The notes under the pieces are model-generated. The model did not search any database. It was not told where the DNA came from and worked only from the letters and a program-made list of their open reading frames with translations. 64,000 nucleotides of DNA from an uncultured Elusimicrobia bacterium (GTDB taxonomy: Bacteria > Elusimicrobiota > Elusimicrobia > Elusimicrobiales > UBA9959), in assembly GCA_903867985.1 (NCBI GenBank), contig CAIPTO010000029.1, positions 65 to 64,064 of the forward strand, written 5' to 3'. The stretch's first letter is position 1, and every line of letters begins with the position of its first letter. Below, one piece after another: positions 1 through 64,000 of this stretch. A program made the position numbers and the translations under genes.

Positions 1-102
1 CTTGCTTGCAACAAGAATCATAAAACATTGATTGGAAAAAGTGTAATTCCTATATATAAAAAACCCTTCGACATACTTGCCGAAGGGTCTTCTAGTCTAA
101 AT

Positions 103-131
103 TGGCTCCCCGGGGTAAGATTCGAACCAGC
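103..131 (-). other. tRNA 3'-end-like fragment (T-loop, acceptor 3' strand and CCA) with no 5' half
   Basis: The minus strand reads GCTGGTTCGAATCTTACCCCGGGGAGCCA. It resembles the 3' end of tRNA-Gln at 1687-1708, but there is no matching acceptor 5' strand within 100 nt. Confidence 0.4.
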
Positions 132-227
132 TCTTAAAACTTAGGAAGGAAGAATCATCTCTTTTGAGGGATAATGTTTTTTTAGGCTGTGAACCAGATT
201 TTGTTTTCAGGGGACTTTGTCTGACAC

Positions 228-256
228 TTGACTTAACGGCTGTTTAATGGCATAAT
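228..256 (+). promoter_or_regulatory. Putative sigma70-type promoter of fic (TTGACT-N17-CATAAT)
   Basis: TTGACT lies at 228-233 and CATAAT at 251-256, separated by a 17-nt spacer. This would give a nearly leaderless mRNA (ATG at 268), consistent with the absent SD. Confidence 0.35.
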
Positions 257-267
257 AATGGCATAGG

Positions 268-1371
268 ATGGCCATCAATATGCCGATAAAATTTAAACCA
301 AGATACCAGATAACCAATAAAATCGCTTCGGCATTAATAAAGCTGGAAGGTCTAAAGGAGCGTATTAAATACCTGCCGATGACGCCTTCCGTCCTCGCCC
401 ACCTCAGGGAGACTGCAAAACTGTTTTCAACGCATTACTCGACTAAAATTGAAGGTAACAGACTATCGGAAAAAGATGTGGAAGGCGTCCTGACCCAACA
501 CCGACACGTTCCAGGCAGGGAACGGGATGAGAATGAAGTTAAGGGATATTATAAGGCTTTAGAAGAAGTAGAGCGGCTGGCAACGGAAAAGATCGTAATA
601 ACGGAAAAACAAATCCAGACTATTCATGCCAATGTGATGCGTGCAGGCAGAAGCGCTACGGTTCCAACGCCGTATCGCGATGGTCAGAATGTAATAAAAG
701 ACAGTACTACCGGCAGAATCGTCTATATGCCGCCTGAGGCCAAGGACGTCCCGGCGTTAATGACGGCTTTGGTAAGTTGGCTCACCACTATGGATGGCGA
801 GATCCCCGCCCCTATTCGCGCTGCTATCGCTCATTATCAATTCGCCACAATTCATCCATACTACGATGGCAACGGCAGAACGGCCCGCCTTTTGACTACA
901 CTGATCCTTCATGTCGGCGGTTACGATCTAAAAGGCATTTATTCGCTGGAAGAGTACTATGCGCGGAATTTACAGGCGTACTATGATGCTCTTACCGTTG
1001 GTCCTTCGCATAATTACTATATGGGACGGGAGAAGGCGGATATTACAGGTTGGCTCGAATACTTTATTAAAGGAATGGTAGATGCTTTTGAGAAAGTTCA
1101 GGTCCAGGCCAAAGCGGCGGGAGACAACGCCGAGTATGACGCATCACCAATGTTGCGTCAGTTGGGCCCGCGTCAGAGGAAAGCATTGACACTTTTCGTG
1201 CGCCAGGAATTGATCGCCAGCATAGATATCGCCAAGCTTTTCAATTTCGCGCCCCGGACCGCCCGGGCGCTTCTCGGCCAGTGGGTAAAAAATGGTTTCC
1301 TTGTTGTCGCCGATCCCTCCAAGAAAGCGCGAAAATACAAACTGGCGAAAAAGTTTTCAAGTTTGTTTTAG
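268..1371 (+). CDS. fic: Fic family protein (class II, intramolecular inhibitory helix)
   Basis: The Fic motif HPYYDGNGRTARLL matches HxFx[DE]GNGRxxR. The N-terminal STKIEGN matches the [ST]xxxE[GN] inhibitory motif. The C-terminus looks like a wHTH domain. Confidence 0.85.
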   Translation: MAINMPIKFKPRYQITNKIASALIKLEGLKERIKYLPMTPSVLAHLRETAKLFSTHYSTKIEGNRLSEKDVEGVLTQHRHVPGRERDENEVKGYYKALEEVERLATEKIVITEKQIQTIHANVMRAGRSATVPTPYRDGQNVIKDSTTGRIVYMPPEAKDVPALMTALVSWLTTMDGEIPAPIRAAIAHYQFATIHPYYDGNGRTARLLTTLILHVGGYDLKGIYSLEEYYARNLQAYYDALTVGPSHNYYMGREKADITGWLEYFIKGMVDAFEKVQVQAKAAGDNAEYDASPMLRQLGPRQRKALTLFVRQELIASIDIAKLFNFAPRTARALLGQWVKNGFLVVADPSKKARKYKLAKKFSSLF

Positions 1372-1650
1372 ATCCCAAAATATAAGAACTTGCGGTTAAC
1401 CTTAACCGCCGTCAGTCTGAGCCATTAAAAAGTAAATGGTAAGGGACGCTGATGACTAAATGACTATTTACTAACAACTTGCTTTACAGTCAGCAAATGA
1501 ACTTCTGAAAGAGGCCCTTGCGGGCCTGGACTAGGATGTGCGCTACGCGCAGCTTCGTTCCTGCAACGCGAGATGTAAAGTCGCTCCCGAACCTTGCAAA
1601 ACCCTCCGGGTTTCGCGAGGTCCGACTGCGGAGTCCCGGAGTTTGCCAAT

Positions 1651-1674
1651 AAAAAACCCCCGGGTGGGGGTTTT
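1651..1674. terminator. Bidirectional intrinsic terminator
   Basis: The sequence AAAAAA-CCCCCGGGTGGGGG-TTTT lies directly 3' of tRNA-Gln on the minus strand and downstream of fic on the plus strand. Confidence 0.7.
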
Positions 1675-1686
1675 AAAATTAGCAAA

Positions 1687-1757
1687 CTCCGGGACTAGGA
1701 TTCGAACCTAGACAAAGAGATTCAGAGTCTCTCGTGCTACCGTTACACTATCCCGGA
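1687..1757 (-). tRNA. tRNA-Gln (anticodon CTG)
   Basis: A manual cloverleaf fits: acceptor TCCGGGA/TCCCGGA, anticodon stem AGAGA/TCTCT, loop CTCTGAA, T arm CTAGG-TTCGAAT-CCTAG. CCA is not encoded. Confidence 0.9.
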
Positions 1758-1798
1758 ATAAATATTTTCTGCCGACTGCTTTTGCGGAATGTTTTACT

Positions 1799-1828
1799 AT
1801 TATATATTTTAAAGCGGCGTTTTGACAA
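1799..1828 (-). promoter_or_regulatory. Putative promoter for tRNA-Gln (TTGTCA-N18-TATAAT)
   Basis: On the minus strand, TTGTCA (1828-1823) and TATAAT (1804-1799) lie about 45 nt upstream of the tRNA 5' end. Confidence 0.4.
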
Positions 1829-1887
1829 AGGAAAGGGATAAATATGCGTTCATCAGGGTCGCAGAGTCCGGGGATATGGGCGCGTTT

Positions 1888-2607
1888 TTATCTAGTGGAT
1901 CCGACCGGAGCCCGCAGAAGATAACCGCGCAGGGTGTTCATGTCGGCCTGGAAGGCCGCGCTTTTCAGGTATAGGGGGTAAATCGTGTCAGCCAGTTTTT
2001 TGCCGGCCTCTATATCCGTGGGATGGTGAACGCCGCCGATGACGCGGTATAATGCCACCTCGTCCGCGCGCGTCATGAACTCCGACATGTGCTCCGGAGC
2101 CAGGTCAGACAGTATAAGCGCGTATATTCTGGAAATAGTGGCGTGTCCGCTCGGATAGGCCAGACCGCCTATTCTTCCCAGGCAGGGTTCCAGGCTGCTG
2201 TCGCGATTAAACGGGCGCGGCCGCTTGAATTTGTTTTTGACGATTCGCGCTATATCGTCGGTTTCAGTTTTTACGCGCTTGAGTACTGCGGCGGCCGCAA
2301 CCGGCAACGGTTCGGGAAAAGGGTTTATTTTATCGAATAATACGGAATAATCGGCGTTGGCCTCGGCATTAGCTCTGGCGCATTGCGCGTCAGTTCTCTT
2401 TTCCTGCCATTCATGCAGCGTAGCCAGATCCGCTATATCTATTTCGGAACCGGCAGCCGGGGGCGGGGGGAGTTCAAGTAATTGCTGCTGTTGGCCGGTG
2501 AGATAATAATGTGAGCGTTTTATTTCCCATTTTTGGGCGGAGTACGAGGTCTGGACGCATAAGGAGCCGGCCAATGCCAATGCGAGTAGATATCGTTTTT
2601 TCCACAT
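1888..2607 (-). CDS. PAP2-family (class A) acid phosphatase, secreted
   Basis: Motifs KRPRPF, PSGH and GGVHHPTD are present. I moved the start to MWKKRYLLALALAG (signal peptide) because the longer ORF overlaps tRNA-Pro. Confidence 0.8.
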   Translation of the reverse strand: MWKKRYLLALALAGSLCVQTSYSAQKWEIKRSHYYLTGQQQQLLELPPPPAAGSEIDIADLATLHEWQEKRTDAQCARANAEANADYSVLFDKINPFPEPLPVAAAAVLKRVKTETDDIARIVKNKFKRPRPFNRDSSLEPCLGRIGGLAYPSGHATISRIYALILSDLAPEHMSEFMTRADEVALYRVIGGVHHPTDIEAGKKLADTIYPLYLKSAAFQADMNTLRGYLLRAPVGSTR

Positions 2608-2641
2608 AAGGCGGTTCCGGATGAAAATTGTAGTCTTGATA

Positions 2642-2713
2642 TCGGGGCACCAGGGATCGAACCTGGAATTCATGCTCCCAAAGCACGCGTGAGAACCATT
2701 TCACTATGCCCCG
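2642..2713 (-). tRNA. tRNA-Pro (anticodon TGG)
   Basis: A manual cloverleaf fits: acceptor CGGGGCA/TGCCCCG, anticodon stem CGTGC/GCATG, loop TTTGGGA, T arm CCAGG-TTCGATC-CCTGG. Confidence 0.9.
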
Positions 2714-2841
2714 TCTGTCGCGCCCCTTACTTTGATGGCAAGAGGTTTTTCTACTTAAATGATATTCTACTAAAATAGAACGCCTGGCTGGCTGTGTTTT
2801 AAACGATTTAAACGGACGCTTGTTTCAGGCATGTGCCGGTT

Positions 2842-3519
2842 TTAGACTATTTTACCGTCCCGAATCTCCACGATCCTGTCGGCGGCTTTGGCCAGGTCCA
2901 GGTTGTGCGTGACCATTATCACTGTTATCCCTCCCGAGGCCAGGGAGCGCAGGATCTCCTTTATTTCGTCGGCGCGTTTTGAATCAAGGTTCCCGGTAGG
3001 CTCGTCGGCCAGAAGGATCTTGGGGGAGTTTATCAGCGCGCGGGCTATTGCCACCCGCTGCATCTCTCCGCCTGAAAGTTCGGCGGGAAAATGGCCAGCG
3101 CGGTTCTCGATCCCCAGTTGTTTAAGGACTTCCTTCGGCGTTTTGCACACTTCGCAGTTCCGGTAAAATGCCGAAGGCAGCATTATATTCTCAAGCACCG
3201 TAAGCGTGGGAATAAGATAGAACTTCTGGAAAATATAGCCGAAGTTCCTGCGCCGTATCCCGGTCAATTTCTTTTCCGAGAGCTCATTTTTACCGCCGAA
3301 TATCTCCTCTCCTCCCACGGAGAGCGTGCCCTCGCTCGGGTTATCCAGGCAGCCGAGGATATTCAGCAGAGTGGTCTTTCCGGAGCCTGACGGGCCTATG
3401 ATAGCCGTCATTTGCCCCGGGGCCGCGTCAAAGTTTATTCCGTCGACGGCATGGACATCTTCCGAGCCGCGGTGATATATTTTTTTAAGTCCGTTCGCGG
3501 AAATAATGTTCTTCATCAC
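2842..3519 (-). CDS. ABC transporter ATP-binding protein (MacB/LolD/FtsE-like)
   Basis: Walker A GPSGSGKTT, signature LSGGEMQRVAIARAL and Walker B LLADEPTGNLD are present. There is a 4-nt overlap with the upstream permease gene. Confidence 0.9.
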   Translation of the reverse strand: MMKNIISANGLKKIYHRGSEDVHAVDGINFDAAPGQMTAIIGPSGSGKTTLLNILGCLDNPSEGTLSVGGEEIFGGKNELSEKKLTGIRRRNFGYIFQKFYLIPTLTVLENIMLPSAFYRNCEVCKTPKEVLKQLGIENRAGHFPAELSGGEMQRVAIARALINSPKILLADEPTGNLDSKRADEIKEILRSLASGGITVIMVTHNLDLAKAADRIVEIRDGKIV

Positions 3520-4703
3520 TCCCCCTCGCTGCGAATGGCTTCAAGCGGGCGCACGTGCGCGGCCCGCCAGGCCGGGTATATTCCGCTGAGCAGTCCGCCG
3601 ACCACTATCAGCCCGAAGGCCCCGGCGGCAATATTAAAGTCCAGGGCTATCATATCGCCATTGGGGGTGTAAGGCAGGAAATGCCTTACAGCCGCCTCCG
3701 CCGCCCGCGCGGTAGCAAGTGAAAGCGCTATGCCGGCCATTCCTCCTATCGAGCAGAGGATGGCCGTTTCAGCCCATATCATCCTGAAAATATCCATCGG
3801 CATGGCGCCCATGCTTTTTAGTATGCCTATCTCGCCGTAGCGCTCCATTACAGACATAAGGATAGTATTTACAACGCCGGCCATCGCTATTATTACGGCG
3901 ATAAAAGCTATAGCGAAGACTATCACCTTCGCGCTGGTCACCAGGCTCATGATTGTGCTTTTTACCTGCGCCATTGAAACCACCTGCACGTCGGGCAGAT
4001 CATAAAGACGGTTCTCGAAAGCGTCCATATCCGCGCCTTTTTTTACTTTGATGCCGAGGCCTGTCAGCTTGCCCTGCTTTGAGAATATCTTCTGCACAGC
4101 GCTTATAGGGAGGAATATGGTGCCGTCGTCCTGGGTGCCGGAGCGTTTCAATACGCCCACCACTTTAATTTCGGTATTCAGGCCTGGGATAAGCAATTTA
4201 TCGCCTATCTCTCTCTGTTCAAGTTCTGCCGCTTCATAGCCCATGACCGCCTCATAGGCGTTATTATCAGTGAACCAGCCGCCCTGTTTAAACTCAAGAT
4301 AGCCTTTCATTTTGGGGTAAGTCTGAGCGTCCACGCCCAGGTAGGCCGCGATGGCGCCGTTCTCGCCCTTGTTCGGGTCAAAGACGCCCTGCATAAGCAT
4401 GCGCGTTACTCCTTCAACTTCCGGGTTGGAGGTAACGGTTTTTACCACGTCTTCCAGCATGTAGCGTAGGCCCGTGCCGCCTTTGAGCATCAGCGTGGCC
4501 GCCTCGTAGGGACAGCCCTTTGCCGTCAGCAGGACCTGGAAGCCCATATTGTCTATGTCGCGGTTCAGGCCGTTCTCATAGCCCCGGTTAAAGCCGAGCA
4601 GGGTTGCCAGCACCCAGGCCGAAAGCGCGATGCCGGCGGCGGTGAGGGCCGTGCGGGTCTTTTTGCGCAGCAGATTCTTGTAAGCCACTGAGTATATGTT
4701 CAT
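3516..4703 (-). CDS. ABC transporter permease, FtsX/MacB-type
   Basis: It has an N-terminal TM helix, a large periplasmic domain and a C-terminal 3-TM FtsX-like block. It is translationally coupled on both sides. Confidence 0.8.
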   Translation of the reverse strand: MNIYSVAYKNLLRKKTRTALTAAGIALSAWVLATLLGFNRGYENGLNRDIDNMGFQVLLTAKGCPYEAATLMLKGGTGLRYMLEDVVKTVTSNPEVEGVTRMLMQGVFDPNKGENGAIAAYLGVDAQTYPKMKGYLEFKQGGWFTDNNAYEAVMGYEAAELEQREIGDKLLIPGLNTEIKVVGVLKRSGTQDDGTIFLPISAVQKIFSKQGKLTGLGIKVKKGADMDAFENRLYDLPDVQVVSMAQVKSTIMSLVTSAKVIVFAIAFIAVIIAMAGVVNTILMSVMERYGEIGILKSMGAMPMDIFRMIWAETAILCSIGGMAGIALSLATARAAEAAVRHFLPYTPNGDMIALDFNIAAGAFGLIVVGGLLSGIYPAWRAAHVRPLEAIRSEGE

Positions 4704-5320
4704 TTTACCGCCTTTGAGAACAAAAATTCATCCATGAGTATAAGATTCTTTTTCACTGATCTAAGAACGTTGCGAAAATCATTTTCCGCGGCCATTGAGG
4801 GGCTTTTCAACCTGGAGATGGGGCTTGTATCGGGGGCTTTGCCTGTCACCGGATCGTAATCCGTAAAATCTTTCAATGATAGCCCGGTAAATTGCGCGCC
4901 GAACTCTTTTGAACGCAGTTCGCGGGCCGCCCTTGAGGTCAGTTTTTGTATGTAGAACGCCTTAATTTTCGCGTCCGTTCCTATGGAAAGAAAAACCTGG
5001 ATGCCTCCGTAATCGCCTTTCTGATTCACGCCGTGTATATAGCCGATCTTTTCTTTTCCTTTATAGATCTCGTACAGTGTGTAAGGGACGTCTATGGTCT
5101 CGTAAAGGCCCTTGAATTTATCGCCTAGCCTGTTTTCGATGCGGGAGAGCAACTTTTCTCCGCCCGCCGTCTTGACCGAGAGATACTGGGTTTTATAGCC
5201 GGTGGAGGAGGGGAAAAGGCGCGCAACATCCCGGTCCGGGTCGTTCAGGTCGCAGCCGACGGCTCCAAAAGCCGGACCGGAAAACAAAGTGCATAGAAAT
5301 AAAAGGATAAGTTTTTTCAT
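4700..5320 (-). CDS. Putative lipoprotein, possibly FMN-binding-domain-like
   Basis: A signal peptide is followed by Cys (FGAVGC). GDYGGIQVFLSIGTDAKIKAFYI resembles the FMN_bind core, but this is a weak call made from memory. Confidence 0.45.
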   Translation of the reverse strand: MKKLILLFLCTLFSGPAFGAVGCDLNDPDRDVARLFPSSTGYKTQYLSVKTAGGEKLLSRIENRLGDKFKGLYETIDVPYTLYEIYKGKEKIGYIHGVNQKGDYGGIQVFLSIGTDAKIKAFYIQKLTSRAARELRSKEFGAQFTGLSLKDFTDYDPVTGKAPDTSPISRLKSPSMAAENDFRNVLRSVKKNLILMDEFLFSKAVK

Positions 5321-6285
5321 ATTTTTATGTAATAGTACATCTGCGTGATCAGTCGCTTGTCGGCGCCCAGGTCCGCGTATTCAAACATTGTTCTGAAGGA
5401 CAGGTCCGAGGTCGCCGCGTAAGATAATCCCGAAGCGAGGAAATAATCCCGGACCCCGCCCGTTTTTGCGGCCACCGTCTGAAATTCAAGTTTCAGGCGG
5501 TTCTCCTCCATCAGGTTTACGCTTAATCGGCCTAGAGCGGCATAAATATTTTCGCCGTCCTTCTGCCCCAGCCGCATATCACCGCGGAGTTCGAATCTAT
5601 CCCAGAGATAAACGAGGTCAGTGCCGGTGACATTGTAGGTGCGGGGGTGCCGGTCCTCGATATGATAGCCCATTACGGCCGGGATCTTTCCGCCGGAGTA
5701 ATACAGGCCGGCGTTATAATTATCCCTGGCCGGCACACCGGCGGAAATCCGAACAGAGGCCAGGTAGTTGCCATTCAGTAAAAGAGGCATACCGCTGCCA
5801 GTGGTAAAGGAAAAAGCGGCGTCGCCCCAGGCGAAATCCCTTGAAGCGCCCGCGCCCCAGTCGCGGTCAAAGCCAGCGCCGTACATCTGCAGCGTTTGCA
5901 TAAGCGCCGCGTGCGTGTCGAAATATGATTCAAGCCCCATCGCTATTCTGTTATGCCCCGCCCAAAAATAGCCGAATGGGGCCCTTGCGCGGAAGTAGCC
6001 GTTATAAAGCTGGGGCTGTAAATGCGATCGGGCGTCCGGGTCCCAGGCCATCCGGCTTTCTACTGCCAGGGTTCCCCAGTCGCCCGAGTCGGACGAAAAT
6101 TTCCGTATGTAGTCCACCCCTGCCGAGGTTTTTTGCATCACATCGTCCCGGCCGGCTGAATGATATATCCGATCACACGCGCGGGAAGAGTAACCGGCCA
6201 CTCCCTGGCCTTCCAGATATAAAAGGCTCGACTCCGCCATCGCGGCGGCGGGGAGAAGCGCTAAGATGGCCAGAGTCTTAAACAT
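5317..6285 (-). CDS. Putative outer-membrane beta-barrel protein
   Basis: Signal peptide MFKTLAILALLPAAAMA is followed by alternating aromatic/Gly-rich beta-strand-like sequence. The ATG at 6285 overlaps the upstream stop (ATGTTTAA). Confidence 0.5.
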   Translation of the reverse strand: MFKTLAILALLPAAAMAESSLLYLEGQGVAGYSSRACDRIYHSAGRDDVMQKTSAGVDYIRKFSSDSGDWGTLAVESRMAWDPDARSHLQPQLYNGYFRARAPFGYFWAGHNRIAMGLESYFDTHAALMQTLQMYGAGFDRDWGAGASRDFAWGDAAFSFTTGSGMPLLLNGNYLASVRISAGVPARDNYNAGLYYSGGKIPAVMGYHIEDRHPRTYNVTGTDLVYLWDRFELRGDMRLGQKDGENIYAALGRLSVNLMEENRLKLEFQTVAAKTGGVRDYFLASGLSYAATSDLSFRTMFEYADLGADKRLITQMYYYIKI

Positions 6286-6739
6286 CAATATCAACTTTAC
6301 CCGCGAAAATTTCCCTTCCGCCGTCTTTTATCCTGATTATCAGTTCCCACTCTCCGGTCATAACCACATTCACCGGCAGCAGGTAATCGCCTCTCCTGTT
6401 AAGTTGAAACTTGACCGGCCCCGAATCGTGGGCGCGCATGGACGGCATGCCGAACTCGCCGGTTATTTCATAAGATGATTTCTGTTTCTTGTCGCCGGAA
6501 TAAGTCTGCAGCTTAACGATGGTCGTGCCTAACTGCGGCGTTTTATTGAATTTCCAGGTGAACCAGCAGCCGCCGGGAAGCGCGTTCTTTTTCCCTTCCG
6601 GTGCGAGCGCGACCGGTTTAAGGGCTGCCGCGGCTTTGGCGGGCTTGATTTGCGCTTTAACCGCCGGTTTATCTCCGCCCCATGTGACAGCCGGCATAGC
6701 CAGCGCTACAGCCAGAATAAACACGTTTATTTTTTTCAT
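6278..6739 (-). CDS. Secreted YtkA/FixH-like domain protein
   Basis: It has a signal peptide. The C-terminal Ig-like segment carries a Met/His patch (GMPSMRAH) that resembles YtkA-like domains. This is a low-specificity call. Confidence 0.4.
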   Translation of the reverse strand: MKKINVFILAVALAMPAVTWGGDKPAVKAQIKPAKAAAALKPVALAPEGKKNALPGGCWFTWKFNKTPQLGTTIVKLQTYSGDKKQKSSYEITGEFGMPSMRAHDSGPVKFQLNRRGDYLLPVNVVMTGEWELIIRIKDGGREIFAGKVDIDV

Positions 6740-6769
6740 GATCCCCTCTCTCAGAGTTGCTTCACCGAG

Positions 6770-6797
6770 ATTATATCAAACAATGGTGAGTTGTCAA
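6770..6797 (-). promoter_or_regulatory. Consensus promoter of the five-gene envelope operon (TTGACA-N16-TATAAT)
   Basis: On the minus strand, TTGACA (6797-6792) and TATAAT (6775-6770) precede an SD (GAGGGGA) and the ATG at 6739. Confidence 0.6.
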
Positions 6798-6815
6798 ATT
6801 ACGGCCGGCAGCCGG

Positions 6816-7838
6816 TTATTGATCGAACCACTTTGCGGCCTCCTGTTTGATGTCGGGGGGGAGGAAAGAAGCTTTGAGGGCACATTTGTTCGTGTAGGCA
6901 AGGTCGGCCATCGAGAGGCCTATTTTATCAACGGCCAGGCCGTATTCCTTGTTAAGGTCGGTGTCCAGTATCTCAGGGTCGTCGGCGCCTATTGAGACGC
7001 TCAGGTCCGCCGCGATGAATTTTTTCAGCGGATGGTCCTCCAGCCTTTCCACGGCGCGGGTGAGATAGTTGCTGTAAGGGTTGGACTCTATGGTGATGCC
7101 GTTCTCTTTTATCAATTCAAGGGTTTTGCCTGAAGGATCTTCTATGGCCTTAACCCCGTGGCCTATGCGCCGCGGGTTAAGAAATTTTATGACATCAAGG
7201 ACCTGGCTGAATTTACCGTCCTCGCCCGAATGCACGGTTAGTGGGATCCCTGCCTCATGGAGTTTTTTAACCGCTCCGGCGTAAAGGGAGGCCGGATAGT
7301 TTATTTCGTCGTCGGCGAAATCGAAACCGGCGATAATGCTTTTGTTCTGCACCGCGAAATCTATCGTTTTAAGCACCGAATCCATGCCATAAGATCTTGA
7401 GGCTATGATTATTACGCCGGTGAAAATTGGATATTTCTTCTGAAAAGACCTGGTTGTGGCAAGTATGACCTCCAAAGTCTTCTGCCAATCCAGATCTTTG
7501 CCTTTCAGCATGAAATCGGGGCTGTACCTGAGTTCTAAAAGCCGGATGTTCTCTTTTTTGTGCGCGTCCTCCAGAGCCTGGCGCGTTATTTCCTCAACCG
7601 CTCCGTAAGATACAAATACAGATTGCGCTATTTCGAACATCCCAAGGACTTCCGCCAGAGACCCCATGGGGCCGCTGAGCTTGGCTATTTTAGACAGTTC
7701 ATCCTCATAAAAAGTGGGGAGCTTGATGTTATGTCTTAGAGCGGTCCTTATTATGGTGGGGATGCGCACGCAGCCCTCAAGATGCCGGTGCAGTTCCACC
7801 TTTGGCATTGATTTGATGGCGATATCCTGCTCTATCAT
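6816..7838 (-). CDS. add: Adenosine deaminase family protein
   Basis: VELHRHLEGC matches the HxHLxG metal motif. HSGEDG and GHG motifs are present, and the length is typical. Confidence 0.85.
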   Translation of the reverse strand: MIEQDIAIKSMPKVELHRHLEGCVRIPTIIRTALRHNIKLPTFYEDELSKIAKLSGPMGSLAEVLGMFEIAQSVFVSYGAVEEITRQALEDAHKKENIRLLELRYSPDFMLKGKDLDWQKTLEVILATTRSFQKKYPIFTGVIIIASRSYGMDSVLKTIDFAVQNKSIIAGFDFADDEINYPASLYAGAVKKLHEAGIPLTVHSGEDGKFSQVLDVIKFLNPRRIGHGVKAIEDPSGKTLELIKENGITIESNPYSNYLTRAVERLEDHPLKKFIAADLSVSIGADDPEILDTDLNKEYGLAVDKIGLSMADLAYTNKCALKASFLPPDIKQEAAKWFDQ

Positions 7839-8254
7839 TTGTTCAACACCCCTGAATCTATCAGATAAAAAATGGCTAGGCCTATAATTGTCAGCCAGAT
7901 AATCCAGGCGGAAGAAGATGGGTGTATTGCTCCGGATTCCGGGAGGTCTGGGCCGGTTTCAGGTTCGTTTTCGGGTTCAGCGGATGGGGTGTCCGCATCC
8001 GCCGGTATTACCGCGCGTGGTTTAGGCGGCGGGGAGACTTTGACAAGGAATTTTAACAGCGCGACCAGGCTGGGCGAGGCCTGGAATTGAAGATTCCCGC
8101 GCTCAGTTGTTGTTGAGGCTTCGGGCGTTTCCTTGCCGGTTGCAGTGATGTCAGATTTTGTTTTTATTCTGTCGCGAAAAGTTTCCAGCGCGTCTTCAAC
8201 GGTATGATCTTGCTTGCCGGGTGTAATTGGTTTTTTAGTTTCTTCGTGTTTCAT
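7835..8254 (-). CDS. Hypothetical C-terminally membrane-anchored Pro/Glu-rich protein
   Basis: The ORF has a C-terminal TM helix (WIIWLTIIGLAIFYLI) and overlaps add by ATGA. The start is uncertain: ATG at 8254, or the longer form starting at 8362. Confidence 0.4.
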   Translation of the reverse strand: MKHEETKKPITPGKQDHTVEDALETFRDRIKTKSDITATGKETPEASTTTERGNLQFQASPSLVALLKFLVKVSPPPKPRAVIPADADTPSAEPENEPETGPDLPESGAIHPSSSAWIIWLTIIGLAIFYLIDSGVLNK

Positions 8255-8309
8255 GAATGAAGCCTCAACACATAGTTTATCTATAAAACCCGCCGCCTGT
8301 AAACCCAAA

Positions 8310-8338
8310 TTGATAACCGCGCTTTGGTGTGCTATAAT
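8310..8338 (+). promoter_or_regulatory. Putative promoter (TTGATA-N17-TATAAT)
   Basis: TTGATA lies at 8310-8315 and TATAAT at 8333-8338, upstream of the secreted-protein gene. Confidence 0.5.
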
Positions 8339-8426
8339 TTTGTCTGGACAGAGGGGCAACATTTTATATCAAGTGCCGTAACAAATGCTTGTGCTCCAAA
8401 GAGCAAGAGCCGCAGATTCAAGGCGT

Positions 8427-9173
8427 ATGGAAAAAGAGAATAATTCAACCTGTCAGATGCGAATAACCAAGCGGAAAGCTGTTTTTCTTCTGGCGGTTGG
8501 TTTGGTTTGTTTGTCTCCCGGATTTTTAAATTGTGAGACATTGACCATGACCACATATTATCCCGCGCCTTACGGCGGCTACGCCAGCCTTTTGACCACC
8601 GGCCTGACTTTGCTTGCCAGGGACGGCGGCAATGTCGGCATAGGCTCCACAAGTCCGCAGGCGAAACTGGATATTCAATCCACGACCAGCGGGTTTTTAC
8701 CGCCCAGGATGAGTAACGCGCAAAGGGATGCCATGGGCTTTCCGCCCAGAGGTTCCGTAATATACAATCTTACTTATGACCAAATTGAATACTGGGATGG
8801 CAACAGCTGGATAAGTATGAATGGTTCTAAATTTGTGGGCGCGACAACAGCCGTATACGCCGGCGGTGCCGTGGGTGGTTATGCCGGGGGGGACGCCAAG
8901 TGTAAGAGCCAATACACAGGCAGCAGAATGTGTTTCGTTTCCGATTTTATAAACGACAAGCCCACCGCTTCCGGTTGGTATTCCGCGTTTGCTTATTCAG
9001 CTTCCGCGGGCGGGGCCGGCGGGGAAATTGTCAACGACTGTAGAGGCTGGACTCCAAGCTCCGTTGTTCATGGAATGTATGGAATGTTCTGGGATCAATC
9101 CGGGAGTACCTACTGCTTAGGTCCATGTACGCTGCCATGTGGCACTGCGGCAGCTATCCTTTGCTGCAAATAA
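8427..9173 (+). CDS. Secreted protein with a tail-fibre-like N-terminal motif and a Cys-rich C-terminal domain
   Basis: Signal peptide MRITKRKAVFLLAVGLVCL is present. The motif GNVGIGSTSPQAKLDI...RMSNAQRDAM...GSVIYN is followed by a C-terminus with about 9 Cys. The start is either 8427 or 8457. Confidence 0.5.
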   Translation: MEKENNSTCQMRITKRKAVFLLAVGLVCLSPGFLNCETLTMTTYYPAPYGGYASLLTTGLTLLARDGGNVGIGSTSPQAKLDIQSTTSGFLPPRMSNAQRDAMGFPPRGSVIYNLTYDQIEYWDGNSWISMNGSKFVGATTAVYAGGAVGGYAGGDAKCKSQYTGSRMCFVSDFINDKPTASGWYSAFAYSASAGGAGGEIVNDCRGWTPSSVVHGMYGMFWDQSGSTYCLGPCTLPCGTAAAILCCK

Positions 9174-9294
9174 ATACAAAGTCGCTTTGTAATGGCAAAT
9201 TCTTCCAGGAGAGAACCTGAAATATCGCTCTTAAGCTTACAACAAATATGACCTGCCGCCCGCCCTCGGCCTATGTTAGCGCGGAGAACTTTTA

Positions 9295-11256
9295 ATGCCC
9301 GATCTCAAAGTTAGCGTGCTGGTTGTTACTACCGAGAAGGCTCTTCTTGACGAGATGACTCCGTCCATGTCGGGCCGGGGCTTTGAGCTCTTCTGCGTGC
9401 CGTCGCTGAACTACGCTGCCGCCCAGCTTGTCGCTGGAGATTACTCCGCCCTGGTTATGGATTTCGGCCGGATTCCCGCGACCGAGCGTGAAGCCTTGCT
9501 GGCTTTGAGCAAACAGCATCCCAAGGTCCGCTTTTTTACGCTGGAGACAATAACCAGTAACGCTCCGACCTCTCCCTCACCCCTGCGCCGCATAGTTTGG
9601 CCTCTGCCCGCGGGTTTCGCGGACCAGATCCGGGCAACTGACCGTCCGGTCGCCATCCTGGCTGATCAGACTTTATTTATGACCGGAGCCGTGCAGAGCG
9701 CCTTCCACGCTGCTGGGGTCCAGTCTGTGTTCCTGGAATCCACTCAGGGTTTGGCCGAATTCATCTACAAGCAGAACGAAGCCCGCGTCCGCGCCGCTTC
9801 CCAGCCCAAGCAACCCAAAAGCTTATGGTCACGGCTGGGCGTCGGGGGGGAGGCCGTGCCCGAGACTATGCTGTCCCTGAGCAAGGTGGTTGTTGCTATG
9901 TTCACAGGGACTCTTGAGGATGCGGACGCCATGGACTCCAATATTCGAACCGCTGTCCCGGAAGCCGTTTGCTACACCATATCGGGAGTGGATACGTCGC
10001 GCTACGCGATTCAGGCGTTAAACAGCGGTCACATCGCGGCTCTTCCGAGGGAACAGGCCGGGCGCATAGCGGGAATCATAATAGACTGCAGGGAAGGCGG
10101 AGCCGCCCGTTCCGGAGAGAAGGAAAAAGAACGTATTATTCTCCTGGATAATTTTAAGCCCACGCTGGCTTCCCTTGGCATGGCTCTGATGGGTGCGGGT
10201 TACGATGTTACGACCTCCATGGAAGGAGAGGAAGCTTTGAGGCTCTGCGAAAAGGGGGCTTTCCATCTCGCGGTCATCGGCACCGCGATCACCTTCGCGC
10301 AGCATTCAGGGGCTGAACTCGCCCAGAAACTTCGCGAACGGGACCCTGACCTGCGCATTATCTTTATGGTGGACCGCTATCCCCTTCAGGCCGCGCTTCA
10401 GGGGGTCAGCCAGGTCGTGGAACTGGGACTCGACGACGCGCTCTTGAAACCCGTTGAGGCCTCGCGCCTGGTATTCTCGGTGGAGAGGGCTCTGGAGCGG
10501 CGCTTCCTGCTTCTGGAGAACGCGCGCCTCTTGCAGGAGGTTCAGGATTTCAACCGGAAACTGGCACAGGTCAACGGTTTCCAGACGAAGTTTTTCGCCA
10601 TGGTCGCTCACGATGTCAAGAATCCTCTGACCGCTATCCTGGGCTACGCCGAGGCCTTAAGCTTCAAGCTCACAAGCCTGCCCTCCGAGCTCAAATACGC
10701 CTCCAATATTCATTCCGCCGCTAAGACTCTCAATCTCCTGATCTCAGATCTGGTGGACCTGGCGGCGATAGAATCCGGCAAGCTGCGCGTAGAGATCGGG
10801 ACTCTGGACCTGCTTTCCGTGGTTGGTGAAGTGCGCTCCCGCATCGAGATCGTGGCCCAGCAGCGCAAGATCAATTTTTCCGTGGAACTTCCGCCGTCGC
10901 TTCCCCTGCTGGCCGGCGACCATGTCCGAATCGGCCAGGTAATACAGAATCTCTGCACCAACGCCATCCAGTACACTAAGCCGGGGGGGCAGGTGACCAT
11001 AAGGGTGGAGTCAGCCCCGGACAGGGTTATCGTCAGCGTCATGGATACGGGCATTGGTATATCCAAGGAAGACCTGCCACGCATATGGGAGCGCTTCTTT
11101 CAGACCGCGGAGGCCCAGAAGATGCGCAAGGCGGGTTTCGGTCTGGGTCTTAAGATAGCGCGTGAGATAGTACAGATGCACGGCGGCGAGATGGGCATAG
11201 AATCCCAGCTCGGAGTCGGTTCGCGGTTCTTCTTCCACATCCCGCTAAAAAAATAA
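9295..11256 (+). CDS. Hybrid sensor histidine kinase with N-terminal receiver-like domains
   Basis: The H-box is FFAMVAHDVKNPL and the HATPase motifs are DTGIGI and GFGLGLKIAREIV. The N-terminal roughly 400 aa consist of CheY-like repeats. Confidence 0.85.
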   Translation: MPDLKVSVLVVTTEKALLDEMTPSMSGRGFELFCVPSLNYAAAQLVAGDYSALVMDFGRIPATEREALLALSKQHPKVRFFTLETITSNAPTSPSPLRRIVWPLPAGFADQIRATDRPVAILADQTLFMTGAVQSAFHAAGVQSVFLESTQGLAEFIYKQNEARVRAASQPKQPKSLWSRLGVGGEAVPETMLSLSKVVVAMFTGTLEDADAMDSNIRTAVPEAVCYTISGVDTSRYAIQALNSGHIAALPREQAGRIAGIIIDCREGGAARSGEKEKERIILLDNFKPTLASLGMALMGAGYDVTTSMEGEEALRLCEKGAFHLAVIGTAITFAQHSGAELAQKLRERDPDLRIIFMVDRYPLQAALQGVSQVVELGLDDALLKPVEASRLVFSVERALERRFLLLENARLLQEVQDFNRKLAQVNGFQTKFFAMVAHDVKNPLTAILGYAEALSFKLTSLPSELKYASNIHSAAKTLNLLISDLVDLAAIESGKLRVEIGTLDLLSVVGEVRSRIEIVAQQRKINFSVELPPSLPLLAGDHVRIGQVIQNLCTNAIQYTKPGGQVTIRVESAPDRVIVSVMDTGIGISKEDLPRIWERFFQTAEAQKMRKAGFGLGLKIAREIVQMHGGEMGIESQLGVGSRFFFHIPLKK

Positions 11257-11317
11257 ATCCTGTTTTGCCTGCCTTTATAAGTGTCTCGTAAATTGCTATT
11301 TTATCTTTACATAAACC

Positions 11318-12484
11318 ATGAACAGACCATTACCTAAAGTGAAGCTTGCCTACGCCCCCGCCGGGCCTAACGCCTTCAGGAGGATGATAGGCTCCGTAGA
11401 GGGCGCTTCCGCCGGCGAGATCGTCGCCGTTTATAATAAGAACGGTCAGCCCTACGGCGTGGGACTTTATAATCCCCGCAGCCAGATCGCGCTGCGCATC
11501 TTTACCAGGGAAAACCCCGACACTTTCGACCTCACGACTTTTATAAAAAGACAGGTGGGCCGCGCCGTGGAGTTCCGGCACAAAGTTCTAAAGCTGGATA
11601 AAACCACCAACGCCTGCCGCCTTGTCCATGACTACGGCGACGGTCTGCCCGGGTTGGTCGTGGATATGTACGGCGACAATATCGTGCTTGAATTCTATTC
11701 TTTCGCCATGTACCGGCTGGCTTCTTTTCTTGAGGCCGCTTTCCGGGAGCATTTTCCAAAAGCTGTTTTCCACCACCGCGCCAGCTCTTACACGGAAACG
11801 ATGGAGGGGTTTACGCTCAAACCTCAAACCGGTCCGGGCAAAAAAGTCCGCGTTACCGAGAACGGCGTGATGTTCGAGGTGGATCTGGCCGGCGGCCATA
11901 AGACGGGCTTTTTCTGCGACCAGCGCGATAACCGGCTTTACGCGTCCTCGCTGGCGGAAGGCCGCAGCGTTCTGGATATCTGCTCGTATACCGGCGGATT
12001 TGGCATCTACGCCATGAAACTGGGAGGAGCGAAGGACGTAACCTGCGTGGAACTGGATGCCGAGGCCGTGGAACTTTCAAAGCGCAACGCTAATATTAAC
12101 GGAGTCAGGATAGACGCCGTCTGCTCCGACGCTTTTCCCTACATGCGCCAGATGTTCCAGAACAGCAAGAAATATGACATGGTCATTCTGGACCCCTACA
12201 AACTCGTGGCTTCGCGGGAAGACCGTGAATACGGGATTTTTAAATACAGGGATTTCAACCGCCTTGCGCTCTCTCTGGTAGCTGAGGGGGGGATATTTGT
12301 GACCTGCTCATGCAGCGGCATGGTCTCGATGGACGAATTTTCCTTTATCGTGCGCGGCGCTGCCACCAACGCGGGGCGGCGGGCGCATATCTTCAGAAAG
12401 TCAGGCGCCGGCGCCGATCATCCTGTTTCTTCCGACTACCCCGAAGGTGAATATCTTAAAGCCGTCTGGGCCCGGGTGTATTAG
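11318..12484 (+). CDS. Class I SAM-dependent rRNA methyltransferase (RlmI/YwbD-like, PUA N-terminus)
   Basis: The architecture and motifs fit (LDICSYTGGFG SAM site, ILDPY), and the protein is about 390 aa. Confidence 0.7.
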   Translation: MNRPLPKVKLAYAPAGPNAFRRMIGSVEGASAGEIVAVYNKNGQPYGVGLYNPRSQIALRIFTRENPDTFDLTTFIKRQVGRAVEFRHKVLKLDKTTNACRLVHDYGDGLPGLVVDMYGDNIVLEFYSFAMYRLASFLEAAFREHFPKAVFHHRASSYTETMEGFTLKPQTGPGKKVRVTENGVMFEVDLAGGHKTGFFCDQRDNRLYASSLAEGRSVLDICSYTGGFGIYAMKLGGAKDVTCVELDAEAVELSKRNANINGVRIDAVCSDAFPYMRQMFQNSKKYDMVILDPYKLVASREDREYGIFKYRDFNRLALSLVAEGGIFVTCSCSGMVSMDEFSFIVRGAATNAGRRAHIFRKSGAGADHPVSSDYPEGEYLKAVWARVY

Positions 12485-12526
12485 GGCACGGCTCTCCAAG
12501 AAAACAATAAATGGATGGCGGGTAGC

Positions 12527-12655
12527 CAAGTCGCGGGGTCCTGCCAGCCATGGGACCCATCGGGCCTGCGACCGGCCCGGCGACTTCGCGCCGGTTCCTT
12601 CTCGACCCGATCCAACCCATGGCTGTCACCCCTTATTACCCCGCACAAATTTACA
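12527..12655 (+). repeat. Structured repeat, copy A (core 12545-12625)
   Basis: Copy A is near-identical to 13583-13760 apart from a 46-nt indel. The outer stem is CAGCCATGGG/CCCATGGCTG and the inner stems are ATCGGGCC/GACCCGAT and CCGGCG/CGCCGG. Confidence 0.8.
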
Positions 12656-12702
12656 ATCAGCTAAAGTTTCTTGGGATAGGCCGGATATTAGGGTGAAGAG
12701 TA

Positions 12703-13512
12703 TTAGGGTTTATAGTACTTCATCGCTTCTGGCATCCAGCCTTCAATATCCTTTATTCTGGTCTCGTGGCCGGGGTGGGTGGAAAGATATTTGGCAAGAG
12801 GAGAATCGGGGGATTTGGTGGCGGCTTCCATACGTTTCCAGAAATCCAGAGCGGCGTGCGGATCATAACCGGCTTTGGCCATAAGTATCAGGCCTATGTG
12901 ATCCGCCTCTGACTCGTGCGAGCGGCTGAAAGGGAGCATAACTCCCACGTTCATTCCCACACCGTAGGCTTTAGAGAAGGCGCCCTGCACTTCAGGCGTT
13001 TTGTTGGAAAGCGCCACGCTCAATATTTTGCTCCCGATCCCGGCGGCCATTCCCTGGCTCATTCTTTCGGAGCCATGCCGGGCCAGCGCGTGGGCTATTT
13101 CATGGCCCATAACTACGGCCAAACCGGCTTCGTCTTTGGCCACGGGGAGCAGCGCGGTGTAAACAGCCACTTTCCCTCCGGGAAGGCAGAAAGCGTTTAT
13201 TTGCTTTTCATCCTCTATCAGATTAAATTCCCATTTGAACTGGGGAGGCGCGTCCGATACTTTGGCCAGACGGGCACCCACCCTTCTGACCAGCGCGGTC
13301 TTTTCGGCGTCGGCGGACAGTTTTGAACTTTTAAGCACCGCCGCGTAAGATTCGTCGCCCATCTTTACCTCTTCCGATTCGGAGACCAGGAGCATATGCT
13401 TGCGCCCGGTGTATGGTACGCTGGAACAGCCCCACAGCATAAGCGCAGCCGCAAAGTAGAATATAATTTCGATTCTTGTTATCATAAGTTCATCCGGTTT
13501 TTTATTATACAT
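12703..13512 (-). CDS. M48 family metallopeptidase lipoprotein (LoiP/YcaL-like)
   Basis: The zinc motif HEIAHALARH is present, with a lipobox-like LWGC. An alternative start lies at 13485. Confidence 0.85.
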   Translation of the reverse strand: MYNKKPDELMITRIEIIFYFAAALMLWGCSSVPYTGRKHMLLVSESEEVKMGDESYAAVLKSSKLSADAEKTALVRRVGARLAKVSDAPPQFKWEFNLIEDEKQINAFCLPGGKVAVYTALLPVAKDEAGLAVVMGHEIAHALARHGSERMSQGMAAGIGSKILSVALSNKTPEVQGAFSKAYGVGMNVGVMLPFSRSHESEADHIGLILMAKAGYDPHAALDFWKRMEAATKSPDSPLAKYLSTHPGHETRIKDIEGWMPEAMKYYKP

Positions 13513-13582
13513 TTAGATGTTCCGCTAATCAATCCGCATGGGTGGGCGGTAACGGAAAGAATTCTGTGCAATTTCCCGGTGT

Positions 13583-13760
13583 AGGGTTCGCGGGTCCGGC
13601 CAGGCATGGGACCCATCGGGCCTGCGGCCGGCCCGGCGACTGACCTATGGGCGTGCCGCAACAGGGCCTATGGCCAACAGGCGGCCTTCGCGCCGGTTCC
13701 TTCTCGGCCCGATCTAACCCATGGCTGTCACCCGCTCCACTTACACCGCCAAGAATGTAT
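13583..13760 (+). repeat. Structured repeat, copy B (core 13601-13727, with a 46-nt insertion at 13641-13686)
   Basis: Copy B is a direct repeat of copy A. The insertion sits exactly in the apical loop of the CCGGCG/CGCCGG stem. Confidence 0.8.
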
Positions 13761-13967
13761 CCTTCCAAATCACATTGGCCGGGTCCTTTTCCTTTATTCG
13801 GAGCGGTGAAAATGCTAAAATATGTTATAGCACTATAGCATCGCCGAAGCAGTCCGCCCTGCCAGCTTCCTAGCGCATGTTTCCCGGATAGTATTTATCC
13901 CCAAGGCTGTAAAAAATATGCGGGCCAAAGTATATTGTCGCGGCATCATGTCGCGGAATGTTTCACT

Positions 13968-15785
13968 ATGATAACCATCAAGAATATATATAAGTCATTT
14001 TCTTCACAATCCCTGTTCGAGGGGGCGTCTCTACAGATAAACGAAGGGGAGCGTTTCGCGCTGGTCGGGCCCAACGGTTCCGGGAAGTCCACGCTTTTTA
14101 AGATGATGCTTCGCGAAGAAGAGGCGGACGACGGGGAAATACAGTTCAAGAAGAACGTCGTAGTGGGTTATTTGCCGCAGGAGAACGCCCCAACTACGGA
14201 ACGCACGGTAGTGGATGAAACTCTGGACGGCGCGGAGGACTTTGACGGTCGCAAGGGCGCCGAAGCCAAGGCTGTTCTGATGGGACTCGGTTTCAAAGTT
14301 TCCGATTTCGGCAGGCATGTTAACACGCTTTCCGGCGGATGGGCTATGCGCGTGGCAATGGCCAGGCTTCTGGTGAAAAAACCGGATCTGCTGCTCCTGG
14401 ACGAGCCTACAAATCATCTGGACCTTGACGCTCTATTGTGGCTGCAGGATTATCTGGCGGCTTACCAGGGAGCGGTTTTCGTCATTTCCCATGACCGTTC
14501 ATTTATCAATACCGTCTGCAACGCCATTATCTCCGTTCAGGATAAAACACTTCGCGCCTATTACGGGGATTACGAGCATTTTCTCAATCAGCGCCAGTCG
14601 GAGAAAGACAAGATACTCTCACAATGGAAGCAGCAGCAGGACGATATCGCCCAGATGAAGGACTTCATCTTCCGCAACAGGGCGCGCGTTTCAACCGCGT
14701 CCCGTGTGCAGAGCATGATCAAGCGGCTTGACAAGCTTGAGCTGGTGCAGGTACCGGAAGACACCAAAACGGTCAAGATACGCTTTCCGCAGCCCGGCCG
14801 GACCGGAACAAAAGTTCTGGAGCTGAAGGACATAAGCAAAATTTACAATGTCCCCGGCCACGAACCCATACGGGTATATGAAAATTTCAGTTTTGAGCTT
14901 TACCGCGGACAGAAAATGGCTTTTGTCGGTCATAACGGCGCCGGTAAATCAACGCTGCTGAAGATGCTGGCTGGCGTGATAGAGCCGGATTCCGGAGAGC
15001 GCATCCCCGGCCTGAACGTAAAGACCGGCTATTTTTCTCAGCATCGGGAAGGCATACTCGAGCCGCGGCACACCGTTCTGCAGGAAGCCATGGATAACGA
15101 CAGGATGAACCCCGAGCTTACAGTGAGGACCGTGCTCGGAACCTTCCTGTTCCCGGGCGATAATGTTTACAAAAAAACGGCTGTGCTCAGCGGCGGAGAA
15201 AAAAGCCGGCTGATGCTGGTGAAACTGCTGCTGGACCCGCCGAACGTTATATTGATGGACGAGCCCACCACGCACCTCGATATGCCCAGCGTGGACGCGC
15301 TTATCGGAGCGCTGAAAGAATTTGAGGGCACGCTTTGCTTTATCAGCCACGATTTATATTTCATAAACGCCCTGGCCGACTCCGTGGTGCACGTTGAAAA
15401 AGGAAAGACCACCGTTTATCCAGGCAACTACGATTATTTTCGTCACCGTCAGATGACTATGCAGGCGGAATTGGCGGCGGCCGCCCCTTCAGGCGAGAGG
15501 GCTAAGCCTTCGGAAGCACGCGCTGACACGGCGGCCTGGGAAGAGAAGAAGCGTCAGGAGGCGGAGGCCCGCAAGCGTTCACGCCGGGGCGATACGCTTA
15601 AAAAAGATATAGCCTATTCCCGGAAAACCATTGAGACGCTGGCCGCAAAGATGTCCTCGCCTGAAATTTATTCGGATTATCAGCAGGTTAAAGAACTGGG
15701 GGATAAGATACACGCCCTTGAAGCCAAGGTCGCCGCGGCCCTGGAAGAGCTGAAGACGCTGGCTGAAAGTTGCCATCAGCCATAA
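13968..15785 (+). CDS. ABC-F family ATPase (Uup/EttA-like)
   Basis: It has two ABC cassettes (GPNGSGKST, GHNGAGKST; LSGGW..., LSGGEKSRL), no TM domain and a charged C-terminal coiled coil. I chose the ATG at 13968 over the TTG at 13935. Confidence 0.9.
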   Translation: MITIKNIYKSFSSQSLFEGASLQINEGERFALVGPNGSGKSTLFKMMLREEEADDGEIQFKKNVVVGYLPQENAPTTERTVVDETLDGAEDFDGRKGAEAKAVLMGLGFKVSDFGRHVNTLSGGWAMRVAMARLLVKKPDLLLLDEPTNHLDLDALLWLQDYLAAYQGAVFVISHDRSFINTVCNAIISVQDKTLRAYYGDYEHFLNQRQSEKDKILSQWKQQQDDIAQMKDFIFRNRARVSTASRVQSMIKRLDKLELVQVPEDTKTVKIRFPQPGRTGTKVLELKDISKIYNVPGHEPIRVYENFSFELYRGQKMAFVGHNGAGKSTLLKMLAGVIEPDSGERIPGLNVKTGYFSQHREGILEPRHTVLQEAMDNDRMNPELTVRTVLGTFLFPGDNVYKKTAVLSGGEKSRLMLVKLLLDPPNVILMDEPTTHLDMPSVDALIGALKEFEGTLCFISHDLYFINALADSVVHVEKGKTTVYPGNYDYFRHRQMTMQAELAAAAPSGERAKPSEARADTAAWEEKKRQEAEARKRSRRGDTLKKDIAYSRKTIETLAAKMSSPEIYSDYQQVKELGDKIHALEAKVAAALEELKTLAESCHQP

Positions 15786-15872
15786 GCCTTAAGCCATATG
15801 CCATAGGGTATAAGGAAAATCCTTAAAAGCTTATGGCATAAAGCATACGGCTTATGGCAATAGCATATATGC
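15781..15872. repeat. Intergenic fold-back element, GGCATA/TATGCC word class
   Basis: The arms are built from 7-8 nt units (CATAAGCC TTAAGCC ATATGCC ... TTATGGC ATAAAGC ATACGGC TTATGGC). CATAAGCC pairs with GGCTTATG. Confidence 0.7.
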
Positions 15873-15898
15873 GGATTTATTAAGGAGAACCACTATAC

Positions 15899-17737
15899 AT
15901 GCAACAAGATAACGCAAAGCGCAGGCAGGACCTGCGGAACATCGCCATCATCGCCCACGTCGACCACGGCAAAACGACAATGCTGGACGCGATGCTCAAG
16001 CAGACAGGCGCTTTCAAGGACAAGAGCGGCGAGTCGCGCGAGTGTATAATGGATTCCAACGATTTGGAACGCGAGCGCGGCATCACCATCCTTTCAAAAA
16101 ACACCGCGGTCAAATATAAAGATACGGCTATCCACATAGTGGATACCCCCGGCCACGCCGACTTTGGCAGTGAAGTTGAGCGCGTGCTGCGCATGGTGGA
16201 CGGCGTCCTGCTTCTTGTGGACGCGCTGGACGGGCCAATGCCCCAGACCCGCTTCGTGCTCAAGAAAGCCCTGGCTCTTGGCATCAGACCCATCGTAGTA
16301 GTAAACAAGGTTGACCGTCCCAATTGCGATCCGCACGCAACGCTGGATAAGGTCTTTTCGCTTTTTATGGAACTGGGCGCCAGCGATTACCAGCTGGATT
16401 TCCCTACCGTTTATGCCGTTGGCCGGGACGGCTGGGCCTCCAAGGACTATAAGATCAAGACCAATGACCTCTCTTATCTCTTTGAGACCATTATAAAGTA
16501 TGTGCCCGGCCCGCTGGACAAGGATTCCGAGCCCCTGCGGATGCTGGTGACCATGCTGGACTACAGCTCTTACACCGGGCGCATAGGTATCGGACGGATC
16601 TTCCAGGGCACAGTTTCCACAGGGGCTATGATATCCCTTGCTTCGCCTATATCTAAGCCGGTCACACGCAAGGTCGTGCAGCTCATGGGGTTTAAGGGGC
16701 TTACGCGTGTGCCCGTGCAGACGGCGCGTTCGGGAGATATCGTGGCAATGGCCGGTCTCGAGGGAATAGAGGTCGGAGACACGGTTTCAAGCGCAGAGAA
16801 CCCGGGCGTTCTGCCGGGGCTTGAGATAGAACTGCCGACTCTTGCCATGGAATTTTACGCCAACGACGGGCCTTTTTCCGGCCGGGACGGAAAATTCGTG
16901 ACCATCACCCAGCTCCGCGAGAGGCTTTACCGCGAGCAGCAGATAAATGTGGGCCTTAAAGTGGAAGATATATCCGGTCAGGCCGGCTTTAAGGTTTCAG
17001 GCCGCGGTGAACTGCATCTTTCCATACTTATTGAAACCATGCGCCGGGAAGGTTATGAACTTTGCGTTTCCAAGATGGCTGTCATTACGCATCAGGAGAA
17101 TGGCGTAACCGTGGAGCCGGTGGAATACCTGGTCGCGGACGCCCCCACGGAGTTTCAGGGAGCCACGATGGAAGCGCTGGGCCGCAGAGGCGCCCAGATG
17201 AAAGACATGAAGGTTTGTGACGACGGGCGCGTACGCTTTGAATATGTCGTTTCTTCAAGAGCGCTTATCGGTTTTAAGTCGGAGTTTATGACATTGACCA
17301 AGGGTTCCGGTCTGATGCATCATAACTTTCACGGTTTCATGCCCGAGGGCGGGTTCCAGCCCCCGAAACGTAACGGGGTGTTCATCACCAAAGAGTCTGG
17401 CAAGACCGCCGGTTACGCGCTTAACGGACTTCAGGATCACGGCATAATGTTCGTGAGTCCAAATCAGGATGTCTACTCCGGCCAGGTTGTGGGTGAACAT
17501 TGCCGTTCCAACGATCTTGTGGTGAATCCCTGTAAGGAAAAGAAGCAGACTAATATGCGGTCTTCCACTTCTGATATGTCCATAACCCTTACGCCTCCGC
17601 TCAATATGAGCCTTGAGCAGGCTATTGAGTATGTGGAAGAGGATGAGTTCGTGGAAGTGACTCCTAAATCACTGCGCCTGCGCAAAAAAGTGCTGGATCA
17701 TTCATTACGCAAAAGAGGCGAGAAGGAATACGTCTAG
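15899..17737 (+). CDS. typA: Translational GTPase TypA/BipA
   Basis: G-domain motifs AHVDHGKTT, DTPGH and NKVD are present. The protein is 612 aa and has a strong SD (AAGGAG). Confidence 0.95.
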   Translation: MQQDNAKRRQDLRNIAIIAHVDHGKTTMLDAMLKQTGAFKDKSGESRECIMDSNDLERERGITILSKNTAVKYKDTAIHIVDTPGHADFGSEVERVLRMVDGVLLLVDALDGPMPQTRFVLKKALALGIRPIVVVNKVDRPNCDPHATLDKVFSLFMELGASDYQLDFPTVYAVGRDGWASKDYKIKTNDLSYLFETIIKYVPGPLDKDSEPLRMLVTMLDYSSYTGRIGIGRIFQGTVSTGAMISLASPISKPVTRKVVQLMGFKGLTRVPVQTARSGDIVAMAGLEGIEVGDTVSSAENPGVLPGLEIELPTLAMEFYANDGPFSGRDGKFVTITQLRERLYREQQINVGLKVEDISGQAGFKVSGRGELHLSILIETMRREGYELCVSKMAVITHQENGVTVEPVEYLVADAPTEFQGATMEALGRRGAQMKDMKVCDDGRVRFEYVVSSRALIGFKSEFMTLTKGSGLMHHNFHGFMPEGGFQPPKRNGVFITKESGKTAGYALNGLQDHGIMFVSPNQDVYSGQVVGEHCRSNDLVVNPCKEKKQTNMRSSTSDMSITLTPPLNMSLEQAIEYVEEDEFVEVTPKSLRLRKKVLDHSLRKRGEKEYV

Positions 17738-17808
17738 AATTTTATGCCGTTCAATGTTGAAATAAAAGCCCTTGCCGCTAAAACTCCGGTCTTGTATACT
17801 ATATTTAA

Positions 17809-17860
17809 GGTTATCCCCCATATTTGCTTAACACAATATATCGGGGGATAACCCCTTTTT
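17809..17860 (+). terminator. Intrinsic terminator downstream of typA
   Basis: A perfect 11-bp stem GGTTATCCCCC/GGGGGATAACC with a 23-nt loop is followed by CCTTTTT. Confidence 0.6.
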
Positions 17861-17941
17861 CGACTGGTTTGTCGGACCTTGAGGTGTGACTAAATTTCGG
17901 ATCTTATAAAATACACTCGTATTTTATGCCGCGGGGGAGAA

Positions 17942-18373
17942 ATGCAGCACAAAATTCTGATAGTCGATGACGAAGAGAGCGTCCGGTTTGTCATTAAGGA
18001 GGCTTTTTCACGCTCCTACCAGGTATTTACCGCGGCGGAAGGTATGGATGCCCTTGAAATAATACAAAGAGAGCACCCCGCGCTGGTTTTTCTGGATATC
18101 AAGATGCCGGGTCTGTCCGGCTTGGATGTTCTGCGGATGGTGAAGGATGCCGGCCTCAGTCCCATTATCTGGATGCTGACTGGCGAAGAGGATCTTGATG
18201 TTGCTCTCAAGACCCTAAGAATGGGCGCGTCAGGATATCTGACCAAACCGTTTGAGATACAGAGGATCCGGGATATAGTTGTGAATGCCATAACAGGCAG
18301 CGAGCAGAAGGCACATCACGATACACGGGAAGACAGGCCGTGGAGAGTGAAGAAAAAAAGTCCCAAGAAATAG
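17942..18373 (+). CDS. Stand-alone response regulator receiver (CheY-like)
   Basis: The DDE acidic pocket, LVFLDIKMPGLSG phospho-Asp context and YLTKPF are present. There is no output domain. Confidence 0.9.
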   Translation: MQHKILIVDDEESVRFVIKEAFSRSYQVFTAAEGMDALEIIQREHPALVFLDIKMPGLSGLDVLRMVKDAGLSPIIWMLTGEEDLDVALKTLRMGASGYLTKPFEIQRIRDIVVNAITGSEQKAHHDTREDRPWRVKKKSPKK

Positions 18374-18401
18374 CAGTAATATTTGCGTCTGCCGGAAAAA
18401 A

Positions 18402-18431
18402 TACCCGACCCTGACCGGCCGGGTACTTTTT
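18402..18431 (+). terminator. Intrinsic terminator
   Basis: The stem TACCCGACC/GGCCGGGTA is followed by CTTTTT. Confidence 0.55.
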
Positions 18432-18513
18432 ATTCCAATGCGGCGCGGTTTTCGGGATTAAAGCCGCATACTTTTTTATGAATTTACGCGGACGGCGGTA
18501 ACGCAGATTTCAC

Positions 18514-18542
18514 TTGAATCGGGGCCTTTTCATAGTTACAAT
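18514..18542 (+). promoter_or_regulatory. Putative promoter (TTGAAT-N17-TACAAT)
   Basis: TTGAAT lies at 18514-18519 and TACAAT at 18537-18542. An SD (AAGGGGGA) precedes the ATG at 18570. Confidence 0.5.
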
Positions 18543-18569
18543 AAGGTGTAGCGGTTGAAAGGGGGAAGC

Positions 18570-19937
18570 ATGCATAAAAATTTAAAAGGCGTGAAAACCG
18601 GCGTAGGCGGGGAGGTCCCGGCCGGACTCTATGGGATCGTGTGTAAGGCCAGTGGAATTGCTCTGTATGTTTATAAGCTGGAAGACCCGCGTGATAACGC
18701 AAGTCTCCGGCTGATAGTTGTTAACCCGGCCGGGGCGGCAATCGTGGGCTTGAAGGCGGCCGCAATGAAAGGACGCTTCATGCAGGACCTTTTCCCGGAC
18801 ATGGCCAGACGGGGACTGGTGGATAAGTGCGCCGATGTGGTCCGTAAAAGGCGCGGTTTCAGGACGGCCGAATTTTTTTATGAACGAAAAGGCTGGCCCG
18901 GAATCTGGTATTCCGTTAAAACCTTCCCCCTGCCCGGCGACTGTATGGGAGTCCTGTTAGAGGATATCATTCGCTTTAAGAAGAACGAGGCCCGTCTTTC
19001 TCTGGCTGCGCGCCACCTTGAGAGCATTATCAATACCATCGGTTCCCCTATTTTCATTAAAGACCGCAAGCACCGCTGGATAATTCTCAACGACGCCCTT
19101 TGCAACTTCATGGGACATCCTCGTTCCAGCCTTATCGGAAAAAGCGATTATGATTTTTTTCCGAAGAATGAGGCCGATGTTTTTTGGGAAAAGGACGAAC
19201 TCGTTTTTAAAACCCGTAAGAAAAATGTGAATGAGGAGTTATTGACCGACGCAACCGGGCAGGTCCACACTATATTGACGACCAAACGCGTTTTTAAGGA
19301 CGCGAATTCCAATGATATCCTGGTTGGCGTCATTCACGACGTCACCGAAATTAAAAAAGCCAACGCGAGCCTCAAGCTTTTCCGCACCCTTCTGGAACGC
19401 TCCAATGACGCGTTTTACATAGTCGATCCGAAGGACGGCTCTTTTCTTGATTTCACCCGTACGGCCTGCCGGCGGCTGGGCTACACGCGTAAAACCATGC
19501 TGTGTATGCGAGTTTCCGATATCGAGACGAAATTGAAGGATAAAAAAGAATGGGATGCTATTGTTAAAAAGGTGGCCGCGAAAGGCTCCATGCTTTTTAT
19601 TGGTGAACATAAGCGGCGTGACGGTTCCGTTTTCTCGGTCGAGGTCAACTTGACCTTCACCAAGGTGGGTGGGCGGGAATTCCTGCTTGCCGCGGCCAGG
19701 GACATTTCCGAACGGTTGAAACTTGAAGACGCGACACGCGAACTGAAAACTTTACAGGGTCTGGTGCCCATATGCGCCAGATGCAAGAATATCCGCAATG
19801 ACAAGGGATACTGGGAGCAGGTGGAAACTTATATAGAGAAGCGGTCCGACGCCAGATTCACGCACGGCATTTGTGAAAAATGCTCAAAGGAGCTGTACGG
19901 CAAGGAAGACTGGTTTAAGTCCTCCCGAAAGAAATAA
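18570..19937 (+). CDS. Multi-PAS sensor protein with a C-terminal Cys/His-rich module (no kinase domain)
   Basis: PAS-like repeats are followed by the C-terminal sequence LVPICARCKNIRNDKGYWEQVETYIEKRSDARFTHGICEKCSKELY. Confidence 0.75.
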   Translation: MHKNLKGVKTGVGGEVPAGLYGIVCKASGIALYVYKLEDPRDNASLRLIVVNPAGAAIVGLKAAAMKGRFMQDLFPDMARRGLVDKCADVVRKRRGFRTAEFFYERKGWPGIWYSVKTFPLPGDCMGVLLEDIIRFKKNEARLSLAARHLESIINTIGSPIFIKDRKHRWIILNDALCNFMGHPRSSLIGKSDYDFFPKNEADVFWEKDELVFKTRKKNVNEELLTDATGQVHTILTTKRVFKDANSNDILVGVIHDVTEIKKANASLKLFRTLLERSNDAFYIVDPKDGSFLDFTRTACRRLGYTRKTMLCMRVSDIETKLKDKKEWDAIVKKVAAKGSMLFIGEHKRRDGSVFSVEVNLTFTKVGGREFLLAAARDISERLKLEDATRELKTLQGLVPICARCKNIRNDKGYWEQVETYIEKRSDARFTHGICEKCSKELYGKEDWFKSSRKK

Positions 19938-19963
19938 CTTACTGCCGCCTTTTGCGGGGGGGA

Positions 19964-20008
19964 AACAGGCCGGGATACTTTCCATATCCGGCCTGTTCCA
20001 TTTTCTTT
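19964..20008 (+). terminator. Intrinsic terminator
   Basis: The stem AACAGGCCGG/CCGGCCTGTT is followed by a T-rich tract (CCATTTTCTTT). Confidence 0.65.
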
Positions 20009-20081
20009 GGCGGAGCACCTCATAGCTGTAGCTGTGATAAGGTAACTTTTAGCCCCATTACTTTATATACTGACTTCTATC

Positions 20082-21371
20082 ATGCGAAGAGGATGTGCAA
20101 GGCTTAGCGTTCAGGCATCGGTGAAAGACGGAGGATTCTGGGCCCTTATGACGGGCTTTGTGGAGCCGTATATCGTTCCTTTTGCCATGGCCCTCGGGGC
20201 GTCTATGCCCGCCATAGGTTTCCTGCGTTCCGTCCCCGCCCTTATTGGTTCCCTTTCCCAGATAGTCAATGAACGGTTTGTGGCGCGGCTGGGGAGCTGC
20301 CGCCGGGCGATACTGGCCGATGTTCTCGTTCAGGCCTTAGCCGCAGGCGCCGGAGCTGTCAGCGCGTTTCTTCCCTCGCCCTATGGGCTGTATTTTTTTA
20401 TCATGACCGTCACACTGTACACCCTCAGCGGCGCGATGTCCGGTCCGCCCTGGGCCGCATTGATGGGCGAGTATATCCCGGCGTCAAAGAGGGGGGAGTT
20501 CTTCGGCGTCCGTTCGCAGCTGGTCGGTTTTACCTTTTTCGCGGGAAGTTTTGCGGCCTCCGGTATTCTTAGCCTGTGCGGTGCCGGGAGTCTGAGCGGT
20601 TTTGTCATAATTTTCTCCATGGCGGCAGTCTTCCGTCTCATTTCTTTTTATTATGTCGGGAAGATGTATGAGCCCGGCACCAGTTTTCACATGCCCAAAA
20701 GCGTTACGCCGGACCTTCTTAAAATACTTGATTACCGCAACAACCGGGTTTCCGCCATGTTCATGTCGGCGTTCATGCTCCTGGCGGCCACTTACCTGAC
20801 GGCGCCATACTTCAGCGTTTATGTGCTTGCCGAGTTAAAATATGATTATTTCCGTTACACCTTAATAACTACGATAGGGCCGCTCATGACCTACCTTCTC
20901 ATGAAGCGCTGGGGCCGTATGGCCGATATTTTCGGCAGCGTGAAGATACTTAAAACGGCGTTTTTTCTTATCCCAACGGTCCCCATCCTCTGGACTTTTA
21001 ACAGTGGTTTCGTGTATCTTTCCCTTGTAGAAGTATATTCCGGCATCATCTGGGGCGCGTATCTGATTGGAATTAATAATTTTATATATGAGGCGGCAGA
21101 GCCAAGACTGCGGACCGGAATTAACGCCTATTTCTGTTTCGTAAGCGGTCTTGCCCAATTCGGCGGCGCGATGACCGGGGGTTGGCTTTATGACACCTTA
21201 CCGTCTTTAGGTGGCAGTTCATTTATCCCTTTGCTGCTCCTGTCAGGCGTCCTGAGATTTTTTTCTCTTGCGCCGCTGTTAAGGTTGGTGAAGGAAAGTT
21301 CCGGAGTCAGGCCGGCAAACGCCTGCGAACTTGCACTCTGCTTTTTAGGCTTTAGGTCGGTTAACAGGTAA
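20082..21371 (+). CDS. MFS-type transporter
   Basis: It has about 12 predicted TM helices and MFS-like loop motifs, with no other domain. The exact start is uncertain. Confidence 0.65.
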   Translation: MRRGCARLSVQASVKDGGFWALMTGFVEPYIVPFAMALGASMPAIGFLRSVPALIGSLSQIVNERFVARLGSCRRAILADVLVQALAAGAGAVSAFLPSPYGLYFFIMTVTLYTLSGAMSGPPWAALMGEYIPASKRGEFFGVRSQLVGFTFFAGSFAASGILSLCGAGSLSGFVIIFSMAAVFRLISFYYVGKMYEPGTSFHMPKSVTPDLLKILDYRNNRVSAMFMSAFMLLAATYLTAPYFSVYVLAELKYDYFRYTLITTIGPLMTYLLMKRWGRMADIFGSVKILKTAFFLIPTVPILWTFNSGFVYLSLVEVYSGIIWGAYLIGINNFIYEAAEPRLRTGINAYFCFVSGLAQFGGAMTGGWLYDTLPSLGGSSFIPLLLLSGVLRFFSLAPLLRLVKESSGVRPANACELALCFLGFRSVNR

Positions 21372-21449
21372 CAACTTAGCGCCATGTTCTGATCTGAGGA
21401 ACGCCGCTGCCGACGCTACCCGTAACGAACAAGGATATGCAAAAGACTC

Positions 21450-21478
21450 TTGACAAGATTATGCCGCCGCCGTATACT
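21450..21478 (+). promoter_or_regulatory. Consensus promoter (TTGACA-N17-TATACT)
   Basis: TTGACA lies at 21450-21455 and TATACT at 21473-21478. Confidence 0.6.
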
Positions 21479-21540
21479 CTATTTAAGTTCGTTTTATGGT
21501 GTGAGTGCGGAACGCCGAATGTCAATATGAGAGGACTCTT

Positions 21541-22530
21541 ATGAAAATCAGAACCGGTTTGGCGGCAATATTACTTATCATACCGGTGGCATGGTTCGTT
21601 TCCGGGCACAGATTCACCGTCAATAGAGCGCCGGATTTCAGGGACGCGCCGCGGGATATTTCCGCGCTGGAGACTCTCAGTTCTGACGAGTTCGCCAAAG
21701 TAGGCGCGGATTCCACCCCGGAGCTTCCGGCTCCGCAGGCGGTTGACGCGGGCGGCGATAAAGAGCAGGCCGATGAGTTTTTTAAATATCTGGACAGCAT
21801 GTACAAGAGTCCGGAATCCTCGCCCATAGATACCGGATATTCCAAATCTCTCGCGCCGGTCTCGGAATCCGCAGTCGGCGAGACGCTCTATTCGCTGAAG
21901 ATCGAAGAGATTCTGAATAGATATCTCTATTCCGATCTGAAATTTAAAACAGCTAACGGCGCGGTCATTCATTTAAGCGGCAATAAATCTTCGAACTGTC
22001 CCGGGGGAGCCGCGAAGTGCGATGATAAAGAGAAAATTTTCATCATCCTGACATCTGCCGGCGGCGAGTCCCGTTTTATAAGGGTAATGGATGTGGCTAA
22101 TTACGGGATTGTAATGCACGGGTCAAAGACCGTGGATATCAACGGGGAACAATTCACGATCAAGGTCTACGTAAACCCCGGCTCACCTGAAAACAGCCGG
22201 ATAGAGATAAAAAGCGGCAATAATAAGGTTCTGGAGTCTACCCTGATGAATCTCAGCGAGATAGTTGCAAGTAAAGGCGCGGATGTTAAACTGAGCAGGG
22301 CGTATAAACTTGTGTACGGCAATGAGGTGCTGGCGCAGGGCAAGTCTGACGCCAAATTCACTGATAAACGACGGGTTATCCTGATGCCATTCCCGGTGGA
22401 AATGGGGGCCAAGTCTTATCTGCTTGAGTCCTCTGATATAACGCCTTCCGGAGTGACTTACCCCGAATTAGACCGCACTGTCGGTTTTAAACTTGTGAAC
22501 GGGGTCCTGAATATTTTCAGGCTTAAATAA
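21541..22530 (+). CDS. Hypothetical membrane-anchored or secreted protein
   Basis: An SD (GAGAGGA) precedes the ATG at 21541, followed by an N-terminal TM or signal segment. I recognise no motif. Confidence 0.5.
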   Translation: MKIRTGLAAILLIIPVAWFVSGHRFTVNRAPDFRDAPRDISALETLSSDEFAKVGADSTPELPAPQAVDAGGDKEQADEFFKYLDSMYKSPESSPIDTGYSKSLAPVSESAVGETLYSLKIEEILNRYLYSDLKFKTANGAVIHLSGNKSSNCPGGAAKCDDKEKIFIILTSAGGESRFIRVMDVANYGIVMHGSKTVDINGEQFTIKVYVNPGSPENSRIEIKSGNNKVLESTLMNLSEIVASKGADVKLSRAYKLVYGNEVLAQGKSDAKFTDKRRVILMPFPVEMGAKSYLLESSDITPSGVTYPELDRTVGFKLVNGVLNIFRLK

Positions 22531-22539
22531 TTCTATAAC

Positions 22540-22572
22540 AAAAAGCCGTCCGCATCATGCGGACGGCTTTTT
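22540..22572. terminator. Bidirectional intrinsic terminator between convergent genes
   Basis: The sequence is AAAAA-GCCGTCCGC-ATCAT-GCGGACGGC-TTTTT. Confidence 0.8.
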
Positions 22573-22590
22573 GTTATCTTGAAGCGGGAA

Positions 22591-23535
22591 TCAGATTTTT
22601 ACCGTTTTGCCCCTAAGCATGTGCGCGACAAGTATAGCCTTCTGTACGTGCATGCGGTTTTCGGCCTCGTCGAAAATTATCGAATGAGGCCCGTCTATTA
22701 TCTCTCCCGACACTTCCTCGCCGCGGTGCGCGGGCAGGCAGTGCATGAAGACATAATCCTTGTCGGCGTGCTTCATCAGGTCGCCGTTTATCTGGAATCC
22801 TTTGAAATCGCGAAGCTTCTTTTCTTTCTCCGCGTCCTGGCCCATGCTGACCCAGACATCCGTATATATTACATCCGCGCCCTTCACGGCTTCAACGGGG
22901 TCGTTGGTCAGAAGCATCTGAGTGCCTTCTTTCTTTGCGAGCTCCACGCCGAATTTTAATATATCTTTGTCCGGCTCGTAGCCGCGGGGAACCGCCATCC
23001 GGAGATTCATGCCGGTGAGCGGGGCCCCTTCGATCCAGGAGTGGAGGACGTTGTTGCCGTCTCCGACCCAGGCCACGGTCAGGCCTTTTACGCTTTTTTT
23101 GTGCTCCATGATGGTGTAGATGTCGGCCATGATCTGGCAGGGATGATGGGAGTCGGTAAGCCCGTTTATCACGGGGATTGTGGCGTGCTTTGCCAGCTCT
23201 TCCACTTCGCTATGCGCGTAGGTTCTGATCATGACGGCGTCGAGCATGCGGGAGAGGACTTTTGCGGTATCGGCTATGGTTTCGCCGCGCTTGAGCTGGA
23301 GGTCGTTGGCGCTGAGGAACAGCGGATATCCGCCCAACTGGTACATGCCGACTTCAAAAGACACGCGGGTCCTGGTTGAGGATTTCTGGAATATCATCCC
23401 CAGCGTTTTGCCTTCAAGCGGTTTGGCGGGATCGCCCTTTTTCTGGCGGGCCTTTATCTTCCCGGTCAGATCAAAAATCTCTTTAATCTCATCTTTGGTG
23501 TAATCCGCGACTCTTAAAAAATCTTTTTTGGTCAT
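22591..23535 (-). CDS. argF: Ornithine carbamoyltransferase
   Basis: Motifs STRTRVSFE, HPCQ, DVWVSMG and HCLPAHRGEEV are present. Confidence 0.9.
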   Translation of the reverse strand: MTKKDFLRVADYTKDEIKEIFDLTGKIKARQKKGDPAKPLEGKTLGMIFQKSSTRTRVSFEVGMYQLGGYPLFLSANDLQLKRGETIADTAKVLSRMLDAVMIRTYAHSEVEELAKHATIPVINGLTDSHHPCQIMADIYTIMEHKKSVKGLTVAWVGDGNNVLHSWIEGAPLTGMNLRMAVPRGYEPDKDILKFGVELAKKEGTQMLLTNDPVEAVKGADVIYTDVWVSMGQDAEKEKKLRDFKGFQINGDLMKHADKDYVFMHCLPAHRGEEVSGEIIDGPHSIIFDEAENRMHVQKAILVAHMLRGKTVKI

Positions 23536-23637
23536 TAACGTCCACCTCCCGGGTAATTTAACAATCCGCTCTATATAAAAATTATATAATAAATTTGTCG
23601 CGCCGGACTAACCTTACCATTCGCATAAGGAGCGGGT

Positions 23638-24174
23638 ATGAGGAACAAGGCTATTTCTGTTTTTATCCTGTTTTTTTTGGGCGCCTGCGGCCCTTACAAA
23701 CATGCGGTCCAGCCCCCCGCCGGATCTGAAGGTGAGTTCATTCTGTCCTCAGCTGATTTCAGGGATAATAATCTTATGCCGCGCGCTTTTGCGTGCGACG
23801 GGATAAATATTTCTCCGGCCCTGAAGTGGAACGGCGTCCCTTCAGGGGTGAAGAGCTTTATACTGACCATGCGATCCCCTGACTCGGCAAGCGGCGATTT
23901 CCTTCACTGGGCGGTGGTTGATATCCCGGCTGCGGTAAGAGGGGTTGAAAGAAATGCCAAATTCCCGCCCAATTCCAGGGAACTTAAGAATGATTTTACG
24001 ACTTCAGGCTACTCCGGCCCCTGCCCGCCTTCAGGGTCGTCTTACCGCTATGTTTTTACTCTGTACGCCGTAGATGCCGTAAGGTTTAACGACTCCCCGG
24101 CTCCGCTTGATGATTTTCTTAAGGGCCATACTCTGGCTAAAGCAGTGCTCACCGGCATTTACAAGAAGAGATGA
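23638..24174 (+). CDS. YbhB/YbcL (PEBP) family lipoprotein
   Basis: The lipobox is LGAC, and [23 protein letters not shown] is the PEBP signature. Confidence 0.85.
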
Positions 24175-24797
24175 ACTCCATGCGTATAATTGAAGACATC
24201 CGGACGGTATTCAGTGAGGATCCCGCGGCGCGCAGCTTCCTGGAAGTGCTCACCTGTTATCCAGGCCTTCATGCGGTATGGCTGCATCGCGTTTCGCACC
24301 GTCTCTGGACGCTGGGCCTGCGGTTGCCGGCGCGGCTTCTCTCGCAGATCGGTCGTGCCCTGACCGGCATTGAGATACACCCCGGCGCTACGATCGGCAG
24401 ACGCTTTTTTATAGATCACGGCATGGGTGTCGTTATCGGCGAGACTACTGAGATAGGGGACGATGTGCTGATGTATCAGGGCGTAGTAATGGGCGGCACC
24501 TCTCTGGAGAAAAAGAAAAGGCATCCGACCGTCGGTAACAAGGTCGTGATAGGAGCGGGGGCCATAGTTTTAGGAGCCATCGTCATCGGAGATCACGCCC
24601 GTATCGGCGCCGGCTCAGTAGTGCTGAAAGATGTGCCCCGCGACACCACTGTTTTCGGTATTCCCGCCAAGGCAAGGGACGGCGGCATCGGGGAAGCGGC
24701 TCAACTGGACCATAATAAACTTTTTGACGTCTGTGGTGAGGAGATAAAAGTTTTGCGCGCCGAAGTTGACGAGCTGAAGAAAAAGTTGGCAGACTAG
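24171..24797 (+). CDS. cysE: Serine O-acetyltransferase
   Basis: Hexapeptide repeats and [27 protein letters not shown] are present. It overlaps the upstream gene by ATGA. Confidence 0.9.
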
Positions 24798-24930
24798 CAG
24801 TCTGGAGGCACAGCCAACCAGCAACTTGGATGTAAAGCAATCCAGCAGTTTAGATACCAGGTAACTGGCAATTTAATTAACGCCAGGCCACTAAATTGCT
24901 TTACATCCAAACTGCTTTGCCTCTGAACCG
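24798..24930. repeat. Intergenic fold-back element, GGATGTAAAGCA word class
   Basis: TTGGATGTAAAGCAAT (24826-24841) pairs with ATTGCTTTACATCCAA (24895-24910). The element shares the boundary words GCAGTCTGGA and CTGCTTTGCCTCT with 32815-32945. Confidence 0.75.
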
Positions 24931-24961
24931 ACGCGCCTCCAAATTTATAAACTTCCAACAT

Positions 24962-25894
24962 ATGAAATATGCTGAAAATATAACAAATCTTATCGGCAAC
25001 ACGCCTCTGGTCAGGATAAATCGCGTGGCGGGTGCCGGCCCTGGCATGGTTCTGGCTAAACTTGAATACTTTAACCCGATGTCCAGCGTTAAAGACCGCA
25101 TAGCCATGGCGATGCTTGATGCGGCGAGCCGTAGCGGGTTAATAAAGGAAAAAAGCCTTATAATTGAGCCCACAAGCGGCAATACCGGCATAGGCCTGGC
25201 TTTTATCTGCGCGGTGCGCGGCTACAGGCTTATGCTGACCATGCCGGAGACTATGAGCGTTGAAAGGCGCAAAATACTGAAGGCCCTTGGCGCGGAAATC
25301 GTTCTTACTCCCGGAGCCGGGGGGATGAAGGGGGCGATAGCAAAAGCTGATGAGCTTCTGGCCGCCAATCCCGGCGCTTTTATGCCCCAGCAGTTTGAAA
25401 ATCCGGCCAATCCGGAGATACACAGGAAGACCACCGCGGAAGAGATTTGGAAGGACACTGACGGTGCGATAGATTATTTTGTGGCCGGGGTAGGTACCGG
25501 CGGGACTATTACCGGAGTTTCGGAAGTCCTGAAAAAGCGCCGGCCCGGAGTCAGAGTAGTCGCGGTGGAACCATTTACTTCTTCTGTCCTCTCAGGGGAA
25601 CCGGCAGGGCCGCATAAAATACAGGGCATAGGCGCAGGGTTCGTGCCGGCCGTGTTCAACAGAGAGAATATAGACGAAATTATCAGGGTTCGTGACGATG
25701 AGGCCGGGCGTATGGCTAGGCGTCTGATGGCCGAGGAAGGGATATGCGCCGGGATCTCAGGCGGGGCCGCCATGCATGCCGCGGTTCTGGTGGCCGCCAG
25801 GCCGGAAGCCGCAGGTAAGGTTATTGTAGTCCTGCTGCCGGACAGCGGCGAGCGCTATCTGAGCACCTGGCTGTATGATACACCAGAGGACTAG
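24962..25894 (+). CDS. cysK: Cysteine synthase A (O-acetylserine sulfhydrylase)
   Basis: The PLP Lys context NPMSSVKDR is present, with [10 protein letters not shown] and GTGGTITG motifs. I moved the start to the ATG at 24962, outside the repeat. Confidence 0.9.
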
Positions 25895-25962
25895 AGGACT
25901 GGAGGACTGGGGACCGCCCTACATGCTAATCCTCTAATCTTCTAATCTTCCAATCCTCTAAT
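25885..25962. repeat. Intergenic element, AGAGGACT / CYTCYAAT octamer class
   Basis: The left arm is (AGAGGACT)x3 and the right arm is CCTCTAAT CTTCTAAT CTTCCAAT CCTCTAAT. The cysK stop TAG (25892-25894) lies inside the left arm. Confidence 0.75.
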
Positions 25963-25978
25963 GATTTAATTTAGCACT

Positions 25979-27082
25979 ATGAAAAATACAAAAATTATGG
26001 GCCTGATGTCCGGGACTTCTGCCGACGGGCTTTCGATAGCCTTGTGTTCTGTCGGGACGGACGGCGGAGCCTTGAAGGTTCTGGCCTGTAAAACTTACTC
26101 TTACGGCGATGGTCTGCAGGGGCGTATACTTGCGGCCAAGAATATGCGCGCCGCGGAACTTTCCGGACTTGATTTCGAACTGGGCCGACTCTGGGCCGGG
26201 ATGATCAGGCGTTTTTGCCTGGAGCATAAAATCAAATATAAAAATATTGCCGTTATTGGTTCGCACGGCCAGACTGTATATCATCGGCCCGGCCTAAAAG
26301 GCAATACTTTGCAGATCGGCGAGCCGGCGTTCATCGCCGAAGAGACCCGGAGGCCCGTGGTTTCTGATTTTAGACCGGCAGATATCGCGGCCGGGGGAGA
26401 AGGCGCCCCGCTCATTCCTTTCATGGACGAGTATTTATTCGGGGGGGGCAACCCCGTTGCCCTGCAGAATATAGGCGGAGTGGGCAATATCGCGTTTGTG
26501 GGGAAGGGCGTAAAAACTTCAGGCTTTGACACCGGTCCCGGCAACTCCCTGATGGATACTGCCATGGTTGAGGCTACCGGCGGAAAAATGGCTTATGATA
26601 AAGATGGGCTTCTGGCCGCGGCCGGTAAAGCCGGTCGCGCCAAGATTGAAAAATTTCTTAAACTGCCGTTCTTCGCGCTCAGGCCTCCTAAGTCTCTGGA
26701 CCGGGACGCTTTTTCAGGGATGTTCCTCAAAAAACACTTTGGCCGTATACATTCCGATAATCTGAAGGACACTCTGGCGACCCTTAACCTGTTTACCGCC
26801 GCGTCCGTCGCCCTGGCTTTCAAAAAATATGCTCCGGCCGGAACCGGGAAAATCATAGTAAGCGGAGGGGGAGCGCTGAACCCTGTACTTATGCGCAATA
26901 TTGCCCTGGAGCTGCCGGGAGTGAAAGTTGAAAGCGTCGCCGCCTGCGGTATTAACCCGCTGGCGAAAGAGCCGGCCTGTTTCGCGCTTATGGCCTGGAT
27001 GGCGCTTAACGGGCGGATAAATCATTGCCCTTCAGCCACCGGCGCCCGCGGCCCCCGCGTGCTGGGGAAACTTATATTGTAA
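25979..27082 (+). CDS. anmK: Anhydro-N-acetylmuramic acid kinase
   Basis: The N-terminal GLMSGTSADGLS motif is present, and the length and architecture are typical. Confidence 0.85.
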   Translation: MKNTKIMGLMSGTSADGLSIALCSVGTDGGALKVLACKTYSYGDGLQGRILAAKNMRAAELSGLDFELGRLWAGMIRRFCLEHKIKYKNIAVIGSHGQTVYHRPGLKGNTLQIGEPAFIAEETRRPVVSDFRPADIAAGGEGAPLIPFMDEYLFGGGNPVALQNIGGVGNIAFVGKGVKTSGFDTGPGNSLMDTAMVEATGGKMAYDKDGLLAAAGKAGRAKIEKFLKLPFFALRPPKSLDRDAFSGMFLKKHFGRIHSDNLKDTLATLNLFTAASVALAFKKYAPAGTGKIIVSGGGALNPVLMRNIALELPGVKVESVAACGINPLAKEPACFALMAWMALNGRINHCPSATGARGPRVLGKLIL

Positions 27083-27089
27083 AATATAT

Positions 27090-28139
27090 ATGATGAAGGA
27101 AAATAAAGCCGTTTTTTCCGGAGAACTTAAGAATATCCTTAAAGGCGTTTCCCGGACACTTTATCTCAGTATAAAAATCCTGCCTGAGCCGTTGAAAACC
27201 TCTATGGCGATGGGGTACCTTGTCGCCCGAACCATGGATACAGTGACTGACTGTCCCGCTCTGGACGCCGGGGGCAAGCGTGAGATGTTAGCCCTGTTCA
27301 GAGGCCTGGAGAACAAGAATAACGCCTGGGCGCTGGGCGGCCGGATAAAGCAGGCGGCGCAGAGCATTTCCAATCAGAAAGAAAAAAAGCTGCTTTTTAA
27401 ATTCGAAAAGATAGCCGCTCTTTACGCCGCCTTTTCCGAGTCGGAACTGGCCCCGCTTAAGGCGCTGGTGGACGGCGTGGCGAAGGGGATGGAGATGGAC
27501 CTTGACGCTTTTGGCCGCGGCGGAGTGGTCGCGCTACAAACCGAAGACGACCTCAAGAAATACTGTGTCCTTATCGGCGGGGAACCCGGAATTTTCTGGT
27601 CCCGGCTCTATCGTGAAACCATCCGCCGCAATAATATAAATTTCGGCAAGTTCCCTTCGGAGAGAGACGCCGGGCTTATCGGCTCTGCCCTGCAGATAAC
27701 TAATATTTTGAAGGATATGTCCGCCGATTTGCGCATCGGCCGCTGCTATCTGCCCCAGCCGGATCTTGCCAGCGTGGATCTTAAGCCCGGAGACCTGCTG
27801 GACCCCGCGAAAATGGACCGTTTGCGCCCGGTTGTTTATAAATGGATATGCTGGGCCGTAGATCAACTTGATTTGAGCGAAGAATTTCTGGCTTCTATCC
27901 CTAAGACTGAATTGGCGCTGCGTGCCGCTTTTATCTGGCCGATTTACTGGGCTATGGATACCCTTCAGGAAATAGCGAAAGCGAACCTTCTTGATCCGTT
28001 ATGCTGTCCGAAGATAAAAAGAAGCAGGATCTACTCCACCATAGCGCGCACCCCCCAGTTGATCCTTAGCAACACAGCTTTTGCCAGGGGCTACCGCTTC
28101 AGGCGGGAGACCCTGATAGTGGCGATATCCGGCAGATAG
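27090..28139 (+). CDS. Squalene synthase-like (trans-isoprenyl diphosphate synthase, head-to-head) protein
   Basis: YLVARTMDTVTD resembles the YLxLRxLDTxED motif, and NILKDMSADLRIGRCYLP is the second Asp-rich-like motif. Confidence 0.6.
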   Translation: MMKENKAVFSGELKNILKGVSRTLYLSIKILPEPLKTSMAMGYLVARTMDTVTDCPALDAGGKREMLALFRGLENKNNAWALGGRIKQAAQSISNQKEKKLLFKFEKIAALYAAFSESELAPLKALVDGVAKGMEMDLDAFGRGGVVALQTEDDLKKYCVLIGGEPGIFWSRLYRETIRRNNINFGKFPSERDAGLIGSALQITNILKDMSADLRIGRCYLPQPDLASVDLKPGDLLDPAKMDRLRPVVYKWICWAVDQLDLSEEFLASIPKTELALRAAFIWPIYWAMDTLQEIAKANLLDPLCCPKIKRSRIYSTIARTPQLILSNTAFARGYRFRRETLIVAISGR

Positions 28140-28140
28140 T

Positions 28141-28644
28141 ATGAAAAGAGAAAACATAAAACTCGCGGCCGCAGTTGTCTCAGCCGTATTTGTTTTTTGC
28201 TCCTGCGCTGTCCACAAAAGCGAACTGCTTATTGAAGAGGAGCGTCGCGCCGGGCTGGAAATGCAATCTATTCAGGATATGATCTCTTCCCGGGCCATTC
28301 CGCCCGTGGAATTTGAGCTCGGTTCCGCGACGCTGCTTAGAAGTTCTTTCGATCTCCTTGATCGCGTCGCTCAAATTCTTCTGCGTCATCCCAAACTTAA
28401 GTTTATTGTAGAGGGGCATACGGATGATACCGGCGGCGACGAGTGGAATGAAAGGCTTTCTCTTGAGAGGGCGGGCTCAGTAAAACAGTATTTAGCCGCC
28501 AAGGGTATCTACCCTGATTTTATCAAGGTATACGGGTTCGGGCACACCCGCCGCATTACGGAGGACACCTCTGAGAGGGGCAGGGCTTTGAACCGCAGGG
28601 TGGAATTCTTTCTCACGACCAGAGATTGGGAAACAATTTTCTGA
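28141..28644 (+). CDS. OmpA-family peptidoglycan-binding protein
   Basis: GHTDDTGGDEWNERLSLERAGSVKQYL and NRRVEF are OmpA C-like motifs. Confidence 0.85.
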   Translation: MKRENIKLAAAVVSAVFVFCSCAVHKSELLIEEERRAGLEMQSIQDMISSRAIPPVEFELGSATLLRSSFDLLDRVAQILLRHPKLKFIVEGHTDDTGGDEWNERLSLERAGSVKQYLAAKGIYPDFIKVYGFGHTRRITEDTSERGRALNRRVEFFLTTRDWETIF

Positions 28645-28656
28645 CATTTTTAAATT

Positions 28657-28693
28657 AAAAAAACCGCGCTTATATAAAAAGCGCGGTTTTTTT
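28657..28693. terminator. Bidirectional intrinsic terminator
   Basis: The sequence is AAAAAAA-CCGCGCT-TATATAAAA-AGCGCGG-TTTTTTT, lying between convergent genes. Confidence 0.8.
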
Positions 28694-28740
28694 ATGTCAT
28701 TTTTATGTTCAGCCTGAAAATTGCAGCTGCAAGTAACTGA

Positions 28741-30102
28741 TCAGCCGGCCTTGGTCTGATACTTGTAGGCGAATTTGGAGCGTTTGTGGGGGGGCGTTAT
28801 CTGGTGCTCCGACCACTCAAAGTTCTTGCCGGCTATCCTTATCTGGTCCCCGGGCAGCACTCCAGCCTTCTTCAGGGCCTTGTCCAGGCCGATAAGCTTA
28901 AAGATCCGCCTGAGGCGGTTGATAGAGTCGGGCTGGTTGAAGTTGGTCATGGCTATTATGGTTGTCAGAGTGTCGCTATTAGCCTCCATCAGGCCGTCCT
29001 CAGCCATGCTTATCGTGAAACCTTCTTTTACCGGCTTGTGCAGGGCTGTTGCGTCCAGGTCCAGTTCCGGTTTATATACCACCGGTTCCTTTATTTTGGG
29101 CAGGAGGGCTATTATGTAGTCCAACAGGCCTGTAACCCCGAGCCCGGTGGCCGCGGAGATAAGGAACACGGGGTGTTTTTTATATTTTTTTGCGAGAGCC
29201 GCGTGAACTTTCTTCGCCTCGGGAAGATCGGCTTTGCTGACCGCTATGATGCGCTGTTTCTTTGCCAGTTCGGGATGATAAGTCTTTAGCTCTTTTGCGA
29301 TTACCGCCACCGAGTCTACTGGCTTGAATTTGCCGAATCCCGCCGGGTCCACCAGGTGTATCAGCATCTTGGTTCTGAGAACATGCTTTAAAAACAGATC
29401 TCCCAGGCCCTTACCCTCGTGCGCGCCCTCAATCAGGCCGGGTATGTCGGCCGCGGCAAAACTCTTGCCCTTGTGGGATACTATGCCCAGATGGGGGCTG
29501 AGCGTGGTGAAGGGGTAAGCCGCGATCTTTGGCTTTGCGGCGGAGATGGTGGAGAGAAGGGTGGATTTGCCGGCGTTGGGAAAGCCCACCAGACCCACAT
29601 CCGCCAGAACGCTCAATTCCAGATCGGCGGTGAATTCCTGGCCCGGCTCACCATTTTCAGAGATTTTTGGAGCGGTATTGAACTTAGTCTTAAAAGAGGT
29701 GTTTCCGCGCCCTCCGCGTCCTCCGCGGGCGGCGAGGAATCTGTCCCCGTGGGATTTCAGGTCCGCTACCACGCGGCCTTCAAATTTTACGAGGGTGCCG
29801 CACGGCACATACATCAATATATCCGCGCCCTTAAGGCCGCTCATGTTCTTGCTCTGGCCCGGCCCGCCTTCAGTGGCTCTGATATGTGGGTGGTTGGCAA
29901 TTTCATGCAGCGTGGTGATATTGGTGGAAGCCTCGAAATATATATCGCCGCCCTTGCCGCCGTTCCCGCCGTTGGGGCCGCCGTAGGGCACGAATTTCTC
30001 TCTGCGGAAGGAGGCGCAGCCGTCTCCGCCTTTCCCCGCCCGCAAATAGACCCTGGCGGTATCGACGAAATCAGTGCGTTCGGAATGTCCTTGTTTTTGC
30101 AT
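28741..30102 (-). CDS. obg: GTPase Obg/CgtA with a C-terminal OCT-like extension
   Basis: The Gly-rich Obg fold (GGDGCASFRREKFVPYGGPNGGNGGKGGDIY) is followed by the G-domain motifs GFPNAGKST and DIPGLIEGA. Confidence 0.95.
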   Translation of the reverse strand: MQKQGHSERTDFVDTARVYLRAGKGGDGCASFRREKFVPYGGPNGGNGGKGGDIYFEASTNITTLHEIANHPHIRATEGGPGQSKNMSGLKGADILMYVPCGTLVKFEGRVVADLKSHGDRFLAARGGRGGRGNTSFKTKFNTAPKISENGEPGQEFTADLELSVLADVGLVGFPNAGKSTLLSTISAAKPKIAAYPFTTLSPHLGIVSHKGKSFAAADIPGLIEGAHEGKGLGDLFLKHVLRTKMLIHLVDPAGFGKFKPVDSVAVIAKELKTYHPELAKKQRIIAVSKADLPEAKKVHAALAKKYKKHPVFLISAATGLGVTGLLDYIIALLPKIKEPVVYKPELDLDATALHKPVKEGFTISMAEDGLMEANSDTLTTIIAMTNFNQPDSINRLRRIFKLIGLDKALKKAGVLPGDQIRIAGKNFEWSEHQITPPHKRSKFAYKYQTKAG

Positions 30103-30124
30103 AGGTGAATTTCTTTCTTGTAAT

Positions 30125-30157
30125 AAAAAACCTCCTAATTTAATTTAGGAGGTTTTT
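30125..30157 (-). terminator. Hairpin with U-tract between rpmA and obg (terminator or attenuator)
   Basis: The stem AACCTCCTAA/TTAGGAGGTT is flanked by A and T runs. Confidence 0.6.
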
Positions 30158-30172
30158 AAATAGCGGCGGGGT

Positions 30173-30436
30173 TTATTTTGCGACCTGAGGATAAACGCTT
30201 ATCTGCTTCTTGTTGCGCTTTGCCCACTCGAATTTAACCACGCCCGTCACTTTGGAAAAAAGTGTGTCATCGGAACCGATCCCCACATTGAGGCCGGGCA
30301 GAAATTTAGTGCCCCGCTGTCTTACCAGCACTTCGCCGGCTTTGACATTCTGGCTGCCGTAGCGCTTGACGCCGAGGCGTTGACCGTGACTGTCTCTTCC
30401 GTTAGTTGATGAACCTTGGGATTTTGTTCCTGCCAT
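30173..30436 (-). CDS. rpmA: 50S ribosomal protein L27
   Basis: The sequence [20 protein letters not shown]...RQRGTKF is typical of L27. Confidence 0.95.
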
Positions 30437-30560
30437 AATTAAAAACCTCGTTGTTGCGTTGTGCGCGCCTGATCATTCAGATTGTTTAGTTATAGGCCGG
30501 TAGTATCTGCGACTTACCTTACAGCCTGGTCACCTGCAACCTGTTAATTCCGGCGATTGT

Positions 30561-30872
30561 TCAGGATAGCTGAATTTCTTTTACCTGAAGTTCAGTCAGT
30601 TCCTGACGATGGCCCGAGCTTTTCTCATAGGCCTTTTTGGGACGTTTTCTGAAAACGATAATTTTGTCGCCTCTGAGGTGTCTTACGACCTTGGCCGTTA
30701 CTTTAGCCGAGGGAGACTTGCCGGTGGTCGCGCCCTTTTCTTCCTGTGACGCGGTCCACAAAGCCTTGAAAGTCACTTCCTCGCCAGCTTTAGCCGTGAG
30801 CCTTTCTACCTGCAAAATTTCGCCGGGGATTACCCAATACTGCTTACCGCCTGTTTCGATTATTGCGTACAT
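30561..30872 (-). CDS. rplU: 50S ribosomal protein L21
   Basis: The N-terminus MYAIIETGGKQYWV is typical of L21. Confidence 0.95.
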   Translation of the reverse strand: MYAIIETGGKQYWVIPGEILQVERLTAKAGEEVTFKALWTASQEEKGATTGKSPSAKVTAKVVRHLRGDKIIVFRKRPKKAYEKSSGHRQELTELQVKEIQLS

Positions 30873-30959
30873 AGTATGTATATGTTAGCAAAACAAACAT
30901 TTTTTTGCAATCAAAATCAACGTTGAAATCGGAGCCCAAAAAAAGGATAATTGAACTTA

Positions 30960-31685
30960 ATGAGCAACTTTCCAAGGATTCCGGTGCTGGTCTACCATAA
31001 GATAGCCGGTCCCTCCGAATATGACGCCAATCCAAACACCTGTGTCACACCCGCCAATTTTGAGAGGCAGATGGATCTTATGGCCCTGATGGGGTACAAA
31101 ACCGCGGATCCCGCGGAATACTTTAAGGCCAGGCTGGGCCTGGCGTCCAGACTCCCTAAAAAGCCGTTTCTTATAACTTTTGACGACGCCTTTGAAAGCG
31201 TGTTGACCCGGGCGCTGCCGGTTTTGGAAAAGAAGGGCTTTTCCGCCGCGCTCTTTATGGTTTCGTCCGGCTTTGGCCGCAGCGCTTTCTGGGACGAAGA
31301 AACCGATGATTCACCCAACAGACTGCTTGAACCGTCCGGGCTTAAAAAGCTCAGGGACGCGGGTTGGGTGATAGGTTCCCACGGCGTTTCCCACCGTAAT
31401 TTTACAGATCTGGACTGCACCTCGCTGAAGGACGAAGCTTCCCTTTCAAAAAAAGAGCTGGAGGAGGCGCTGGGGTCAGAAGTCTCATGGTTCGCTTATC
31501 CTTACGGGGCTTATAGTCCGGAGGCTAAACGCGCCCTGGCCGAGGCCGGTTATACGATGGGTTTTGCCACTGAGGAGGGGGACGGCGGCCTCTTTTCCGT
31601 CCCGCGCCGCATTATCAGCGGGAAAAGCGGGCTTTTAAATTTCGCCTTACGCCTGCGTCAGGCGGGGAAGATATCTATCCGATGA
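30960..31685 (+). CDS. Polysaccharide deacetylase (NodB homology) family protein
   Basis: The TFDDAFES motif is present, with conserved His (GSHGVSH). I preferred the ATG at 30960 over the TTG at 30951. Confidence 0.8.
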   Translation: MSNFPRIPVLVYHKIAGPSEYDANPNTCVTPANFERQMDLMALMGYKTADPAEYFKARLGLASRLPKKPFLITFDDAFESVLTRALPVLEKKGFSAALFMVSSGFGRSAFWDEETDDSPNRLLEPSGLKKLRDAGWVIGSHGVSHRNFTDLDCTSLKDEASLSKKELEEALGSEVSWFAYPYGAYSPEAKRALAEAGYTMGFATEEGDGGLFSVPRRIISGKSGLLNFALRLRQAGKISIR

Positions 31686-32839
31686 ACCTCGCACTGATCC
31701 TGCACGCGCTTTCAGTTAACAATGGCGTATCGCGGGTTGTCTTGTCGCATGCCCGGGAATTTTCCGCGGCGGGGCATGAGACCCATATTTATGCTTCCCG
31801 CCTGCTCCTGTCGGAAGAGGATAAAAAAAATATTCCTCATAACGTTTTTCTGCACAGGTTCCCCTGCCTGCGCGGATCCAACAGGATCTGGGCAACGCCT
31901 TTTGGGGCGCTTCTGCCGTTTCTTAATAGCAGTCATGATCTGGTTATCAGCCATCTGCTGACCGTCTGGCAGGATGTTATCGTAATGCATAACGATCCGC
32001 AGCCGGTGGAGGTGGAAAAGATGTCGCTCGTGCCGTTCACTATAGATCGGCCGCGACTGCGCACAAAAAACAGGTTCATACGGACTTTTATAGAGGGGAA
32101 GCGTTTTGCTCCGGAGCGCTATAAAAGCGTGGTGGCTTTTTCAGGGCGTTCCGCCGCAGAGATAGCCAGGGTATACGGTGTCCCCCATGAGCGGATAAGG
32201 AGGATACGGCACGGGGTTGACTCCTCGCGGTTTTCGCCGGCCTGGCGCATGGCCCGCCGCGCATCCGCGCGCTCGTCGCTGTCCCTGTCCTCCGACGAGC
32301 TTGCTTTTGTTTACATCGGCGATTCCTGGAAAGGGCTTGAATTCGCCATTAAGGGTATTGCCGCCGCCTGTTGCGGTAAAAAAAGCGTTCTCATAGCGTC
32401 CGGGCCTTTTCACGGAGAGCAATTCTCCGCCCTGGCAGGCGAACTGGGGTTAAAGCTGATCTGCAAAAATGATTGGTCCGATATACGCGATCTTTACAGC
32501 GCTGGAGACGTCTTTATAAATCCGACGCCCATGGACACTTTCGGTCTGGCGGCGCTTGAAGCGATGGCGATGGGGCTTGCAATAATTACCACCAAATATG
32601 CGGGGGTAAGCGAATTTTTTAAAGACGGAGAGAACGCTTTCATACTTGAATGTCCCTGGGATACGCAGGCGATCGCGGACATGGCCGATCGCCTTTGGGA
32701 TCCGGCTTTCAGGGATAGTGTCTCCTGCAGGGGCGCCGAACTGGCCGCCGGACTTTCCTGGGAGAAGCCGGCCCGTGACCACCTTGCGCTCTATCGGGAA
32801 ATAATAGAGGCAAGGCAGTCTGGATGTAAAGCAATTTAG
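31682..32839 (+). CDS. Glycosyltransferase family 4 (GT-B)
   Basis: The C-terminal GT1/GT4 motif is FGLAALEAMAMGLAIITT. It overlaps the upstream gene by ATGA, and its last 8 codons lie inside the repeat element. Confidence 0.8.
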   Translation: MNLALILHALSVNNGVSRVVLSHAREFSAAGHETHIYASRLLLSEEDKKNIPHNVFLHRFPCLRGSNRIWATPFGALLPFLNSSHDLVISHLLTVWQDVIVMHNDPQPVEVEKMSLVPFTIDRPRLRTKNRFIRTFIEGKRFAPERYKSVVAFSGRSAAEIARVYGVPHERIRRIRHGVDSSRFSPAWRMARRASARSSLSLSSDELAFVYIGDSWKGLEFAIKGIAAACCGKKSVLIASGPFHGEQFSALAGELGLKLICKNDWSDIRDLYSAGDVFINPTPMDTFGLAALEAMAMGLAIITTKYAGVSEFFKDGENAFILECPWDTQAIADMADRLWDPAFRDSVSCRGAELAAGLSWEKPARDHLALYREIIEARQSGCKAI

Positions 32840-32945
32840 CTGCGAGAAGCAAAGCCTATAGATGTAAAGCGGTCTAGCTAAATTGCCGGCCTGCTTTGCC
32901 TCTCGGTTGCTAGATCGCTTTGCATCTAAGTTGCTGAACTGCTGC
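32815..32945. repeat. Intergenic fold-back element, GGATGTAAAGCA word class
   Basis: TAGATGTAAAGCGGTCTAGC pairs with GCTAGATCGCTTTGCATCTA, and GAGAAGCAAAGC pairs with GCTTTGCCTCTC. It is the same family as 24798-24930. Confidence 0.75.
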
Positions 32946-33065
32946 TACTCTACCGATGCCCGAAAGGCCTAGTAAATCCAGGGCCGTTAGCCACTTACAG
33001 CCCGGCTGTTTTTAAGCGATACTATAAAAGCAGCCGGGGATAAAGTAATTGGAGAAATTATTATT

Positions 33066-33590
33066 ATGAAACGACACCTCAAGATAGCGGCCTTTTGTTT
33101 TACTCCGTTTTTTGTTTTTCCATTTTGCGCGTTCTCGGCCGGAGATCCCGGTCTCTTGACTGTGAACCCCGCCGGTCAAAGGGACGGATCGATGCCCGGA
33201 GAAAAGTTTCGGGACGCGTCCGCCATATCATCCCCTGTGGAGAAAGACGGCATCAAAAATACAGCTGCGGTTTCTGAACTCAAAACGGCGAAAAGTAAAG
33301 TTGATGGCAGGGGCTATACCGAATTCGACGATTTTAATAATGTCAGCGATCCGCTTTACCGGGAAGGCGCTAAAGTCTTTCTAAAAAAGGCCATTGATGA
33401 AGACCTGACCACTAAGACCGGAACTCCGGAACTCATGCGGGATGCGCCGGCCGATATTCCTTCCGCCACTGTACTACCTGTCCGGACAAAGGAGGAAGAT
33501 GAAAACAAAGCCCAGATACTTCCCCCGAAAAAAAACCGGTTGATAAAACTGATCCCGGCCGACCCTGTTAAAAGCAAGTCAACGTTGTAA
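33066..33590 (+). CDS. Hypothetical secreted protein
   Basis: It has a signal peptide and a low-complexity charged sequence. I recognise no motif. Confidence 0.45.
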   Translation: MKRHLKIAAFCFTPFFVFPFCAFSAGDPGLLTVNPAGQRDGSMPGEKFRDASAISSPVEKDGIKNTAAVSELKTAKSKVDGRGYTEFDDFNNVSDPLYREGAKVFLKKAIDEDLTTKTGTPELMRDAPADIPSATVLPVRTKEEDENKAQILPPKKNRLIKLIPADPVKSKSTL

Positions 33591-33723
33591 AGAATGCCGC
33601 TTGCAGAACAACTGCTGCTCTGCTGTTTTACGGCATTCATAGCGCAAAGTGCCGGGACTTTTGTATTTGCATGCCGGTTCCGGAAGTAATAAAATAGAGT
33701 CGTTAAGTAACCTTGGAGGTGAT

Positions 33724-34410
33724 ATGCTCAGAGACACATCCGACCTTTTCGTTAACACCGTTTTACAGGTATGGGCTAAGTTCGTCGCCCATATTCCGGC
33801 CCTCATAGCCGCCCTGATATTTATCGTCTGCGGCTTGTTTCTCGCCAGGGCGCTCAGTTCCCTCCTGGAACAGTTCCTTCGGAAAATAAAACTTGATTCA
33901 TACACCAGCCAGGTCGGGATCAATGAAATCATGGTGCGCTGCGGTTTCGGCCGTTCGCCTTCCGCTATCCTGGGCTTCATCGTTTACTGGTCGCTAATCA
34001 TGGTGTTTTTTGTCACAGCGGCTAATATCCTTGACCTTAGTGTAATCTCCAATATTTTTGAGCGCTTTATTTTATATTTTATTCCCAAGATAGTGGCAGC
34101 CATCTTTATCGCTTTCGGCGGCCTTATGTTCGCGAAGTTTATGGCTGATGTGGTGACCAATTCCGCCACGGCTAATAATCTTCGGGGCGGGCGATCTCTT
34201 TCAAAAATCGTGAACTTTGTCATCTTGGTATTTACCGCCATAGCCGCCGTGGAACAGCTGGGAATAGAGATGAAGATCATACGCTCCAGTCTGAATATTT
34301 TATTTGCCTCACTGGGCCTGGCCTTCGCTATCGCGGTCGGCTTGGGCGCCAAGGATATCGCCCATGGCATCATTAAAGGCATGTTCACCGAGAATAAGGA
34401 CGAGAAGTAG
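33724..34410 (+). CDS. Membrane protein with conserved TM-helix repeats (MscS-associated type)
   Basis: A strong SD (GGAGGTGA) precedes the ATG at 33724. The protein has repeated TM hairpins. The family assignment is from memory and tentative. Confidence 0.5.
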   Translation: MLRDTSDLFVNTVLQVWAKFVAHIPALIAALIFIVCGLFLARALSSLLEQFLRKIKLDSYTSQVGINEIMVRCGFGRSPSAILGFIVYWSLIMVFFVTAANILDLSVISNIFERFILYFIPKIVAAIFIAFGGLMFAKFMADVVTNSATANNLRGGRSLSKIVNFVILVFTAIAAVEQLGIEMKIIRSSLNILFASLGLAFAIAVGLGAKDIAHGIIKGMFTENKDEK

Positions 34411-34446
34411 AAGAAGTTTGGTGAATTAGCGAGTTTTATAACAAAC

Positions 34447-34478
34447 AAAAAGGCCCGGAATTTATTCCGGGCCTTTTT
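34447..34478. terminator. Bidirectional intrinsic terminator
   Basis: The sequence is AAAAA-GGCCCGGAA-TTTA-TTCCGGGCC-TTTTT. Confidence 0.8.
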
Positions 34479-34505
34479 AATTGTTTGCTATCTGATACTC
34501 ACGCG

Positions 34506-36215
<1,710 letters not shown>

Positions 36216-36256
36216 ATATTTCTCCTTCCCTATTTCATTTAGTTCGGTTAAATTTA

Positions 36257-38020
36257 CTAAAAATCCGTCTTTGCCGTGGTCTTTAAGAGCGCCGAAAGGG
36301 CCATGTATTCCGCCATCTCGGCCTGCTTAAGCGAGCCCATGCGGCTCTTAAGCTCTTTCCTCTTGCGCTCCAGTGAAAGTCTGCGTATTGTTTCCGCGGC
36401 CTTGGCCGCGTTCTGGGGCGTGTTCATGTCCGGTCCCAGTTCTTCGACCGAGAGTTTCATGATAAGCGGGGCATATTCCGGGAAGAGTTCAATTAACCTG
36501 GAAATAGTTTTAGAAAGGTCAGAACCCTCCATGTCCCTGATGGCCGAAAATAGGCTTTTTGAAATAGGGCTCTGGAAGTCGGTCGCCGTCAGTTCTTTGG
36601 CTTGGGATATCAGTGAGGCGTCCTTTATCAGCAAATGGATAAATCCCTGCTCTATGGCCGGCACTTCCGGAAGTTTTGGGGTTTCAACTTCCCGATTTTT
36701 GCTGTCAGCGGGTCCGCTCACGGCGTAGACGGATTTTTTCTTAAGCTGTCGCAGAATAGATTCCTGGGTGACATCGAAACGGGTCGCCAGTGTTTTTACC
36801 CATTCGCTTTTTAGTATTTCATCGGTTTGCTTTACCACGGTGTCCAGGAGAGCCTCTATTATTTTGGCTTTATCCTGTGACGCCATGGCCCCCGTGCGGT
36901 TTCTCAATAGCGCTGAAATACGGAATTCCAGAGGGTCGGCGGCCTGCACTAGTTTGGCGTCAAAGGCTTCCCGGCCGTATTCGTTCAGGTATTCGTCCGG
37001 ATCCAGGCTTTCACCCAGGTCCGCAACTTTTACGTACATGCCGGCGTCCATAAATATATCCGAAGCTCTCACGGATGCTCTGATGCCGGCGTCGTCCGCG
37101 TCGAACATCAGGATGGTGTCCTTTGAATATCGTTTTATAAAAGCGGCGTGATCGGTTGACAGGGCCGTGCCAAGCGGCGCCACGGCGAATGTGACGCCGT
37201 GCTGGTGGGCGGCTATTACGTCCATATAGCCTTCCATGATCAGCATTCGCCCCTCTTTGCGGATTTGGGGCAGAGCTTCATAAATGCCGTAAAGGGTTCG
37301 CCGTTTTGAGAAAAGAGGGGTTTCGGGGGAATTGAGGTATTTGGGCTGCTGTCCGTCTTCCAGTGCCCGGCCCCCGAAAGCCGTTATATCTCCGGCTGCG
37401 TTGCGTATGGGGAACATCACACGGTTTCTGAAATAGTCCGAGACCAGTCCGTTTGCGCGCAGGGCGCCGAGCCCCGCCGTTACCATAAGTTCTTTTGAAA
37501 ATCCTTGCCGCGCAAGTTCAGAGGTAAGGGACTGTTCATCGGGCGGGGCGAAGCCGAGGCCGAAACACTCCACGGTCGCCTTGTTTATCTTCCTGCCTCC
37601 CAGATACAAGCGCACCTTTTCCCCATTGGAGGAAAACAGCAGTTTTTTGTAGAATTCGGCGGCTGCGGACATTATTTTTTTCAGGTCCAGGCGCTCGCGT
37701 TCCTTGGCGCTCAACTGATGATATTCTGTCTCTGTCCATTGTATGCCGGCTTTCTGGGCAAGTTTTTTCAGGGCCTCAACGAAAGTCAGGCCCTCTATCT
37801 TCATTACGAAAGTGAACATGTCTCCGCCCTCACTGCAGCCGAAGCAGTAGAAGAACTGCTTGTCCTGGCTGACATTAAAAGAGGGGGTTTTCTCGTTGTG
37901 AAAGGGGCAGACGGCCTTATAATTGCGGCCGGCTTTCCGGAGTTCTGGTATATAATCCCGCACAACATCCACAATGTCGAGTTTTTCCCTTATGGAATCT
38001 GAGATGCCGTGAGAATTCAT
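36257..38020 (-). CDS. dnaG: DNA primase
   Basis: The zinc ribbon [11 protein letters not shown]...CFGC is followed by a TOPRIM region (EGYMDVI, DADDAG). Confidence 0.95.
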
Positions 38021-38079
38021 TATATATTGGCTGACTGTTTCGCGCTATCCTGGGCCGTTAAGTTTAAGCAAGGACGAGT

Positions 38080-38116
38080 AAAATGTCCCCGCGCCGCCTT
38101 GCGGAGCGCGGGGACA
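38080..38116 (-). terminator. Hairpin between rpsU and dnaG (attenuator-like)
   Basis: The 11-bp stem TGTCCCCGCGC/GCGCGGGGACA is followed by a short U run on the minus strand. Its position is analogous to the internal terminator of the E. coli rpsU-dnaG-rpoD operon. Confidence 0.5.
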
Positions 38117-38132
38117 AGGCAAGACCCCTGGG

Positions 38133-38327
38133 TTAGTAAGAAGGTCTTCTGTTCTTACGCAGCTTGCGTCGCATTTCCTCTGATTTCAGTTTTCTTTTCA
38201 GGCTGGGGGAAAGGTAATGCTCCCGGCGTTTAATCTCTTTCAGAATGCCTATTTTTTCGCATTCATGCTTAAAGCGCCTGAGGGCCTCCTCTATGTTTTC
38301 TTCATCTCTGAGTTTAATGAACACCAC
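38133..38327 (-). CDS. rpsU: 30S ribosomal protein S21
   Basis: IKLRDEENIEEALRRFKHECEKIGILKEIKRREHY is typical of S21. I chose the GTG start at 38327 because it follows the SD AAGGTGGTGA. Confidence 0.85.
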   Translation of the reverse strand: MVFIKLRDEENIEEALRRFKHECEKIGILKEIKRREHYLSPSLKRKLKSEEMRRKLRKNRRPSY

Positions 38328-38346
38328 AAATATCACCACCTTCTTT

Positions 38347-38437
38347 AGAGGGCTGGAGGATTGGAAGACTAGAGGACTGGTTAACAAGGACGAACCTTAT
38401 GTCGTCAGTCCTAAACATGTTGGTCTTACTTTCCTCT
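38347..38437. repeat. Intergenic element, GGAGGAYTGG word class
   Basis: The left arm is CTGGAGGA TTGGAAGA CTAGAGGA CTGG. The right arm CAGTCCT...GGTCTT...TTCCTCT is partly complementary. The words match those at 25885-25962. Confidence 0.6.
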
Positions 38438-38473
38438 TTTAAAATCTGGTCACACTGCCTGCATCAGCTGTTT

Positions 38474-38824
38474 TCATCCTGGAGGCCAGTTCATCTTGCG
38501 GCCTGCTAGCAGATGGTAGTGAAGATGGTCTACCGTCTGGCCGGCTTTGCGGCCGTTATTGGCTACGAGTCTGAAACTTTCGGCTACGCCCAGCTTCTCC
38601 GCTATTTCTTTGGCTGCGTACTGGAGTTTGCCCAGAAGTTGCACGTCTTCCGGTGTTGCTTCAGAGAGCCGGAGGATATGCTTCTTGGGGATGATTATAA
38701 TATGAGTGGGGGCCTGCGGATTTAAGTCCTGAAAGGCCGCCAAGTCATCCGTCTCATGCACGAATCTTGCGTTGATCTCGTGCTCCGCAATTTTGCAAAA
38801 AATGCATTCCGCCATCATTATCAC
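38474..38824 (-). CDS. HIT family (histidine triad) protein
   Basis: The HLHYHLL triad is present. The start is ambiguous (GTG 38824, ATG 38818 or ATG 38815). Confidence 0.85.
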   Translation of the reverse strand: MIMMAECIFCKIAEHEINARFVHETDDLAAFQDLNPQAPTHIIIIPKKHILRLSEATPEDVQLLGKLQYAAKEIAEKLGVAESFRLVANNGRKAGQTVDHLHYHLLAGRKMNWPPG

Positions 38825-38962
38825 TATATTTTATTAGTTTTGGAGGTATATAGCAAGCCAGCTCGAAGTTAGTGGCTGGCGGCGGGTGAAAGGTGATCAA
38901 CCGCGTATCAAAGTCACTGGCCTGAATCCTGCAGTTCAAGGCGCGTCTCATTAACTTTCAGG

Positions 38963-39550
38963 CTAGAACTCCGACAGGGGAAGTACGGATTCCTTAAACT
39001 TTCGGGGATTGAACTCCGATGGCAGCTTGGATTTAGAGCTTTTCCTTATCCTTACGGCCGCTACGCCCGCTTTGCGGGCCTGGATAATGTCCGCGTCCGA
39101 AGCGGCGAAATACAGAATGAAGGGTTTTTTTTCCAGGAATTCGTATTTCTGATTCTCATTCTCGGCGAAAAAGAAAATGTCGGCCAGCGGTTTCCATCTT
39201 TGGACCAGAGAGTCGGCGCCGGCCGGATCTCTCTGGCAGAGAATGTCAACTTTAAAGCCGAAGACCCTGAAAAACCAGGCGGCCATCCATGGCGCGGGTT
39301 TGGTGCGTTCAAGCTTGTAGGCGCGGTTAACTGCGTTCCAGTAATCCTTTGACCCAGGCTCTACTTTCTCGTCCAGAGCGCTCTGGAAGGCGGGCGTGGA
39401 AAAAACCAGGCCGTCGTCATATTCAAAGCCAACGCGAAGTCCCATAAGAGTGAAGACGCTGAAGAAAACCGCCCATGTCGCGGCCAGAAAAGAGAATATT
39501 TTTAGGCGCAAAAGCCACTTTTTTAGAAAACCATCCAGAGCCTGCAGCAT
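38963..39550 (-). CDS. Class B acid phosphatase (AphA)-like HAD protein with divergent catalytic motifs
   Basis: VGFEYDDGLVFSTPAF aligns with AphA VGFDIDDTVLFSSPGF. YFAASDADIIQARKAGVAAVRI aligns with [21 protein letters not shown]. The C-terminus LSEF aligns with NSEY. Confidence 0.6.
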   Translation of the reverse strand: MLQALDGFLKKWLLRLKIFSFLAATWAVFFSVFTLMGLRVGFEYDDGLVFSTPAFQSALDEKVEPGSKDYWNAVNRAYKLERTKPAPWMAAWFFRVFGFKVDILCQRDPAGADSLVQRWKPLADIFFFAENENQKYEFLEKKPFILYFAASDADIIQARKAGVAAVRIRKSSKSKLPSEFNPRKFKESVLPLSEF

Positions 39551-41124
39551 TATTGGGTCCTCGTTATCCTGATGAGATCAGGCTTCGGCGTCACCGTCTG
39601 ACGGGAAAAACACCAGCCAAGCACTTCCCTCAGGAACCGTTTAGAATTAGCGAACTCGGTCGCGCTGGCAAGCAGGGAATAATCCTTGTCGGTCACTATG
39701 GAGTCCGGGACCGCTATCCTGTAGATATGGTCCGGCTTTACCGGCGAGCCTTCAATCATCATCAATTCCACTGCCGGCCCGCGCATCCGGATTTCCATGC
39801 CGGAGACGCTGATATCGTCGGAGGCCGGTCCCTCCATCACCCTTTGCAGGTCGGAACCCCTGATCTTGACGAAAACCACACTGGTATCGAATGGGAGCAC
39901 CCTGTAGAGATCCCCGGTTGTCACGGGACCTTTTAAAATGTCTCCTCCCAGCACGGAATTGTTGATGATCGCGGCGTTTGATCTGGCCCAGCGTTTAACG
40001 CAATCGGCCGTGAAATTTCCCAGAGGGGAATCGACTACGCCGCTGTTAAGTTTTGCTGCGGAGAGTGATGCGGGGGAATTCTCCGACTTCCGGATGTCTG
40101 AGGCGGCCGTTCCCACGCGCTTTGAAAAAAGTTTTTGGATGAGGGCGCGCTGCCTGTTGACGGTTTCAAGAGTGGCCGCGTCCTCACCGTATTTATCCCT
40201 TTCAAGACGGATGTTTCTGGCCCCGACGCCCATGAGTCGGCCCGTGCCCGGCTCGAAAGAAAGCTCTATCCTGGCGGCGGACATGAGTTTTTGAGGTGCG
40301 GATACTATCCAGGTCCTGTTTACGCGCATCGGTTTTTTAATGCCGGGGTCGTCAGTTATAACCAAGTCCAACCGGGGAAGTTTCTCCAGGAAGGAGACGT
40401 AAAAATCCTTGGCGGCCTGCTTTTTGGGGTTAACGCTCAGGAGCAGTATTGTGACGCGCGCCCCGGCGTCTTTCAGAGATTTTACAGAACGCTCTATCTC
40501 ATAGCTTGCTTTTTCCAATTTGTAGTTGGACAGGTATCGCTGGGTATTGGCTTTGGCTGGTTCCATGATGGTAATAGCCAGGAAACCTATCCGTGTCCCG
40601 CCGGCAGAAACTATCTGCTGGCTTTTTATGAAAGGCGGCTTTTTGTTGTTTCGCAGGTAAAGATTTGAGGCCAGAACCGTAAACGATGAGACCCTGACCA
40701 ACTTTTCAAGGTCGGCCGGAGAAAGTACAAGGTCTTCCGGTCCCAAAGCGGAAACCGCGTAGGGGACGGTGTTCATGCAGGCGGCTACCGCTCCGCCCTT
40801 GGTCAAATATCCCTCAGGAGTATCGCTGAACCAGTTGCCCAGATCCACCGCTAGCTTTGGATTTTTTTCCCGGTCGTAAACTTTTCGAAAGACCGCGTAG
40901 CCTCCTGTTTTGCCTTTTTCGCTTCCGGAATCGGCCCCGGGCCTGGCCCAAAGCCAGCCCCCGGAGCGGGCGGTGGCGTATATGATTATTTTGTCTGTTT
41001 TAGTACAGGCTGAAAGTGAAAACAGCAGCAGGGCGGCGAGTGCCGGGCGGATTATCCCGCCGGACAAATACCCGCGTCGTCCGGACGATTTGGTGCGGAG
41101 TGTGTGTCGGATGATGTGTTTCAT
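39550..41124 (-). CDS. UshA-family 5'-nucleotidase paralogue lacking all metallophosphoesterase motifs (likely pseudoenzyme lipoprotein)
   Basis: The lipobox is LSAC. It aligns with the neighbouring gene, but DVHG becomes ARSG, SGDTFQG becomes LGNWFSD, GNHEYD becomes GPEDLV and GGHNH becomes ITDDP. The C-terminal LGNFTADCV is retained. Confidence 0.7.
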   Translation of the reverse strand: MKHIIRHTLRTKSSGRRGYLSGGIIRPALAALLLFSLSACTKTDKIIIYATARSGGWLWARPGADSGSEKGKTGGYAVFRKVYDREKNPKLAVDLGNWFSDTPEGYLTKGGAVAACMNTVPYAVSALGPEDLVLSPADLEKLVRVSSFTVLASNLYLRNNKKPPFIKSQQIVSAGGTRIGFLAITIMEPAKANTQRYLSNYKLEKASYEIERSVKSLKDAGARVTILLLSVNPKKQAAKDFYVSFLEKLPRLDLVITDDPGIKKPMRVNRTWIVSAPQKLMSAARIELSFEPGTGRLMGVGARNIRLERDKYGEDAATLETVNRQRALIQKLFSKRVGTAASDIRKSENSPASLSAAKLNSGVVDSPLGNFTADCVKRWARSNAAIINNSVLGGDILKGPVTTGDLYRVLPFDTSVVFVKIRGSDLQRVMEGPASDDISVSGMEIRMRGPAVELMMIEGSPVKPDHIYRIAVPDSIVTDKDYSLLASATEFANSKRFLREVLGWCFSRQTVTPKPDLIRITRTQ

Positions 41125-41160
41125 CTTTGAATAAGGTGTATCTCTGGCAGTCCCAGGCGC

Positions 41161-42726
41161 TTAGTTCTCCAGTTTTATAAATCTGGGGCCTGCCGGCAAC
41201 TTAAGCGGGGAGGTCTCTTTTATATCTTTTATCAGGAAATCTCTGACCGGGAGAGCCGTATCCGTGATATCCCTGCCTTCACTGAAAGTTCTTCCGCCGG
41301 ACCCTCCGCTGGTGAGATAATTATTCGTAACCACTGTGAATTCCGATTCCGGCGTTATAACCTTGCCGTATCTCTCCAGAATAAGATCCGTAATTTCACC
41401 TTCCGGGGATAGCCTGAATTTTGCCGTCAGACCGGACATCTGCATTTTGGCTTTGCCGCCGCCGAGATTGTATTTTATCAGTTTCTGAAGCTGCGCCCCG
41501 GTCATTTTCAGCGTTACGAGAGTGTTCTCAAAAGGCATAACCTGGTAGATGTCGCGCATTTTCAGGACGCCTTTCTTCATATCGGAGCGTATGCCTGCGG
41601 TGTTCTGGAAAGCTATCTCGGTGCCGGCCTGGCGTCGCATGGCGTCGGTCATCCAGTTGCCTATGGGGGAATTGAGGCCGTTAGCGTCAAAGCCCAGGTC
41701 GGCTTCGCTGCTTCCCAGCGGCATATCCATTTCCTTATTCACCGACACGCTGAACTTTTTTATGGTTTCAGTGACTTTCTGGTCTTCGCCGGTAGTGTCC
41801 GTCCAAAGCGGGATAAGCTCATCCTTGGCGCCTTTGAACTTTCCCGTGGCGTCATCGAATTCCAGATCTATCCTGCTGACATCGGTGAGCCCGAAGTAGC
41901 TTTCGGCGATCAGGACCCCGCTTTGGTCGTCGTGATAGCCTTTCAGGAGTCCGACATGATTGTGTCCGCCTATTACCACGTTGGCCCCTTTGGCCGCCCT
42001 GGCTATCGCCAGGGTTCCGTAGGAGGAGGTCTCAGCATCGGTGAATGTCCAGGTTGAAATATCAGTTTTTGGACCGACGCCTGCGCCGAATCCGAGATGG
42101 GCCAGAATTATTATGGCGTCCGGATTTAATTTTTTTACTTCCTCCGTCCACTTGGCGGCCTCCATATTTTCGTCCCTGAACTCAAGGTGCTTTACATAAA
42201 GCGGAAAAGTGGAGGTGCTCGTATGCCTGCCGGCGAGGCCGATTACGGCTATCTTTTTGCCGGCTTTTTCAATAATGGCGTAGGGCTTAAGGTAGGATGG
42301 CTCCTTGCCGGTTTCTTTTACATAAACATTAGCTCCCAGCCATGGGAAAGAAGACCCTGACAACATGAGCTTTAAGTTGTCTTCGTTGTAATCGTACTCA
42401 TGGTTCCCTACTGTCGCAGCCGAGTAGCCCAGCTGGTTCATCAGCGTGACGGAGGCAACGCCTCTGGTGAGGCTGCCTTCAGGAGTGCCCTGGAAGGTGT
42501 CGCCGGAATCAAGCAGTATATAGGGATTTTTTCCACGGTTGACGAGTGAGGAAAGAGCGGCGAAGCCTCCTATGGTGCGGGTGGAATTCTCTTTATCCCA
42601 TCTGGCGGGCCGCGCGGAGTACCATCCGTGAACATCGCTGGTGTGGTATACGGAGATGGTCAGGGCTGAAAGGTCGGGTCTGGGTGTAAGGGCTAAGAAT
42701 GCCAGGAAAAACAATACTTTTTTCAT
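41161..42726 (-). CDS. Bifunctional metallophosphatase/5'-nucleotidase (UshA family), secreted
   Basis: All motifs are intact: HTSDVHG, DSGDTFQG, GNHEYD, LAHLG and GGHNH. The C-terminal nucleotidase domain carries IGNWMTDAM. Confidence 0.85.
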   Translation of the reverse strand: MKKVLFFLAFLALTPRPDLSALTISVYHTSDVHGWYSARPARWDKENSTRTIGGFAALSSLVNRGKNPYILLDSGDTFQGTPEGSLTRGVASVTLMNQLGYSAATVGNHEYDYNEDNLKLMLSGSSFPWLGANVYVKETGKEPSYLKPYAIIEKAGKKIAVIGLAGRHTSTSTFPLYVKHLEFRDENMEAAKWTEEVKKLNPDAIIILAHLGFGAGVGPKTDISTWTFTDAETSSYGTLAIARAAKGANVVIGGHNHVGLLKGYHDDQSGVLIAESYFGLTDVSRIDLEFDDATGKFKGAKDELIPLWTDTTGEDQKVTETIKKFSVSVNKEMDMPLGSSEADLGFDANGLNSPIGNWMTDAMRRQAGTEIAFQNTAGIRSDMKKGVLKMRDIYQVMPFENTLVTLKMTGAQLQKLIKYNLGGGKAKMQMSGLTAKFRLSPEGEITDLILERYGKVITPESEFTVVTNNYLTSGGSGGRTFSEGRDITDTALPVRDFLIKDIKETSPLKLPAGPRFIKLEN

Positions 42727-42784
42727 TATATCACCTTATGTAAATTAGGAATCAGACTACATCCTACTAAATTTCAGGGCGCCA

Positions 42785-42823
42785 AATAAAAACGCGGGAA
42801 GGTTTTGCCTTCCCGCGTTCTTT
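42785..42823 (-). terminator. Intrinsic terminator after rpsI
   Basis: The stem AACGCGGGAAGG/CCTTCCCGCGTT is followed by a U-tract on the minus strand. Confidence 0.75.
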
Positions 42824-42839
42824 GCGCTCGAAGCGTAGA

Positions 42840-43235
42840 TTAACGCTTTGAGAACTGGAATCTCTTTCTGGCTTTCGGCTGGCCGGGTTTCTTTCTTTCC
42901 ACCATTCTGGGGTCCCTGGTCAGGAAACCGGCTTTCTTCATAGATGAATGGAAGCTGTCTCCGAGGCTGGCTATAGCGCGGGCCACGCCGTGACGTATGG
43001 CGCCGGCCTGGCTGGCGAGTCCGCCGCCGTTGACTTTGGCTATGCAGTCAAATTTCTGGTCTTTGGCAAGATCAAAGGGAGAAGTAATAACATACCTCAG
43101 GCGGGGATTGTTGCCGAAGTAAACTTCCGGGGTTTTTGTATTGACGGTTACTTTGCCTTCTCCGCCCTGGACCAATTTTACTTGGGCCACGGAAGTCTTA
43201 CGTCTGCCTGTCGCCGTTATAATGTTTTTATCCAT
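42840..43235 (-). CDS. rpsI: 30S ribosomal protein S9
   Basis: GGGLASQAGAIRHGVARA is present, and the C-terminal KARKRFQFSKR is typical of S9. Confidence 0.95.
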   Translation of the reverse strand: MDKNIITATGRRKTSVAQVKLVQGGEGKVTVNTKTPEVYFGNNPRLRYVITSPFDLAKDQKFDCIAKVNGGGLASQAGAIRHGVARAIASLGDSFHSSMKKAGFLTRDPRMVERKKPGQPKARKRFQFSKR

Positions 43236-43240
43236 AAAAA

Positions 43241-43690
43241 TTATCCTTTTATGACTGACGCTTTTCTGTCGTTTTTAGTTCCGTACTGGTCCTGTTCTCC
43301 CACGAACATCTTGAGCCTCTTCATGCGGCCGTGGCGCAGTTTGTTCGAGTCGAGCATACGTTTGACGGCGAGCTCAAGAACCTTGGTGGGGTCCTTTTCC
43401 ATCTGTCTTTTGTAGGGAATGGTTTTCGCGCCGGCGGCGTAGCCGGAGTGGCGGAAGTAGAACTTATCCTCTTCCTTGTTGCCGGTAACTTTTACTTTGG
43501 CCACATTTGTGACCACGACGAAGTCTCCGCCGTCCATGGTAGGGGTATAGGTCCGTTTATGTTTGCCGATGAGCAGGATGGCGATTTTTGAGGCGAGCCT
43601 GCCGAGGATCTGTTCTGTGGCATCGAAATAATGCCATTTCCTGGTTGTGTCCACTTCTTTGGCACTGGGTAAAGTTGTTTTTTGTATCAT
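43241..43690 (-). CDS. rplM: 50S ribosomal protein L13
   Basis: RKWHYFDATEQILGRLAS is the L13 N-terminal signature. I chose the ATG at 43690. Confidence 0.95.
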   Translation of the reverse strand: MIQKTTLPSAKEVDTTRKWHYFDATEQILGRLASKIAILLIGKHKRTYTPTMDGGDFVVVTNVAKVKVTGNKEEDKFYFRHSGYAAGAKTIPYKRQMEKDPTKVLELAVKRMLDSNKLRHGRMKRLKMFVGEQDQYGTKNDRKASVIKG

Positions 43691-43730
43691 AGTACACAAT
43701 TGTAACAATTTTTCCGCCTGATGTAAACTT

Positions 43731-45716
43731 TTATTCGCCGTTCCAGATTTTTCCCTGATTGCAGAAGCGTTTTTTCGCTATCCCGCCTGAGCCGAAAAAA
43801 TCCGTGCTCCTGGTCAGTTCGGAGATCCCTGGGTCGCCGGCCCGGTAGCGTTCGATATATGTGGACAGCGTAGATGCCTCGGAGGAGCAGGTGGGGGGAG
43901 GGAAGTAACACAGGAAATATTTAACGCTCCGCTGCATCTTCAGAAGTCTTATGTCGCAAGGCGCTGAGCGGAGAACGTCGTCGGGGCAATCGGTCGCCTT
44001 CATAAGCCACATGTATTCCGACTCCGATATCTCTCTGAAGCCGGCGCTCATCAGCTTCTCGGCCTCGGCTGTGAGCTTCTCCTCTTCCGGGGTCGCAACG
44101 GCCTCATAATGCATAAGCCAGGTCTTTTCGCCTGTGAGCGCCAGCCAGTAGGCCTGCATTCCTTCCACTGTCAGGCGTCCGCCCGGGTCATAAACAGGGA
44201 GTCCCTTAAGGTCGCGCAGGGTGAATATATCACGCAGCGTTATGCCTTTTTTTTCAAAAAAAATGATGGCGTCGCGGGTCAGGTAGCTTTGGTAACTCTT
44301 AAAGCCGGTCAGTGTCAGAATGAGTCTGACGCCGTACTTTTCCTGCTTCTCTAATATAAGGCCGTTGGTGTAAACGGTCTTGGCGCGCAGATAATCCACG
44401 GCCCCGTTGCGCTCGGCGCGGTGTATGGCGCTGAGCAGCTTGAGATCCTCAGGAGAAGCGGCGGTTTTTTTATCATCAGCCTCTCCGCGATCCCGCAGTT
44501 CGTCCAGCAGTTGGCTATTGGAAAGGAGATTGAAATTTATCTTATCCAGGCGTTCCCGCGCTTTAGCGTTGCCTGGTTCGGCTTTCAGCATCCGGGCGTA
44601 GAGGTCAGCGGCTGTCTTCAGGTCGGCCTTGGCCTCGCAGGCCTCTGCCAGTCCTAATATGGCGTTGAGATCGTTCTTGTTAATCTCCAGGGCTCTGGTG
44701 TAATGCTGGACGGCTTTGGGTATATCGTTCAGCTTAAAATAGGTCTGGGCGGTCTTCAGATGGCAGAAGGCCGTCATTGGATCATTCACTCCGAGTAACG
44801 CGGCAGCGCTCTGGTATTCTTCAATTGCCACGGTGTATTTTCCGAGACGCAGCAGATATGCCGCCCGATCTATTTTTATCTGCGGATTCCGCGGCGCCAG
44901 CGCCGAACATTCCGCCAGCTTGTTTTCAATTTTTATTATGTCGCCGCTCTTTTTAAGGTTTTCGGCGTCTTTCTTGCAGGCTTCAAAGAGTTTTTTCGGC
45001 GCGGCGGGTTCTGACGGCTTGGCGGGGGTTTTAATTGGCGCCGGTTTTTTGGCCGGCCTGGCAGCCAGTTTTTCTATTTTTCCTATAGTCAGTTCGTAGT
45101 AAATATGCGCGTCAAGATCCTTTGCGGTTTCTATCAGGCTAAGTGACTTGCGGTAGTTTTTAAGGGCGGCCTCGTCATCCTTGAGGCGTTCGTGTTCGGC
45201 GGCCAGGTAATAATATGCTTTATAGTTGTCCGGAGAAAGCTCCGCTCCCTGAGTCAGCGTGGCAACGGCCCTTGCCCCATCGCCGCCGGCGGAGTATGTC
45301 AGGCCGAGTTCCCGGTAGACAGGCCAGGAAGTGGGATCCAGCGCTCTGGCTTTTTTGCAGTTGGAAAGGGCTTGCGGAAGCTGTCCGGCGCCTCTGAATA
45401 ATTTGCAGAAGCCCAGGTAATAAATATATTCGTCGGATTTCTTGGCGGAGGCTTTGGTCGTTATTTGTTGGAGGGCCGCAGCGTGTGTTGAAGGTCCGTC
45501 AGGCAATATTTCCAGAGCGTAAGCGTACAGGTCCTTGTCAAAGAGGTTCTTGTCCAGGGCTGTAAGGCAGACCTCAAGCGCTTTGGCAGTGGAGCCCTGC
45601 TGGTAATATCCGGCGGCTTCCTGCAGCGCCGGCGTGTCACCTGCGGCGCCCCATCCGTGATTTATCAAAGGCGGGGCAAGCATCAGGACGCACGCGATCA
45701 AAGTCTTTCGGCGCAT
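43731..45716 (-). CDS. Secreted TPR-repeat protein
   Basis: A signal peptide is followed by multiple TPR-like repeats. Its start overlaps the dcd stop (TAATG). Confidence 0.65.
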   Translation of the reverse strand: MRRKTLIACVLMLAPPLINHGWGAAGDTPALQEAAGYYQQGSTAKALEVCLTALDKNLFDKDLYAYALEILPDGPSTHAAALQQITTKASAKKSDEYIYYLGFCKLFRGAGQLPQALSNCKKARALDPTSWPVYRELGLTYSAGGDGARAVATLTQGAELSPDNYKAYYYLAAEHERLKDDEAALKNYRKSLSLIETAKDLDAHIYYELTIGKIEKLAARPAKKPAPIKTPAKPSEPAAPKKLFEACKKDAENLKKSGDIIKIENKLAECSALAPRNPQIKIDRAAYLLRLGKYTVAIEEYQSAAALLGVNDPMTAFCHLKTAQTYFKLNDIPKAVQHYTRALEINKNDLNAILGLAEACEAKADLKTAADLYARMLKAEPGNAKARERLDKINFNLLSNSQLLDELRDRGEADDKKTAASPEDLKLLSAIHRAERNGAVDYLRAKTVYTNGLILEKQEKYGVRLILTLTGFKSYQSYLTRDAIIFFEKKGITLRDIFTLRDLKGLPVYDPGGRLTVEGMQAYWLALTGEKTWLMHYEAVATPEEEKLTAEAEKLMSAGFREISESEYMWLMKATDCPDDVLRSAPCDIRLLKMQRSVKYFLCYFPPPTCSSEASTLSTYIERYRAGDPGISELTRSTDFFGSGGIAKKRFCNQGKIWNGE

Positions 45717-46276
45717 TATTTTTTGTATATCCTCGGCAGGGTAACGCCTCGCTGGGACTGGTATTTCCCTTTTCTGTCTTTGTAAGAGATTTCGCAGACC
45801 TGGTCGGATTCCAGAAAGATCAGCTGTGCGATGCCCTCGTTTGAATATATCTTGGCCGGCAGGGGGGTGGTGTTGGAGATCTCAAGGGTAAGATGTCCTT
45901 CCCATTCCGGTTCCAGGGGAGTGATGTTCACCACTATCCCGCAGCGGGCGTAAGTGCTCTTGCCGATGCATAGCCCGATCACGTCGCGGGGAATCTTGAA
46001 ATATTCTACCGAGCGGGCCAGTGCGAAAGAGTGCGCGGGTACTATGCAATAGGGCGCGTTGAGATTTACGAAGGATTTTGGGCTGAAATTCTTAGGATCC
46101 ACCAGGCAGTTGTGAACATCGGTGAAAACCTTATATTCGTTGGATACGCGTATGTCGTAGCCATATGAGGAGAGGCCGTAGGAGACCTTGTTTTTGGCGT
46201 TAAGTTTCTCAACGAAAGGTGAGATCATTTTTTCTTTAAGACACATCTTCCGTATCCATGAGTCCGATTTCAGCAT
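45716..46276 (-). CDS. dcd: dCTP deaminase
   Basis: The N-terminus [10 protein letters not shown] and the motifs SSYGYDIRV and [19 protein letters not shown] are present. Confidence 0.9.
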
Positions 46277-46449
46277 ATTGTTAATCTCCCGGCAAAAGGA
46301 GTGCTGCTCCTTTTGCTGTTATCATCAGCGCGGCAGAACGGCAGCAAGACAGTACGGCAGTTCTGTCCGCAAATTGCCAGGGAATTACAGATTCTCCTAT
46401 GGGCTTCCGTGTCTTGTGACTTGGCGACTCTGCCGCGTTCGTGACGCAT

Positions 46450-47280
46450 CTAACAGTCGCGCCAGGCTCTGTATACCGCCCTGAGTTTTTCAAATAAATT
46501 CATGCGTATTCGGGGGCCTGCAGTCCTGAATCCCCTGGATTCTATCTTGTCCAACAGATCAGAATAGAGCTGGCCCATGATGAACGCGCTGAAAATACTG
46601 CTTTTGTCCGCGCCTTCGGTAAATTCTTTCGCTTTGGCGTAAAAATCGCGCGCCCGTGAAGCTTCAAACCTCATTAATTCTATAAAATTATCCGGGTAAA
46701 TGGAATTTCGGAAGGCGGCCGGGTTGCAGTCGAATTTCTTCAGATCTTCCAGCGGTATGTATATCCGGCCTGCGCGGGCGTCCTCGAAAACATCCCGTAT
46801 AATGTTGGTGAGCTGTACCGCGTAGCCGAGGTTCTCCGCGTATGCGTTGGAATTGGCGCCGCGCCAGCCGAATATCTCCAGGGCTGAAAGGCCTACCGCG
46901 GAGGCAACGCGGTACATGTATGATTTTAGCTCGTCAAATGAAGCGTATTCCGTTTTCCGCGTGTCCATCTCCACCCCGTCCAGTACCAGAAGGAAGTTCT
47001 CCTTGCGCATGGCGAAAGCGCCGGCTGCCCATACCAGCTCTTCTTCAAGCCGTCCCCGGGGCCCGGCTCCGGAGAATAGTGCCTCAAGTCTGTCCCGCCA
47101 GGCGGACAGGGCCGCTTGTTTTTTGGGGGACGGAACGGAGTCATCGTCGGCAATATCGTCCACCGTTCTGGCGTAGCCGTAAAAAGCGGAAAGCGCCCGG
47201 CGCTGTCGCGGTTTCAGAAATATAAAAGCGGGCCTGAAACTAGAGTCCGCTTCGCAGGGTCGCTCCGGGCTACTAGGCAT
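46450..47280 (-). CDS. Phytoene/squalene synthase family protein (CrtB/HpnD-like)
   Basis: The two Asp-rich motifs are FYGYARTVDDIADD and NIIRDVFEDARAGRIYIP. Confidence 0.8.
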   Translation of the reverse strand: MPSSPERPCEADSSFRPAFIFLKPRQRRALSAFYGYARTVDDIADDDSVPSPKKQAALSAWRDRLEALFSGAGPRGRLEEELVWAAGAFAMRKENFLLVLDGVEMDTRKTEYASFDELKSYMYRVASAVGLSALEIFGWRGANSNAYAENLGYAVQLTNIIRDVFEDARAGRIYIPLEDLKKFDCNPAAFRNSIYPDNFIELMRFEASRARDFYAKAKEFTEGADKSSIFSAFIMGQLYSDLLDKIESRGFRTAGPRIRMNLFEKLRAVYRAWRDC

Positions 47281-47284
47281 AATG

Positions 47285-47325
47285 GAAGGGTATAGGGGTC
47301 AGGGGACAGGGTATAGAAACAGGGA
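47285..47325 (+). repeat. G-rich heptad array (orphan arm) with a G-quadruplex motif
   Basis: The units are GAAGGGT ATAGGGG TCAGGGG ACAGGGT ATAGAAA CAGGGA. The G4 motif is GGG-TATA-GGGG-TCA-GGGG-ACA-GGG. Confidence 0.7.
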
Positions 47326-47356
47326 GTTCTCCGAGCGTGATTCTCTTCCCACGCTT

Positions 47357-48733
47357 TTAATTTATTTTCTCCAGGTAGGCTATGAACTTGGACCAGTTGG
47401 AGGCTTTTTCAAAAGCCAGCCTGGAGTAGGTCGGGTAATATTCTATTAGATTGCCGGGCTTGCCCGGGAGATGTATAGCCATGCCATGAGTGTTGGCGTA
47501 ATTTTTGCCCGTGCGGTCACGGCCCAGGTAAACATTTTTTAATACAAGTTCCCCTGCGATATATTCGTTGAGGTCCTTTCCGGCGGCTTTGAGCTCTGCG
47601 GCTCCGGGCCTCGCGGTGTCCAGGTTGGCGTTGACCAGATCCACGAAATGGGAGAGGTCGGCGTAAAAAGAGATCTGTTTGTCGGGATCGGTAATCTCGT
47701 CCCCGACCTCGAACCGTAACACTTCGGTCTTGGCTTTCCTGTAGGCTGCGGCATCATCAACCTGAATGGCGAGTCTGGCCCAATTCCCGGCCTTTTGGGC
47801 GAAAACCGCCAGTTTATCCGCCCTGACGGCTGAAAGCTGCGTGCCGTATTTGGTTTTTTCCAGCATGTCGGAATATTCCGGTCGGGAATACATCTCCTTA
47901 AATGTGTCTACAAGGTGCACGCCGGCTTGCGCGGCGGACACTTCGGGGTTGGCGAGCATCAGGGTGAAAAAGTCCTCAAAATTGAAACTCGGCAGCTGGA
48001 CTACTTCCTCGGCGCCGACTATGATATCGGCCCCGTCTTTCAGTTCATAGGCTACTTCGGCCATCTGCATGAAACAGGCCATAGAAGCGTAAAGGTCGAC
48101 CCGCCCGGCCTCCTTGAAGATCTTGCCCATATCCGTGGTTTTAATATAGTTTCCGCTGACAAAATCATGCGAGATAGACTTATTTTCTTCCAACAGATTC
48201 TCGCCGGGTTTTTTGGGGTCTATCCAGCCCCAGCCGTGGTCCCAGATGAAGAGCATATAATGTTTAGCCGGATAATTTGCCTTGGCCCATTTCACGAAAG
48301 AGACCGCTTCCTTATAGTCTCCCATGTCGGGGTTCCCCAAGTCCATTAATACGGGGGAGGTGATGTGCTCTTTGTCAGTGTCCCTGATTATAAGGTAGCG
48401 GCGAACGCCCGCCCAGTCTCCGTCGGCGGCAGTGTCGTTTTCCAGTCCCTTTGAGCGGCCCAGTTCCGCCACGATGTTGACTTTTTCTCCGGATCCCACG
48501 GTTTCAAAACGGTTTATATCGTTCAGTGCGAACGGCTCTATGTTGCTTTTGCCGTTCATGAATACCATAATTGTCCAGTCTTTGGATTCTTTTTGAGAGG
48601 TATTTTTAGGTCTGGCGGGAATGGTCTGGATAGTATCTTTAAAATCGCCGGCAGTGACTGACGTAAGTCTGAAATCGGCGTGCAGGAGTTGCGGGCAGAA
48701 CAACGCGGCGGCGATCAGTGCTGTTTTTTTCAT
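47357..48733 (-). CDS. Clostripain-like (peptidase C11) family protein, secreted
   Basis: A signal peptide is present. The His-Gly site is in LFIWDHGWGW and the catalytic Cys context is LYASMACFMQ. Confidence 0.7.
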   Translation of the reverse strand: MKKTALIAAALFCPQLLHADFRLTSVTAGDFKDTIQTIPARPKNTSQKESKDWTIMVFMNGKSNIEPFALNDINRFETVGSGEKVNIVAELGRSKGLENDTAADGDWAGVRRYLIIRDTDKEHITSPVLMDLGNPDMGDYKEAVSFVKWAKANYPAKHYMLFIWDHGWGWIDPKKPGENLLEENKSISHDFVSGNYIKTTDMGKIFKEAGRVDLYASMACFMQMAEVAYELKDGADIIVGAEEVVQLPSFNFEDFFTLMLANPEVSAAQAGVHLVDTFKEMYSRPEYSDMLEKTKYGTQLSAVRADKLAVFAQKAGNWARLAIQVDDAAAYRKAKTEVLRFEVGDEITDPDKQISFYADLSHFVDLVNANLDTARPGAAELKAAGKDLNEYIAGELVLKNVYLGRDRTGKNYANTHGMAIHLPGKPGNLIEYYPTYSRLAFEKASNWSKFIAYLEKIN

Positions 48734-48831
48734 AATACGCTCTATTAAGCGAAGCCCTGCCTGACAATTTAAAGTCCGCGTTCTGCGCCTGTCTAAAGTT
48801 TATAAAGAATTATTATAAAAATCAACCCCGA

Positions 48832-51105
48832 CTATTTTATACCGCCGGTTGCACGGCGCTTTTCCGCCAGCAGAATATCGAAATATTCGCTGAGGCTTTC
48901 CCGGTTGGACACGGTCTTGTAGACTTTCCCGATGGGAAAGACGAAGGTTTTCCAGGGGAGCTGCATGGACCAAAGTCCGTCGTTGCCTTCCGTATTGTAC
49001 CAAGATGCTTTGAATTCCTTTATCAGTATTTCGGCCAGGATATGCCCGTAGCAGCGCAGGAGTTTCCAGCCGTCGGCGGTAGGGGGGATGCCGGGTTTAA
49101 ATTTTCCGTTAATGGCGGTTTCCAGTTTCACCACCCCCGGCCAGGCAATCTCAATATCGGCTGTTTCCTCGAGGGATGAGGTCAATACTATTATTCGTTG
49201 GTGTTCGGTCTGCGCGTCTATCAGGCGTTCGGGATGGCTGGAAATTCTGCTTTGGACCGCCGACGCGCCCTGCGGCATTTCGGTCTTTCCGTTCGTAAGT
49301 TCATCCTCTAAATATTGCACATATTTAGTCAGCCAGCCAGGTTCCGGAATATTCCCCTTCCATAATAATTTCCAGGCGCGTTGTATGGGGTATGTTACCA
49401 GGTGTTTGGGGGTGTCGAATACGACCGGCCAGCCCCAGTGGTCGAAATCCGTCAGTTTTATCAGTCTTCCTTTGTATCTTTCCTGCAGAAAAAAGCATAA
49501 AAAAGCCGAACAATCTTTTACTATCTCTATGGCTTGCTGGGGATTTTGTCTTTCAATTATGAAAGTCAGCCGCAGTTTCCTTTCCACTTCGGTCAGGCCG
49601 TCCGCGTTAAAATGTATTTTTTTATTAAACTCATCCTCAAGTGCGGAGGCCAGTTTGAACGCCCTTCCCATAAAATCATCCTTCCTGGTCGCCTCTTCCG
49701 TGGGCATCGGTATGGAGCTGGCTGTATCCATGAGTGATTCCATTTCCGCCGCTTGAAAGCGCTGCGCAGGCTGTTCAGCTGGCGCCGGCTGCGCCGGAGC
49801 GGCTTCGTGGCCCTGTGCCTTGCGTGTGCTGATTTTTGAAGCGGGTTCAAGTGAAGCCGTGGGCGTAGCTTCATGGGGCTGAGGTCCGTCCCCGGTCTGG
49901 TTCGGCCGGGGCGCGAGAGTTTCCTTGTGCTGCCGCGAGGCTTCCAGCAGTTCCGCTGCCGTCTTCCGTGGCAGCTCCGCCGCCAGGCGCCCGGCCGAGG
50001 TCTGGTCGGTGAGAGCGACATCGTTTATCAGGGCCGCGGCCTCCTGGAATTTTCCAGTTTTAATGAGCGCGAAACCAAAGTTAATTTTTGATTGAATGGA
50101 TGGCCAAAGGGCCGCGGCTTTGCGGTAGCAGGTTTCGGCCTCTGCAAAATTTCCGTTACGGGAATGCAGGTTCCCGATGTGAAAGAAAATCTTGGGTATC
50201 AGGGGTGACGGGGTTGTGAGCGCTGCCGAGAAAGCGGCCAGACTGTCATTGATCTCGGCCGCGCCGCGCCCCAGATCCGCTTTTTTCATAAGCGCGGCTC
50301 CGGTGCCGAAAAGGGCCGCCGTTTTTTCAAAAGAATTGCTTGCGAGCGTCCGGAAGGCGTTCAGGGCTTCATCCGTTTTGCCTTCTTCAAGTGATAGCCA
50401 CGCTAACTCCACACGTTTTTTATCTTCAAAGGGCGTGCCGCGCGGTATTTTATCAAGCCACTGCCGGGCTTTTACGGGTTCGCCGTTATGACGCAGGATC
50501 CGCGCCCGATAGTAAAAGAACTCAGGCGTTTGAAAAGTCTTTGCGTAATTGTAGGCGTCTTGCAGGAGTCCCAGGTTGATAAGTGTTTCCGCGTAAAGCC
50601 CGCTGGGCTGCGACGGATCTTCGGCCATAAGCGCGTAAAGCATATAATTCGCGCGGTGCAGATTTCCCAGACTGGCTTCGGTTTTTAACGCCGCTTCAAG
50701 CTGCGCCCCGGCCGGCAGAGGTTTGGAGGTTTGCAGAAAGCCGATCGCCATGGATAGTTGTTTTTTATCCAGGCGTATTTCCGCGCCCGAGGCCGCGGAC
50801 CGGGCGTGAGGAGGATTGAAGGCGGCGATATCCGCCCCGGGAGCATTGAAGAGAGTTTGCAGAAAAGGGAGCGGTGGTTTTGATACGCAGGGCGGGCCTA
50901 TCAGCCAAGGGTCCGTGAAAACAGGCATGATAGAAAGATCCTTGTCGGTATAAACGGGGATAGCGTGGAATGTCAGGGGGGGCGCCTGCACGGGCGTTAC
51001 GGGGGCCGCGAGCTCGGCGAAGCTCCTGAAATTGCCTATTATTTCATTCAGGGACGGGGACCTGGACAGCCGAAAGGTGGTAAAGTTGGAAAGATTGTCC
51101 GCCAT
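48832..51105 (-). CDS. Large hypothetical protein with TPR repeats, a Pro/Ala/Gln-rich linker and an unknown C-terminal domain
   Basis: The ORF is 757 aa. TPR-like repeats occupy the N-terminal half, and there is no signal peptide. I do not recognise the C-terminal 270 aa. Confidence 0.55.
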   Translation of the reverse strand: MADNLSNFTTFRLSRSPSLNEIIGNFRSFAELAAPVTPVQAPPLTFHAIPVYTDKDLSIMPVFTDPWLIGPPCVSKPPLPFLQTLFNAPGADIAAFNPPHARSAASGAEIRLDKKQLSMAIGFLQTSKPLPAGAQLEAALKTEASLGNLHRANYMLYALMAEDPSQPSGLYAETLINLGLLQDAYNYAKTFQTPEFFYYRARILRHNGEPVKARQWLDKIPRGTPFEDKKRVELAWLSLEEGKTDEALNAFRTLASNSFEKTAALFGTGAALMKKADLGRGAAEINDSLAAFSAALTTPSPLIPKIFFHIGNLHSRNGNFAEAETCYRKAAALWPSIQSKINFGFALIKTGKFQEAAALINDVALTDQTSAGRLAAELPRKTAAELLEASRQHKETLAPRPNQTGDGPQPHEATPTASLEPASKISTRKAQGHEAAPAQPAPAEQPAQRFQAAEMESLMDTASSIPMPTEEATRKDDFMGRAFKLASALEDEFNKKIHFNADGLTEVERKLRLTFIIERQNPQQAIEIVKDCSAFLCFFLQERYKGRLIKLTDFDHWGWPVVFDTPKHLVTYPIQRAWKLLWKGNIPEPGWLTKYVQYLEDELTNGKTEMPQGASAVQSRISSHPERLIDAQTEHQRIIVLTSSLEETADIEIAWPGVVKLETAINGKFKPGIPPTADGWKLLRCYGHILAEILIKEFKASWYNTEGNDGLWSMQLPWKTFVFPIGKVYKTVSNRESLSEYFDILLAEKRRATGGIK

Positions 51106-51175
51106 AATGAGTTCATATTATTGTATATTTTTAAGTCGTCACATTGTCAATAGCGGTTGAAACGAGGCAGATTTT

Positions 51176-51778
51176 ATGATCCAGACTGTGGTGCTTGCCA
51201 CCCGCAATAAGCATAAGTTGGGGGAAATACTGGACCTTATTCCCGGGCTTAATCTTATAATGAAGACGCTTGAAGATTTTCCCGGCGCTCCGGACGTGAT
51301 AGAGGACGGGGAAACTCTTGAAGCGAACGCGGTCAAGAAAGCGAAAAGTGCCGCTCTTTTCTGTGGCCTTTGGGCGCTCGCTGACGACACTGGGCTTTAT
51401 GTTGACGCGCTGGGGGGTGCCCCCGGTGTTTATTCTGCCAGGTATGCCGGCTCCGGATGCTCTTATACCGATAATAACCGTAAACTTCTTGGCGAACTTG
51501 CCGGTCTTGGACCGGAAAAGAGGACGGCTCGCTTCTGCTGCGTTATGGCGCTGTCTTCTCCTGGCGGTTCTGTGATAGCGGTCGAGGGCCGGCTTGAAGG
51601 CGTAATAGCGTCTGCCGCTTCTGGCACCGGCGGCTTCGGTTATGATCCGTTGTTTATCGTGGCGGGACTCGGCAAAACTTTGGCGGATATTACTGCTGAG
51701 GAGAAGAACGCTCTAAGCCATCGTGCCGACGCTATCAGGAAAATAACTCCCTGGCTGACAAGGCTTTCCGATAGCTAG
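51176..51778 (+). CDS. rdgB: Non-canonical purine NTP pyrophosphatase (RdgB/HAM1)
   Basis: Motifs ATRNKHKLGE, ADDTGL and GFGYDPLF are present. Confidence 0.9.
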   Translation: MIQTVVLATRNKHKLGEILDLIPGLNLIMKTLEDFPGAPDVIEDGETLEANAVKKAKSAALFCGLWALADDTGLYVDALGGAPGVYSARYAGSGCSYTDNNRKLLGELAGLGPEKRTARFCCVMALSSPGGSVIAVEGRLEGVIASAASGTGGFGYDPLFIVAGLGKTLADITAEEKNALSHRADAIRKITPWLTRLSDS

Positions 51779-51851
51779 TTGCGAGATACTACACTAGAAG
51801 CCCGTTGATCACGGATGTTTTGGGGTTGGTGACGCTCTGCGTCGCAGGCCC

Positions 51852-51880
51852 TTGACAAGTCAAGCAGTGTCTGCTATACT
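51852..51880 (+). promoter_or_regulatory. Consensus promoter (TTGACA-N17-TATACT)
   Basis: TTGACA lies at 51852-51857 and TATACT at 51875-51880. No CDS follows within about 250 nt. Confidence 0.6.
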
Positions 51881-51886
51881 TGGTGT

Positions 51887-52031
51887 AGCGAGCAACGATT
51901 CATGAGGGAGGCAAGTGAGCTCCTGGTGTGTTACGGGTGGCAGCCTGTAAGGTGTGACGCTCGCGCAGCGTACTGAGGGAACACGAAAAGGCGGTGTAGT
52001 GATAGCGATCTTTTCGTGTTTCCTTGTTTTT
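51887..52031 (+). ncRNA. Candidate small RNA (class unknown)
   Basis: It is bounded by the consensus promoter and an intrinsic terminator (14-bp stem 51977-51990/52010-52023 plus TTGTTTTT). An internal stem GCGAGC/GCTCGC is present. Confidence 0.5.
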
Positions 52032-52129
52032 ATTTATTCAGACCTGTTATAACCCAGTAGCTCCCGCGGTCTCCGTGCCTTATCGGCCTCGGGCTTTTTT
52101 CGCGGCGCCAATTAAATTATAATCTCCTT

Positions 52130-53770
52130 ATGAATAAAGCGGCACGATTGTCCGCGCTTCTGGCTTTTGGGCTTTTCTGGGCCTATGGCACTTTGGCCGC
52201 TTCTTCCGGCGCGCAGGGCCCCGCCACTGTCTGGGACCGCATAATGCAGGAGCAGAGCCTGATGAATTTGCGTAAGGGTTATCTGCTGATGGAAGCCGAG
52301 AAATATCCTGAAGCCGCCAACGAATTCCTTAAAGCCATCGCCAGGACTCCTTCGGAGCCTTATGCGCGCATTCTTTACGGGTCCAGTCTCTACTGGCTGG
52401 GCGATCCGGACAAGGCCATGGCGGAGTTCGCTGCAGCCGAGAAGCTGGACCCCGGCAATGCGGTCGCCTTTCAACTAATGGGCATAGTCCACGCCTGGAA
52501 AGGAGAATTCCAGCAGGCGCTCGCGAAATTCCTCAGGGCCAGGGATTTGGCCCGGGATCGGGCGGATGTCAGGATGAACATCGGATCCATATATCATTCC
52601 CTCGGAGATATGGATAAGGCTTTAGAGTATTTCAGAGAGGCGGTCAGGCTTGAGCCCGCCAATCCGCTCTACCTGTATCAGCTTGGCCTGCTCTACTCCA
52701 GACTGGGCCGCGTTTTCGAAGCCAAAGCCGCTTTCAGGAGCGCGTTGTCTTCGTTCCGGAATTACGAGGACGCTATGCTGGAACTGGCCGTTATGGAAGA
52801 GAAGGACGGCAACGATAAGGAGGCCGAGCGGTTATACCATAAGGCTCTGGATATAAAGCCTGGCGATAATGTCGCGCGCTTTCGTCTGGGCTGCCTGCTT
52901 TACAGGACGGGCGACGTGAAGCGCCTTGACGCTCTCTTGGAGGACGCCTTCCTCCTGACCCCGTCCAACGCGAAAGGCGGTATCTCCATCAGCCTTGCTT
53001 ACGCGGGCGACCCCGACCCGCAACCTGGCGGGGGGAAGCCAGGCTCTCTTGAGGACGCCGTGTCCAAGATCCCGGCCGATGAGGATGTTAATATAAAGGC
53101 TGAGTTTATCTCTATCCCGGAAACGCGCCTTGTGTTGCAGTCAGAAGGGAAACCGAAAACGCTCAAGGCTGGTCTGGAGCAGAATTTTAGGCGCCCGCAG
53201 GTAACTGTGTTCCGGCGCGAGTATTCCCTTCCTGCCTCCGATTTTAGGAATCGCAAAGCACGGGCCGCCCAGATCGCGGCTGAAATGGATAAAGCGATAA
53301 AGGCCGCGGCCCGGGAAGGACAGGACACGCGTATGTCCATAAATATCGAGACCAAGAAGGCCTCGCTGAGCGCCGCCGGCGGAGATCCAGGCGTTGTTTA
53401 TAAGCCGCGCGATGTCGGCAACGATATGGGTCTTTGGGTTATGGGGGCCAACTGGCTTGAGAATGTTGCGGATGCGCTTGAGGATATGCGGGAAGCTCCC
53501 GGCGGCGCCGCGCCGGATTTCAGACTGAGCATGCTGCGGGGGCTTGGCAGCCTTATCATGGGCGAACCGGACGCCGCGCTCGCGGATATGGATGGAGTGC
53601 AGGCCGGAGCGGCCGGGGATCTGGGGCGCTGTGCGGCCTGGGTGGAAAAGGGTTCACAGGAGAACGCCCTGGCGGCATGTTCGGACGCGCTCAGGAAAGA
53701 ACCGAAAAATAAGATCGCGTTAGCTAATAAAAAATGGCTGACACGGGGTCCGGAGAAGATCAAAAATTGA
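52130..53770 (+). CDS. Secreted TPR-repeat protein
   Basis: A signal peptide is followed by several TPR motifs (for example LGDMDKALEYFREAVRLEPAN). Confidence 0.65.
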   Translation: MNKAARLSALLAFGLFWAYGTLAASSGAQGPATVWDRIMQEQSLMNLRKGYLLMEAEKYPEAANEFLKAIARTPSEPYARILYGSSLYWLGDPDKAMAEFAAAEKLDPGNAVAFQLMGIVHAWKGEFQQALAKFLRARDLARDRADVRMNIGSIYHSLGDMDKALEYFREAVRLEPANPLYLYQLGLLYSRLGRVFEAKAAFRSALSSFRNYEDAMLELAVMEEKDGNDKEAERLYHKALDIKPGDNVARFRLGCLLYRTGDVKRLDALLEDAFLLTPSNAKGGISISLAYAGDPDPQPGGGKPGSLEDAVSKIPADEDVNIKAEFISIPETRLVLQSEGKPKTLKAGLEQNFRRPQVTVFRREYSLPASDFRNRKARAAQIAAEMDKAIKAAAREGQDTRMSINIETKKASLSAAGGDPGVVYKPRDVGNDMGLWVMGANWLENVADALEDMREAPGGAAPDFRLSMLRGLGSLIMGEPDAALADMDGVQAGAAGDLGRCAAWVEKGSQENALAACSDALRKEPKNKIALANKKWLTRGPEKIKN

Positions 53771-53807
53771 AGATTCAAAACTGGATTTGCGCATCGAGGA
53801 ACAATAA

Positions 53808-55241
53808 ATGAATGAGACATCGGATTTCAATTTCAGCGAAATAAAAAAAGCGTATTTTATAGGTATAGGCGGCATAGGCATGAGCGGAATTGCCCGTCTG
53901 CTGCTTAAAACCGGCGTGAAGGTAAGCGGGTCGGACCTGAAAGAATCGGAGATTACCAGGATACTGAAGGCTGAAGGCGCGCGGGTATTTATCGGGCACA
54001 GGATTTCCAATATCCTTGCCCCGCACTTTGGTTCGGGGCGTACGAGACAAAATGCAGGGGGCGATCCCGATGTGGTTGTGATAAGTTCCGCAATCAAAGC
54101 CGGAAATCCAGAACTTGCGGCTGCAGTGAAAAAAGGGATGAGGATCGTACCCCGGGCCCAGATGCTGGCCAAACTTGCCTCGTCCAAAAAAACCGTTACC
54201 GTCAGCGGTTCACACGGCAAGACCAGCACAACATCCATGCTCGCCTCGGCACTTGAAGGCGCGGGGGTGGACGCCACGGTCGTAGTCGGGGGATTGTTCA
54301 AAAATATAGGCTCGAATATTAAAATAGGCGCGGGTGAATATCTGGTGGCTGAGGCGGATGAGTCCGACGGATCTTTCCTTTATTTTAATCCGCTGGTTAC
54401 CTGTGTTACCAATATAGATTCCGATCACCTGGATTTTTACAAGGACATGACTAACCTTAAAACGGCATTTTTGGCGCATATTGCCAAGGTTCCTTTCTAT
54501 GGCGCGGCCGTTGTCTGCGCCGATGATCCAGGCGTGGCGTCCATTCTGGGCGCGGTTGAAACCACGCTTATAACTTACGGCTGCAGATCGGGCTCTGACT
54601 GGGTCGCTAAAAATCTGAAGTCCGGCCCGGCGGGGTTGGTTTATGACGCTTATTTCAGGGGTAAGAGGATGGGCCGGGTAGCGCTCAGGTCAGGCGGACG
54701 CCATAACGCCCTCAATTCTTTGGCCGCGCTGGCCGCCGGGCGCTACCTCGGTTTTGATTTTGCCGGACTTGTTAAGGGGCTTGCGAACTTTAAGGGCGTA
54801 AAGCGCCGTATGGAAAATATCGGTGAATATGCCGGGGTGACATTTTTGGATGATTACGGACATCATCCCACCGAAATAAAAGCAACTCTCGGGACCGTCC
54901 CGGAGATGTACAAGGGCCGGGGCAGGCTCATAGTCTTGTTCCAGCCTCACCGCTATTCCAGGACCGGAATTCTCCGGCGCGAATTCCCCGCCGCCTTCGA
55001 TCAGGCAGACCTTACTTATGTTATGGATATCTATGCCGCCGGAGAAAAGCCGCTGCCCGGAGTAACCTCGGAACTTATACTGGCCGGCCTGAAGGAACGC
55101 GGCCTTAAAGCGGAAAAATTCCCCGGCGCGATGGAGATAGCTAAGAACCTGCGGGCGGGAGATGTCCTGATTACTGTCGGGGCCGGCGATGTTTGGAAGT
55201 TCGGCGAAGAGATAAAACTGAAGTTGCAAACAATATGTTAG
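53808..55241 (+). CDS. murC: UDP-N-acetylmuramate--L-alanine ligase
   Basis: FIGIGGIGMSGIARLL, the GSHGKTSTTSM P-loop and the Mur ligase C-terminal domain are present. Confidence 0.95.
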   Translation: MNETSDFNFSEIKKAYFIGIGGIGMSGIARLLLKTGVKVSGSDLKESEITRILKAEGARVFIGHRISNILAPHFGSGRTRQNAGGDPDVVVISSAIKAGNPELAAAVKKGMRIVPRAQMLAKLASSKKTVTVSGSHGKTSTTSMLASALEGAGVDATVVVGGLFKNIGSNIKIGAGEYLVAEADESDGSFLYFNPLVTCVTNIDSDHLDFYKDMTNLKTAFLAHIAKVPFYGAAVVCADDPGVASILGAVETTLITYGCRSGSDWVAKNLKSGPAGLVYDAYFRGKRMGRVALRSGGRHNALNSLAALAAGRYLGFDFAGLVKGLANFKGVKRRMENIGEYAGVTFLDDYGHHPTEIKATLGTVPEMYKGRGRLIVLFQPHRYSRTGILRREFPAAFDQADLTYVMDIYAAGEKPLPGVTSELILAGLKERGLKAEKFPGAMEIAKNLRAGDVLITVGAGDVWKFGEEIKLKLQTIC

Positions 55242-55324
55242 GGTAGAGGGGATAGGGTTGAGGGTAAAGTTATAAGGAGCTCCTTACCCTGAACCCTAAA
55301 CCCTAAACCCTGAACCCTTACCCT
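55240..55324 (+). repeat. Intergenic heptad fold-back element, GGGT/ACCC class, with a G4 motif
   Basis: The left arm is GGGTAGA GGGGATA GGGTTGA GGGTAAA, the apex palindrome is TAAGGAGCTCCTTA, and the right arm is CCCTGAA CCCTAAA CCCTAAA CCCTGAA CCCTTA CCCT. It fills the entire murC-rsmA spacer. Confidence 0.8.
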
Positions 55325-56098
55325 ATGCCTAAATACAGTCAGGTTTTTTTGAAGGACGCCGGGTTGTGCGAAGATATCGCCACAGCTCTCGGACCGGAGG
55401 AGTTCGGTTTGGGCGTGGAGATCGGCCCGGGGCGTGGCGCCCTTACGGAATTTCTCTATCCGTTGTGGGGAAATAAGTTTTCAGCGGTGGAAATAGATCC
55501 ACTGATGACGGCCCGCATAAAGGAGAAATTCCCTGGCGTACGGATAATAAATTCTGATTTTCTGACCCTTGACCTGGAGACGGTTTTACCCGCAGGAACG
55601 GCGGCGTTCATCGGTAATCTGCCGTACGAATGCTCCACTGCCATACTTATGAAAGTGCTGGCTTTCAGCCGTGTGGGCGCCGCGGTGTTCATGTTCCAGA
55701 GAGAGGTGGCAAGGAAAATAACCGCGCTCACGGGAGATTCAGATTACGGTTACCTGTCAGTAGCCGTCCAGTCCCAGAGCGAGGCTGCGCTGCTGGTGGA
55801 TGTGCCGGCCGCCAGTTTCACCCCGGTCCCGAAGGTGGATTCTTCGGTGCTTGTCTTCAAGCCGCGGCCGACTTTCCTCACGGTCGAACGACGGCAATAT
55901 TTTCTCAATTTCGTGAAAAACGCTTTCTCGCACCGGCGCAAGACGTTGGCCAATTCTCTGTCACTTGGCCTGGGTGCGGATAAGGAAGAAGTTTATAACC
56001 GCATCAAGGCCGCCGGTTTCAACCCCGGCCTGCGGCCGCAGAACCTCTCGCTGGAGGATTACCTCAGCCTTTCAGCCGCTTTCGCGGGCGGAAAGTAA
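55325..56098 (+). CDS. rsmA: 16S rRNA (adenine1518/1519-N6)-dimethyltransferase
   Basis: SQVFLKD, the EIGPGRGALT SAM motif and GNLPY are present. Confidence 0.9.
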   Translation: MPKYSQVFLKDAGLCEDIATALGPEEFGLGVEIGPGRGALTEFLYPLWGNKFSAVEIDPLMTARIKEKFPGVRIINSDFLTLDLETVLPAGTAAFIGNLPYECSTAILMKVLAFSRVGAAVFMFQREVARKITALTGDSDYGYLSVAVQSQSEAALLVDVPAASFTPVPKVDSSVLVFKPRPTFLTVERRQYFLNFVKNAFSHRRKTLANSLSLGLGADKEEVYNRIKAAGFNPGLRPQNLSLEDYLSLSAAFAGGK

Positions 56099-56218
56099 TT
56101 CGTTATGATGCGCAGTGCGCGGATATCGAACTGCATATAATTGTAAAGTGGTATAATTGAGGAGATCTCAAAACTGAGATTATAAGGTAAGGTTAGGGAT
56201 CCCGCTAAATGGACAGCT

Positions 56219-57256
56219 ATGAACATACATGAGAAACGTTTACACGATCTGCAGTGCCTCCTGAAAAAAGAAAAACTTGACGCAATAGTCCTTTCCAGGC
56301 CGCTGGAACAGGTTTTTTTTACCGGATTTCGCATGGACGGAATGGTTATGCTTGTTTCCAGGAGTTCAGCCTGGGCTTTCATGCCTAAGATGCTCCTTGA
56401 CCAATTCAAGTCGAAGGTGTCTTTCTTCAGCGCAGCTGCCCCGGAAAGTCTGCTGGAGGCGGTGATCCTGAAAATGAGGGACGGAAAATTTAAGAAAACT
56501 ATTTTTGAGCCGGAAACCGAAACTTATTTGCGGGGCCGGTTTTGGCGGAAGAAAGGTCTTTCTGAATTTAGAGGCCTTACGGCAGGTCTGCGATTGGTTA
56601 AAGAGGGGGAGGAGATTTCCATATTGCGCCAATCCTGCCGGATTGCAGCCAAGGCTTTCGGAATAATAAAACCGAGGATAAAAACCGGCCGCACGGAGGT
56701 TTCCGTTTCCAGGGAACTTGAGGACATCATGCAGGCCATGGGCGCCAGGGGGCCCAGCTTCAGCCTGATAGTGGGATTCGGGCCGGATTCCGCGTTGCCC
56801 CATCACGACACATCCGCCAGGCCGCTCGGGGCAAACGAGGCGGTGCTGCTGGATTTCGGCTGCGTGTATAACGGCTACTGTTCCGATATCACCAGGACTT
56901 ATTTCCACGGCAAGCCGGACAAAGAATTTAAAAAAATATATTCAATCGTTGAGGCCGCCCAAAAGGCCGGCGTCAAGAAAGTCAGGGCCGGAGTTAAAGC
57001 TGCCGAAGTTGATAAGGCCTGCCGCGATTATATCTCGGATGCCGGGTTCGGCCAGTATTTTATCCACGGCACCGGACACGGCGTGGGCCTCGAGATCCAT
57101 GAGGCTCCGACTCTGAACACTAAATCCAGGGATACGCTCCGGGCGGGCATGGCTGTCACGGTGGAACCCGGCATTTATCTGCCCGGGAAGTTCGGAGTGC
57201 GCATAGAGGATTCAGTGCTGGTTAAAAAAGGCGGATGCGAAATTTTAACAAAGTAG
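56219..57256 (+). CDS. M24 family Xaa-Pro aminopeptidase/dipeptidase
   Basis: HGTGHGVGLEIHEAP and VEPGIY are present, together with the metal ligands of the pita-bread fold. Confidence 0.85.
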   Translation: MNIHEKRLHDLQCLLKKEKLDAIVLSRPLEQVFFTGFRMDGMVMLVSRSSAWAFMPKMLLDQFKSKVSFFSAAAPESLLEAVILKMRDGKFKKTIFEPETETYLRGRFWRKKGLSEFRGLTAGLRLVKEGEEISILRQSCRIAAKAFGIIKPRIKTGRTEVSVSRELEDIMQAMGARGPSFSLIVGFGPDSALPHHDTSARPLGANEAVLLDFGCVYNGYCSDITRTYFHGKPDKEFKKIYSIVEAAQKAGVKKVRAGVKAAEVDKACRDYISDAGFGQYFIHGTGHGVGLEIHEAPTLNTKSRDTLRAGMAVTVEPGIYLPGKFGVRIEDSVLVKKGGCEILTK

Positions 57257-57331
57257 GCATCAGGCTGCGGATCACAAGTTTCGGGCAATAGAAAGTTGCT
57301 GCCTGAAACCCTGCACCCGTAACCTGAAGCC
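57256..57331 (+). repeat. Intergenic heptad fold-back element
   Basis: The left arm is GGCATCAGGCTGCGG. The reverse complement of the right arm is GGCTTCAGGTTACGG. The right arm units are GCCTGAA ACCCTGC ACCCGTA ACCTGAA. Confidence 0.6.
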
Positions 57332-57352
57332 GACATCTTAGCAGGAGGAAAC

Positions 57353-57916
57353 ATGATTATATTAACGATAGTGCTTCTTGCGGTTGTTATGTGGGTGGTT
57401 TTAATATTCAACGGCCTGATTAAACTTCGTAACCAGGTGGCTAACGCTTTTAAGCAGATAGACGTGCAATTGAAGCGGCGTTATGACCTTATCCCCAATC
57501 TGGTAAATTCCGTAAAAGGCGAGATGAAATTCGAGCAGTCCACTCTGGAGAAAGTCATACAGGCCCGCGCAGCGGCGATGAACGCGGGAGCCGCCGGGAA
57601 TATGAACGAAATTCTGGCTAAGGAAGGTATGCTTACCCAGGCCCTGGGCAAGCTTATAGCCCTCACGGAGAACTATCCCAACCTTAAGGCCAATGAATCA
57701 GTCAAGCCCCTTATGGAAGAACTGACGCACACTGAGAACCAGATCGGTTTCGCCAGGCAGTTCTATAACGATATCGTTACCAAGTTCAATACTGAACAGC
57801 AGGTTTTCCCGAACAATATGTTCGCGGCTATGATGGGCTTTTCGTCCGCGGTTCTGTTTGAGCTTCCTCAGGATTCTGCGGACAGGGAAGTTCCGAAAGT
57901 GGACCTTGCGGTATAA
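57353..57916 (+). CDS. lemA: LemA family protein
   Basis: An N-terminal TM helix is followed by the LemA core (RYDLIPNLV...ENYPNLKA...ENQI..AR..YN). Confidence 0.9.
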   Translation: MIILTIVLLAVVMWVVLIFNGLIKLRNQVANAFKQIDVQLKRRYDLIPNLVNSVKGEMKFEQSTLEKVIQARAAAMNAGAAGNMNEILAKEGMLTQALGKLIALTENYPNLKANESVKPLMEELTHTENQIGFARQFYNDIVTKFNTEQQVFPNNMFAAMMGFSSAVLFELPQDSADREVPKVDLAV

Positions 57917-57921
57917 CAAAA

Positions 57922-58000
57922 AGGGCATAGGGTATGGGGTTTAGGGTATAGTTATAAAAACTTCACCCTAGACCTGCTGCCCTGACCTCTGAACCCTAAC
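57922..58000 (+). repeat. Intergenic heptad fold-back element, GGGT/ACCC class, with a G4 motif
   Basis: The left arm is AGGGCAT AGGGTAT GGGGTTT AGGGTAT, and the right arm is CACCCTA GACCTGC TGCCCTG ACCTCTG AACCCTA. It ends 2 nt before the next ATG. Confidence 0.75.
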
Positions 58001-58002
58001 TG

Positions 58003-59064
58003 ATGAACATCTACGAGCAGCAGGCCAGGAACAGGCGCATGACTTGGGGAATCATGTTCGTTTTTGTCGTTTTTTTTCTTGTAATCGGAATGGGTTTTGA
58101 TTTTTTCTACCTGAGGTTTAGTCCGCTAAAGGCGCCCGCTTACAAGTGGAATTCTTTAGGTTACTACGAAGCCTCCGTAGCCTCCCAGCCGGTGCCTTAC
58201 GGCACCATTTTTGCCCTGCTGATAGGCTTAGGGATGGTGGCCAACAGTATGGTGAACGGAGCCAAAATGGTGCTGCGTTCCACACAGGCTCGTCTTGCCG
58301 TGCCCACGGATGAAAAAGAACGCCAGTTCATTAATGTGGTCGCGGAAATGTCAACAGCTTCAGGGTTACAGCGGCCGCAGGCGTATATAGTTCCGGACGC
58401 CGACCTTAACGCTTTCGCAGCCGGGATAAATCCGGGAAACGCGGTGATCGCCGTTACCGAGGGACTTTTGAGTTCGCTCAACAGGGAGGAGCTGCAGGCA
58501 GTAGTGGCCCATGAGATGAGCCATATTAAAAATTACGACATGCGCCTTATGACGGTGTCGGCTGCTCTGATGGGCGCTATAGCTCTCTTAAGCGATCTGG
58601 CTGGCCGGACCATGCGCCCCCGCTATGGTTCTTCTCTGTCTGGTTCCTCCTCCGTGCCAGGATCTTCTTCCGGGGGGCGTAAAAGCGGAGGCGGGGTGCT
58701 CATGCTGGTCGTTTTCGTGCTCTGGCTGCTGCTGGTGGTTCTGGCGCCGCTTATCTCGCGCATGCTGGCCATGGCTATTTCCCGCGAACGGGAATATCTG
58801 GCCGATGCTTCCGGCGCCGAACTTACGCGCAATCCCCTGGCTCTGGTGTCCGCGCTCGAGAAGATCCGCGCTGCCGTAACGCCGACCTACTCAATTAATA
58901 ACGGCGTTGCGCATATGTGCATCACGGATCCGCGCGGCAGCCTGATAGAGGAAAAAATGGGCCTTGCGGCCGACCTGTTCGCCACGCATCCTCCCATGCA
59001 AAAAAGGATACTCGCTTTAAAAGTTATGGCTTATCAGAATGCCAGGGTGGAGGGTAGAGGGTAG
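58003..59064 (+). CDS. M48 family peptidase, HtpX-like, with a Ser/Gly-rich insert
   Basis: HEMSHIKNYD is the zinc motif. The protein has TM helices and is paired with lemA. Its last 7 codons lie inside the repeat. Confidence 0.85.
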   Translation: MNIYEQQARNRRMTWGIMFVFVVFFLVIGMGFDFFYLRFSPLKAPAYKWNSLGYYEASVASQPVPYGTIFALLIGLGMVANSMVNGAKMVLRSTQARLAVPTDEKERQFINVVAEMSTASGLQRPQAYIVPDADLNAFAAGINPGNAVIAVTEGLLSSLNREELQAVVAHEMSHIKNYDMRLMTVSAALMGAIALLSDLAGRTMRPRYGSSLSGSSSVPGSSSGGRKSGGGVLMLVVFVLWLLLVVLAPLISRMLAMAISREREYLADASGAELTRNPLALVSALEKIRAAVTPTYSINNGVAHMCITDPRGSLIEEKMGLAADLFATHPPMQKRILALKVMAYQNARVEGRG

Positions 59065-59125
59065 AGGTTTGAGGGTTGAGAAGTATTATCCAACCCTATA
59101 CCCTACACCCTAACCCCTATACCCT
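59044..59125 (+). repeat. Intergenic heptad fold-back element, GGGT/ACCC class
   Basis: The left arm is CCAGGGT GGAGGGT AGAGGGT AGAGGTT TGAGGGT, and the right arm is CAACCCT ATACCCT ACACCCT AACCCCT ATACCCT. Confidence 0.8.
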
Positions 59126-59142
59126 GATTTGAGGAGAACGAC

Positions 59143-59718
59143 ATGATAACATCTACGCAGTTCAAAGAAGGCACGATATTTACCAATGAGAACGGGCAGA
59201 TAGTGGAAGTGCTGACCTATCAGCACCATCGCAAGTCGCAGGCCCGGGCCGTGGTAAGAGTTAAACTCCAGAACCTTGAAACCGGCGCTATTATCGAAAC
59301 CACCTACCGCCCCGAAGATAAATTTAAGGATGTGATGGTGGAAAAACGGCCCAAGACCTACCTTTATAGCGACGGCACGCTCGCACATTTTATGGATAAC
59401 GTAAGTTTCGAACAGGCCGGTCTGCCCATGTCCAAGATAGGGCCCTTGATGCAGTTCCTTACGGAAAACATGGAGGTGGAGGGCCTTTACCTCAACGATA
59501 AATTCTTCAACATCGCGCTGCCTGCCAATATCGTTATGACCATAACCGAGACCGTTGACAGTGTGAAGGGCGACACGGTTTCCAACGTGATGAAGGACGC
59601 CAAGGTCAACACAGGACTGGCGATAAAGGTCCCGATGTTCATTAAAGAGGGGGACAAGGTCCGCGTGGATACCCGCACTTTTGAGTATCTTGAAAGAGTG
59701 ACAGAGCCTAAAAGATAG
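59143..59718 (+). CDS. efp: Elongation factor P
   Basis: The N-terminal KOW-like domain and the VKLQNLETG block are present, in a 191-aa protein with a strong SD (GAGGAG). Confidence 0.9.
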   Translation: MITSTQFKEGTIFTNENGQIVEVLTYQHHRKSQARAVVRVKLQNLETGAIIETTYRPEDKFKDVMVEKRPKTYLYSDGTLAHFMDNVSFEQAGLPMSKIGPLMQFLTENMEVEGLYLNDKFFNIALPANIVMTITETVDSVKGDTVSNVMKDAKVNTGLAIKVPMFIKEGDKVRVDTRTFEYLERVTEPKR

Positions 59719-59820
59719 TGACGAGTGTGTAGCGGGAGGGCAGGAATGTTTTCTTCTCTGCGTACGGCTTACTGCGTGCGCGGCGCACTTGTAGCTTATG
59801 GCAACAGACTTTGAGAAATT

Positions 59821-60507
59821 ATGATTAAAGCCGTTATTTTTGATATCGACAATACCCTGATGGATTTTATGCGCATGAAGCGCGCCTCGGTGGATGCGGC
59901 AGTGGATGCAATGCTTGATGCGGGCCTGCCCATGAAGAAGGAGAAGATGTACGAGTCGATCTTTGAGACCTACTGGAAAGAAGGCATCGAAGATCAGAAT
60001 ATATTTGACAAGGTCCTGGTTAAGGAATTCGGGGCGGTAGATTACAGGATCCTGGCGGCCGGAATCATTGGTTACAAGCGGGCTAAAGAAGGCCACATGA
60101 CGCTGTATCCGCGCGTAAAACTCACCCTCACCGAGCTTATGAAGAGCGGTATAAAAATGGGAGTGGTTTCCGACGCGCCGCGCCTGTCGGTCTGGCTGCG
60201 CATCGTTGCGCTGGGGTTGCATCATTATTTTGAGCATATAGTCACTTTTGAAGACACCGGGGAACGTAAGCCATCCCCGAAGCCGTTCAAGAAAATATTG
60301 GGCCTGCTGGCGGTTTCGCCGCAGGAGGCCGTTATGGTCGGAGATTGGGCGGAGCGGGACATCAAAGGCGCCAAGGCCCTTGGCATCCGCACAGCCTGGG
60401 CTAAGTACGGCAACGAGTTTGACACCAAGGTCTCCGGCGCGGATTATGAGCTGGACGATATATACGATATGGTCAGGATAATTCGGAAAATAAATGAAAA
60501 AAAATAA
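59821..60507 (+). CDS. HAD-superfamily hydrolase (subfamily IA-like)
   Basis: Motif I is IFDIDNTLMDF and motif IV is MVGDWAERDIKGAK. Confidence 0.8.
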   Translation: MIKAVIFDIDNTLMDFMRMKRASVDAAVDAMLDAGLPMKKEKMYESIFETYWKEGIEDQNIFDKVLVKEFGAVDYRILAAGIIGYKRAKEGHMTLYPRVKLTLTELMKSGIKMGVVSDAPRLSVWLRIVALGLHHYFEHIVTFEDTGERKPSPKPFKKILGLLAVSPQEAVMVGDWAERDIKGAKALGIRTAWAKYGNEFDTKVSGADYELDDIYDMVRIIRKINEKK

Positions 60508-61066
60508 ATTCCCGGCCTGTATTGCGGCGGTTCTTATCCTGTCTGCTCTAAACGCCGGTGCGCTTGAAATAACCGCCGCGGCCCCCGCGGCCACGGAAAA
60601 AGGGAAAGCCGCTGATTTTGTTTTTTCAGGGTCCGTCATAGTGAAAAATATCGCTTTTGAAAAAGGCGCGGTCGTCATGCCGGTTACCGAATACAAGGAC
60701 AGGGTTTATACGGACATAAGGCTGTTGTCTAAATCTCTTTACGAAAAGTTGGGGGCTTGTTTTTCCGAAAAAAAGTGCGACTATGCCGGTAAGGCCGCGA
60801 AGCCAAAGCTTTCAGTTTTGGAGGTTAAGCCTCTAAAATCCAAAGCCCGGGTGGCCAATGTGATATTGGCTTTTGACGGAGATCTGTCGGTCACTTTCGG
60901 CGTTATTAAGAAGGTTTCAGGCGAACTCTGGGCGGCTTATCCGGCTAATTTTGAGGTAAAGGATCCTCTTCTTAAGGATTTGATTGAAAATAAAGTCAAA
61001 GAGGCCTTCAATAGCGCGTTCCGGTCTGATAAACGAGCCGGCGGCGCCGCGGTCGTTAAGAAGTAA
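60494..61066 (+). CDS. Hypothetical secreted protein (possible tandem SpoVG-like fold)
   Basis: A signal peptide is present. Two segments weakly resemble the SpoVG core (VIVKNIAFEKGAVVMPV...YTDI). This call is very tentative. Confidence 0.4.
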   Translation: MKKNKFPACIAAVLILSALNAGALEITAAAPAATEKGKAADFVFSGSVIVKNIAFEKGAVVMPVTEYKDRVYTDIRLLSKSLYEKLGACFSEKKCDYAGKAAKPKLSVLEVKPLKSKARVANVILAFDGDLSVTFGVIKKVSGELWAAYPANFEVKDPLLKDLIENKVKEAFNSAFRSDKRAGGAAVVKK

Positions 61067-62689
61067 ATGAAAAACCACTTGTTTCCCCGGATATCTGTTT
61101 CAGCATTTTTTCTGATTATTCTCTGCGTTCCCGCAGCCTTCGCCTTGAGAACGGAATATCTGCCGGCTTCCGGCCCTGCCGCCGCTCCGGCCGCAGGTGA
61201 AGCGGGGCGCGGACGTGAGGTCGCCTCCGGGCGGGCTCTGGTGAAGTTTTCGCCTGAAATATCATCTTCCGCTAAACGCGAGCTTTTGAGCGCTGCCGGT
61301 TTTGAATTGGTCAGGGATTTTAAATCAATAGGATGGGCAGTGGTTAAATTGCCGCAGGGGAGCAGCGTGGCCGCGTCCTTGCCGGCGCTGAGGGCTCTTG
61401 CCGGAGTTCTGGCCGCGGAGCCGTCCGGCGTCTACCGTGCCGCGAAAGTGCCAATAGATACGTATCGGGCGGAACAATACGGGCTGGCCAGGATCGACGC
61501 TTTCAGAGCCTGGGATATTGAGACCGGGTTCTCCAATCTGGTAACCGTGGCTGTTCTTGATACAGGGATAGACGGTTCGCATCCGGATCTTCTGCCAAAA
61601 CTGTCCGGAACAAGCCAGTTCTTTGACCCGGATAACGAGGGTGCTCAGACGACGAATGATCCGCCCACGCCGGCGTGCTCCCACGCCACCAAAGTCGCGG
61701 GCATAGCGGCCGCCGTTTCAGATAATTCCTACGGTATCGCCGGCATGTCCTGGGGGGCGCGCCTGCTGTCGCTTAAAGTATTTAGCGACGCCGACTGCAT
61801 GCCCGACTGTTCTGACAGGGCCGGGGCCAGCTTCTGCAGTACCGATGACACCGCTATAATCAGTGCGATTGATTATGCCGCAGATCAGCAGGATTCCCCG
61901 GCAACAGGTAAAATAGTGCTGAATATGAGCCTTGGGCAGCATACATTTTGCAGCGCCTCTCTCCAATCTTCGGTTGATAATGCTGTCAGCCGGGGACTGG
62001 TGCTGATAGCTGCCGCCGGCAATAATTCCGGCAGCGTGGATTCTCCGGCCAACTGTCTGAATGTGATACCGGTCGGCGCTACGGATATAAACGACAACAT
62101 CGCCTACTTCTCGGGCAGGGGTGCGGAAATGCTGAGCCGTGGCGTTACCGCTCCCGGAGTAGGTATTTTTTCTACCTCTCCCGGTCCCGGCGTAGTTTCC
62201 GACTCCGGAACCTCGTTCTCTTCCCCGCTGGTTGCCGGTTTGGCAGCTTTAATAATCTCCACCCGGCCCGTGCTGTCTCCTTCCGAGGTTGGGGATATTA
62301 TCAGAAATTCCGCCGATGAACGCGGAGCGGCCGGGCCGGATCCGATTTACGGTTTCGGACGTATTAACGCTTATAAAGGGCTGCTTCTGGCCGTGAATAA
62401 TAGCTCTTCCACTTTTATCCCATCTGCGACGCAGGTCAGGGCCTACGCCTTCCCCAGCCCGTACAAACCGGGCGCAGGCCTGCTTTCCTTTGTTGTCCCG
62501 GATGCAATAGCCGGCACGAGCCTGGTGATAACCATCTATACTGCCGAGGGGGAGGAAATAAATAAAATTTCCACGCGGACCTGGGACGGACATACTGAGG
62601 CCGGCCGCGTAGCGGCCAGCGGCGTATATCTGTTCTTCATGAAGACTGAAAAGGGCACGGCAAAGGGGAAATTCGCCCTGCTGCGGTAA
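61067..62689 (+). CDS. S8 family (subtilisin-like) serine peptidase, secreted
   Basis: The catalytic triad contexts are VAVLDTGID, HATKVAGIAA and GTSFSSPLVAGLAAL. A C-terminal beta-sandwich-like tail follows. Confidence 0.85.
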   Translation: MKNHLFPRISVSAFFLIILCVPAAFALRTEYLPASGPAAAPAAGEAGRGREVASGRALVKFSPEISSSAKRELLSAAGFELVRDFKSIGWAVVKLPQGSSVAASLPALRALAGVLAAEPSGVYRAAKVPIDTYRAEQYGLARIDAFRAWDIETGFSNLVTVAVLDTGIDGSHPDLLPKLSGTSQFFDPDNEGAQTTNDPPTPACSHATKVAGIAAAVSDNSYGIAGMSWGARLLSLKVFSDADCMPDCSDRAGASFCSTDDTAIISAIDYAADQQDSPATGKIVLNMSLGQHTFCSASLQSSVDNAVSRGLVLIAAAGNNSGSVDSPANCLNVIPVGATDINDNIAYFSGRGAEMLSRGVTAPGVGIFSTSPGPGVVSDSGTSFSSPLVAGLAALIISTRPVLSPSEVGDIIRNSADERGAAGPDPIYGFGRINAYKGLLLAVNNSSSTFIPSATQVRAYAFPSPYKPGAGLLSFVVPDAIAGTSLVITIYTAEGEEINKISTRTWDGHTEAGRVAASGVYLFFMKTEKGTAKGKFALLR

Positions 62690-62696
62690 CAACAGG

Positions 62697-62728
62697 GTTT
62701 AGGGCCAGGTAGGGTATGGAGATGAGGA
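62697..62728 (+). repeat. G-rich heptad array (orphan arm)
   Basis: CAGGGTT TAGGGCC AGGTAGG GTATGGA GATGAGG lies between the S8 peptidase and DUF192 genes. Confidence 0.5.
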
Positions 62729-62737
62729 AATTTGCGC

Positions 62738-63076
62738 ATGATATTTTTTAATAGAACCCGAAACGCAGTCGCGGCTGTAAAGGTGATCAAGGCCGATACT
62801 TTTAGTTCCAGATTGTTCGGGCTTATCCCGCGTAAAACGCTGGAACCGGAAGAAGGCTTGTGGCTGGACCCTTGCGCCATGATCCATACCTGCTTTATGA
62901 GCTTCCCGATAGACGCCGTTTTTCTTGATGCCGGTCTTAAGGTCGTGAAAGTCGTCCCGTCACTAAAGCCCTGGAGATTTTCTCCCTGGGTTTACGGGGC
63001 TAAAAGCGTGCTGGAGCTGGCTCCGGGCAGCGCGTCCGCAGTTCTGTCTGAGGGTGATTTTATGGAAGTCAGGTAA
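62738..63076 (+). CDS. DUF192 (COG1430) family protein
   Basis: RLFGLIPRKTLEPEEGLWLDPCAMIHTCFMSFPIDAVFLD matches my recollection of the DUF192 core. I preferred the ATG at 62738. Confidence 0.7.
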   Translation: MIFFNRTRNAVAAVKVIKADTFSSRLFGLIPRKTLEPEEGLWLDPCAMIHTCFMSFPIDAVFLDAGLKVVKVVPSLKPWRFSPWVYGAKSVLELAPGSASAVLSEGDFMEVR

Positions 63077-63125
63077 TTTTTGATTTGTAATAGGTTCGTA
63101 ATAAAATTATAATTATAAGTTGATT

Positions 63126-64000
63126 ATGCTGCCAGCCAAGGGTTTACAGAGAAGAAAGAATATCAGAGAGATACTGATAGAGGGCGGTCTTGTCCCCGAA
63201 GACAGCATCAAAGCCGCGGAAGAACTCGCTGAAAAAGAGGATAAAACGCTTCAGCAGACGCTGACAGAGATGAAGCTTATCGACGAGGTTAAGCTTCTGA
63301 AAGTCATGGCTGACGAGTGGGGGTTTAAAGCCGTAGACCTCTCCAAGATGGAAGTGCCCAGAGAGACGGTTCAGAGCCTGCCGGAGTCTATCGCCATGCG
63401 CCAGGTCTGCGTGCCTTTCGCGCTCCAGGACAATGTGATGTTTCTGGCGATGTCCGACCCCCGCGATTTTCTGGTTGTGGAAGATATCGGGCTCAGGACA
63501 GGCCTTGAGGTTAAGGTTTTTCTGGCTTTGCCCCAGGGCATAAATAAAATTCTGGACAGTGTGTACGGCAAGGCCGACGCCGCCCAGGTCGATCAGCTTG
63601 TTGAATCCGTCACCCAGGCCGCGCCTAAAAAACCGGGTGAGGAAGAATCTTTTTCCCTGGCCGACGAGGCCGAGAAAAAGGACATCAGTGATGTGGACGC
63701 GAACGCCCCCGAAGTTGAGCGTCTCGTCAACGCCATAATATTGGGCGCTCTTAATATCAAGGCCTCCGATATTCACGTGGAACCTTTTGAAGATCCCAAC
63801 GGAAAGAATTCCAAGGTCATGATACGCTATCGGGTTGACGGTATGCTCCGGGCCGCCTCTTTTTCAGTGCCGTGGGCTTACCGGCAGGCCATCACCGCCA
63901 AGATAAAGATCATGACCAATTCCATGAATATCACTGAGCGGCGTATCCCCCAGAGCGGACGCATACAGATCATCGCCAAGGGCAACCCTATAGAATTCCG
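63126..64000 (+). CDS. Type II secretion / type IV pilus assembly ATPase (GspE/PilB), 5' partial, runs off the window
   Basis: By my own translation, the N-terminal GSPII_E-N domain (VCVPFALQDNVMFLAMSDPRD) is followed by ASDIHVEP, RYRVDGML and ITERRIPQSGRI. This ORF is absent from the track because no stop codon falls within the window. Confidence 0.85.
   Translation, partial: MLPAKGLQRRKNIREILIEGGLVPEDSIKAAEELAEKEDKTLQQTLTEMKLIDEVKLLKVMADEWGFKAVDLSKMEVPRETVQSLPESIAMRQVCVPFALQDNVMFLAMSDPRDFLVVEDIGLRTGLEVKVFLALPQGINKILDSVYGKADAAQVDQLVESVTQAAPKKPGEEESFSLADEAEKKDISDVDANAPEVERLVNAIILGALNIKASDIHVEPFEDPNGKNSKVMIRYRVDGMLRAASFSVPWAYRQAITAKIKIMTNSMNITERRIPQSGRIQIIAKGNPIEF

Follow-up and report, generated by a model that had tools for sequence, protein, structure and literature searches.

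Insertion sequences (ISs) of the IS256 family are ~1.3–1.5 kb long, have inverted repeats of 24–41 bp and generate 8–9-bp duplications (ISfinder). Short MITEs that arise from such ISs through internal deletion are also described. REPs, which RAYT transposases mobilise, are GC-rich extragenic hairpins that are targeted by IS110/IS1111, and the ERIC/IRU elements of Enterobacteria were reportedly the subject of work by Wilson and Sharp in 2006. These intergenic elements are imperfect palindromes, ~130 nt long and folded from end to end; different species conserve them, and the way in which they affect mRNA stability varies with their orientation (PMC10969869). A high AT content is typical of prokaryotic MITEs; the Correia (NEMIS) elements of Neisseria and QMITE2 of Coxiella, 100–200-bp MITEs with TIRs and short duplications, are often found in 3′ UTRs, and their transcripts form stable hairpins (PMC10969869).

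Here we analyse two repeats, copies A and B, that lie on either side of an M48 metallopeptidase gene in a 64-kb stretch of DNA (hereafter the window) from an uncultured Elusimicrobia bacterium. Like IS256-derived MITEs, the short copies of their family are non-coding and multi-copy, with terminal repeats, a transposase relic and 8–9-bp duplications. Unlike IS256, they have a GC-rich hairpin of ~110 nt between an inverted repeat and the transposase stop codon, which is better conserved than the transposase; to our knowledge, no subterminal hairpin of this kind has been described for IS256. In contrast to the usual AT-rich MITE of prokaryotes, the repeat core has ~70% GC by direct count, against 52.5% for the window.

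The other systems are more distant. The repeats resemble ERIC/IRU elements as intergenic imperfect palindromes that fold throughout, and both have size variants that arise from insertions at fixed internal sites. However, there is no sequence similarity, and our elements have IS256-type parentage and 8–9-bp duplications and belong to a different phylum. They share with REP/REPIN a GC-rich extragenic hairpin that is present in many copies and is an insertion target for IS110-family elements. Nevertheless, they are longer, they belong inside an IS of the DDE type and have the target duplications that are missing from REPINs, and no RAYT (Y1 transposase) is among the top families of 135 neighbouring ORFs. 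Correia and QMITE2 are similar in size, TIRs and short duplications but differ in termini and target, and it is the internal hairpin, not the TIR, that is most conserved in the elements described here. We found no description of such repeats in Elusimicrobia in the literature searched.

Results

Two related repeats in the window

A repeat search and BLAST confirmed the original prediction that two copies of a repeat flank the M48 gene in the same orientation. The repeat search paired 12536–12585 with 13592–13641 (94% over 50 nt) and 12562–12631 with 13664–13733, and BLAST gave identities of 92.7% (55 nt) and 95.8% (48 nt). In the 64 kb, probes 19 and 20 nt long match at these two sites only (0.01–0.02 matches expected by chance). 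A profile made from 71 family members found no third copy in the window at maximum sensitivity. The nested stems named in advance are present in the predicted fold, which has z = −4.0 for copy A on either strand. The 46-nt insertion of copy B is in the apical loop, as anticipated: alignment puts it between GGCGA and CTTCGCGCC.

The elements themselves are larger than was first thought (Table 1). The position given for the core was correct, but the 10-bp sequence taken for a terminal inverted repeat (CAGCCATGGG/CCCATGGCTG) is an internal stem, and the real termini lie 45–60 nt outside the core then described. In copy B this stem has a G–G mismatch (CAGGCATGGG versus CCCATGGCTG). At 199 and 229 nt, copies A and B are small and non-coding. 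The ORFs drawn across them are spurious read-throughs, which is also why, as already suggested, the ORFs at 12447–12884 and 13606–13809 have the peptide THGCHP in common. Copies A and B are not a simple duplicated pair, because they differ in their outer flanks and in subfamily. Both are 100% identical in near-identical contigs of several metagenomes.

Table 1. Coordinates of the genes, repeats and repeat components discussed in the text
Feature	Position	Strand	Basis or remark
RlmI-like SAM methyltransferase gene	11318–12484	+	5′ neighbour of copy A
Left 8-bp direct repeat TATTAGGG	12479–12486	.	Candidate target-site duplication; sequence and flank-repeat search
Copy A, 199-nt MITE, subfamily III	12487–12685	+	Folds, recurring terminus, absence from orthologous spacer
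Copy A left TIR CACGGCTCTCCAAGAAAAC	12487–12505	+	Folds, terminus pattern search
Copy A conserved hairpin core (part described in the original prediction)	12534–12633	+	Repeat search, fold, alignment, covariation
Copy A right TIR GTTTCTTGGGATAGGCCGGA	12666–12685	+	Reverse-strand match of terminus pattern; pairs with left TIR
Right 8-bp direct repeat TATTAGGG	12686–12693	.	Candidate target-site duplication
M48 metallopeptidase gene	12703–13485 (260 aa, ATG at 13485) or to 13512 (269-aa reading)	-	Pfam PF01435, E = 1e-39
Promoter-like site, candidate for M48	13504–13532	-	TTGATT, 17-nt spacer, TATAAT; consensus scan only
Copy B, one-end remnant of IS256-family IS, subfamily II	13548–13776	+	Alignment to L122 IS; boundaries from 13 subfamily-II copies
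Copy B IS terminal inverted repeat GGTAACGGAAAGAATTCTGTGCAATTTCC	13548–13576	+	23/29 positions match L122 IS inverted repeat
Apical-loop insertion, 46 nt, lineage-specific	13641–13686	+	Pairwise alignment; absent from L090 copy
Transposase relic, last 11 codons and stop	13741–13776	-	NVIWKDTFLAV* versus NVIWKDKPLAM* in intact IS
ABC-F ATPase gene	13935–15785	+	
TypA/BipA gene	15899–17737	+	

The M48 gene and its relatives

As judged from gene order, the M48 gene is a resident that was not delivered by the repeats. The order RlmI-like, M48, ABC-F, TypA is kept in relatives that have neither repeat, so that M48 is ancestral at the locus and is not a cassette. The check originally proposed, whether related strains have M48 between the repeats, found the gene in place in relatives that have no repeats. 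In one pair of relatives (L055/L056; coding regions 76–84% identical in nucleotide sequence) the RlmI–M48 spacer is 12 nt, against 218 nt in the window. In another (L053/L054; M48 81% identical in amino acid sequence) the M48–ABC-F spacer is 200 nt against 482 nt and lacks the repeat, and in a third relative (80%) the spacers measure 84 and 137 nt. A block 5′ of ABC-F (window ~13793–13822), outside copy B, is conserved in all these relatives. Exact look-up shows that the 260-aa M48 product is on record and returns no record for the 269-aa reading; homologues carry Elusimicrobia annotation. The promoter-like site that is a candidate for M48 lies 16 nt away from copy B.

The closest relative (M48 87% identical; contig L090, the same as L180) has an IS inverted repeat and hairpin at the position of copy B. 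Copy B is probably the older of the two copies, and its loop insertion recent, because the L090 copy has no 46-nt insertion and the 30 nt past the M48 stop in L090 show no likeness to copy A.

Architecture of the two copies

Copy A has TIRs of ~19 bp, and in both DNA and RNA folds the whole element forms a single long hairpin with its ends paired. At least 20 other copies have the same 5′ terminus (CACGGCTGTCCCAAGAAAAC), and the element is absent from the orthologous 12-nt spacer of L055. The 8-bp repeat on the left includes the TAG stop codon of the RlmI-like gene. A third TATTAGGG, at 12701–12708, overlaps the M48 stop codon; this would fit insertion at a point where the two convergent genes abutted. 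There is no autonomous IS with copy A termini among the loci analysed, so that the relatedness of copy A's transposase to the known IS transposase is an assumption.

The third TATTAGGG also makes a 15-bp tandem repeat beside copy A, for which we have no confident explanation.

Copy B is built differently. Its ~230 bp comprise a single terminal inverted repeat, the hairpin and what is left of the transposase C terminus, and its homology to an intact IS ends at 13776. We looked for a second inverted repeat and for a target duplication at copy B and found neither; copy B is therefore a one-ended IS remnant and, for the same reasons, may never have been a MITE. Thus the MITE-like element that was among the explanations first offered is the option that the data support, in the form of copy A with its TIRs and 8-bp repeat, though not for copy B and not with the termini then proposed.

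A dispersed family in Elusimicrobia

The repeats belong to a family dispersed in Elusimicrobia genomes and metagenomes. A genome scan with an exact 18-mer (one genome per species) gave 45 loci, of which 38 are chance 18-mers in GC-rich genomes. The true copies (n = 7) are 87–97% identical to copy A over ~100 nt and come from three Elusimicrobiota MAGs, two of them with three contigs each. A metagenome scan with a 21-mer from the apical region found at least 120 loci; several of these contigs hold two or three copies, and many end inside the repeat. A scan of viral contigs with the 18-mer yielded three chance matches in collagen-like or other coding repeats.

We extracted 79 distinct complete copies for analysis. 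When copies are aligned with their flanks, similarity extends well past the core originally described, and at least three subfamilies can be distinguished that have the core in common and differ in the outer 40–70 nt. Subfamily-II copies end at different points on the side of the transposase relic. Length between the arm anchors falls into classes of 77 nt (standard), 75, 102 (+25), 123 (copy B), 134 (+57) and 166 (+89), and the insertions recur at a small number of fixed positions, in the apical loop, in the 3′ internal loop and in the 5′ arm. The same core variants, for example that with the 25-nt insertion, are found with all three terminus types, a pattern that calls for gene conversion among the copies or for a core that moves by itself. 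L110 keeps the outer stem around an unrelated interior of 185 nt, and L088 is a deletion variant.

The original prediction held that a MITE needs many copies with target-site duplications. The copies are numerous, as noted above. Duplications are seen in individual cases: a subfamily-II copy (L077) is bounded by the 9-bp repeat CCCGGTAAG, and 8–9-bp direct repeats also flank copies in L104, L146 and L160. Across all copies, flanking 8-mers gave 18/71 against a control mean of 15.9, with the control confounded by shared subfamily flanks. Because this family-wide statistic is not above its confounded control, the evidence for target duplication rests on the individual cases.

No gene recurs beside the copies. 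We collected the ORFs that reach 180 aa or more and lie no further than 1.5 kb from a copy, excluding seven of more than ~800 aa. These crude ORF picks, 135 in number, match 178 Pfam families, none recurrent beyond TPR proteins, and include two transposases; clustering of nearest neighbours gave no recurrent partner gene either. All four classes of orientation relative to flanking genes occur at similar frequency, and many copies begin 45–70 nt past the stop codon of a co-oriented gene. Direct copies of hairpin-containing units (250–298 nt across L086 and L108) bracket a single XRE-type gene in L086 and a BrnT/BrnA toxin–antitoxin pair in L108. The hairpins are site-specific insertion targets of an IS110-family element.

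The parent IS

An intact IS of 1434 bp that contains the hairpin is present in a metagenome contig (L122, positions 1364–2797). Its transposase (395 aa) matches Transposase_mut PF00872 with E = 1.2e-86 over 349 of 379 profile positions. Its inverted repeats are 28 bp long (GGTAACGTCAAGACTTCTGTGTAATTTC and GGTAATGTACGATAGTCTGTGTAATTTC; 21/28 positions match), and it is flanked by a 9-bp target duplication, CCGATCGTC. In its Mutator-type DDE transposase, length, inverted repeats and duplication this is an IS256-family element. The hairpin occupies the stretch from the inverted repeat that copy B matches to the stop codon of the transposase, which is on the opposite strand. A second intact IS, in L143, has this inverted repeat and hairpin too; no target duplication is present at the L143 copy.

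Relics of transposase also occur at the same place in subfamilies I (NWKDGGGV*) and III (FKYGGG*), and all three subfamilies thus come from related ISs. A distant IS256-like IS in L086 has no hairpin, which argues that the hairpin is an acquired module.

The hairpin is conserved and its stems covary

Identity between the two intact IS copies is 98.2% in the hairpin, 96.6% in the inverted repeat and 83.8% in the transposase gene. Similarly, copy A has 94% identity in its core with a copy from the MAG in which orthologues of the window genes are 76–84% identical. Across 71 sequences, 84.4% of consensus-structure cells pair, against 35–48% with partners slid, and the observed covariation was reached by none of 500 shuffles. 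The alignment contains double changes from CAGCC/GGCTG to CAGGC/GCCTG, CAGAC/GTCTG and CAGGT/ACCTG, and from ATCGGG/CCCGAT to ATTGGG/CCCAAT. Internal-loop tetranucleotides turn complementary (TCGG/CCGA, GCGG/CCGC, GCCA/TGGC), and in some variants the sub-apical region is a perfect helix (GAAAGGGG/CCCCTTTC, CTGCGGGG/CCCCGCAG).

On these comparisons the hairpin is under constraint, because its stems covary strongly and it is 98% identical where the transposase genes are 84% identical. Selection on the fold had been proposed from the position of the copy B insertion; the covariation bears this out, and several different insertions fall in loops. However, covariation is no proof of RNA function, because a palindromic mobile element can also acquire it through gene conversion or through correction of one arm by the other.

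Two measures of strand were applied. By minimum free energy, the transposase-sense strand (the minus strand of the window and the sense strand of M48) folds more stably in 66 of 71 copies. The count of G·U against A·C on the plus-strand consensus structure (262 versus 128, mostly from poorly aligned outer helices) favours the opposite strand. The evidence for strand is weak because the two disagree, and we rely on the energies alone, as a weak indication. There is no U-tract at the hairpin, which is therefore not a canonical intrinsic terminator. A search of Rfam, one of the checks proposed at the outset, matched no family at gathering score, and at E up to 10 gave only a chance match to mir-2320 (19 bits, cut-off 90).

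Discussion

Both repeats are very probably non-autonomous derivatives of IS256-family (Mutator-type DDE transposase) ISs that populate Elusimicrobia genomes. In the intact IS, the GC-rich hairpin of ~110 nt separates one terminal inverted repeat from the transposase stop. Short elements would have arisen from such ISs by internal deletion, with the hairpin still joined to an inverted repeat and to the last few codons. Copy A would have kept or regained both termini and was presumably moved in trans by a transposase; it would have inserted at the point where two convergent genes, RlmI-like and M48, met at their stop codons, duplicating 8 bp. Copy B would have formed by deletion of an inserted IS, leaving a remnant upstream of the candidate M48 promoter, and probably gained its 46-nt apical-loop insertion later. 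The two insertions are then independent events, involving different subfamilies, in the spacers on either side of a gene that was already in place. What the data establish is that the family is dispersed, that copy B descends from an IS, that orthologous sites are empty, that terminal repeats and duplications are present and that the stems covary; movement of copy A in trans and the origin of copy B by deletion are inferences.

What does the hairpin do? We infer that it is retained because it is useful to the element, most likely as a 3′ stem-loop that stabilises or terminates the transposase mRNA. Another role might be to shield the element from outside transcription. Copy A would then lie in the 3′ UTR of M48, in the same sense, and would give both convergent genes a strong 3′ stem-loop, and copy B would insulate the candidate M48 promoter from upstream transcription.

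In a different reading, it is the hairpin core that is selfish or functional. As a structured module of RNA or DNA, it would spread or be exchanged on its own and would have come to occupy the ends of several lineages of ISs and MITEs, for example as a cis element required for transposition or as a regulatory RNA of the transposase. The mixing of core variants and termini, the variants L110 and L088 and the hairpin-less IS in L086 leave room for such an exchangeable module. The same reading would accommodate the compensatory changes in several stems and the two contrasts in conservation, 98% for the core against 84% for the transposase gene, and 94% for the window core in a genome with housekeeping genes at 76–84%. 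Against it, no termini or target duplication of the core alone are seen, the duplication is outside IS-type termini in every bounded case, and a homogeneous core is also what gene conversion would produce when a genome has dozens of copies. We consider this reading distinctly unlikely.

More improbable still is another of the explanations first put forward, a pair of paralogous small RNAs or cis-regulatory RNAs, which here would have M48 or its neighbours as targets. A stable fold, covarying stems, loops that tolerate insertions and the many copies that begin 45–70 nt past a co-oriented stop codon would all suit an RNA. However, the copies match no Rfam family even at E up to 10, they have unrelated neighbour genes in all four orientation classes, orthologous M48 loci lack both copies, and IS termini and transposase relics are found on the copies. 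The hairpin sits, moreover, inside an IS with a target duplication, and an RNA pair is thus unsupported as the primary nature of the repeats.

That the copies are recombination sites (attC-like, or for another recombinase) delimiting a mobile gene cassette has next to no probability, and at this locus is refuted: although direct hairpin units do bracket an XRE-type gene and a BrnT/BrnA pair elsewhere, M48 is in place in relatives without repeats, copies A and B come from different subfamilies, the copies are dispersed and not arrayed, and the attC core motifs RYYYAAC...GTTRRRY, read from the sequence, are not in the required arrangement. For an integron attC, the order of AAGTTCGGGG (5′) and CCAACTAT (3′) is reversed, and the purine and pyrimidine positions misfit.

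Derivation from IS256-family elements explains the locus in its essentials. The region is mobile-DNA debris, the ORFs drawn across the repeats are spurious, and M48 is an ordinary resident gene. Beyond this locus, the repeat family breaks Elusimicrobia metagenome assemblies, and it matters for the binning and finishing of Elusimicrobia genomes because so many contigs end inside the repeat.

The feature that deserves follow-up is the hairpin, as we have here an IS256-type element with a subterminal hairpin far better conserved than its own transposase. A more ambitious proposal, which we regard as unlikely, is that the hairpin is a functional cis-acting RNA or DNA module that the IS256-type lineage needs or exploits, for example in control of the transposase mRNA or in assembly of the transposition complex. 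Such a module would be exchanged between IS and MITE lineages and would serve as a landing pad for IS110-family elements, and direct pairs of it would bracket, and perhaps mobilise, accessory modules such as the toxin–antitoxin pair and the XRE regulator. We know of no structured-nucleic-acid component in this DDE transposon family; if the hairpin is a required cis element, it would be such a component.

A specific target of an IS110-family element

The GC-rich hairpin of the IS256-family insertion sequences and their short derivatives is itself hit by another mobile element. In four hairpin copies (L129, L073, L083 and L112) we found an IS110-family element that encodes a 356-aa transposase of the DEDD type (PF01548 and PF02371). 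The insertion point is the same position in the hairpin 3' arm in all four, with junctions ...GYCA|TATCTGAAAG...AACAT|CACCCC. These four copies differ in their flanks and core variants, so the element targets the hairpin specifically. REPs are likewise targets of some IS110/IS1111 elements.

Variants of the hairpin and insertion sequence ends

Two insertion sequence ends of one subfamily have altered hairpin interiors: in L110 the interior is swapped for an unrelated 185-nt GC-rich hairpin, and in L088 it is deleted between short CCAGGGG homologies. Some family copies carry one to three units of a ~24-nt tandem repeat (GGGATGGCCGCAACGGCCAGGTC) immediately 5' of the core. A GCCGCAAC...GGCC stretch with weak similarity to this repeat is found within the 46-nt insertion in copy B, one of the two repeats flanking the M48 peptidase gene in the window.

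The window and its relatives

Apart from two tRNA genes, the window has no Rfam match. Immediately after copy A, the other repeat beside M48, lies a 15-bp tandem repeat (TATTAGGGTGAAGAG / TATTAGGGTTTATAG), which could be the footprint of an earlier event or a product of slippage. Counting this tandem repeat, TATTAGGG, the candidate target-site duplication around copy A, is present in three copies. A block upstream of the ABC-F gene (TTTATTCGGAGCGGTGAAAATGCTAAAATAT) is kept in L053 and L055, two relatives with the same gene order, despite ~80% overall divergence; it probably represents the promoter or leader of that gene. L053 (an 81% relative) has a 335-aa gene with no Pfam match between M48 and a remnant of the 3' end of the RlmI-like gene, so the content of this spacer varies in several lineages.

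Coordinates of features in the window and in the compared loci
Feature	Locus	Position	Strand
tRNA gene (Rfam match)	window	1687-1757	minus
tRNA gene (Rfam match)	window	2642-2713	minus
15-bp tandem repeat	window	12686-12715	
Conserved block upstream of ABC-F	window	13793-13822	
335-aa gene	L053	1546-2553	
IS110-family element in hairpin	L129	6517-7850	
Direct copies with bracketed XRE-type HTH gene	L086	5261-6345	
Direct copies with bracketed toxin-antitoxin pair	L108	5594-6677	
Insertion sequence end with swapped hairpin interior	L110	4300-4800	reverse
Insertion sequence end with deleted hairpin interior	L088	12140-12330	
Copy with ~24-nt tandem repeats	L063	1474-1634	reverse
Copy with ~24-nt tandem repeats	L045		
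Copy with ~24-nt tandem repeats	L146		

A downstream motif and bracketed accessory genes

In 20 of the 79 family copies (for example L057, L065, L097, L108 and L175), the hairpin is accompanied by a second conserved motif, located 45-105 nt downstream. Preceded by AT-rich sequence, this motif reads CCCGCCC, ~20 nt, ACCC(G/A)CCC and then GGTCGCNGCCARCCTTAT; a pattern search of the window gave no match to it. Units of 250-298 nt comprising hairpin and downstream motif, 83-92% identical, occur as direct copies that bracket a single XRE-type HTH gene in L086 and a BrnT/BrnA-like toxin-antitoxin pair in L108. The arrangement of two copies around a small gene thus recurs outside the window, with accessory genes.

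Follow-up and report, generated by a model that had tools for sequence, protein, structure and literature searches.

The spacer between cysE and cysK and the 3' end of a GT4 glycosyltransferase gene, 8 kb apart in a stretch of 64,000 nucleotides from an uncultured Elusimicrobia bacterium (hereafter the window), each hold a long imperfect fold-back assembled from similar short words. Such a pair raises the questions of whether the elements belong to a repeat family, how they came to lie against stop codons, and whether their hairpins are the reason for their existence or a by-product of it.

Two fold-back elements built from a common word

Both elements, E1 (24792-24928) and E2 (32802-32952), are strong imperfect fold-backs at the sites where they had been predicted, which was confirmed by the complementarity of their arms, by word statistics and by folding. 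In E1, the core stem of the predicted fold is formed by TTGGATGTAAAGCAAT (24826-24841) and ATTGCTTTACATCCAA (24895-24910), which are perfectly complementary. E2 pairs TAGATGTAAAGCGGTCTAGC (32859-32878) with GCTAGATCGCTTTGCATCTA (32909-32928), the two being complementary at 18 of 20 positions. The motif RGAWGYAAAGC has six exact matches, all within E1 and E2, for 0.41 expected, and none of 100 shuffles gave at least six; the 16-nt consensus described below, with at most one mismatch, has five matches, likewise all within the two elements (0.41 expected). Folded on both strands, as the original prediction had proposed, the elements do far better than shuffles on each: -48.3 and -60.0 kcal/mol for E1 (z about -5.2) and -57.6 and -50.1 kcal/mol for E2 (z -3.7 and -3.3). 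Since E1 is base-for-base identical in independent assemblies, and the E2 word block is identical as well, the elements are not assembly artefacts. A terminator scan found no intrinsic terminator (GC-rich stem followed by a T run) at E1 or E2 on the coding strand. Canonical terminators are present in the window at convergent gene ends, e.g. 28656-28694, and further perfect inverted repeats at 22535-22577 and 34440-34485. When the window was compared with Rfam 15, only two tRNAs reached the gathering score; at permissive thresholds E1 resembled the generic hairpin mir-5928 (24.9 bits, 59 needed) and E2 had no match.

The building unit is a 16-nt word, RTYTAGAKGYAAAGCA, accompanied by an 8-nt short form, RTYTAGCA, and not the 11-12-mer first proposed; no exact words occur anywhere in the window outside E1 and E2. 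The word is not self-complementary, and the fold requires a forward array and a complementary array. The two arms of each element differ in period, which is 16 nt in one and 24 nt (word plus short form) in the other. The left arm of E1 (24792-24875, plus strand) has the 24-nt period, as read from its sequence, word spacing and word parsing: GACTAGCA, GTCTGGAGGCACAGCC, AACCAGCA and ACTTGGATGTAAAGCA are followed by ATCCAGCA, GTTTAGATACCAGGTA, ACTGGCA and ATTTA. The right arm (24891-24928, plus strand) has the 16-nt period and is composed of CTAAAT, TGCTTTACATCCAAAC and TGCTTTGCCTCTGAAC, with exact consensus words on the minus strand. Between the arms, an apex loop, ATTAACGCCAGGCCA (24876-24890), interrupts the zero-loop apex ATTTAG/CTAAAT that is usual in the family (the slash marks the apex), whereas the apex is intact in the ELA399 orthologue, L059 (ATTTAG/CTAAAC). 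E2 is one single fold-back with its apex at 32877/32878 (GTCTAG/CTAAAT). It starts at about 32802, inside the GT4 gene and one word (about 13 nt) upstream of the boundary given in the original prediction. Here the left arm (32802-32877, plus strand) has the 16-nt period in its sequence, TAATAGAGGCAAGGCA, GTCTGGATGTAAAGCA, ATTTAGCT GCGAGAAGCAAAGCC, TATAGATGTAAAGCG and GTCTAG, and the right arm (32878-32952, plus strand) has the 24-nt period by sequence and word spacing, with CTAAAT, TGCCGGCC, TGCTTTGCCTCTCGGT and TGCTAGAT in its first half and CGCTTTGCATCTAAGT, TGCTGAAC and TGCTGCTACTCTA in its second.

Exact GCAGTCTGGA is found in the window only at 24797 and 32815, and exact CTGCTTTGCCTCT only at 24912 and 32891. 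These words had been described as identical boundaries of the two copies; GCAGTCTGGA is an interior junction between tandem words (GCA/GTCTGGA), and the outer ends differ between copies. The two elements lie in opposite orientation, a feature missed at first reading. Reverse-complemented, the right arm of E1 gives the start of the E2 left arm, and the longest inverted match of the whole window joins 24891-24924 to 32806-32839 (34 nt, 94%). A covariance model of the family prefers the minus strand for E1 (62.5 against 45.3 bits) and the plus strand for E2 (75.3 against 51.7 bits).

An inverted repeat of this kind, its copies 7.9 kb apart and directly following ORFs as attC sites do, could be read as a pair of recombination sites, either integron attC-like or the ends of an invertible segment, around the 8-kb cysK-to-GT4 block. 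This reading is already contradicted and must be regarded as extremely improbable. The block consists of housekeeping genes whose order does not change between relatives that have the elements and relatives that lack them. The window ORFs and related loci yielded no integrase or recombinase, the attC core sites RYYYAAC and GTTRRRY are not matched by the words, and the inverted match is the mere result of two oppositely oriented fold-backs. An invertible or cassette-like 8-kb segment was rejected on synteny.

Related elements at other loci

The existence of a repeat family, as originally proposed, is supported by the covariance model, whose only matches in the window are E1 and E2 and which detects about 30 further element matches (orthologues counted) in related loci. 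The model recovers every element, including those outside its building set, and gives no match in the more distant relatives L009, L011, L017-19, L056 and L057. About 20 further independent loci with the anatomy of E1 and E2 come from one Elusimicrobiales MAG and related metagenome contigs. Pattern scans yielded three loci in one Elusimicrobiota MAG and about 24 metagenome loci; 11 of the 36 metagenome matches and a match in a Paludibacteraceae genome were left out as single chance matches in the coding DNA of unrelated organisms. BLAST gave no match to the elements in phages or plasmids, and a single pattern match in a viral contig proved to be an ordinary ribosome-binding site, not a family member. 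The closest named LepA and CysK homologues belong to Elusimicrobia or Elusimicrobiales, and the family seems, as far as seen, to be confined to one clade of uncultured Elusimicrobiales.

Forward words precede their complements in all 32 non-redundant word clusters. An explanation of this order by stop codons present only in the forward words was rejected; the complements also have TAA, TAG and TGA (CTAAAT, CTAGAT, CTGAAC). Word spacings are 16 or 24 nt throughout the elements, and about 20 of 26 elements combine a 16-nt arm with a 24-nt arm; in L003, for example, Tandem Repeats Finder detects period 16 (6.4 copies) and the other arm has period 24. The two arm periods were recognised because a symmetric palindrome with its arms in register about the apex matched nothing, a fixed symmetric model being the wrong description. 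Elements span 44 to about 240 nt with one to eight words per arm, and the arms are often very unequal (L025, 8 words versus 1-2). The conserved part is the apex, usually a zero-loop of the form TAG/CTA, together with a two-word block; outer words and flanks differ among E1, E2 and the other loci.

A profile of 240 words from many loci and several genomes is the same for both arms. Seven positions (G6, A7, G9, A11, A13, G14 and C15) are 94-98% conserved and six others vary freely, with two states each. The contrast between fixed and free positions, the identical profiles of both arms with their strand symmetry, and the regular 16- or 24-nt spacing would suit an array of sites recognised by a protein that binds specific DNA or RNA sequences, for example a nucleoid or regulatory factor, with the 16-nt word as recognition unit. 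However, no candidate protein presents itself, the neighbours of the loci are functionally unrelated housekeeping genes, and the unrelated words found at the same orthologous junction in related genomes are hard to square with one specific protein. Binding sites are a very unlikely explanation, and it is just as unlikely that the fold-back is a consequence of convergent arrays of such sites. A CsrA-type GGA motif occurs in only about a quarter of the words.

Stop codons and gene ends

The cysE gene (serine acetyltransferase, 24171-24797, plus strand; recognised from the ORF list and from Hexapep Pfam matches on orthologues) ends in a TAG (24795-24797) that lies inside the first short form of E1, GACTAGCA (24792-24799). 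The GT4 glycosyltransferase gene (31682-32839, plus strand, from its ORF and translation) extends into E2, whose words encode its last 10 codons (32807-32836, EARQSGCKAI) as well as its TAG stop (32837-32839). The original prediction rightly took this tail to be element-encoded, but counted eight codons. The C-termini of 16 GT4 homologues diverge after HLALYEK. Downstream of cysE, the cysK start in the ORF list, a TTG at 24896, is inside the right arm of E1. Homologues of 306-312 aa with the N-terminus MKYA indicate that the true start is ATG 24962 (cysK, 24962-25894, plus strand), as had been suspected; cysE overlaps the same ATG in relatives without the element, and ATGAAATA at the cysK start is conserved in all orthologues, including those overlapped by cysE.

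Contact with stop codons, anticipated from the first two copies, holds across the family. The upstream gene stops at a word's own TAG in 18 of 25 cases, at TAA in seven and at TGA in none, against background frequencies of 26% TAG and 30% TGA (p = 2e-6 for the TAG excess, 1.5e-4 for the absence of TGA). The element donates the TAG stop to the upstream gene. The hairpin extends from the stop codon to a point about 30 nt short of the next start, and the leader stays free.

The lack of TGA stops has another possible source in a classical MITE, i.e. a non-autonomous element with terminal inverted repeats that is moved by a transposase in trans and inserts at TA, because such insertion would allow only the TAG and TAA stops that are seen. 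The fold-back shape, the copies in both orientations at many unrelated loci and the presence or absence of elements at orthologous sites agree with this reading. Its probability is nevertheless small, as the outer termini vary among copies and the apex is conserved instead of the ends, the length ranges from 44 to about 240 nt, the copies are word mosaics and not near-identical full-length units, neither E1 nor E2 shows an evident target duplication, and the window has no transposase. More generally, no transposase, RAYT or integrase was found among the 30 window ORFs or in the Pfam-annotated related loci.

Gain and turnover among relatives

E1 and E2 are carried by three genomes that are about 88-90% identical, namely that of the window, that of L007/L058 and the ELA399 MAG. 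In L011 and L057, which have no E1, cysE and cysK overlap at ATGA, and GT4 relatives (74-83% identity) have no E2. Both elements were gained in the common ancestor of the three genomes. No target-site duplication is evident at E1 or E2, where the empty sites, at 74-84% protein identity to the window gene, are too diverged to fix boundaries. Sequence to the right of E1 was considered as a leftover of the ancestral cysE 3' end, but the idea was dropped because the alignment was unconvincing.

Later change is rapid and consists of the gain or loss of whole 8-, 16- or 24-nt units. The left arm of E2 has six words in the orthologue L058 and five in L059, the outer end of its right arm is conserved in both, and E2 orthologues differ by 31-nt and 24-nt indels. 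A 24-nt indel in one arm also separates L002 from L022, and L025 has a 64-nt periodic array. The fold-back is kept across a flank divergence of about 10-12%, and folding is predicted to be strong in every orthologue despite word turnover. Related genomes differ in the word class found at orthologous sites, where one class seems to have arisen from another in situ; the discrete second word class to which E1 and E2 had been assigned is therefore too rigid a notion.

Folding and possible function of the RNA

The persistence of folding in all orthologues, the location of 23 of 27 elements between co-directional genes and the extent of the hairpin, from the stop codon to about 30 nt before the next start, are also what would be expected of a selected intercistronic RNA stem-loop that tunes its neighbour cistrons through mRNA processing or stabilisation, or through ribosome stalling at the stop, the repeats being secondary. 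The use of ordinary GC-stem-plus-T-run terminators elsewhere in the genome implies that the E1 and E2 hairpins are something different, and there is a precedent in the cip-cel operon, where subunit stoichiometry is set by intergenic stem-loops (PMC4423207, PMC10311766). However, tests of strand and arm do not bear this out. The sense strand has no folding advantage (better in 12 elements, the antisense strand in 14; 26 elements, p = 0.93), and model orientation is random relative to gene direction (10 versus 10 independent loci, manual tally). In permutation tests, an element's own opposite arm matched no better than the arms of other elements, i.e. arm-specific covariation was absent, and the words of one arm showed no excess of similarity. 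Further points against a selected stem-loop are the frequent inequality of the arms, the overlapping genes that close relatives have at the same junctions and the different word class that the same site can hold. A selected RNA function is on balance rather unlikely. In 17 of 24 elements the better fold belongs to the strand that starts (5') with the 16-nt arm (p about 0.06); as the data are non-independent, this is a trend only.

Origin of the elements

E1 and E2 are genuine copies, lying in opposite orientation, of a family of small non-coding repeats. Probably, if far from certainly, these are REP/BIME- or STRR-like dispersed repeats produced by copying of an asymmetric founder and by slippage, with the hairpin as a by-product. 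The family is dispersed to many unrelated gene junctions in both orientations. The shared architecture suggests that the copies descend from one asymmetric founder via copy-and-paste, for which a single-stranded hairpin intermediate or recombination would be a possible route, as proposed for REP/REPIN elements. The arms may afterwards have lengthened and shortened through replication slippage. Insertions would be tolerated at gene 3' ends because the words supply stops and leave a free leader of about 30 nt. Once transcribed in an operon, a hairpin of 45-60 kcal/mol at the stop codon would uncouple both genes. If it behaved like E. coli REPs that lie no more than 15 nt from a stop codon, it would also impede termination of the gene before it and hold back 3' exonucleases. 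Such RNA effects would be by-products and not the reason for the element's existence.

Several observations count against the copying model. No mobilising enzyme came to light among the 30 window ORFs or in the annotated related loci; the 94-98% conservation of seven word positions could mean purifying selection, e.g. by a binding protein, in place of recent spread; the persistence of the fold-back in orthologues is also the pattern of a selected hairpin; and the model does not explain the trend towards better folding of the strand that begins with the 16-nt arm.

A more speculative proposal, which we consider quite unlikely, is that the clade has an active process installing and rewriting polar word-array fold-backs at gene junctions. 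The core TAGAGG is common to several word classes (the 7-mer TAGAGGG, the 8-mer TAGAGGAC and the common 16-mer variant TAGAGGCAAAGCARTY), and this sharing hints at such rewriting. Other hints are the swapping of word classes at one and the same orthologous junction in genomes with a divergence of only about 10%, and the insertion of arrays between genes formerly translationally coupled via the ATGA overlap. TAGAGG itself can be read as a stop codon followed by a Shine-Dalgarno-like sequence. If a dedicated enzyme or a templated mechanism did write the arrays and switched both arms jointly to another class, this would amount to genome editing of a new kind and could also explain the origin of STRR- or GGGAATC-type repeats in other phyla.

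Whatever their origin, the elements provide a readable series of natural states at the same junctions, with flanking proteins 74-94% identical: overlapping genes without spacer, a fold-back of one class, the same with words gained or lost, and a fold-back of another class. This series can be used to learn how arrays are seeded, how they grow and whether their arms change together. MAG annotation is also affected, since gene callers over-extend starts into elements, as with the cysK TTG at 24896, and some C-terminal residues are repeat-encoded and not native. The operon junctions concerned hold predicted hairpins of 45-90 kcal/mol that probably uncouple translation.

Comparison with known repeat systems

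REP, BIME, STRR and Xanthomonas heptamer arrays are intergenic repeats known for decades. The 16/24-nt fold-back word family of E1 and E2 resembles such repeats. The cyanobacterial STRR heptamers are short tandemly repeated intergenic units comparable to heptamer arrays. Convergent heptamer arrays of the GGGNATC type were described in Xanthomonas and Nostoc; in Xanthomonas they are found in the spacers of aligned ORFs, close to stop codons or across them (Rehm et al. 2015; PMC4692102). Like these arrays, the E1/E2 family has short tandem units, often in convergent pairs that create an inverted repeat, favours spacers between aligned ORFs within 50 bp of or overlapping the stop, differs in unit number between related genomes while keeping its arrangement, and has, in the loci surveyed, no link to transposases. 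It differs in its unit, which is 16 nt (24 nt in the other arm) instead of 7, in words without a run of three G and hence without quadruplex potential, in the conserved asymmetry of its arms and its conserved apex, and in its host phylum. The window also holds G-tract heptamer fold-backs of the Xanthomonas/Nostoc type, a class separate from E1 and E2.

Small dispersed intergenic fold-backs that sometimes extend ORFs or supply stops are also known as MITEs, such as the Correia, Nezha and RPE elements; PMC3184786 gives an overview. The E1/E2 family shares with them small size, non-coding fold-back structure and presence or absence at orthologous sites, but it has no conserved termini or visible target duplication, a five-fold length range and an interior of tandem words in varying number. 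Integron attC sites are unlike it in core sites, and the family has syntenic housekeeping flanks and no integrase found with it.

With the REP, BIME and REPIN sequences of the GTAG superfamily, which go with RAYT transposases (PMC3733652, PMC2817692, PMC8266576), the family has in common that it is extragenic palindromic DNA present in many copies, both within operons and at the 3' ends of genes. It also shares with them a mosaic composition and a TAG that is often the stop of the flanking ORF, as is frequent for GTAG REP termini (PMC3733652). A further common trait is an RNA hairpin near the stop, which in REPs can stall ribosomes and protect mRNA; stalling by REPs less than 16 nt from a stop codon is a result cited in PMC12306157. 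Nevertheless, a REP unit is a self-folding imperfect palindrome of 20-40 bp, whereas only the whole array folds in the E1/E2 family. REPs have an unpaired GTAG/CGTC tag at one end, whereas (R)TYTAG is present here in every word and is paired with CTARAY, and exact GTAG is found only in some first words, e.g. in L003 and L039. REPs also have a cognate RAYT, typically flanked by repeats, which was not seen in the ORFs and related loci surveyed here.

Finally, direct repeats of the intergenic heptamer TAACTGA occur in Beggiatoaceae, Cyanobacteria and Bacteroidetes, almost always in direct orientation and just upstream of start codons, with 169 direct sets and one indirect (MacGregor 2015; PMC4679880). 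The E1/E2 family resembles them in its short, stop-containing tandem units in operon spacers and in its patchy, clade-specific distribution, but every one of its elements pairs a forward array with a complementary one.

Architecture of the paired elements

Two fold-back elements, E1 in the cysE/cysK spacer (24792-24928) and E2 at the 3' end of the GT4 glycosyltransferase gene (32802-32952), are built from a common 16-nt word, R-T-Y-T-A-G-A-K-G-Y-A-A-A-G-C-A. The words on which the original prediction relied were all found in place. In E1, TTGGATGTAAAGCAAT (24826-24841) is perfectly complementary to ATTGCTTTACATCCAA (24895-24910) and this pairing is the core of the minimum-energy fold; in E2, 18 of the 20 positions of two 20-mers are paired. 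No inverted match in the 64-kb window is longer than the one linking E1 to E2 (24891-24924 versus 32806-32839; 34 nt, 94%). The initially proposed word RGAWGYAAAGC occurs exactly six times in the window and the refined consensus, with one mismatch, five times, always within E1 or E2 (0.41 expected for each). Both elements fold well beyond shuffled sequence on either strand (for E1 -48.3 and -60.0 kcal/mol, with z about -5.2; for E2 -57.6 and -50.1 kcal/mol, with z scores of -3.7 and -3.3). E1 and the word block of E2 recur unchanged in independent assemblies of other samples.

Across the 240 words collected from every locus, conservation reaches 94-98% at positions G6, A7, G9, A11, A13, G14 and C15, and the profile does not differ between left and right arms. 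Because of this strong positional conservation, an array of protein-binding sites is retained as an improbable alternative. Removing the middle eight bases of the word gives an 8-nt short form, RTYTAGCA. The left arm of E1 is parsed as GACTAGCA / GTCTGGAGGCACAGCC / AACCAGCA / ACTTGGATGTAAAGCA / ATCCAGCA / GTTTAGATACCAGGTA / ACTGGCA / ATTTA, followed by a 15-nt apex loop and the right arm CTAAAT / TGCTTTACATCCAAAC / TGCTTTGCCTCTGAAC. E2 reads TAATAGAGGCAAGGCA / GTCTGGATGTAAAGCA / ATTTAGCT GCGAGAAGCAAAGCC / TATAGATGTAAAGCG / GTCTAG on the left and CTAAAT / TGCCGGCC / TGCTTTGCCTCTCGGT / TGCTAGAT / CGCTTTGCATCTAAGT / TGCTGAAC / TGCTGCTACTCTA on the right. In this parsing GCAGTCTGGA, previously taken for a shared boundary 10-mer, is instead the junction of two words (...GCA/GTCTGGA), and CTGCTTTGCCTCT complements the word AGAGGCAAAGCAG.

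Each element has a period of 16 nt in one arm (words only) and of 24 nt in the other (word plus short form), an asymmetry that is clean in about 20 of 26 elements and because of which a strict symmetric-palindrome test failed. The 16-nt arm comes first in E2 and second in E1, the two being therefore oppositely oriented. This was confirmed by a covariance model derived from 15 apex regions (E2: 75.3 bits on the plus strand, 51.7 on the minus; E1: 62.5 on the minus, 45.3 on the plus), whose only matches in the window are E2 and E1. Forward words precede complements in 32 of 32 non-redundant clusters, and the typical apex is a zero-loop palindrome, ATTTAG/CTAAAT.

Distribution of the family

The suspected family does have further members, as multi-word fold-backs in ELA399 and in metagenome contigs. 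Scanning one genome per species with GCARYYTGGATGTAAAGCAAT gave three loci, all in the single MAG Elusimicrobiota ELA399; a fourth match, in a Paludibacteraceae gene, was taken as chance. A metagenome scan requiring two adjacent words gave 36 loci, 24 of which are multi-word fold-backs on contigs of 50-55% G+C. Eleven, roughly as many as expected, were dropped as lone chance matches within coding sequences of unrelated organisms, and one as a duplicate. The nearest named relatives of the window CysK, and of a LepA adjoining one metagenome element, are Elusimicrobia or Elusimicrobiales. The covariance model, an approach already proposed, recovered every element including those outside its construction, and found none in 100 kb of more distant Elusimicrobiales relatives. 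Phage and plasmid collections gave no match, viral contigs a chance match only, and no Rfam family matched the elements.

Stop codons and gene boundaries

Elements with two called neighbours mostly lie between co-directional genes (23/27). They were predicted to abut or overlap stop codons; indeed, the upstream stop is TAG in 18 of 25 cases, supplied by the word's own RTYTAG, TAA in seven and never TGA, against a background at the same loci of 26% TAG (p = 2e-6) and 30% TGA (p = 1.5e-4). Because the period is 16 nt, a stop is available in successive reading frames from word to word. The cysE stop sits in the short form GACTAGCA. GT4 continues through two words (GAG GCA AGG CAG TCT GGA TGT AAA GCA ATT TAG) before stopping; its tail is thus element-encoded as proposed, over ten codons rather than eight, and it is exactly beyond ...HLALYEK that homologues of GT4 cease to agree in sequence and length. 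The called cysK start, TTG 24896, falls within the right arm of E1. Judging from homologues of 306-312 aa beginning MKYA, the start is 24962, as originally suggested; ATGAAATA is conserved in every orthologue, even where cysE overlaps the cysK start.

E1 and E2 have no T run. Ordinary bidirectional terminators occur elsewhere: hairpins at 22535-22577, 28656-28694 and 34440-34485, each with a perfect or nearly perfect GC stem flanked on either side by A/T runs, look like such intrinsic terminators and lie at convergent gene ends, in contrast with the word fold-backs between co-directional genes.

Gain and change at orthologous sites

E1 and E2 occupy the same places in the window, Ga0247841_10000615 (~88% DNA identity) and ELA399 (~90%), with apex and outer ends conserved and word numbers varying. 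In that order, E1 has roughly 3/3/5 words in the 24-nt arm and 2/3/5 in the 16-nt arm, and E2 4/6/5 in one arm and 2/3/2 in the other, with indels of 31 nt and 24 nt. Another pair of loci (L002, L022) differs by a 24-nt indel in a single arm, between GTYTGG repeats. Differences of this kind are what slippage, or unequal recombination from word to word, leaves behind. E1 is absent from two relatives with CysK 84% and 83% identical (L011, L057), in which cysE and cysK overlap at ATGA. E2 is absent from L018 and L019, which carry a conserved promoter-like block directly 3' of GT4, and L017 has no AAAGCA-class words between the GT4 stop and the contig end. Presence in three genomes and absence from distant relatives place the gain of both elements in the ancestor common to those three; the one at cysE/cysK entered between genes previously translationally coupled. 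The intergenic block 3' of E2 (32953-33060, GGCCTAGTAAATCCAGGGCCGTTAGCCACTT...TTTTAAG..ACTATAA) is conserved with or without E2 (L018, L019, the sister-genome locus L058 and the ELA399 orthologue L059) and probably serves the 174-aa ORF at 33066 as promoter or leader.

Word classes at a junction are not fixed. At the junction of an M48 peptidase gene with efp, a heptamer (AGGGTAG) fold-back of the window (59040-59128) stands where an AAAGCA-class element is present in ELA399 and Ga0247841, with flanks ~90% identical; either class supplies the upstream ORF's tail and stop. At cysE-cysK, a relative with CysK 89% identical has an 8-mer GGATTAAG fold-back. At cysK-anmK, both sister genomes carry an AAAGCA element and the window an 8-mer TAGAGGAC/CTAATCCT fold-back (25886-25962), which provides the cysK stop, shares the outermost TAGAGG...CCTCTAAT with the sister element and retains, as CGCCCTACAT, a remnant of the reverse word CGCTTTACAT; this is suggestive of in-place remodelling. 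The core TAGAGG is common to three word classes.

Other word arrays and features of the window

Another fold-back of the 8-nt word (TAGAGGAC, complement CTAATCCT or similar) lies at 38346-38440. Heptamer G-tract arrays (AGGGTAG/ACCCTAA type) form a solitary array at 47287-47316 and three fold-backs, G-rich arm first, at 55240-55325, 57922-58000 and 59040-59128. Several overlap the upstream stop (TAG, 55239-55241) or reach the next start (ksgA ATG, 55325). With about four G3-4 tracts per G-rich run, they have the quadruplex-type arrangement described for Xanthomonas/Nostoc GGGNATC repeats. A fold-back of GCCATAA heptamers and complements (15772-15867) provides, in its first unit, the TAA stop of an ABC-F gene (13935-15785); a related GCCATTx fold-back occurs in L058 and L059, with none at the window counterpart (33619-33627).

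The 351-nt spacer between the Ham1/RdgB and TPR genes (51778-52130) is a candidate small RNA: it contains a sigma-70 promoter of consensus sequence (TTGACA-N17-TATACT, around 51866-51894), a stretch of about 200 nt folding far better on the plus strand (-135 versus -108 kcal/mol) and, near 52085-52105, a GC hairpin with T run; Rfam at permissive thresholds gave no match. The rpmA-rplU spacer contains a 74-nt insertion (30481-30554) that is missing in L058, L059 and L007 and is not word-built. Direct repeats about 1.06-1.1 kb apart (12536-12631 and 13592-13733; 50 nt at 94% plus 70 nt at 83%) flank a minus-strand M48 peptidase gene (12703-13512). At 28646-28742 the window lacks a 4.3-kb insertion of the sister genome (L007 13734-18051 = L058 2829-7146) coding for fn3, CsgG-like and HTH proteins and small ORFs, and 24 nt (17737-17760) stand in place of the MatE gene of L007 (1194-2654).

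Origin and comparison with known repeats

A stem-loop selected for a role between cistrons is unlikely, as strand, orientation and covariation all lack signal, which speaks against an RNA built for a purpose. Folding is better on the sense strand for 12 elements and on the antisense strand for 14 (p = 0.93), model orientation relative to gene direction is 10 versus 10 independent loci (manual tally), and words match their own element's complementary words no more closely than those of other elements (12.2/16 versus 12.4/16). No transposase, RAYT or integrase is found among the 30 window ORFs or annotated related loci; derivation from a MITE is regarded as improbable.

The asymmetric architecture common to copies in both orientations and beside unrelated neighbours speaks for a single founder and descent through copying, and the unit-sized indels for growth by slippage. 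The reading towards which the evidence leans is a REP/BIME- or STRR-like repeat, selfish or neutral, which is tolerated at the ends of genes since it supplies stop codons and keeps the next gene's leader free. A founder would have been copied to further gene junctions and its arms extended by slippage. By analogy with E. coli REPs, a hairpin starting at the stop codon, uncoupling of the adjacent genes and shielding from 3' exonucleases may follow (PMC3733652; PMC12306157; PMC12320835). Of the architectures described so far, that of the convergent Xanthomonas heptamer arrays comes closest (PMC4692102).

Follow-up and report, generated by a model that had tools for sequence, protein, structure and literature searches.

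Background

Tandem heptamer arrays were described by Rehm et al. (2015, PLoS One; PMC4692102) as GGGAATC repeats in Xanthomonas and GGGGA(C/T)T repeats in Nostoc, located between co-directional ORFs and at most 50 bp away from the stop codon or overlapping it. Each Xanthomonas genome contains 70–75 convergent array pairs capable of stem-loop formation; genes on either side share no function, and no function is known for the arrays (PMC4692102). Cyanobacterial STRR heptanucleotide repeats are cited in the same paper, and REP-type extragenic palindromes are the subject of the REPIN paper (PMC3116915). Direct repeats of the heptamer TAACTGA occur in Beggiatoaceae, cyanobacteria and Bacteroidetes; 132 of the 170 Beggiatoaceae sets are not accompanied by an RBS, and a role in translation has been proposed (MacGregor 2015; PMC4679880). 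Hairpin-dependent translational coupling is known from f1 genes VII/IX and, at +52 nt, from rpmI-rplT, where according to the RNA-unfolding model the upstream ribosome must open the hairpin (PMC12548453).

Foldback elements in the murC-efp gene string

The window analysed here is a 64,000-nt stretch of an Elusimicrobia MAG and includes the gene order murC-rsmA-pepP-lemA-htpX-efp-HAD, which is kept in about 100 related loci. Four spacers of the murC-efp string each fold into one long imperfect hairpin (RNAfold; MFE –35.5 to –43.7 kcal/mol, z –4.4 to –5.6), and none of 200 dinucleotide shuffles folded as well. The elements are simple-sequence-repeat foldbacks, in which an array of 7-nt (sometimes 6- or 8-nt) units is followed by a roughly complementary array. 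Position, sequence and folding of all four agree with the original prediction, which had called each of them a heptad array; this description suits three clear 7-nt arrays, but not the second element, which is only weakly periodic. The primary sequence had also been said to differ between the loci, which needs qualification since three of the four belong to one GGGTnnn/CCCTnnn family.

Foldback 1 (55240..55324, + strand; MFE –43.7, z –5.6) occupies the murC|rsmA spacer. Its G-arm (55240–55269) consists of the four heptads GGGTAGA GGGGATA GGGTTGA GGGTAAA, the first of which includes the murC stop codon TAG (55239–55241), and is followed by the apex palindrome TAAGGAGCTCCTTA (55273–55286) and a C-arm (55286–55324) of six units of the CCCTGAA/CCCTAAA type. 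The start codon of rsmA (55325..55327, +), not preceded by a Shine-Dalgarno (SD) sequence, lies directly against this C-arm. Foldback 2 (57253..57334, +; MFE –36.1, z –4.9), in the pepP|lemA spacer, is an extended, imperfect hairpin (about 28 bp) whose heptad periodicity is weak (autocorrelation 0.32/0.48); the pepP stop codon TAG (57254–57256) is at its base, and it stops 8 nt short of the lemA SD AGGAGG (57343–57348). Foldback 3 (57922..57999, +; MFE –35.5, z –4.6) fills the lemA|htpX spacer after the lemA stop codon TAA (57914–57916), with the G-arm AGGGCAT AGGGTAT GGGGTTT AGGGTAT at 57922–57951 and the C-arm at 57965–57999. The start codon of the htpX-like gene (Peptidase_M48; 58003..58005, +) is found 3 nt past the C-arm, and likewise has no SD. 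Foldback 4 (59044..59125, +; MFE –42.8, z –4.4), in the htpX|efp spacer, has the G-arm AGGGTGG AGGGTAG AGGGTAG AGGTTTG AGGGTTG (59044–59079) and the C-arm ACCCTAT ACCCTAC ACCCTAA CCCCTAT ACCCT (59092–59125). As the htpX stop codon TAG (59062–59064) lies within the G-arm, the array also encodes the final six codons of this gene (RVEGRG). The SD of efp, GAGGAG (59131–59136), comes 3' of the element. The murC, pepP and htpX stop codons at or inside the 5' arm, and the rsmA ATG adjoining the 3' arm, had both been correctly predicted.

Contrary to the original claim, not every junction is filled. The rsmA|pepP spacer holds no foldback, and the presumed fragment near 56190 does not fold (z +0.07 for the spacer); this junction is also unstructured across relatives (median z –0.46, 9% below –2). 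It contains instead an extended –10-like TGGTATAAT (56149..56157, +), which from its sequence is probably a promoter for pepP-lemA-htpX-efp. The TAGTATAAT/TGGTATAAT motif is kept at the same position of this spacer in more than ten relatives, and a simple –35/–10 scan gave no match. The efp|HAD spacer contains a TGAnnAG heptad foldback (59719..59805, +) that is a decayed relic, its fold not being significant (z –1.0).

Foldbacks elsewhere in the window

At least five additional foldbacks, built from other units, could be identified in the window, and the phenomenon extends outside the murC-rsmA-pepP-lemA-htpX-efp string. One of them (15772..15867, +; MFE –43.7, z –6.6) consists of GCCATAA (×5) and its complement between the gene for an ABC-F ATPase and typA/bipA; it has the apex AAGGAAAATCCTT, and the upstream stop codon TAA (15783–15785) falls within its first units. 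An element of 8-nt units (25886..25962, +; z –2.4), located between a cysK-like (PALP) gene and anmK, sets GAGGACTG ×3.8 against CTAATCCT ×4.6 in arms whose pairing requires G-U, and its first unit includes the stop codon TAG (25892–25894). The GAGGACTG family of 8-nt units recurs at 38348..38440 (– strand; z –2.3), with one degenerate arm, in the HIT|dnaG spacer of genes on the – strand. A weak foldback of 8-nt units of the CGGCAGTA family (46331..46440, –) is found between a phytoene/squalene-synthase gene and dcd, and is marginal (z –1.9). Finally, a half element of four C-rich heptads, ACCCTGT CCCCTGA CCCCTAT ACCC (47288..47311, –), ends a few nucleotides before the ATG (47280–47278) of an SD-less gene; it has no G-arm partner and does not fold (z +0.14). 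An apex palindrome, TAAGGA-N2-4-TCCTTA, recurs at foldback tips.

Excess over chance, pairing and polarity

Twelve tandem arrays (at least 4 units, period 6–9) are present in the window, five with period 7 and two with period 8, compared to means of 1.13, 0.03 and 0.03, respectively, in 30 shuffles. Classical covariation did not appear in the small alignments, with no compensatory pairs in one of 3 sequences, in part since more than one pairing register is open to the arms of a heptad array. Period 7 occurs in 27 of 33 periodic foldbacks, and in 32 of the 33 it is the purine arm that adjoins the stop codon. The G-arm precedes the C-arm in 11 cases and the reverse order occurs in none, a count that leaves out two viral loci chosen for that order. 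The sense-strand fold is more stable than the antisense one in 25 of the 33 (p 0.005). G-U exceeds A-C at aligned arm positions in sense RNA by 77:52 (p 0.03), a modest asymmetry that is gone once non-periodic hairpins are counted (116:95). The hairpins start no later than the stop codon, with medians of –5.5 to –8 nt. Their 3' ends lie a median of 2 nt from the start codon versus 3 nt in shuffled spacers, a closeness produced by the edge of the folding window, so that juxtaposition is without statistical support.

Turnover in related genomes

Hairpins reappear at the same junctions in related Elusimicrobia with unrelated units, in line with the proposed conservation of architecture under a changing sequence. 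Units found in relatives at lemA|htpX include GGGTnnn, AGGTAnA, ATCGTAA, a 14-nt GCGTATAGGGGCGA, CACAAGT, GATCGAG and GAATCGA, in each case with complementarity kept, and in high-GC relatives the unit arrays are replaced by plain GC hairpins. Assemblies made independently from other samples contain identical elements, which hence are not assembly artefacts. Comparison with the related loci L084 and L085 indicates that the foldbacks lengthen and shorten in whole units, apparently by replication slippage, as copies differ in whole-unit steps: the C-arm of foldback 1 is shorter by exactly one 7-nt unit in L085, L084 and L085 differ in length by 24 nt (3 × 8), and the left arm right after the efp stop codon has two heptads in the window, four in L084 and six in L085. 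Foldback 2 is 95% identical to its L085 copy, with one compensatory change from G-C to A-U when the alignment is compared with the fold.

Junctions ahead of genes without a Shine-Dalgarno sequence

About 50 relatives keep the N-terminus of RsmA (MPKYSQVFL) from its first residue, and about 80, belonging to several phyla and varying synonymously, keep that of HtpX (MNIYEQQ) in the same way, which fixes both start codons. No SD precedes rsmA in any of 24 short and 12 long spacers of relatives; ahead of htpX, one is present in none of 29 short spacers and in 2 of 50 long ones, and the SD-less lemA -> htpX pattern is also found in other phyla. The absence of an SD implies that both genes would depend on an mRNA shared with the upstream cistron. 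Spacers ahead of them in relatives are either 0–35 nt long or, if at least 40 nt, strongly structured. For such long spacers the median z is –3.0 at lemA|htpX (69% below –2, n=55) and –4.9 at murC|rsmA (70% below –2, n=10), whereas the SD-bearing junctions are less structured (median z –0.34, –1.5 and –1.5; 27–41% below –2), the relatives in this comparison not being phylogenetically independent.

Possible role of the foldbacks

The best explanation, to which we assign a probability of roughly 0.45, is that these slippage-built foldbacks may fold the spacer away and thereby keep or gate translational coupling. We infer that the elements would be transcribed as internal stretches of operon mRNAs, in which the whole spacer is predicted to collapse in vivo into one long imperfect hairpin, with small internal loops between helices of 4–7 bp. 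The purine-rich arm would start at or take in the upstream stop codon, and the pyrimidine-rich arm would end at the downstream ribosome-binding region. At the SD-less junctions (murC -> rsmA and lemA -> htpX) the base of the hairpin would join stop and start and hide the initiation region. On ending translation of the upstream gene, a ribosome could open this base, allowing the downstream start to be used through RNA unfolding or re-initiation, and a spacer of 80–90 nt would in this way act like the 0–30 nt spacers of relatives. The lemA, efp and typA junctions, half of the elements, precede good SDs, so that coupling cannot explain the hairpin there; at lemA and efp it ends before the SD and is probably neutral or a 3' protective stem. 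An E. coli random-library study, as cited in PMC12548453, counts against coupling, since structure just past the upstream stop codon reduced it. Coupling does not account for the 7-nt unit preference, the kept internal loops and the recurring apex palindrome.

The strongest competitor, which we consider somewhat unlikely, is that the foldbacks are neutral or selfish by-products of slippage expansion with no selected function, their arms being held complementary by template switching in the hairpin (quasi-palindrome correction). Arrays would spread up to constrained sequence, i.e. a stop codon at one end and an SD or start codon at the other, and persist because a folded spacer is harmless. Indeed, the elements occupy exactly the interval between functional boundaries of whichever kind; they are rapidly gained, lost and replaced at orthologous junctions, many relatives being without one, they vary in whole units, decayed relics and half elements are found, and the genes on either side are housekeeping genes unrelated to one another, as in Rehm et al. 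Such an origin leaves the strict arm order (32/33; 11:0) and the sense-strand G-U bias without reason, however, and regular 2-nt mismatches persist though template switching should remove them. Moreover, structure is about twice as frequent in long spacers before SD-less genes as in other spacers, which by-products could match only with added selection on folding, and this is the physical core of the coupling explanation.

Intercistronic elements that set cistron half-lives, either as RNase III substrates of the T7 early-cistron type or as REP-like 3' exonuclease barriers, are less likely again, although processing or stability punctuation is, like protein binding, a possible role, as had been suggested. 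REP stem-loops confer stability on the mRNA upstream of them, and sites of the T7 R1.1 type undergo processing. The predicted duplexes of 22–33 bp with internal loops, beginning right after stop codons, would suit such a role, as would the modest evidence of sense-RNA pairing and the presence of elements at SD-bearing junctions too; but a cut at lemA|htpX or murC|rsmA would strip a downstream cistron already lacking an SD of its upstream ribosome, and heptad design and arm order stay unexplained.

We regard it as improbable that the G3N4 ×4 arms form DNA or RNA G-quadruplexes (or i-motifs) that modulate transcription or translation. The G-arms of foldbacks 1, 3 and 4 and the 47288–47311 element do match G3+N1-7 ×4, with four or five tracts, and similar heptamers form G-quadruplexes in vitro with a preference for four units (Rehm et al. 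2015; PMC4692102), such structures having been the main topic of that work on Xanthomonas and Nostoc. The same architecture is nevertheless built at the same junctions from the G-tract-free units GCCATAA, ATCGTAA, CACAAGT, GATCGAG and GAGGACTG, and with a complementary arm 10–16 nt away on the same strand, strong competition from the hairpin is expected.

Terminators or attenuators working without a U-tract, a role that the original prediction had offered, are very improbable. Strong hairpins right after stop codons would fit, and some bacterial lineages are reported to use terminators with weak or absent U-tracts. However, no U-tract follows any element, a consensus terminator scan gave no match in these spacers, and the window has terminators of the classical U-tract type (1632, 22535, 28656, 34440), which lie mostly at convergent gene ends and from which the elements are distinct, as predicted. 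Termination is further disfavoured because rsmA and htpX are SD-less and coupling-dependent, the spacers upstream of them are tiny or strongly structured, and the operon is conserved in about 100 relatives. Hardly any weight can be given to units or apex palindromes bound by a regulator, a nucleoid protein or a transposase-like enzyme that spreads or maintains them: the apex motif occurs at tips of foldbacks with differing arm units in several genomes (38 matches on both strands versus 2–18 in shuffles, about 12 of 19 distinct sites being foldback tips) and the same unit families occur at unrelated loci and in different genomes, but there is no transposase-like gene near the elements in the annotated 47–64 kb part, no target-site duplications were seen, lengths shift unit-wise and many foldbacks are missing the motif.

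Comparison with known systems

Like RNA-unfolding coupling hairpins (PMC12548453), the elements extend from the upstream ORF end to the initiation region of a downstream gene whose RBS is weak or missing; the f1 VII/IX and rpmI-rplT hairpins have unique sequences and coupling demonstrated by experiment, whereas here repeat arrays are involved and coupling is proposed. TAACTGA repeats (PMC4679880) are likewise intergenic 7-nt tandem units with stop triplets that end one to a few nucleotides before SD-less starts, some overlapping the upstream ORF end. They are, however, direct arrays with almost no self-complementarity and a single inverted case, in contrast to the two-armed foldbacks found here.

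REP/BIME elements are extragenic transcribed hairpins of dispersed families, often just past stop codons in operons; REPs are single palindromes of 20–40 nt whose family sequence is conserved and which have a RAYT transposase associated with them. The elements of the window are also extragenic, hairpin-forming and often right after stops inside operons, but they are tandem-unit foldbacks of 75–95 nt whose length changes in unit steps. With STRR sequences they share tandem heptanucleotides dispersed through intergenic DNA; STRR sequences are described as direct arrays, and pairing with an inverted array is not in their definition.

The elements had been thought to belong to no described family, but Rehm et al. 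(2015; PMC4692102) reported inverted heptamer arrays with the same placement. Common to both are tandem G-tract heptamers with about four units preferred, the C-rich strand just 5' of start codons, and length variation among related genomes (PMC4692102). Differences are the phylum, the unit consensus (GGGTAGA and others), the use of several unrelated unit families, G-poor and 8-nt ones included, in the same architecture, and the recurring apex palindrome; copies were counted here within a 64,000-nt window and in Xanthomonas per genome. The link to SD-less downstream genes is drawn here and was outside the scope of Rehm et al. 2015. The elements correspond, in Elusimicrobia, to the inverted heptamer arrays of Xanthomonas and Nostoc.

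Hairpins in the spacers of the murC-efp operon

Gene calls and Pfam labels, taken from a contig identical to the window, place on the + strand murC (53808-55241), rsmA/ksgA (55325-56098), the M24 peptidase gene pepP (56219-57256), lemA (57353-57916), a gene for an htpX-like M48 peptidase (58003-59064) and efp (59143-59718), with a HAD hydrolase gene next in the operon beyond efp. The sequence of 55000-59400 matches its description in the original prediction, in which heptad foldbacks (an array of tandem 7-nt units, a loop, and an array of complementary units) filled every junction of this string. A single long imperfect hairpin is predicted in four of the five spacers from murC to efp: element 1 between murC and rsmA (55240-55324, + strand; minimum free energy, MFE, -43.7 kcal/mol, z against shuffles -5.6), element 2 between pepP and lemA (57253-57334, +; -36.1 kcal/mol, z -4.9), element 3 between lemA and htpX (57922-57999, +; -35.5 kcal/mol, z -4.6) and element 4 between htpX and efp (59044-59125, +; -42.8 kcal/mol, z -4.4). 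For none of the four was the fold matched by any of 200 dinucleotide shuffles. In the predicted folds, 4-7 bp helices alternate with small internal loops, most of them 2x2, as expected when one array of 7-nt units faces another that is roughly its complement. Period-7 arrays were identified by Tandem Repeats Finder and by an autocorrelation scan in elements 1, 3 and 4 (units GGGTAGA, GGGTTGA, GGGTATA and others), for which the claim of heptad arrays thus holds; element 2, though comparable as a hairpin in size and placement, is only weakly periodic by autocorrelation. The htpX-like ORF enters the G-rich arm of element 4 by six codons (RVEGRG, 59044-59064), and its TAG stop codon lies within a heptad. 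The C-terminus of this protein is set by the repeat array, and should therefore vary with unit number.

The spacer between rsmA and pepP is unstructured, and the fragment that had been proposed near 56190 has a z of +0.07. This spacer carries an extended -10-like sequence, TGGTATAAT, at 56149-56157, and in many relatives TAGTATAAT is found at the equivalent position; TGGTATAAT is most likely the promoter of pepP-lemA-htpX-efp. It was overlooked in the promoter/terminator scan because a -35 element was required there. With the 56190 segment unfolded and a promoter-like sequence in the spacer, the statement that every junction is filled was too strong, and, given the probable promoter, murC-rsmA may be transcribed separately from pepP-efp.

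Two contigs from other samples (L001 and L002) show no difference from the window. A third (L003), also from another sample, differs by 42 substitutions, all of them confined to a stretch of about 320 nt (56239-56557) at the pepP 5' end; this block is a recombination tract or else the product of chimeric assembly. The elements are unchanged in L003 too, and no within-species variation in unit number was seen among these three contigs and the window. The presence of identical elements in contigs of other samples indicates that they are not an assembly artefact.

Foldbacks elsewhere in the window

Arrays of at least four units with a period of 6-9 nt are well in excess of chance within the window, where 12 were found (five of period 7, two of period 8) against a mean of 1.13 in 30 shuffles (0.03 each for periods 7 and 8). 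A gapless hairpin finder likewise returned 17 hairpins scoring at least 14, with 2.1 expected from shuffles. This finder replaced a sliding-window MFE scan of the whole window, which failed as a foldback detector because GC-rich coding sequence folds equally well.

About 10 elements are present in the 64-kb window. They include a foldback of GCCATAA units (15772-15867, z -6.6), two of 8-nt GAGGACTG units (25886-25962 and 38348-38440), a weak one of 8-nt units (46331-46440), and a half element with a C-arm only (47288-47311, - strand) before the ATG of a phytoene/squalene-synthase gene. The genes adjoining these other foldbacks are unrelated housekeeping genes, encoding an ABC-F ATPase, TypA, a CysK-like protein, AnmK, a HIT protein, DnaG, Dcd and the phytoene/squalene synthase. 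Among gaps of at least 40 nt, periodic foldbacks occupy 5 of the 31 co-directional ones by strict definition (9 of 31 when weaker ones are included) and none of the 11 convergent or divergent ones.

In the half element (47278-47311, - strand) the C-rich heptads stop a few nucleotides short of the ATG of a gene that has no Shine-Dalgarno (SD) sequence, and they lack a complementary G-arm. This suggests that a pyrimidine array beside a start codon may matter by itself.

Two further kinds of repeat were observed. One is a second hairpin family, at 24820-24916 (z -4.0) and 32859-32928 (z -4.3), with near-perfect stems of 16-20 bp sharing GGATGTAAAGCAAT; a related element of 156-180 nt, built from 8-nt units, occupies the htpX-efp spacer in the close relatives L084 (1285-1470) and L085 (6048-6209), where the window has a foldback of the GGGT type. 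The other is a MITE-like, GC-rich, palindromic dispersed repeat of about 100 nt, located at 12536-12631 and 13592-13733 around a - strand gene (12703-13512). Its second copy contains an insert of about 46 nt, and a related copy lies in the rsmA-pepP spacer of loci L009 (4739-4823)/L087.

Arm order, stop codons and apex

In the clade, the periodic foldbacks at the junctions of this operon number 33, with a period of 7 in 27, of 6 in four and of 8 in two, and the purine-rich arm comes first in 32 of them. An independent regular-expression count over 1.38 Mb of loci, leaving out two viral loci that had been selected by arm order, gave 11 cases of G-arm followed by C-arm and none of the reverse. 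Since this order is identical on either strand, a co-directional junction has the purine arm at the upstream stop and the pyrimidine arm at the downstream start. The left arm mostly begins at the upstream stop codon itself (e.g. tagAGGGTAGAGGGTAG), and the units contain TAG, TGA or TAA, with stop triplets outnumbering their complements by 87 to 28 in left arms. As 7 is not a multiple of 3, a heptad array has stops in all frames, which would explain why arrays overlap the ends of ORFs, as at htpX.

Pairing appears to be slightly better on the sense RNA. The sense fold is predicted to be more stable in 25 of the 33 periodic foldbacks (median difference 2.7 kcal/mol, p 0.005), and at aligned arm positions of this subset G-U modestly outnumbers A-C (77:52, p 0.03); over all 53 junction hairpins no such asymmetry was seen (116:95). 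Purine-purine mismatches exceed pyrimidine-pyrimidine ones weakly (67:47, p 0.07).

An apex palindrome, TAAGGA-N2-4-TCCTTA (TAAGGAGCTCCTTA), recurs in several genomes at the tips of foldbacks with differing arm units, and its central dinucleotide is found in both orientations. In the window it occurs at 55273-55286 and 15812-15824, and among loci of relatives in L004 (6598, 7719 and 11406), L019 (3564), L096 (1015), L097 (1399 and 6071), L119 (320) and L127 (717). By its sequence this palindrome looks like an SD paired with an anti-SD mimic.

Turnover of the arrays among relatives

LemA finds its best genome matches among Elusimicrobia MAGs, and the order murC-rsmA-pepP-lemA-htpX-efp-HAD is kept in 23 genome loci and in about 45 further metagenome loci. 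In orthologous spacers the same junctions bear hairpins, with their sequences replaced. Between lemA and htpX, the arms consist of GGGTnnn in the window and in loci L004, L007, L019, L084 and L085, of AGGTAnA in L086, of ATCGTAA in L017 and L092, of a 14-nt unit against nine copies of CCTCTAG in L096, of CACAAGT in L097, of GATCGAG in L103 and L138, and of GAATCGA in L105; hairpins of a plain GC type take their place in high-GC relatives, and the spacer of some relatives measures only -1 to 35 nt. The original prediction of a conserved architecture with differing primary sequence holds for the lemA-htpX foldbacks of relatives, which are built from unrelated units, but only in part for the window, where three of the four elements have units of the GGGTnnn/CCCTnnn family. 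For every unit family the two arms are complementary to each other, which is covariation of whole arrays. For single nucleotide pairs, the consensus structure of a three-sequence alignment of the lemA-htpX spacer contained no compensatory pairs, a weak test because heptad arms pair in several registers, and one compensatory change at pepP-lemA is the sole nucleotide-level covariation in the small alignments.

Length differences between close relatives come in whole units, the signature of slippage. The C-arm of element 1 differs by exactly 7 nt between the window and L085, the htpX-efp spacers of L084 and L085 differ by 24 nt (3 x 8), and the TGAnnAG heptads directly after the efp stop number two in the window, four in L084 and six in L085. 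Foldbacks with unit arrays are also found directly 3' of lemA in Acidobacteriota, candidate division FCPU426 and Veillonella (L031, 6558-6658; L038, 6557-6617 and 8041-8155; L047, 1791-1894; units GTTTCGA, AGCCCAA, TTTTCAA and the 8-nt TTAGGTAC), and the design is therefore cross-phylum.

Translational context and proposed coupling

N-termini conserved from residue 1, with synonymous variation, fix the start codons of rsmA (MPKYSQVFL) and htpX (MNIYEQQ). In relatives, an SD sequence precedes rsmA in 0/24 short and 0/12 long spacers, and htpX in 0/29 short and 2/50 long ones; it precedes lemA in 34/36 short and 11/12 long spacers, and efp in 28/29 and 22/22. For lemA, efp and typA, AGGAGG, GAGGAG or AAGGAG lies between hairpin and start. 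In many relatives the genes of the murC-rsmA and lemA-htpX pairs overlap or are separated by a few nucleotides, the usual sign of translational coupling, and an SD-less transition from lemA to htpX with a tiny or structured spacer also occurs in Acidobacteriota, Bacteroidota and other phyla.

Spacer structure was compared for spacers of at least 40 nt, in a contrast between junctions that ignores phylogeny. The SD-less junctions have a median z of -3.0 (lemA-htpX, n=55, 69% with z < -2) and -4.9 (murC-rsmA, n=10, 70%), against -0.34 (htpX-efp, 27%), -1.5 (pepP-lemA, 41%) and -1.5 (efp-HAD, 39%) for the SD-bearing junctions and -0.46 (9%) for the promoter-bearing rsmA-pepP spacer. The stems have the stop codons at or within their base, and across relatives the hairpin starts at a median of -5.5 to -8 nt, counted from the stop codon's last nucleotide, so that a terminating ribosome must open the stem from below. 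Between the 3' arm and the ATG, elements 1 and 3 leave 0-3 nt. The hairpin-to-start distance across relatives is no different from that in shuffled spacers, and was therefore rejected as evidence for juxtaposition.

We propose that at SD-less junctions the foldback would loop the spacer out of the ribosome's way and bury the downstream initiation region, and might thereby make downstream translation dependent on upstream termination, through RNA-unfolding or re-initiation coupling (both reviewed in PMC12548453). From these observations we infer that foldbacks may preserve or gate translational coupling there. Against this stands an E. coli library study, cited in that review, in which structure just after the stop codon reduced coupling. 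At SD-bearing junctions the hairpin ends 6-8 nt short of the SD, so another explanation is needed for these, such as neutral filling or 3' protection.

Much of what the coupling account explains is also covered by a neutral one, in which arrays created by slippage are tolerated only if they fold. The two differ mainly in whether the hairpin is merely permitted or is selected for. The locus offers a clean comparative system that makes a role in coupling testable: the operon is kept across about 100 genomes, its junctions have tiny spacers, plain hairpins or unrelated-unit foldbacks, and two downstream genes (rsmA and htpX) are without a ribosome-binding sequence. In these genomes a spacer of 80-100 nt is not necessarily a break in transcription or translation, a caution for gene callers and operon predictors.

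Other element classes

G-quadruplex motifs (four tracts of at least three G, with N1-7 between them) are present at 55241-55264, 57923-57946, 59045-59077 and 47288-47311, and are absent from foldbacks of the same architecture built from GCCATAA, GAGGACTG, ATCGTAA and similar units. The occurrence of such G-poor foldbacks at the same positions argues for the hairpin, not the quadruplex, as the common and conserved feature.

None of the four elements is followed by a U-tract, as an intrinsic (Rho-independent) terminator would be, and a terminator scan of the window gave eight terminator-like matches, equal to the shuffle expectation, with none in the spacers. Termination at the end of a transcription unit fits poorly with elements that sit inside a gene order kept in about 100 loci and ahead of SD-less genes. 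The distinction from classical terminators drawn in the original prediction is upheld: the foldbacks lack a U-tract and lie in co-directional gaps, whereas classical hairpins with flanking A/T tracts lie mostly at convergent ends (22535, 28656 and 34440).

The contrasts with REP/BIME, MITE and CRISPR sequences hold equally on the defining features of each class. REP/BIME elements are single palindromes of 20-40 nt with one family sequence, and here the arms are unit arrays of several families totalling 75-95 nt; no RAYT (Y1 transposase) gene was found in the annotation of 47-64 kb or in a scan of 10 proteins. No target-site duplications were seen at the element ends, and relatives differ by unit-sized indels inside the arms, unlike MITEs. 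CRISPR repeats of 23-50 nt with unique spacers of similar length do not resemble contiguous units of 7-8 nt. Rfam searches gave only two tRNAs in the whole window at gathering scores and one chance-level match in 55150-59250 at E<=1. A phage association is contradicted by the recovery of only two G-type foldbacks (AGGGTTC/GAACCCT, of the same architecture; L164, 6890-6953, and L165, 4476-4549) among 2.9 million viral contigs of IMG/VR.

Wider reading

It is also conceivable, albeit unlikely in our estimation, that heptamer foldbacks are a widespread, self-renewing bacterial device for SD-independent translation of downstream cistrons. The hairpin would take a long spacer off the ribosome's path and gate the next start codon; a ribosome finishing the upstream gene would open the purine arm, and would be handed over to a start codon exposed on the pyrimidine-rich, S1-friendly arm, in a prokaryotic analogue of ribosome shunting. 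The arrays would be constantly rebuilt by slippage and arm-to-arm templating. If true, the excess of heptanucleotide repeats long noted in intergenic DNA of bacteria would thereby acquire a function.

Comparison with known heptamer repeats

This excess was reportedly found in a 2007 survey by Mrazek et al., which both Rehm et al. and MacGregor cite, and Elhai et al. are said to have described small dispersed repeats in Nostoc in 2008. It is noted by Rehm et al. 2015 (PMC4692102) and MacGregor 2015 (PMC4679880). In Xanthomonas and Nostoc, Rehm et al. (PMC4692102) described G-tract heptamers, with four units preferred, in arrays that are placed between ORFs of the same direction, at the stop codon or across it, and include 70-75 convergent pairs per genome with the potential to form stem-loops; array length varies between species, and no function was found. 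Heptamer direct repeats adjoining SD-less start codons were reported by MacGregor (PMC4679880), who proposed a role in translation, and a 2022 preprint on Nostoc recF/recO left the role of heptamer repeats open.

The Elusimicrobia elements share with the class of Rehm et al. the tandem 7-nt G-tract units (elements 1, 3 and 4), the two nearby convergent arrays, G-rich once on each strand (with the 11:0 arm order here), and the placement in co-directional gaps with the purine arm at the stop and the pyrimidine arm at the start. They do not match its consensus, GGGAATC or GGGGA(C/T)T, and are thus of the same kind but of another sequence family; that class comprises about 180 arrays across a genome, and the 64 kb analysed here contain about 10 elements. 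By these shared features with the repeats of Rehm et al. and MacGregor, the elements belong to an already known kind, and the original view that no such family was known does not hold. The foldbacks are a real feature with an ordinary-looking origin, slippage, and a published precedent.

With the hairpins of RNA-unfolding coupling they have in common that the stem begins inside the upstream ORF or where that ORF ends. In those systems the downstream gene lacks an effective ribosome-binding site, which here is true of rsmA and htpX but not of lemA, efp and typA. To the known heptamer repeats the present locus adds the turnover of multiple unit families while the junctions stay fixed, a strict order of the arms, an apex palindrome, and a link of foldbacks to SD-less, putatively coupling-dependent genes.
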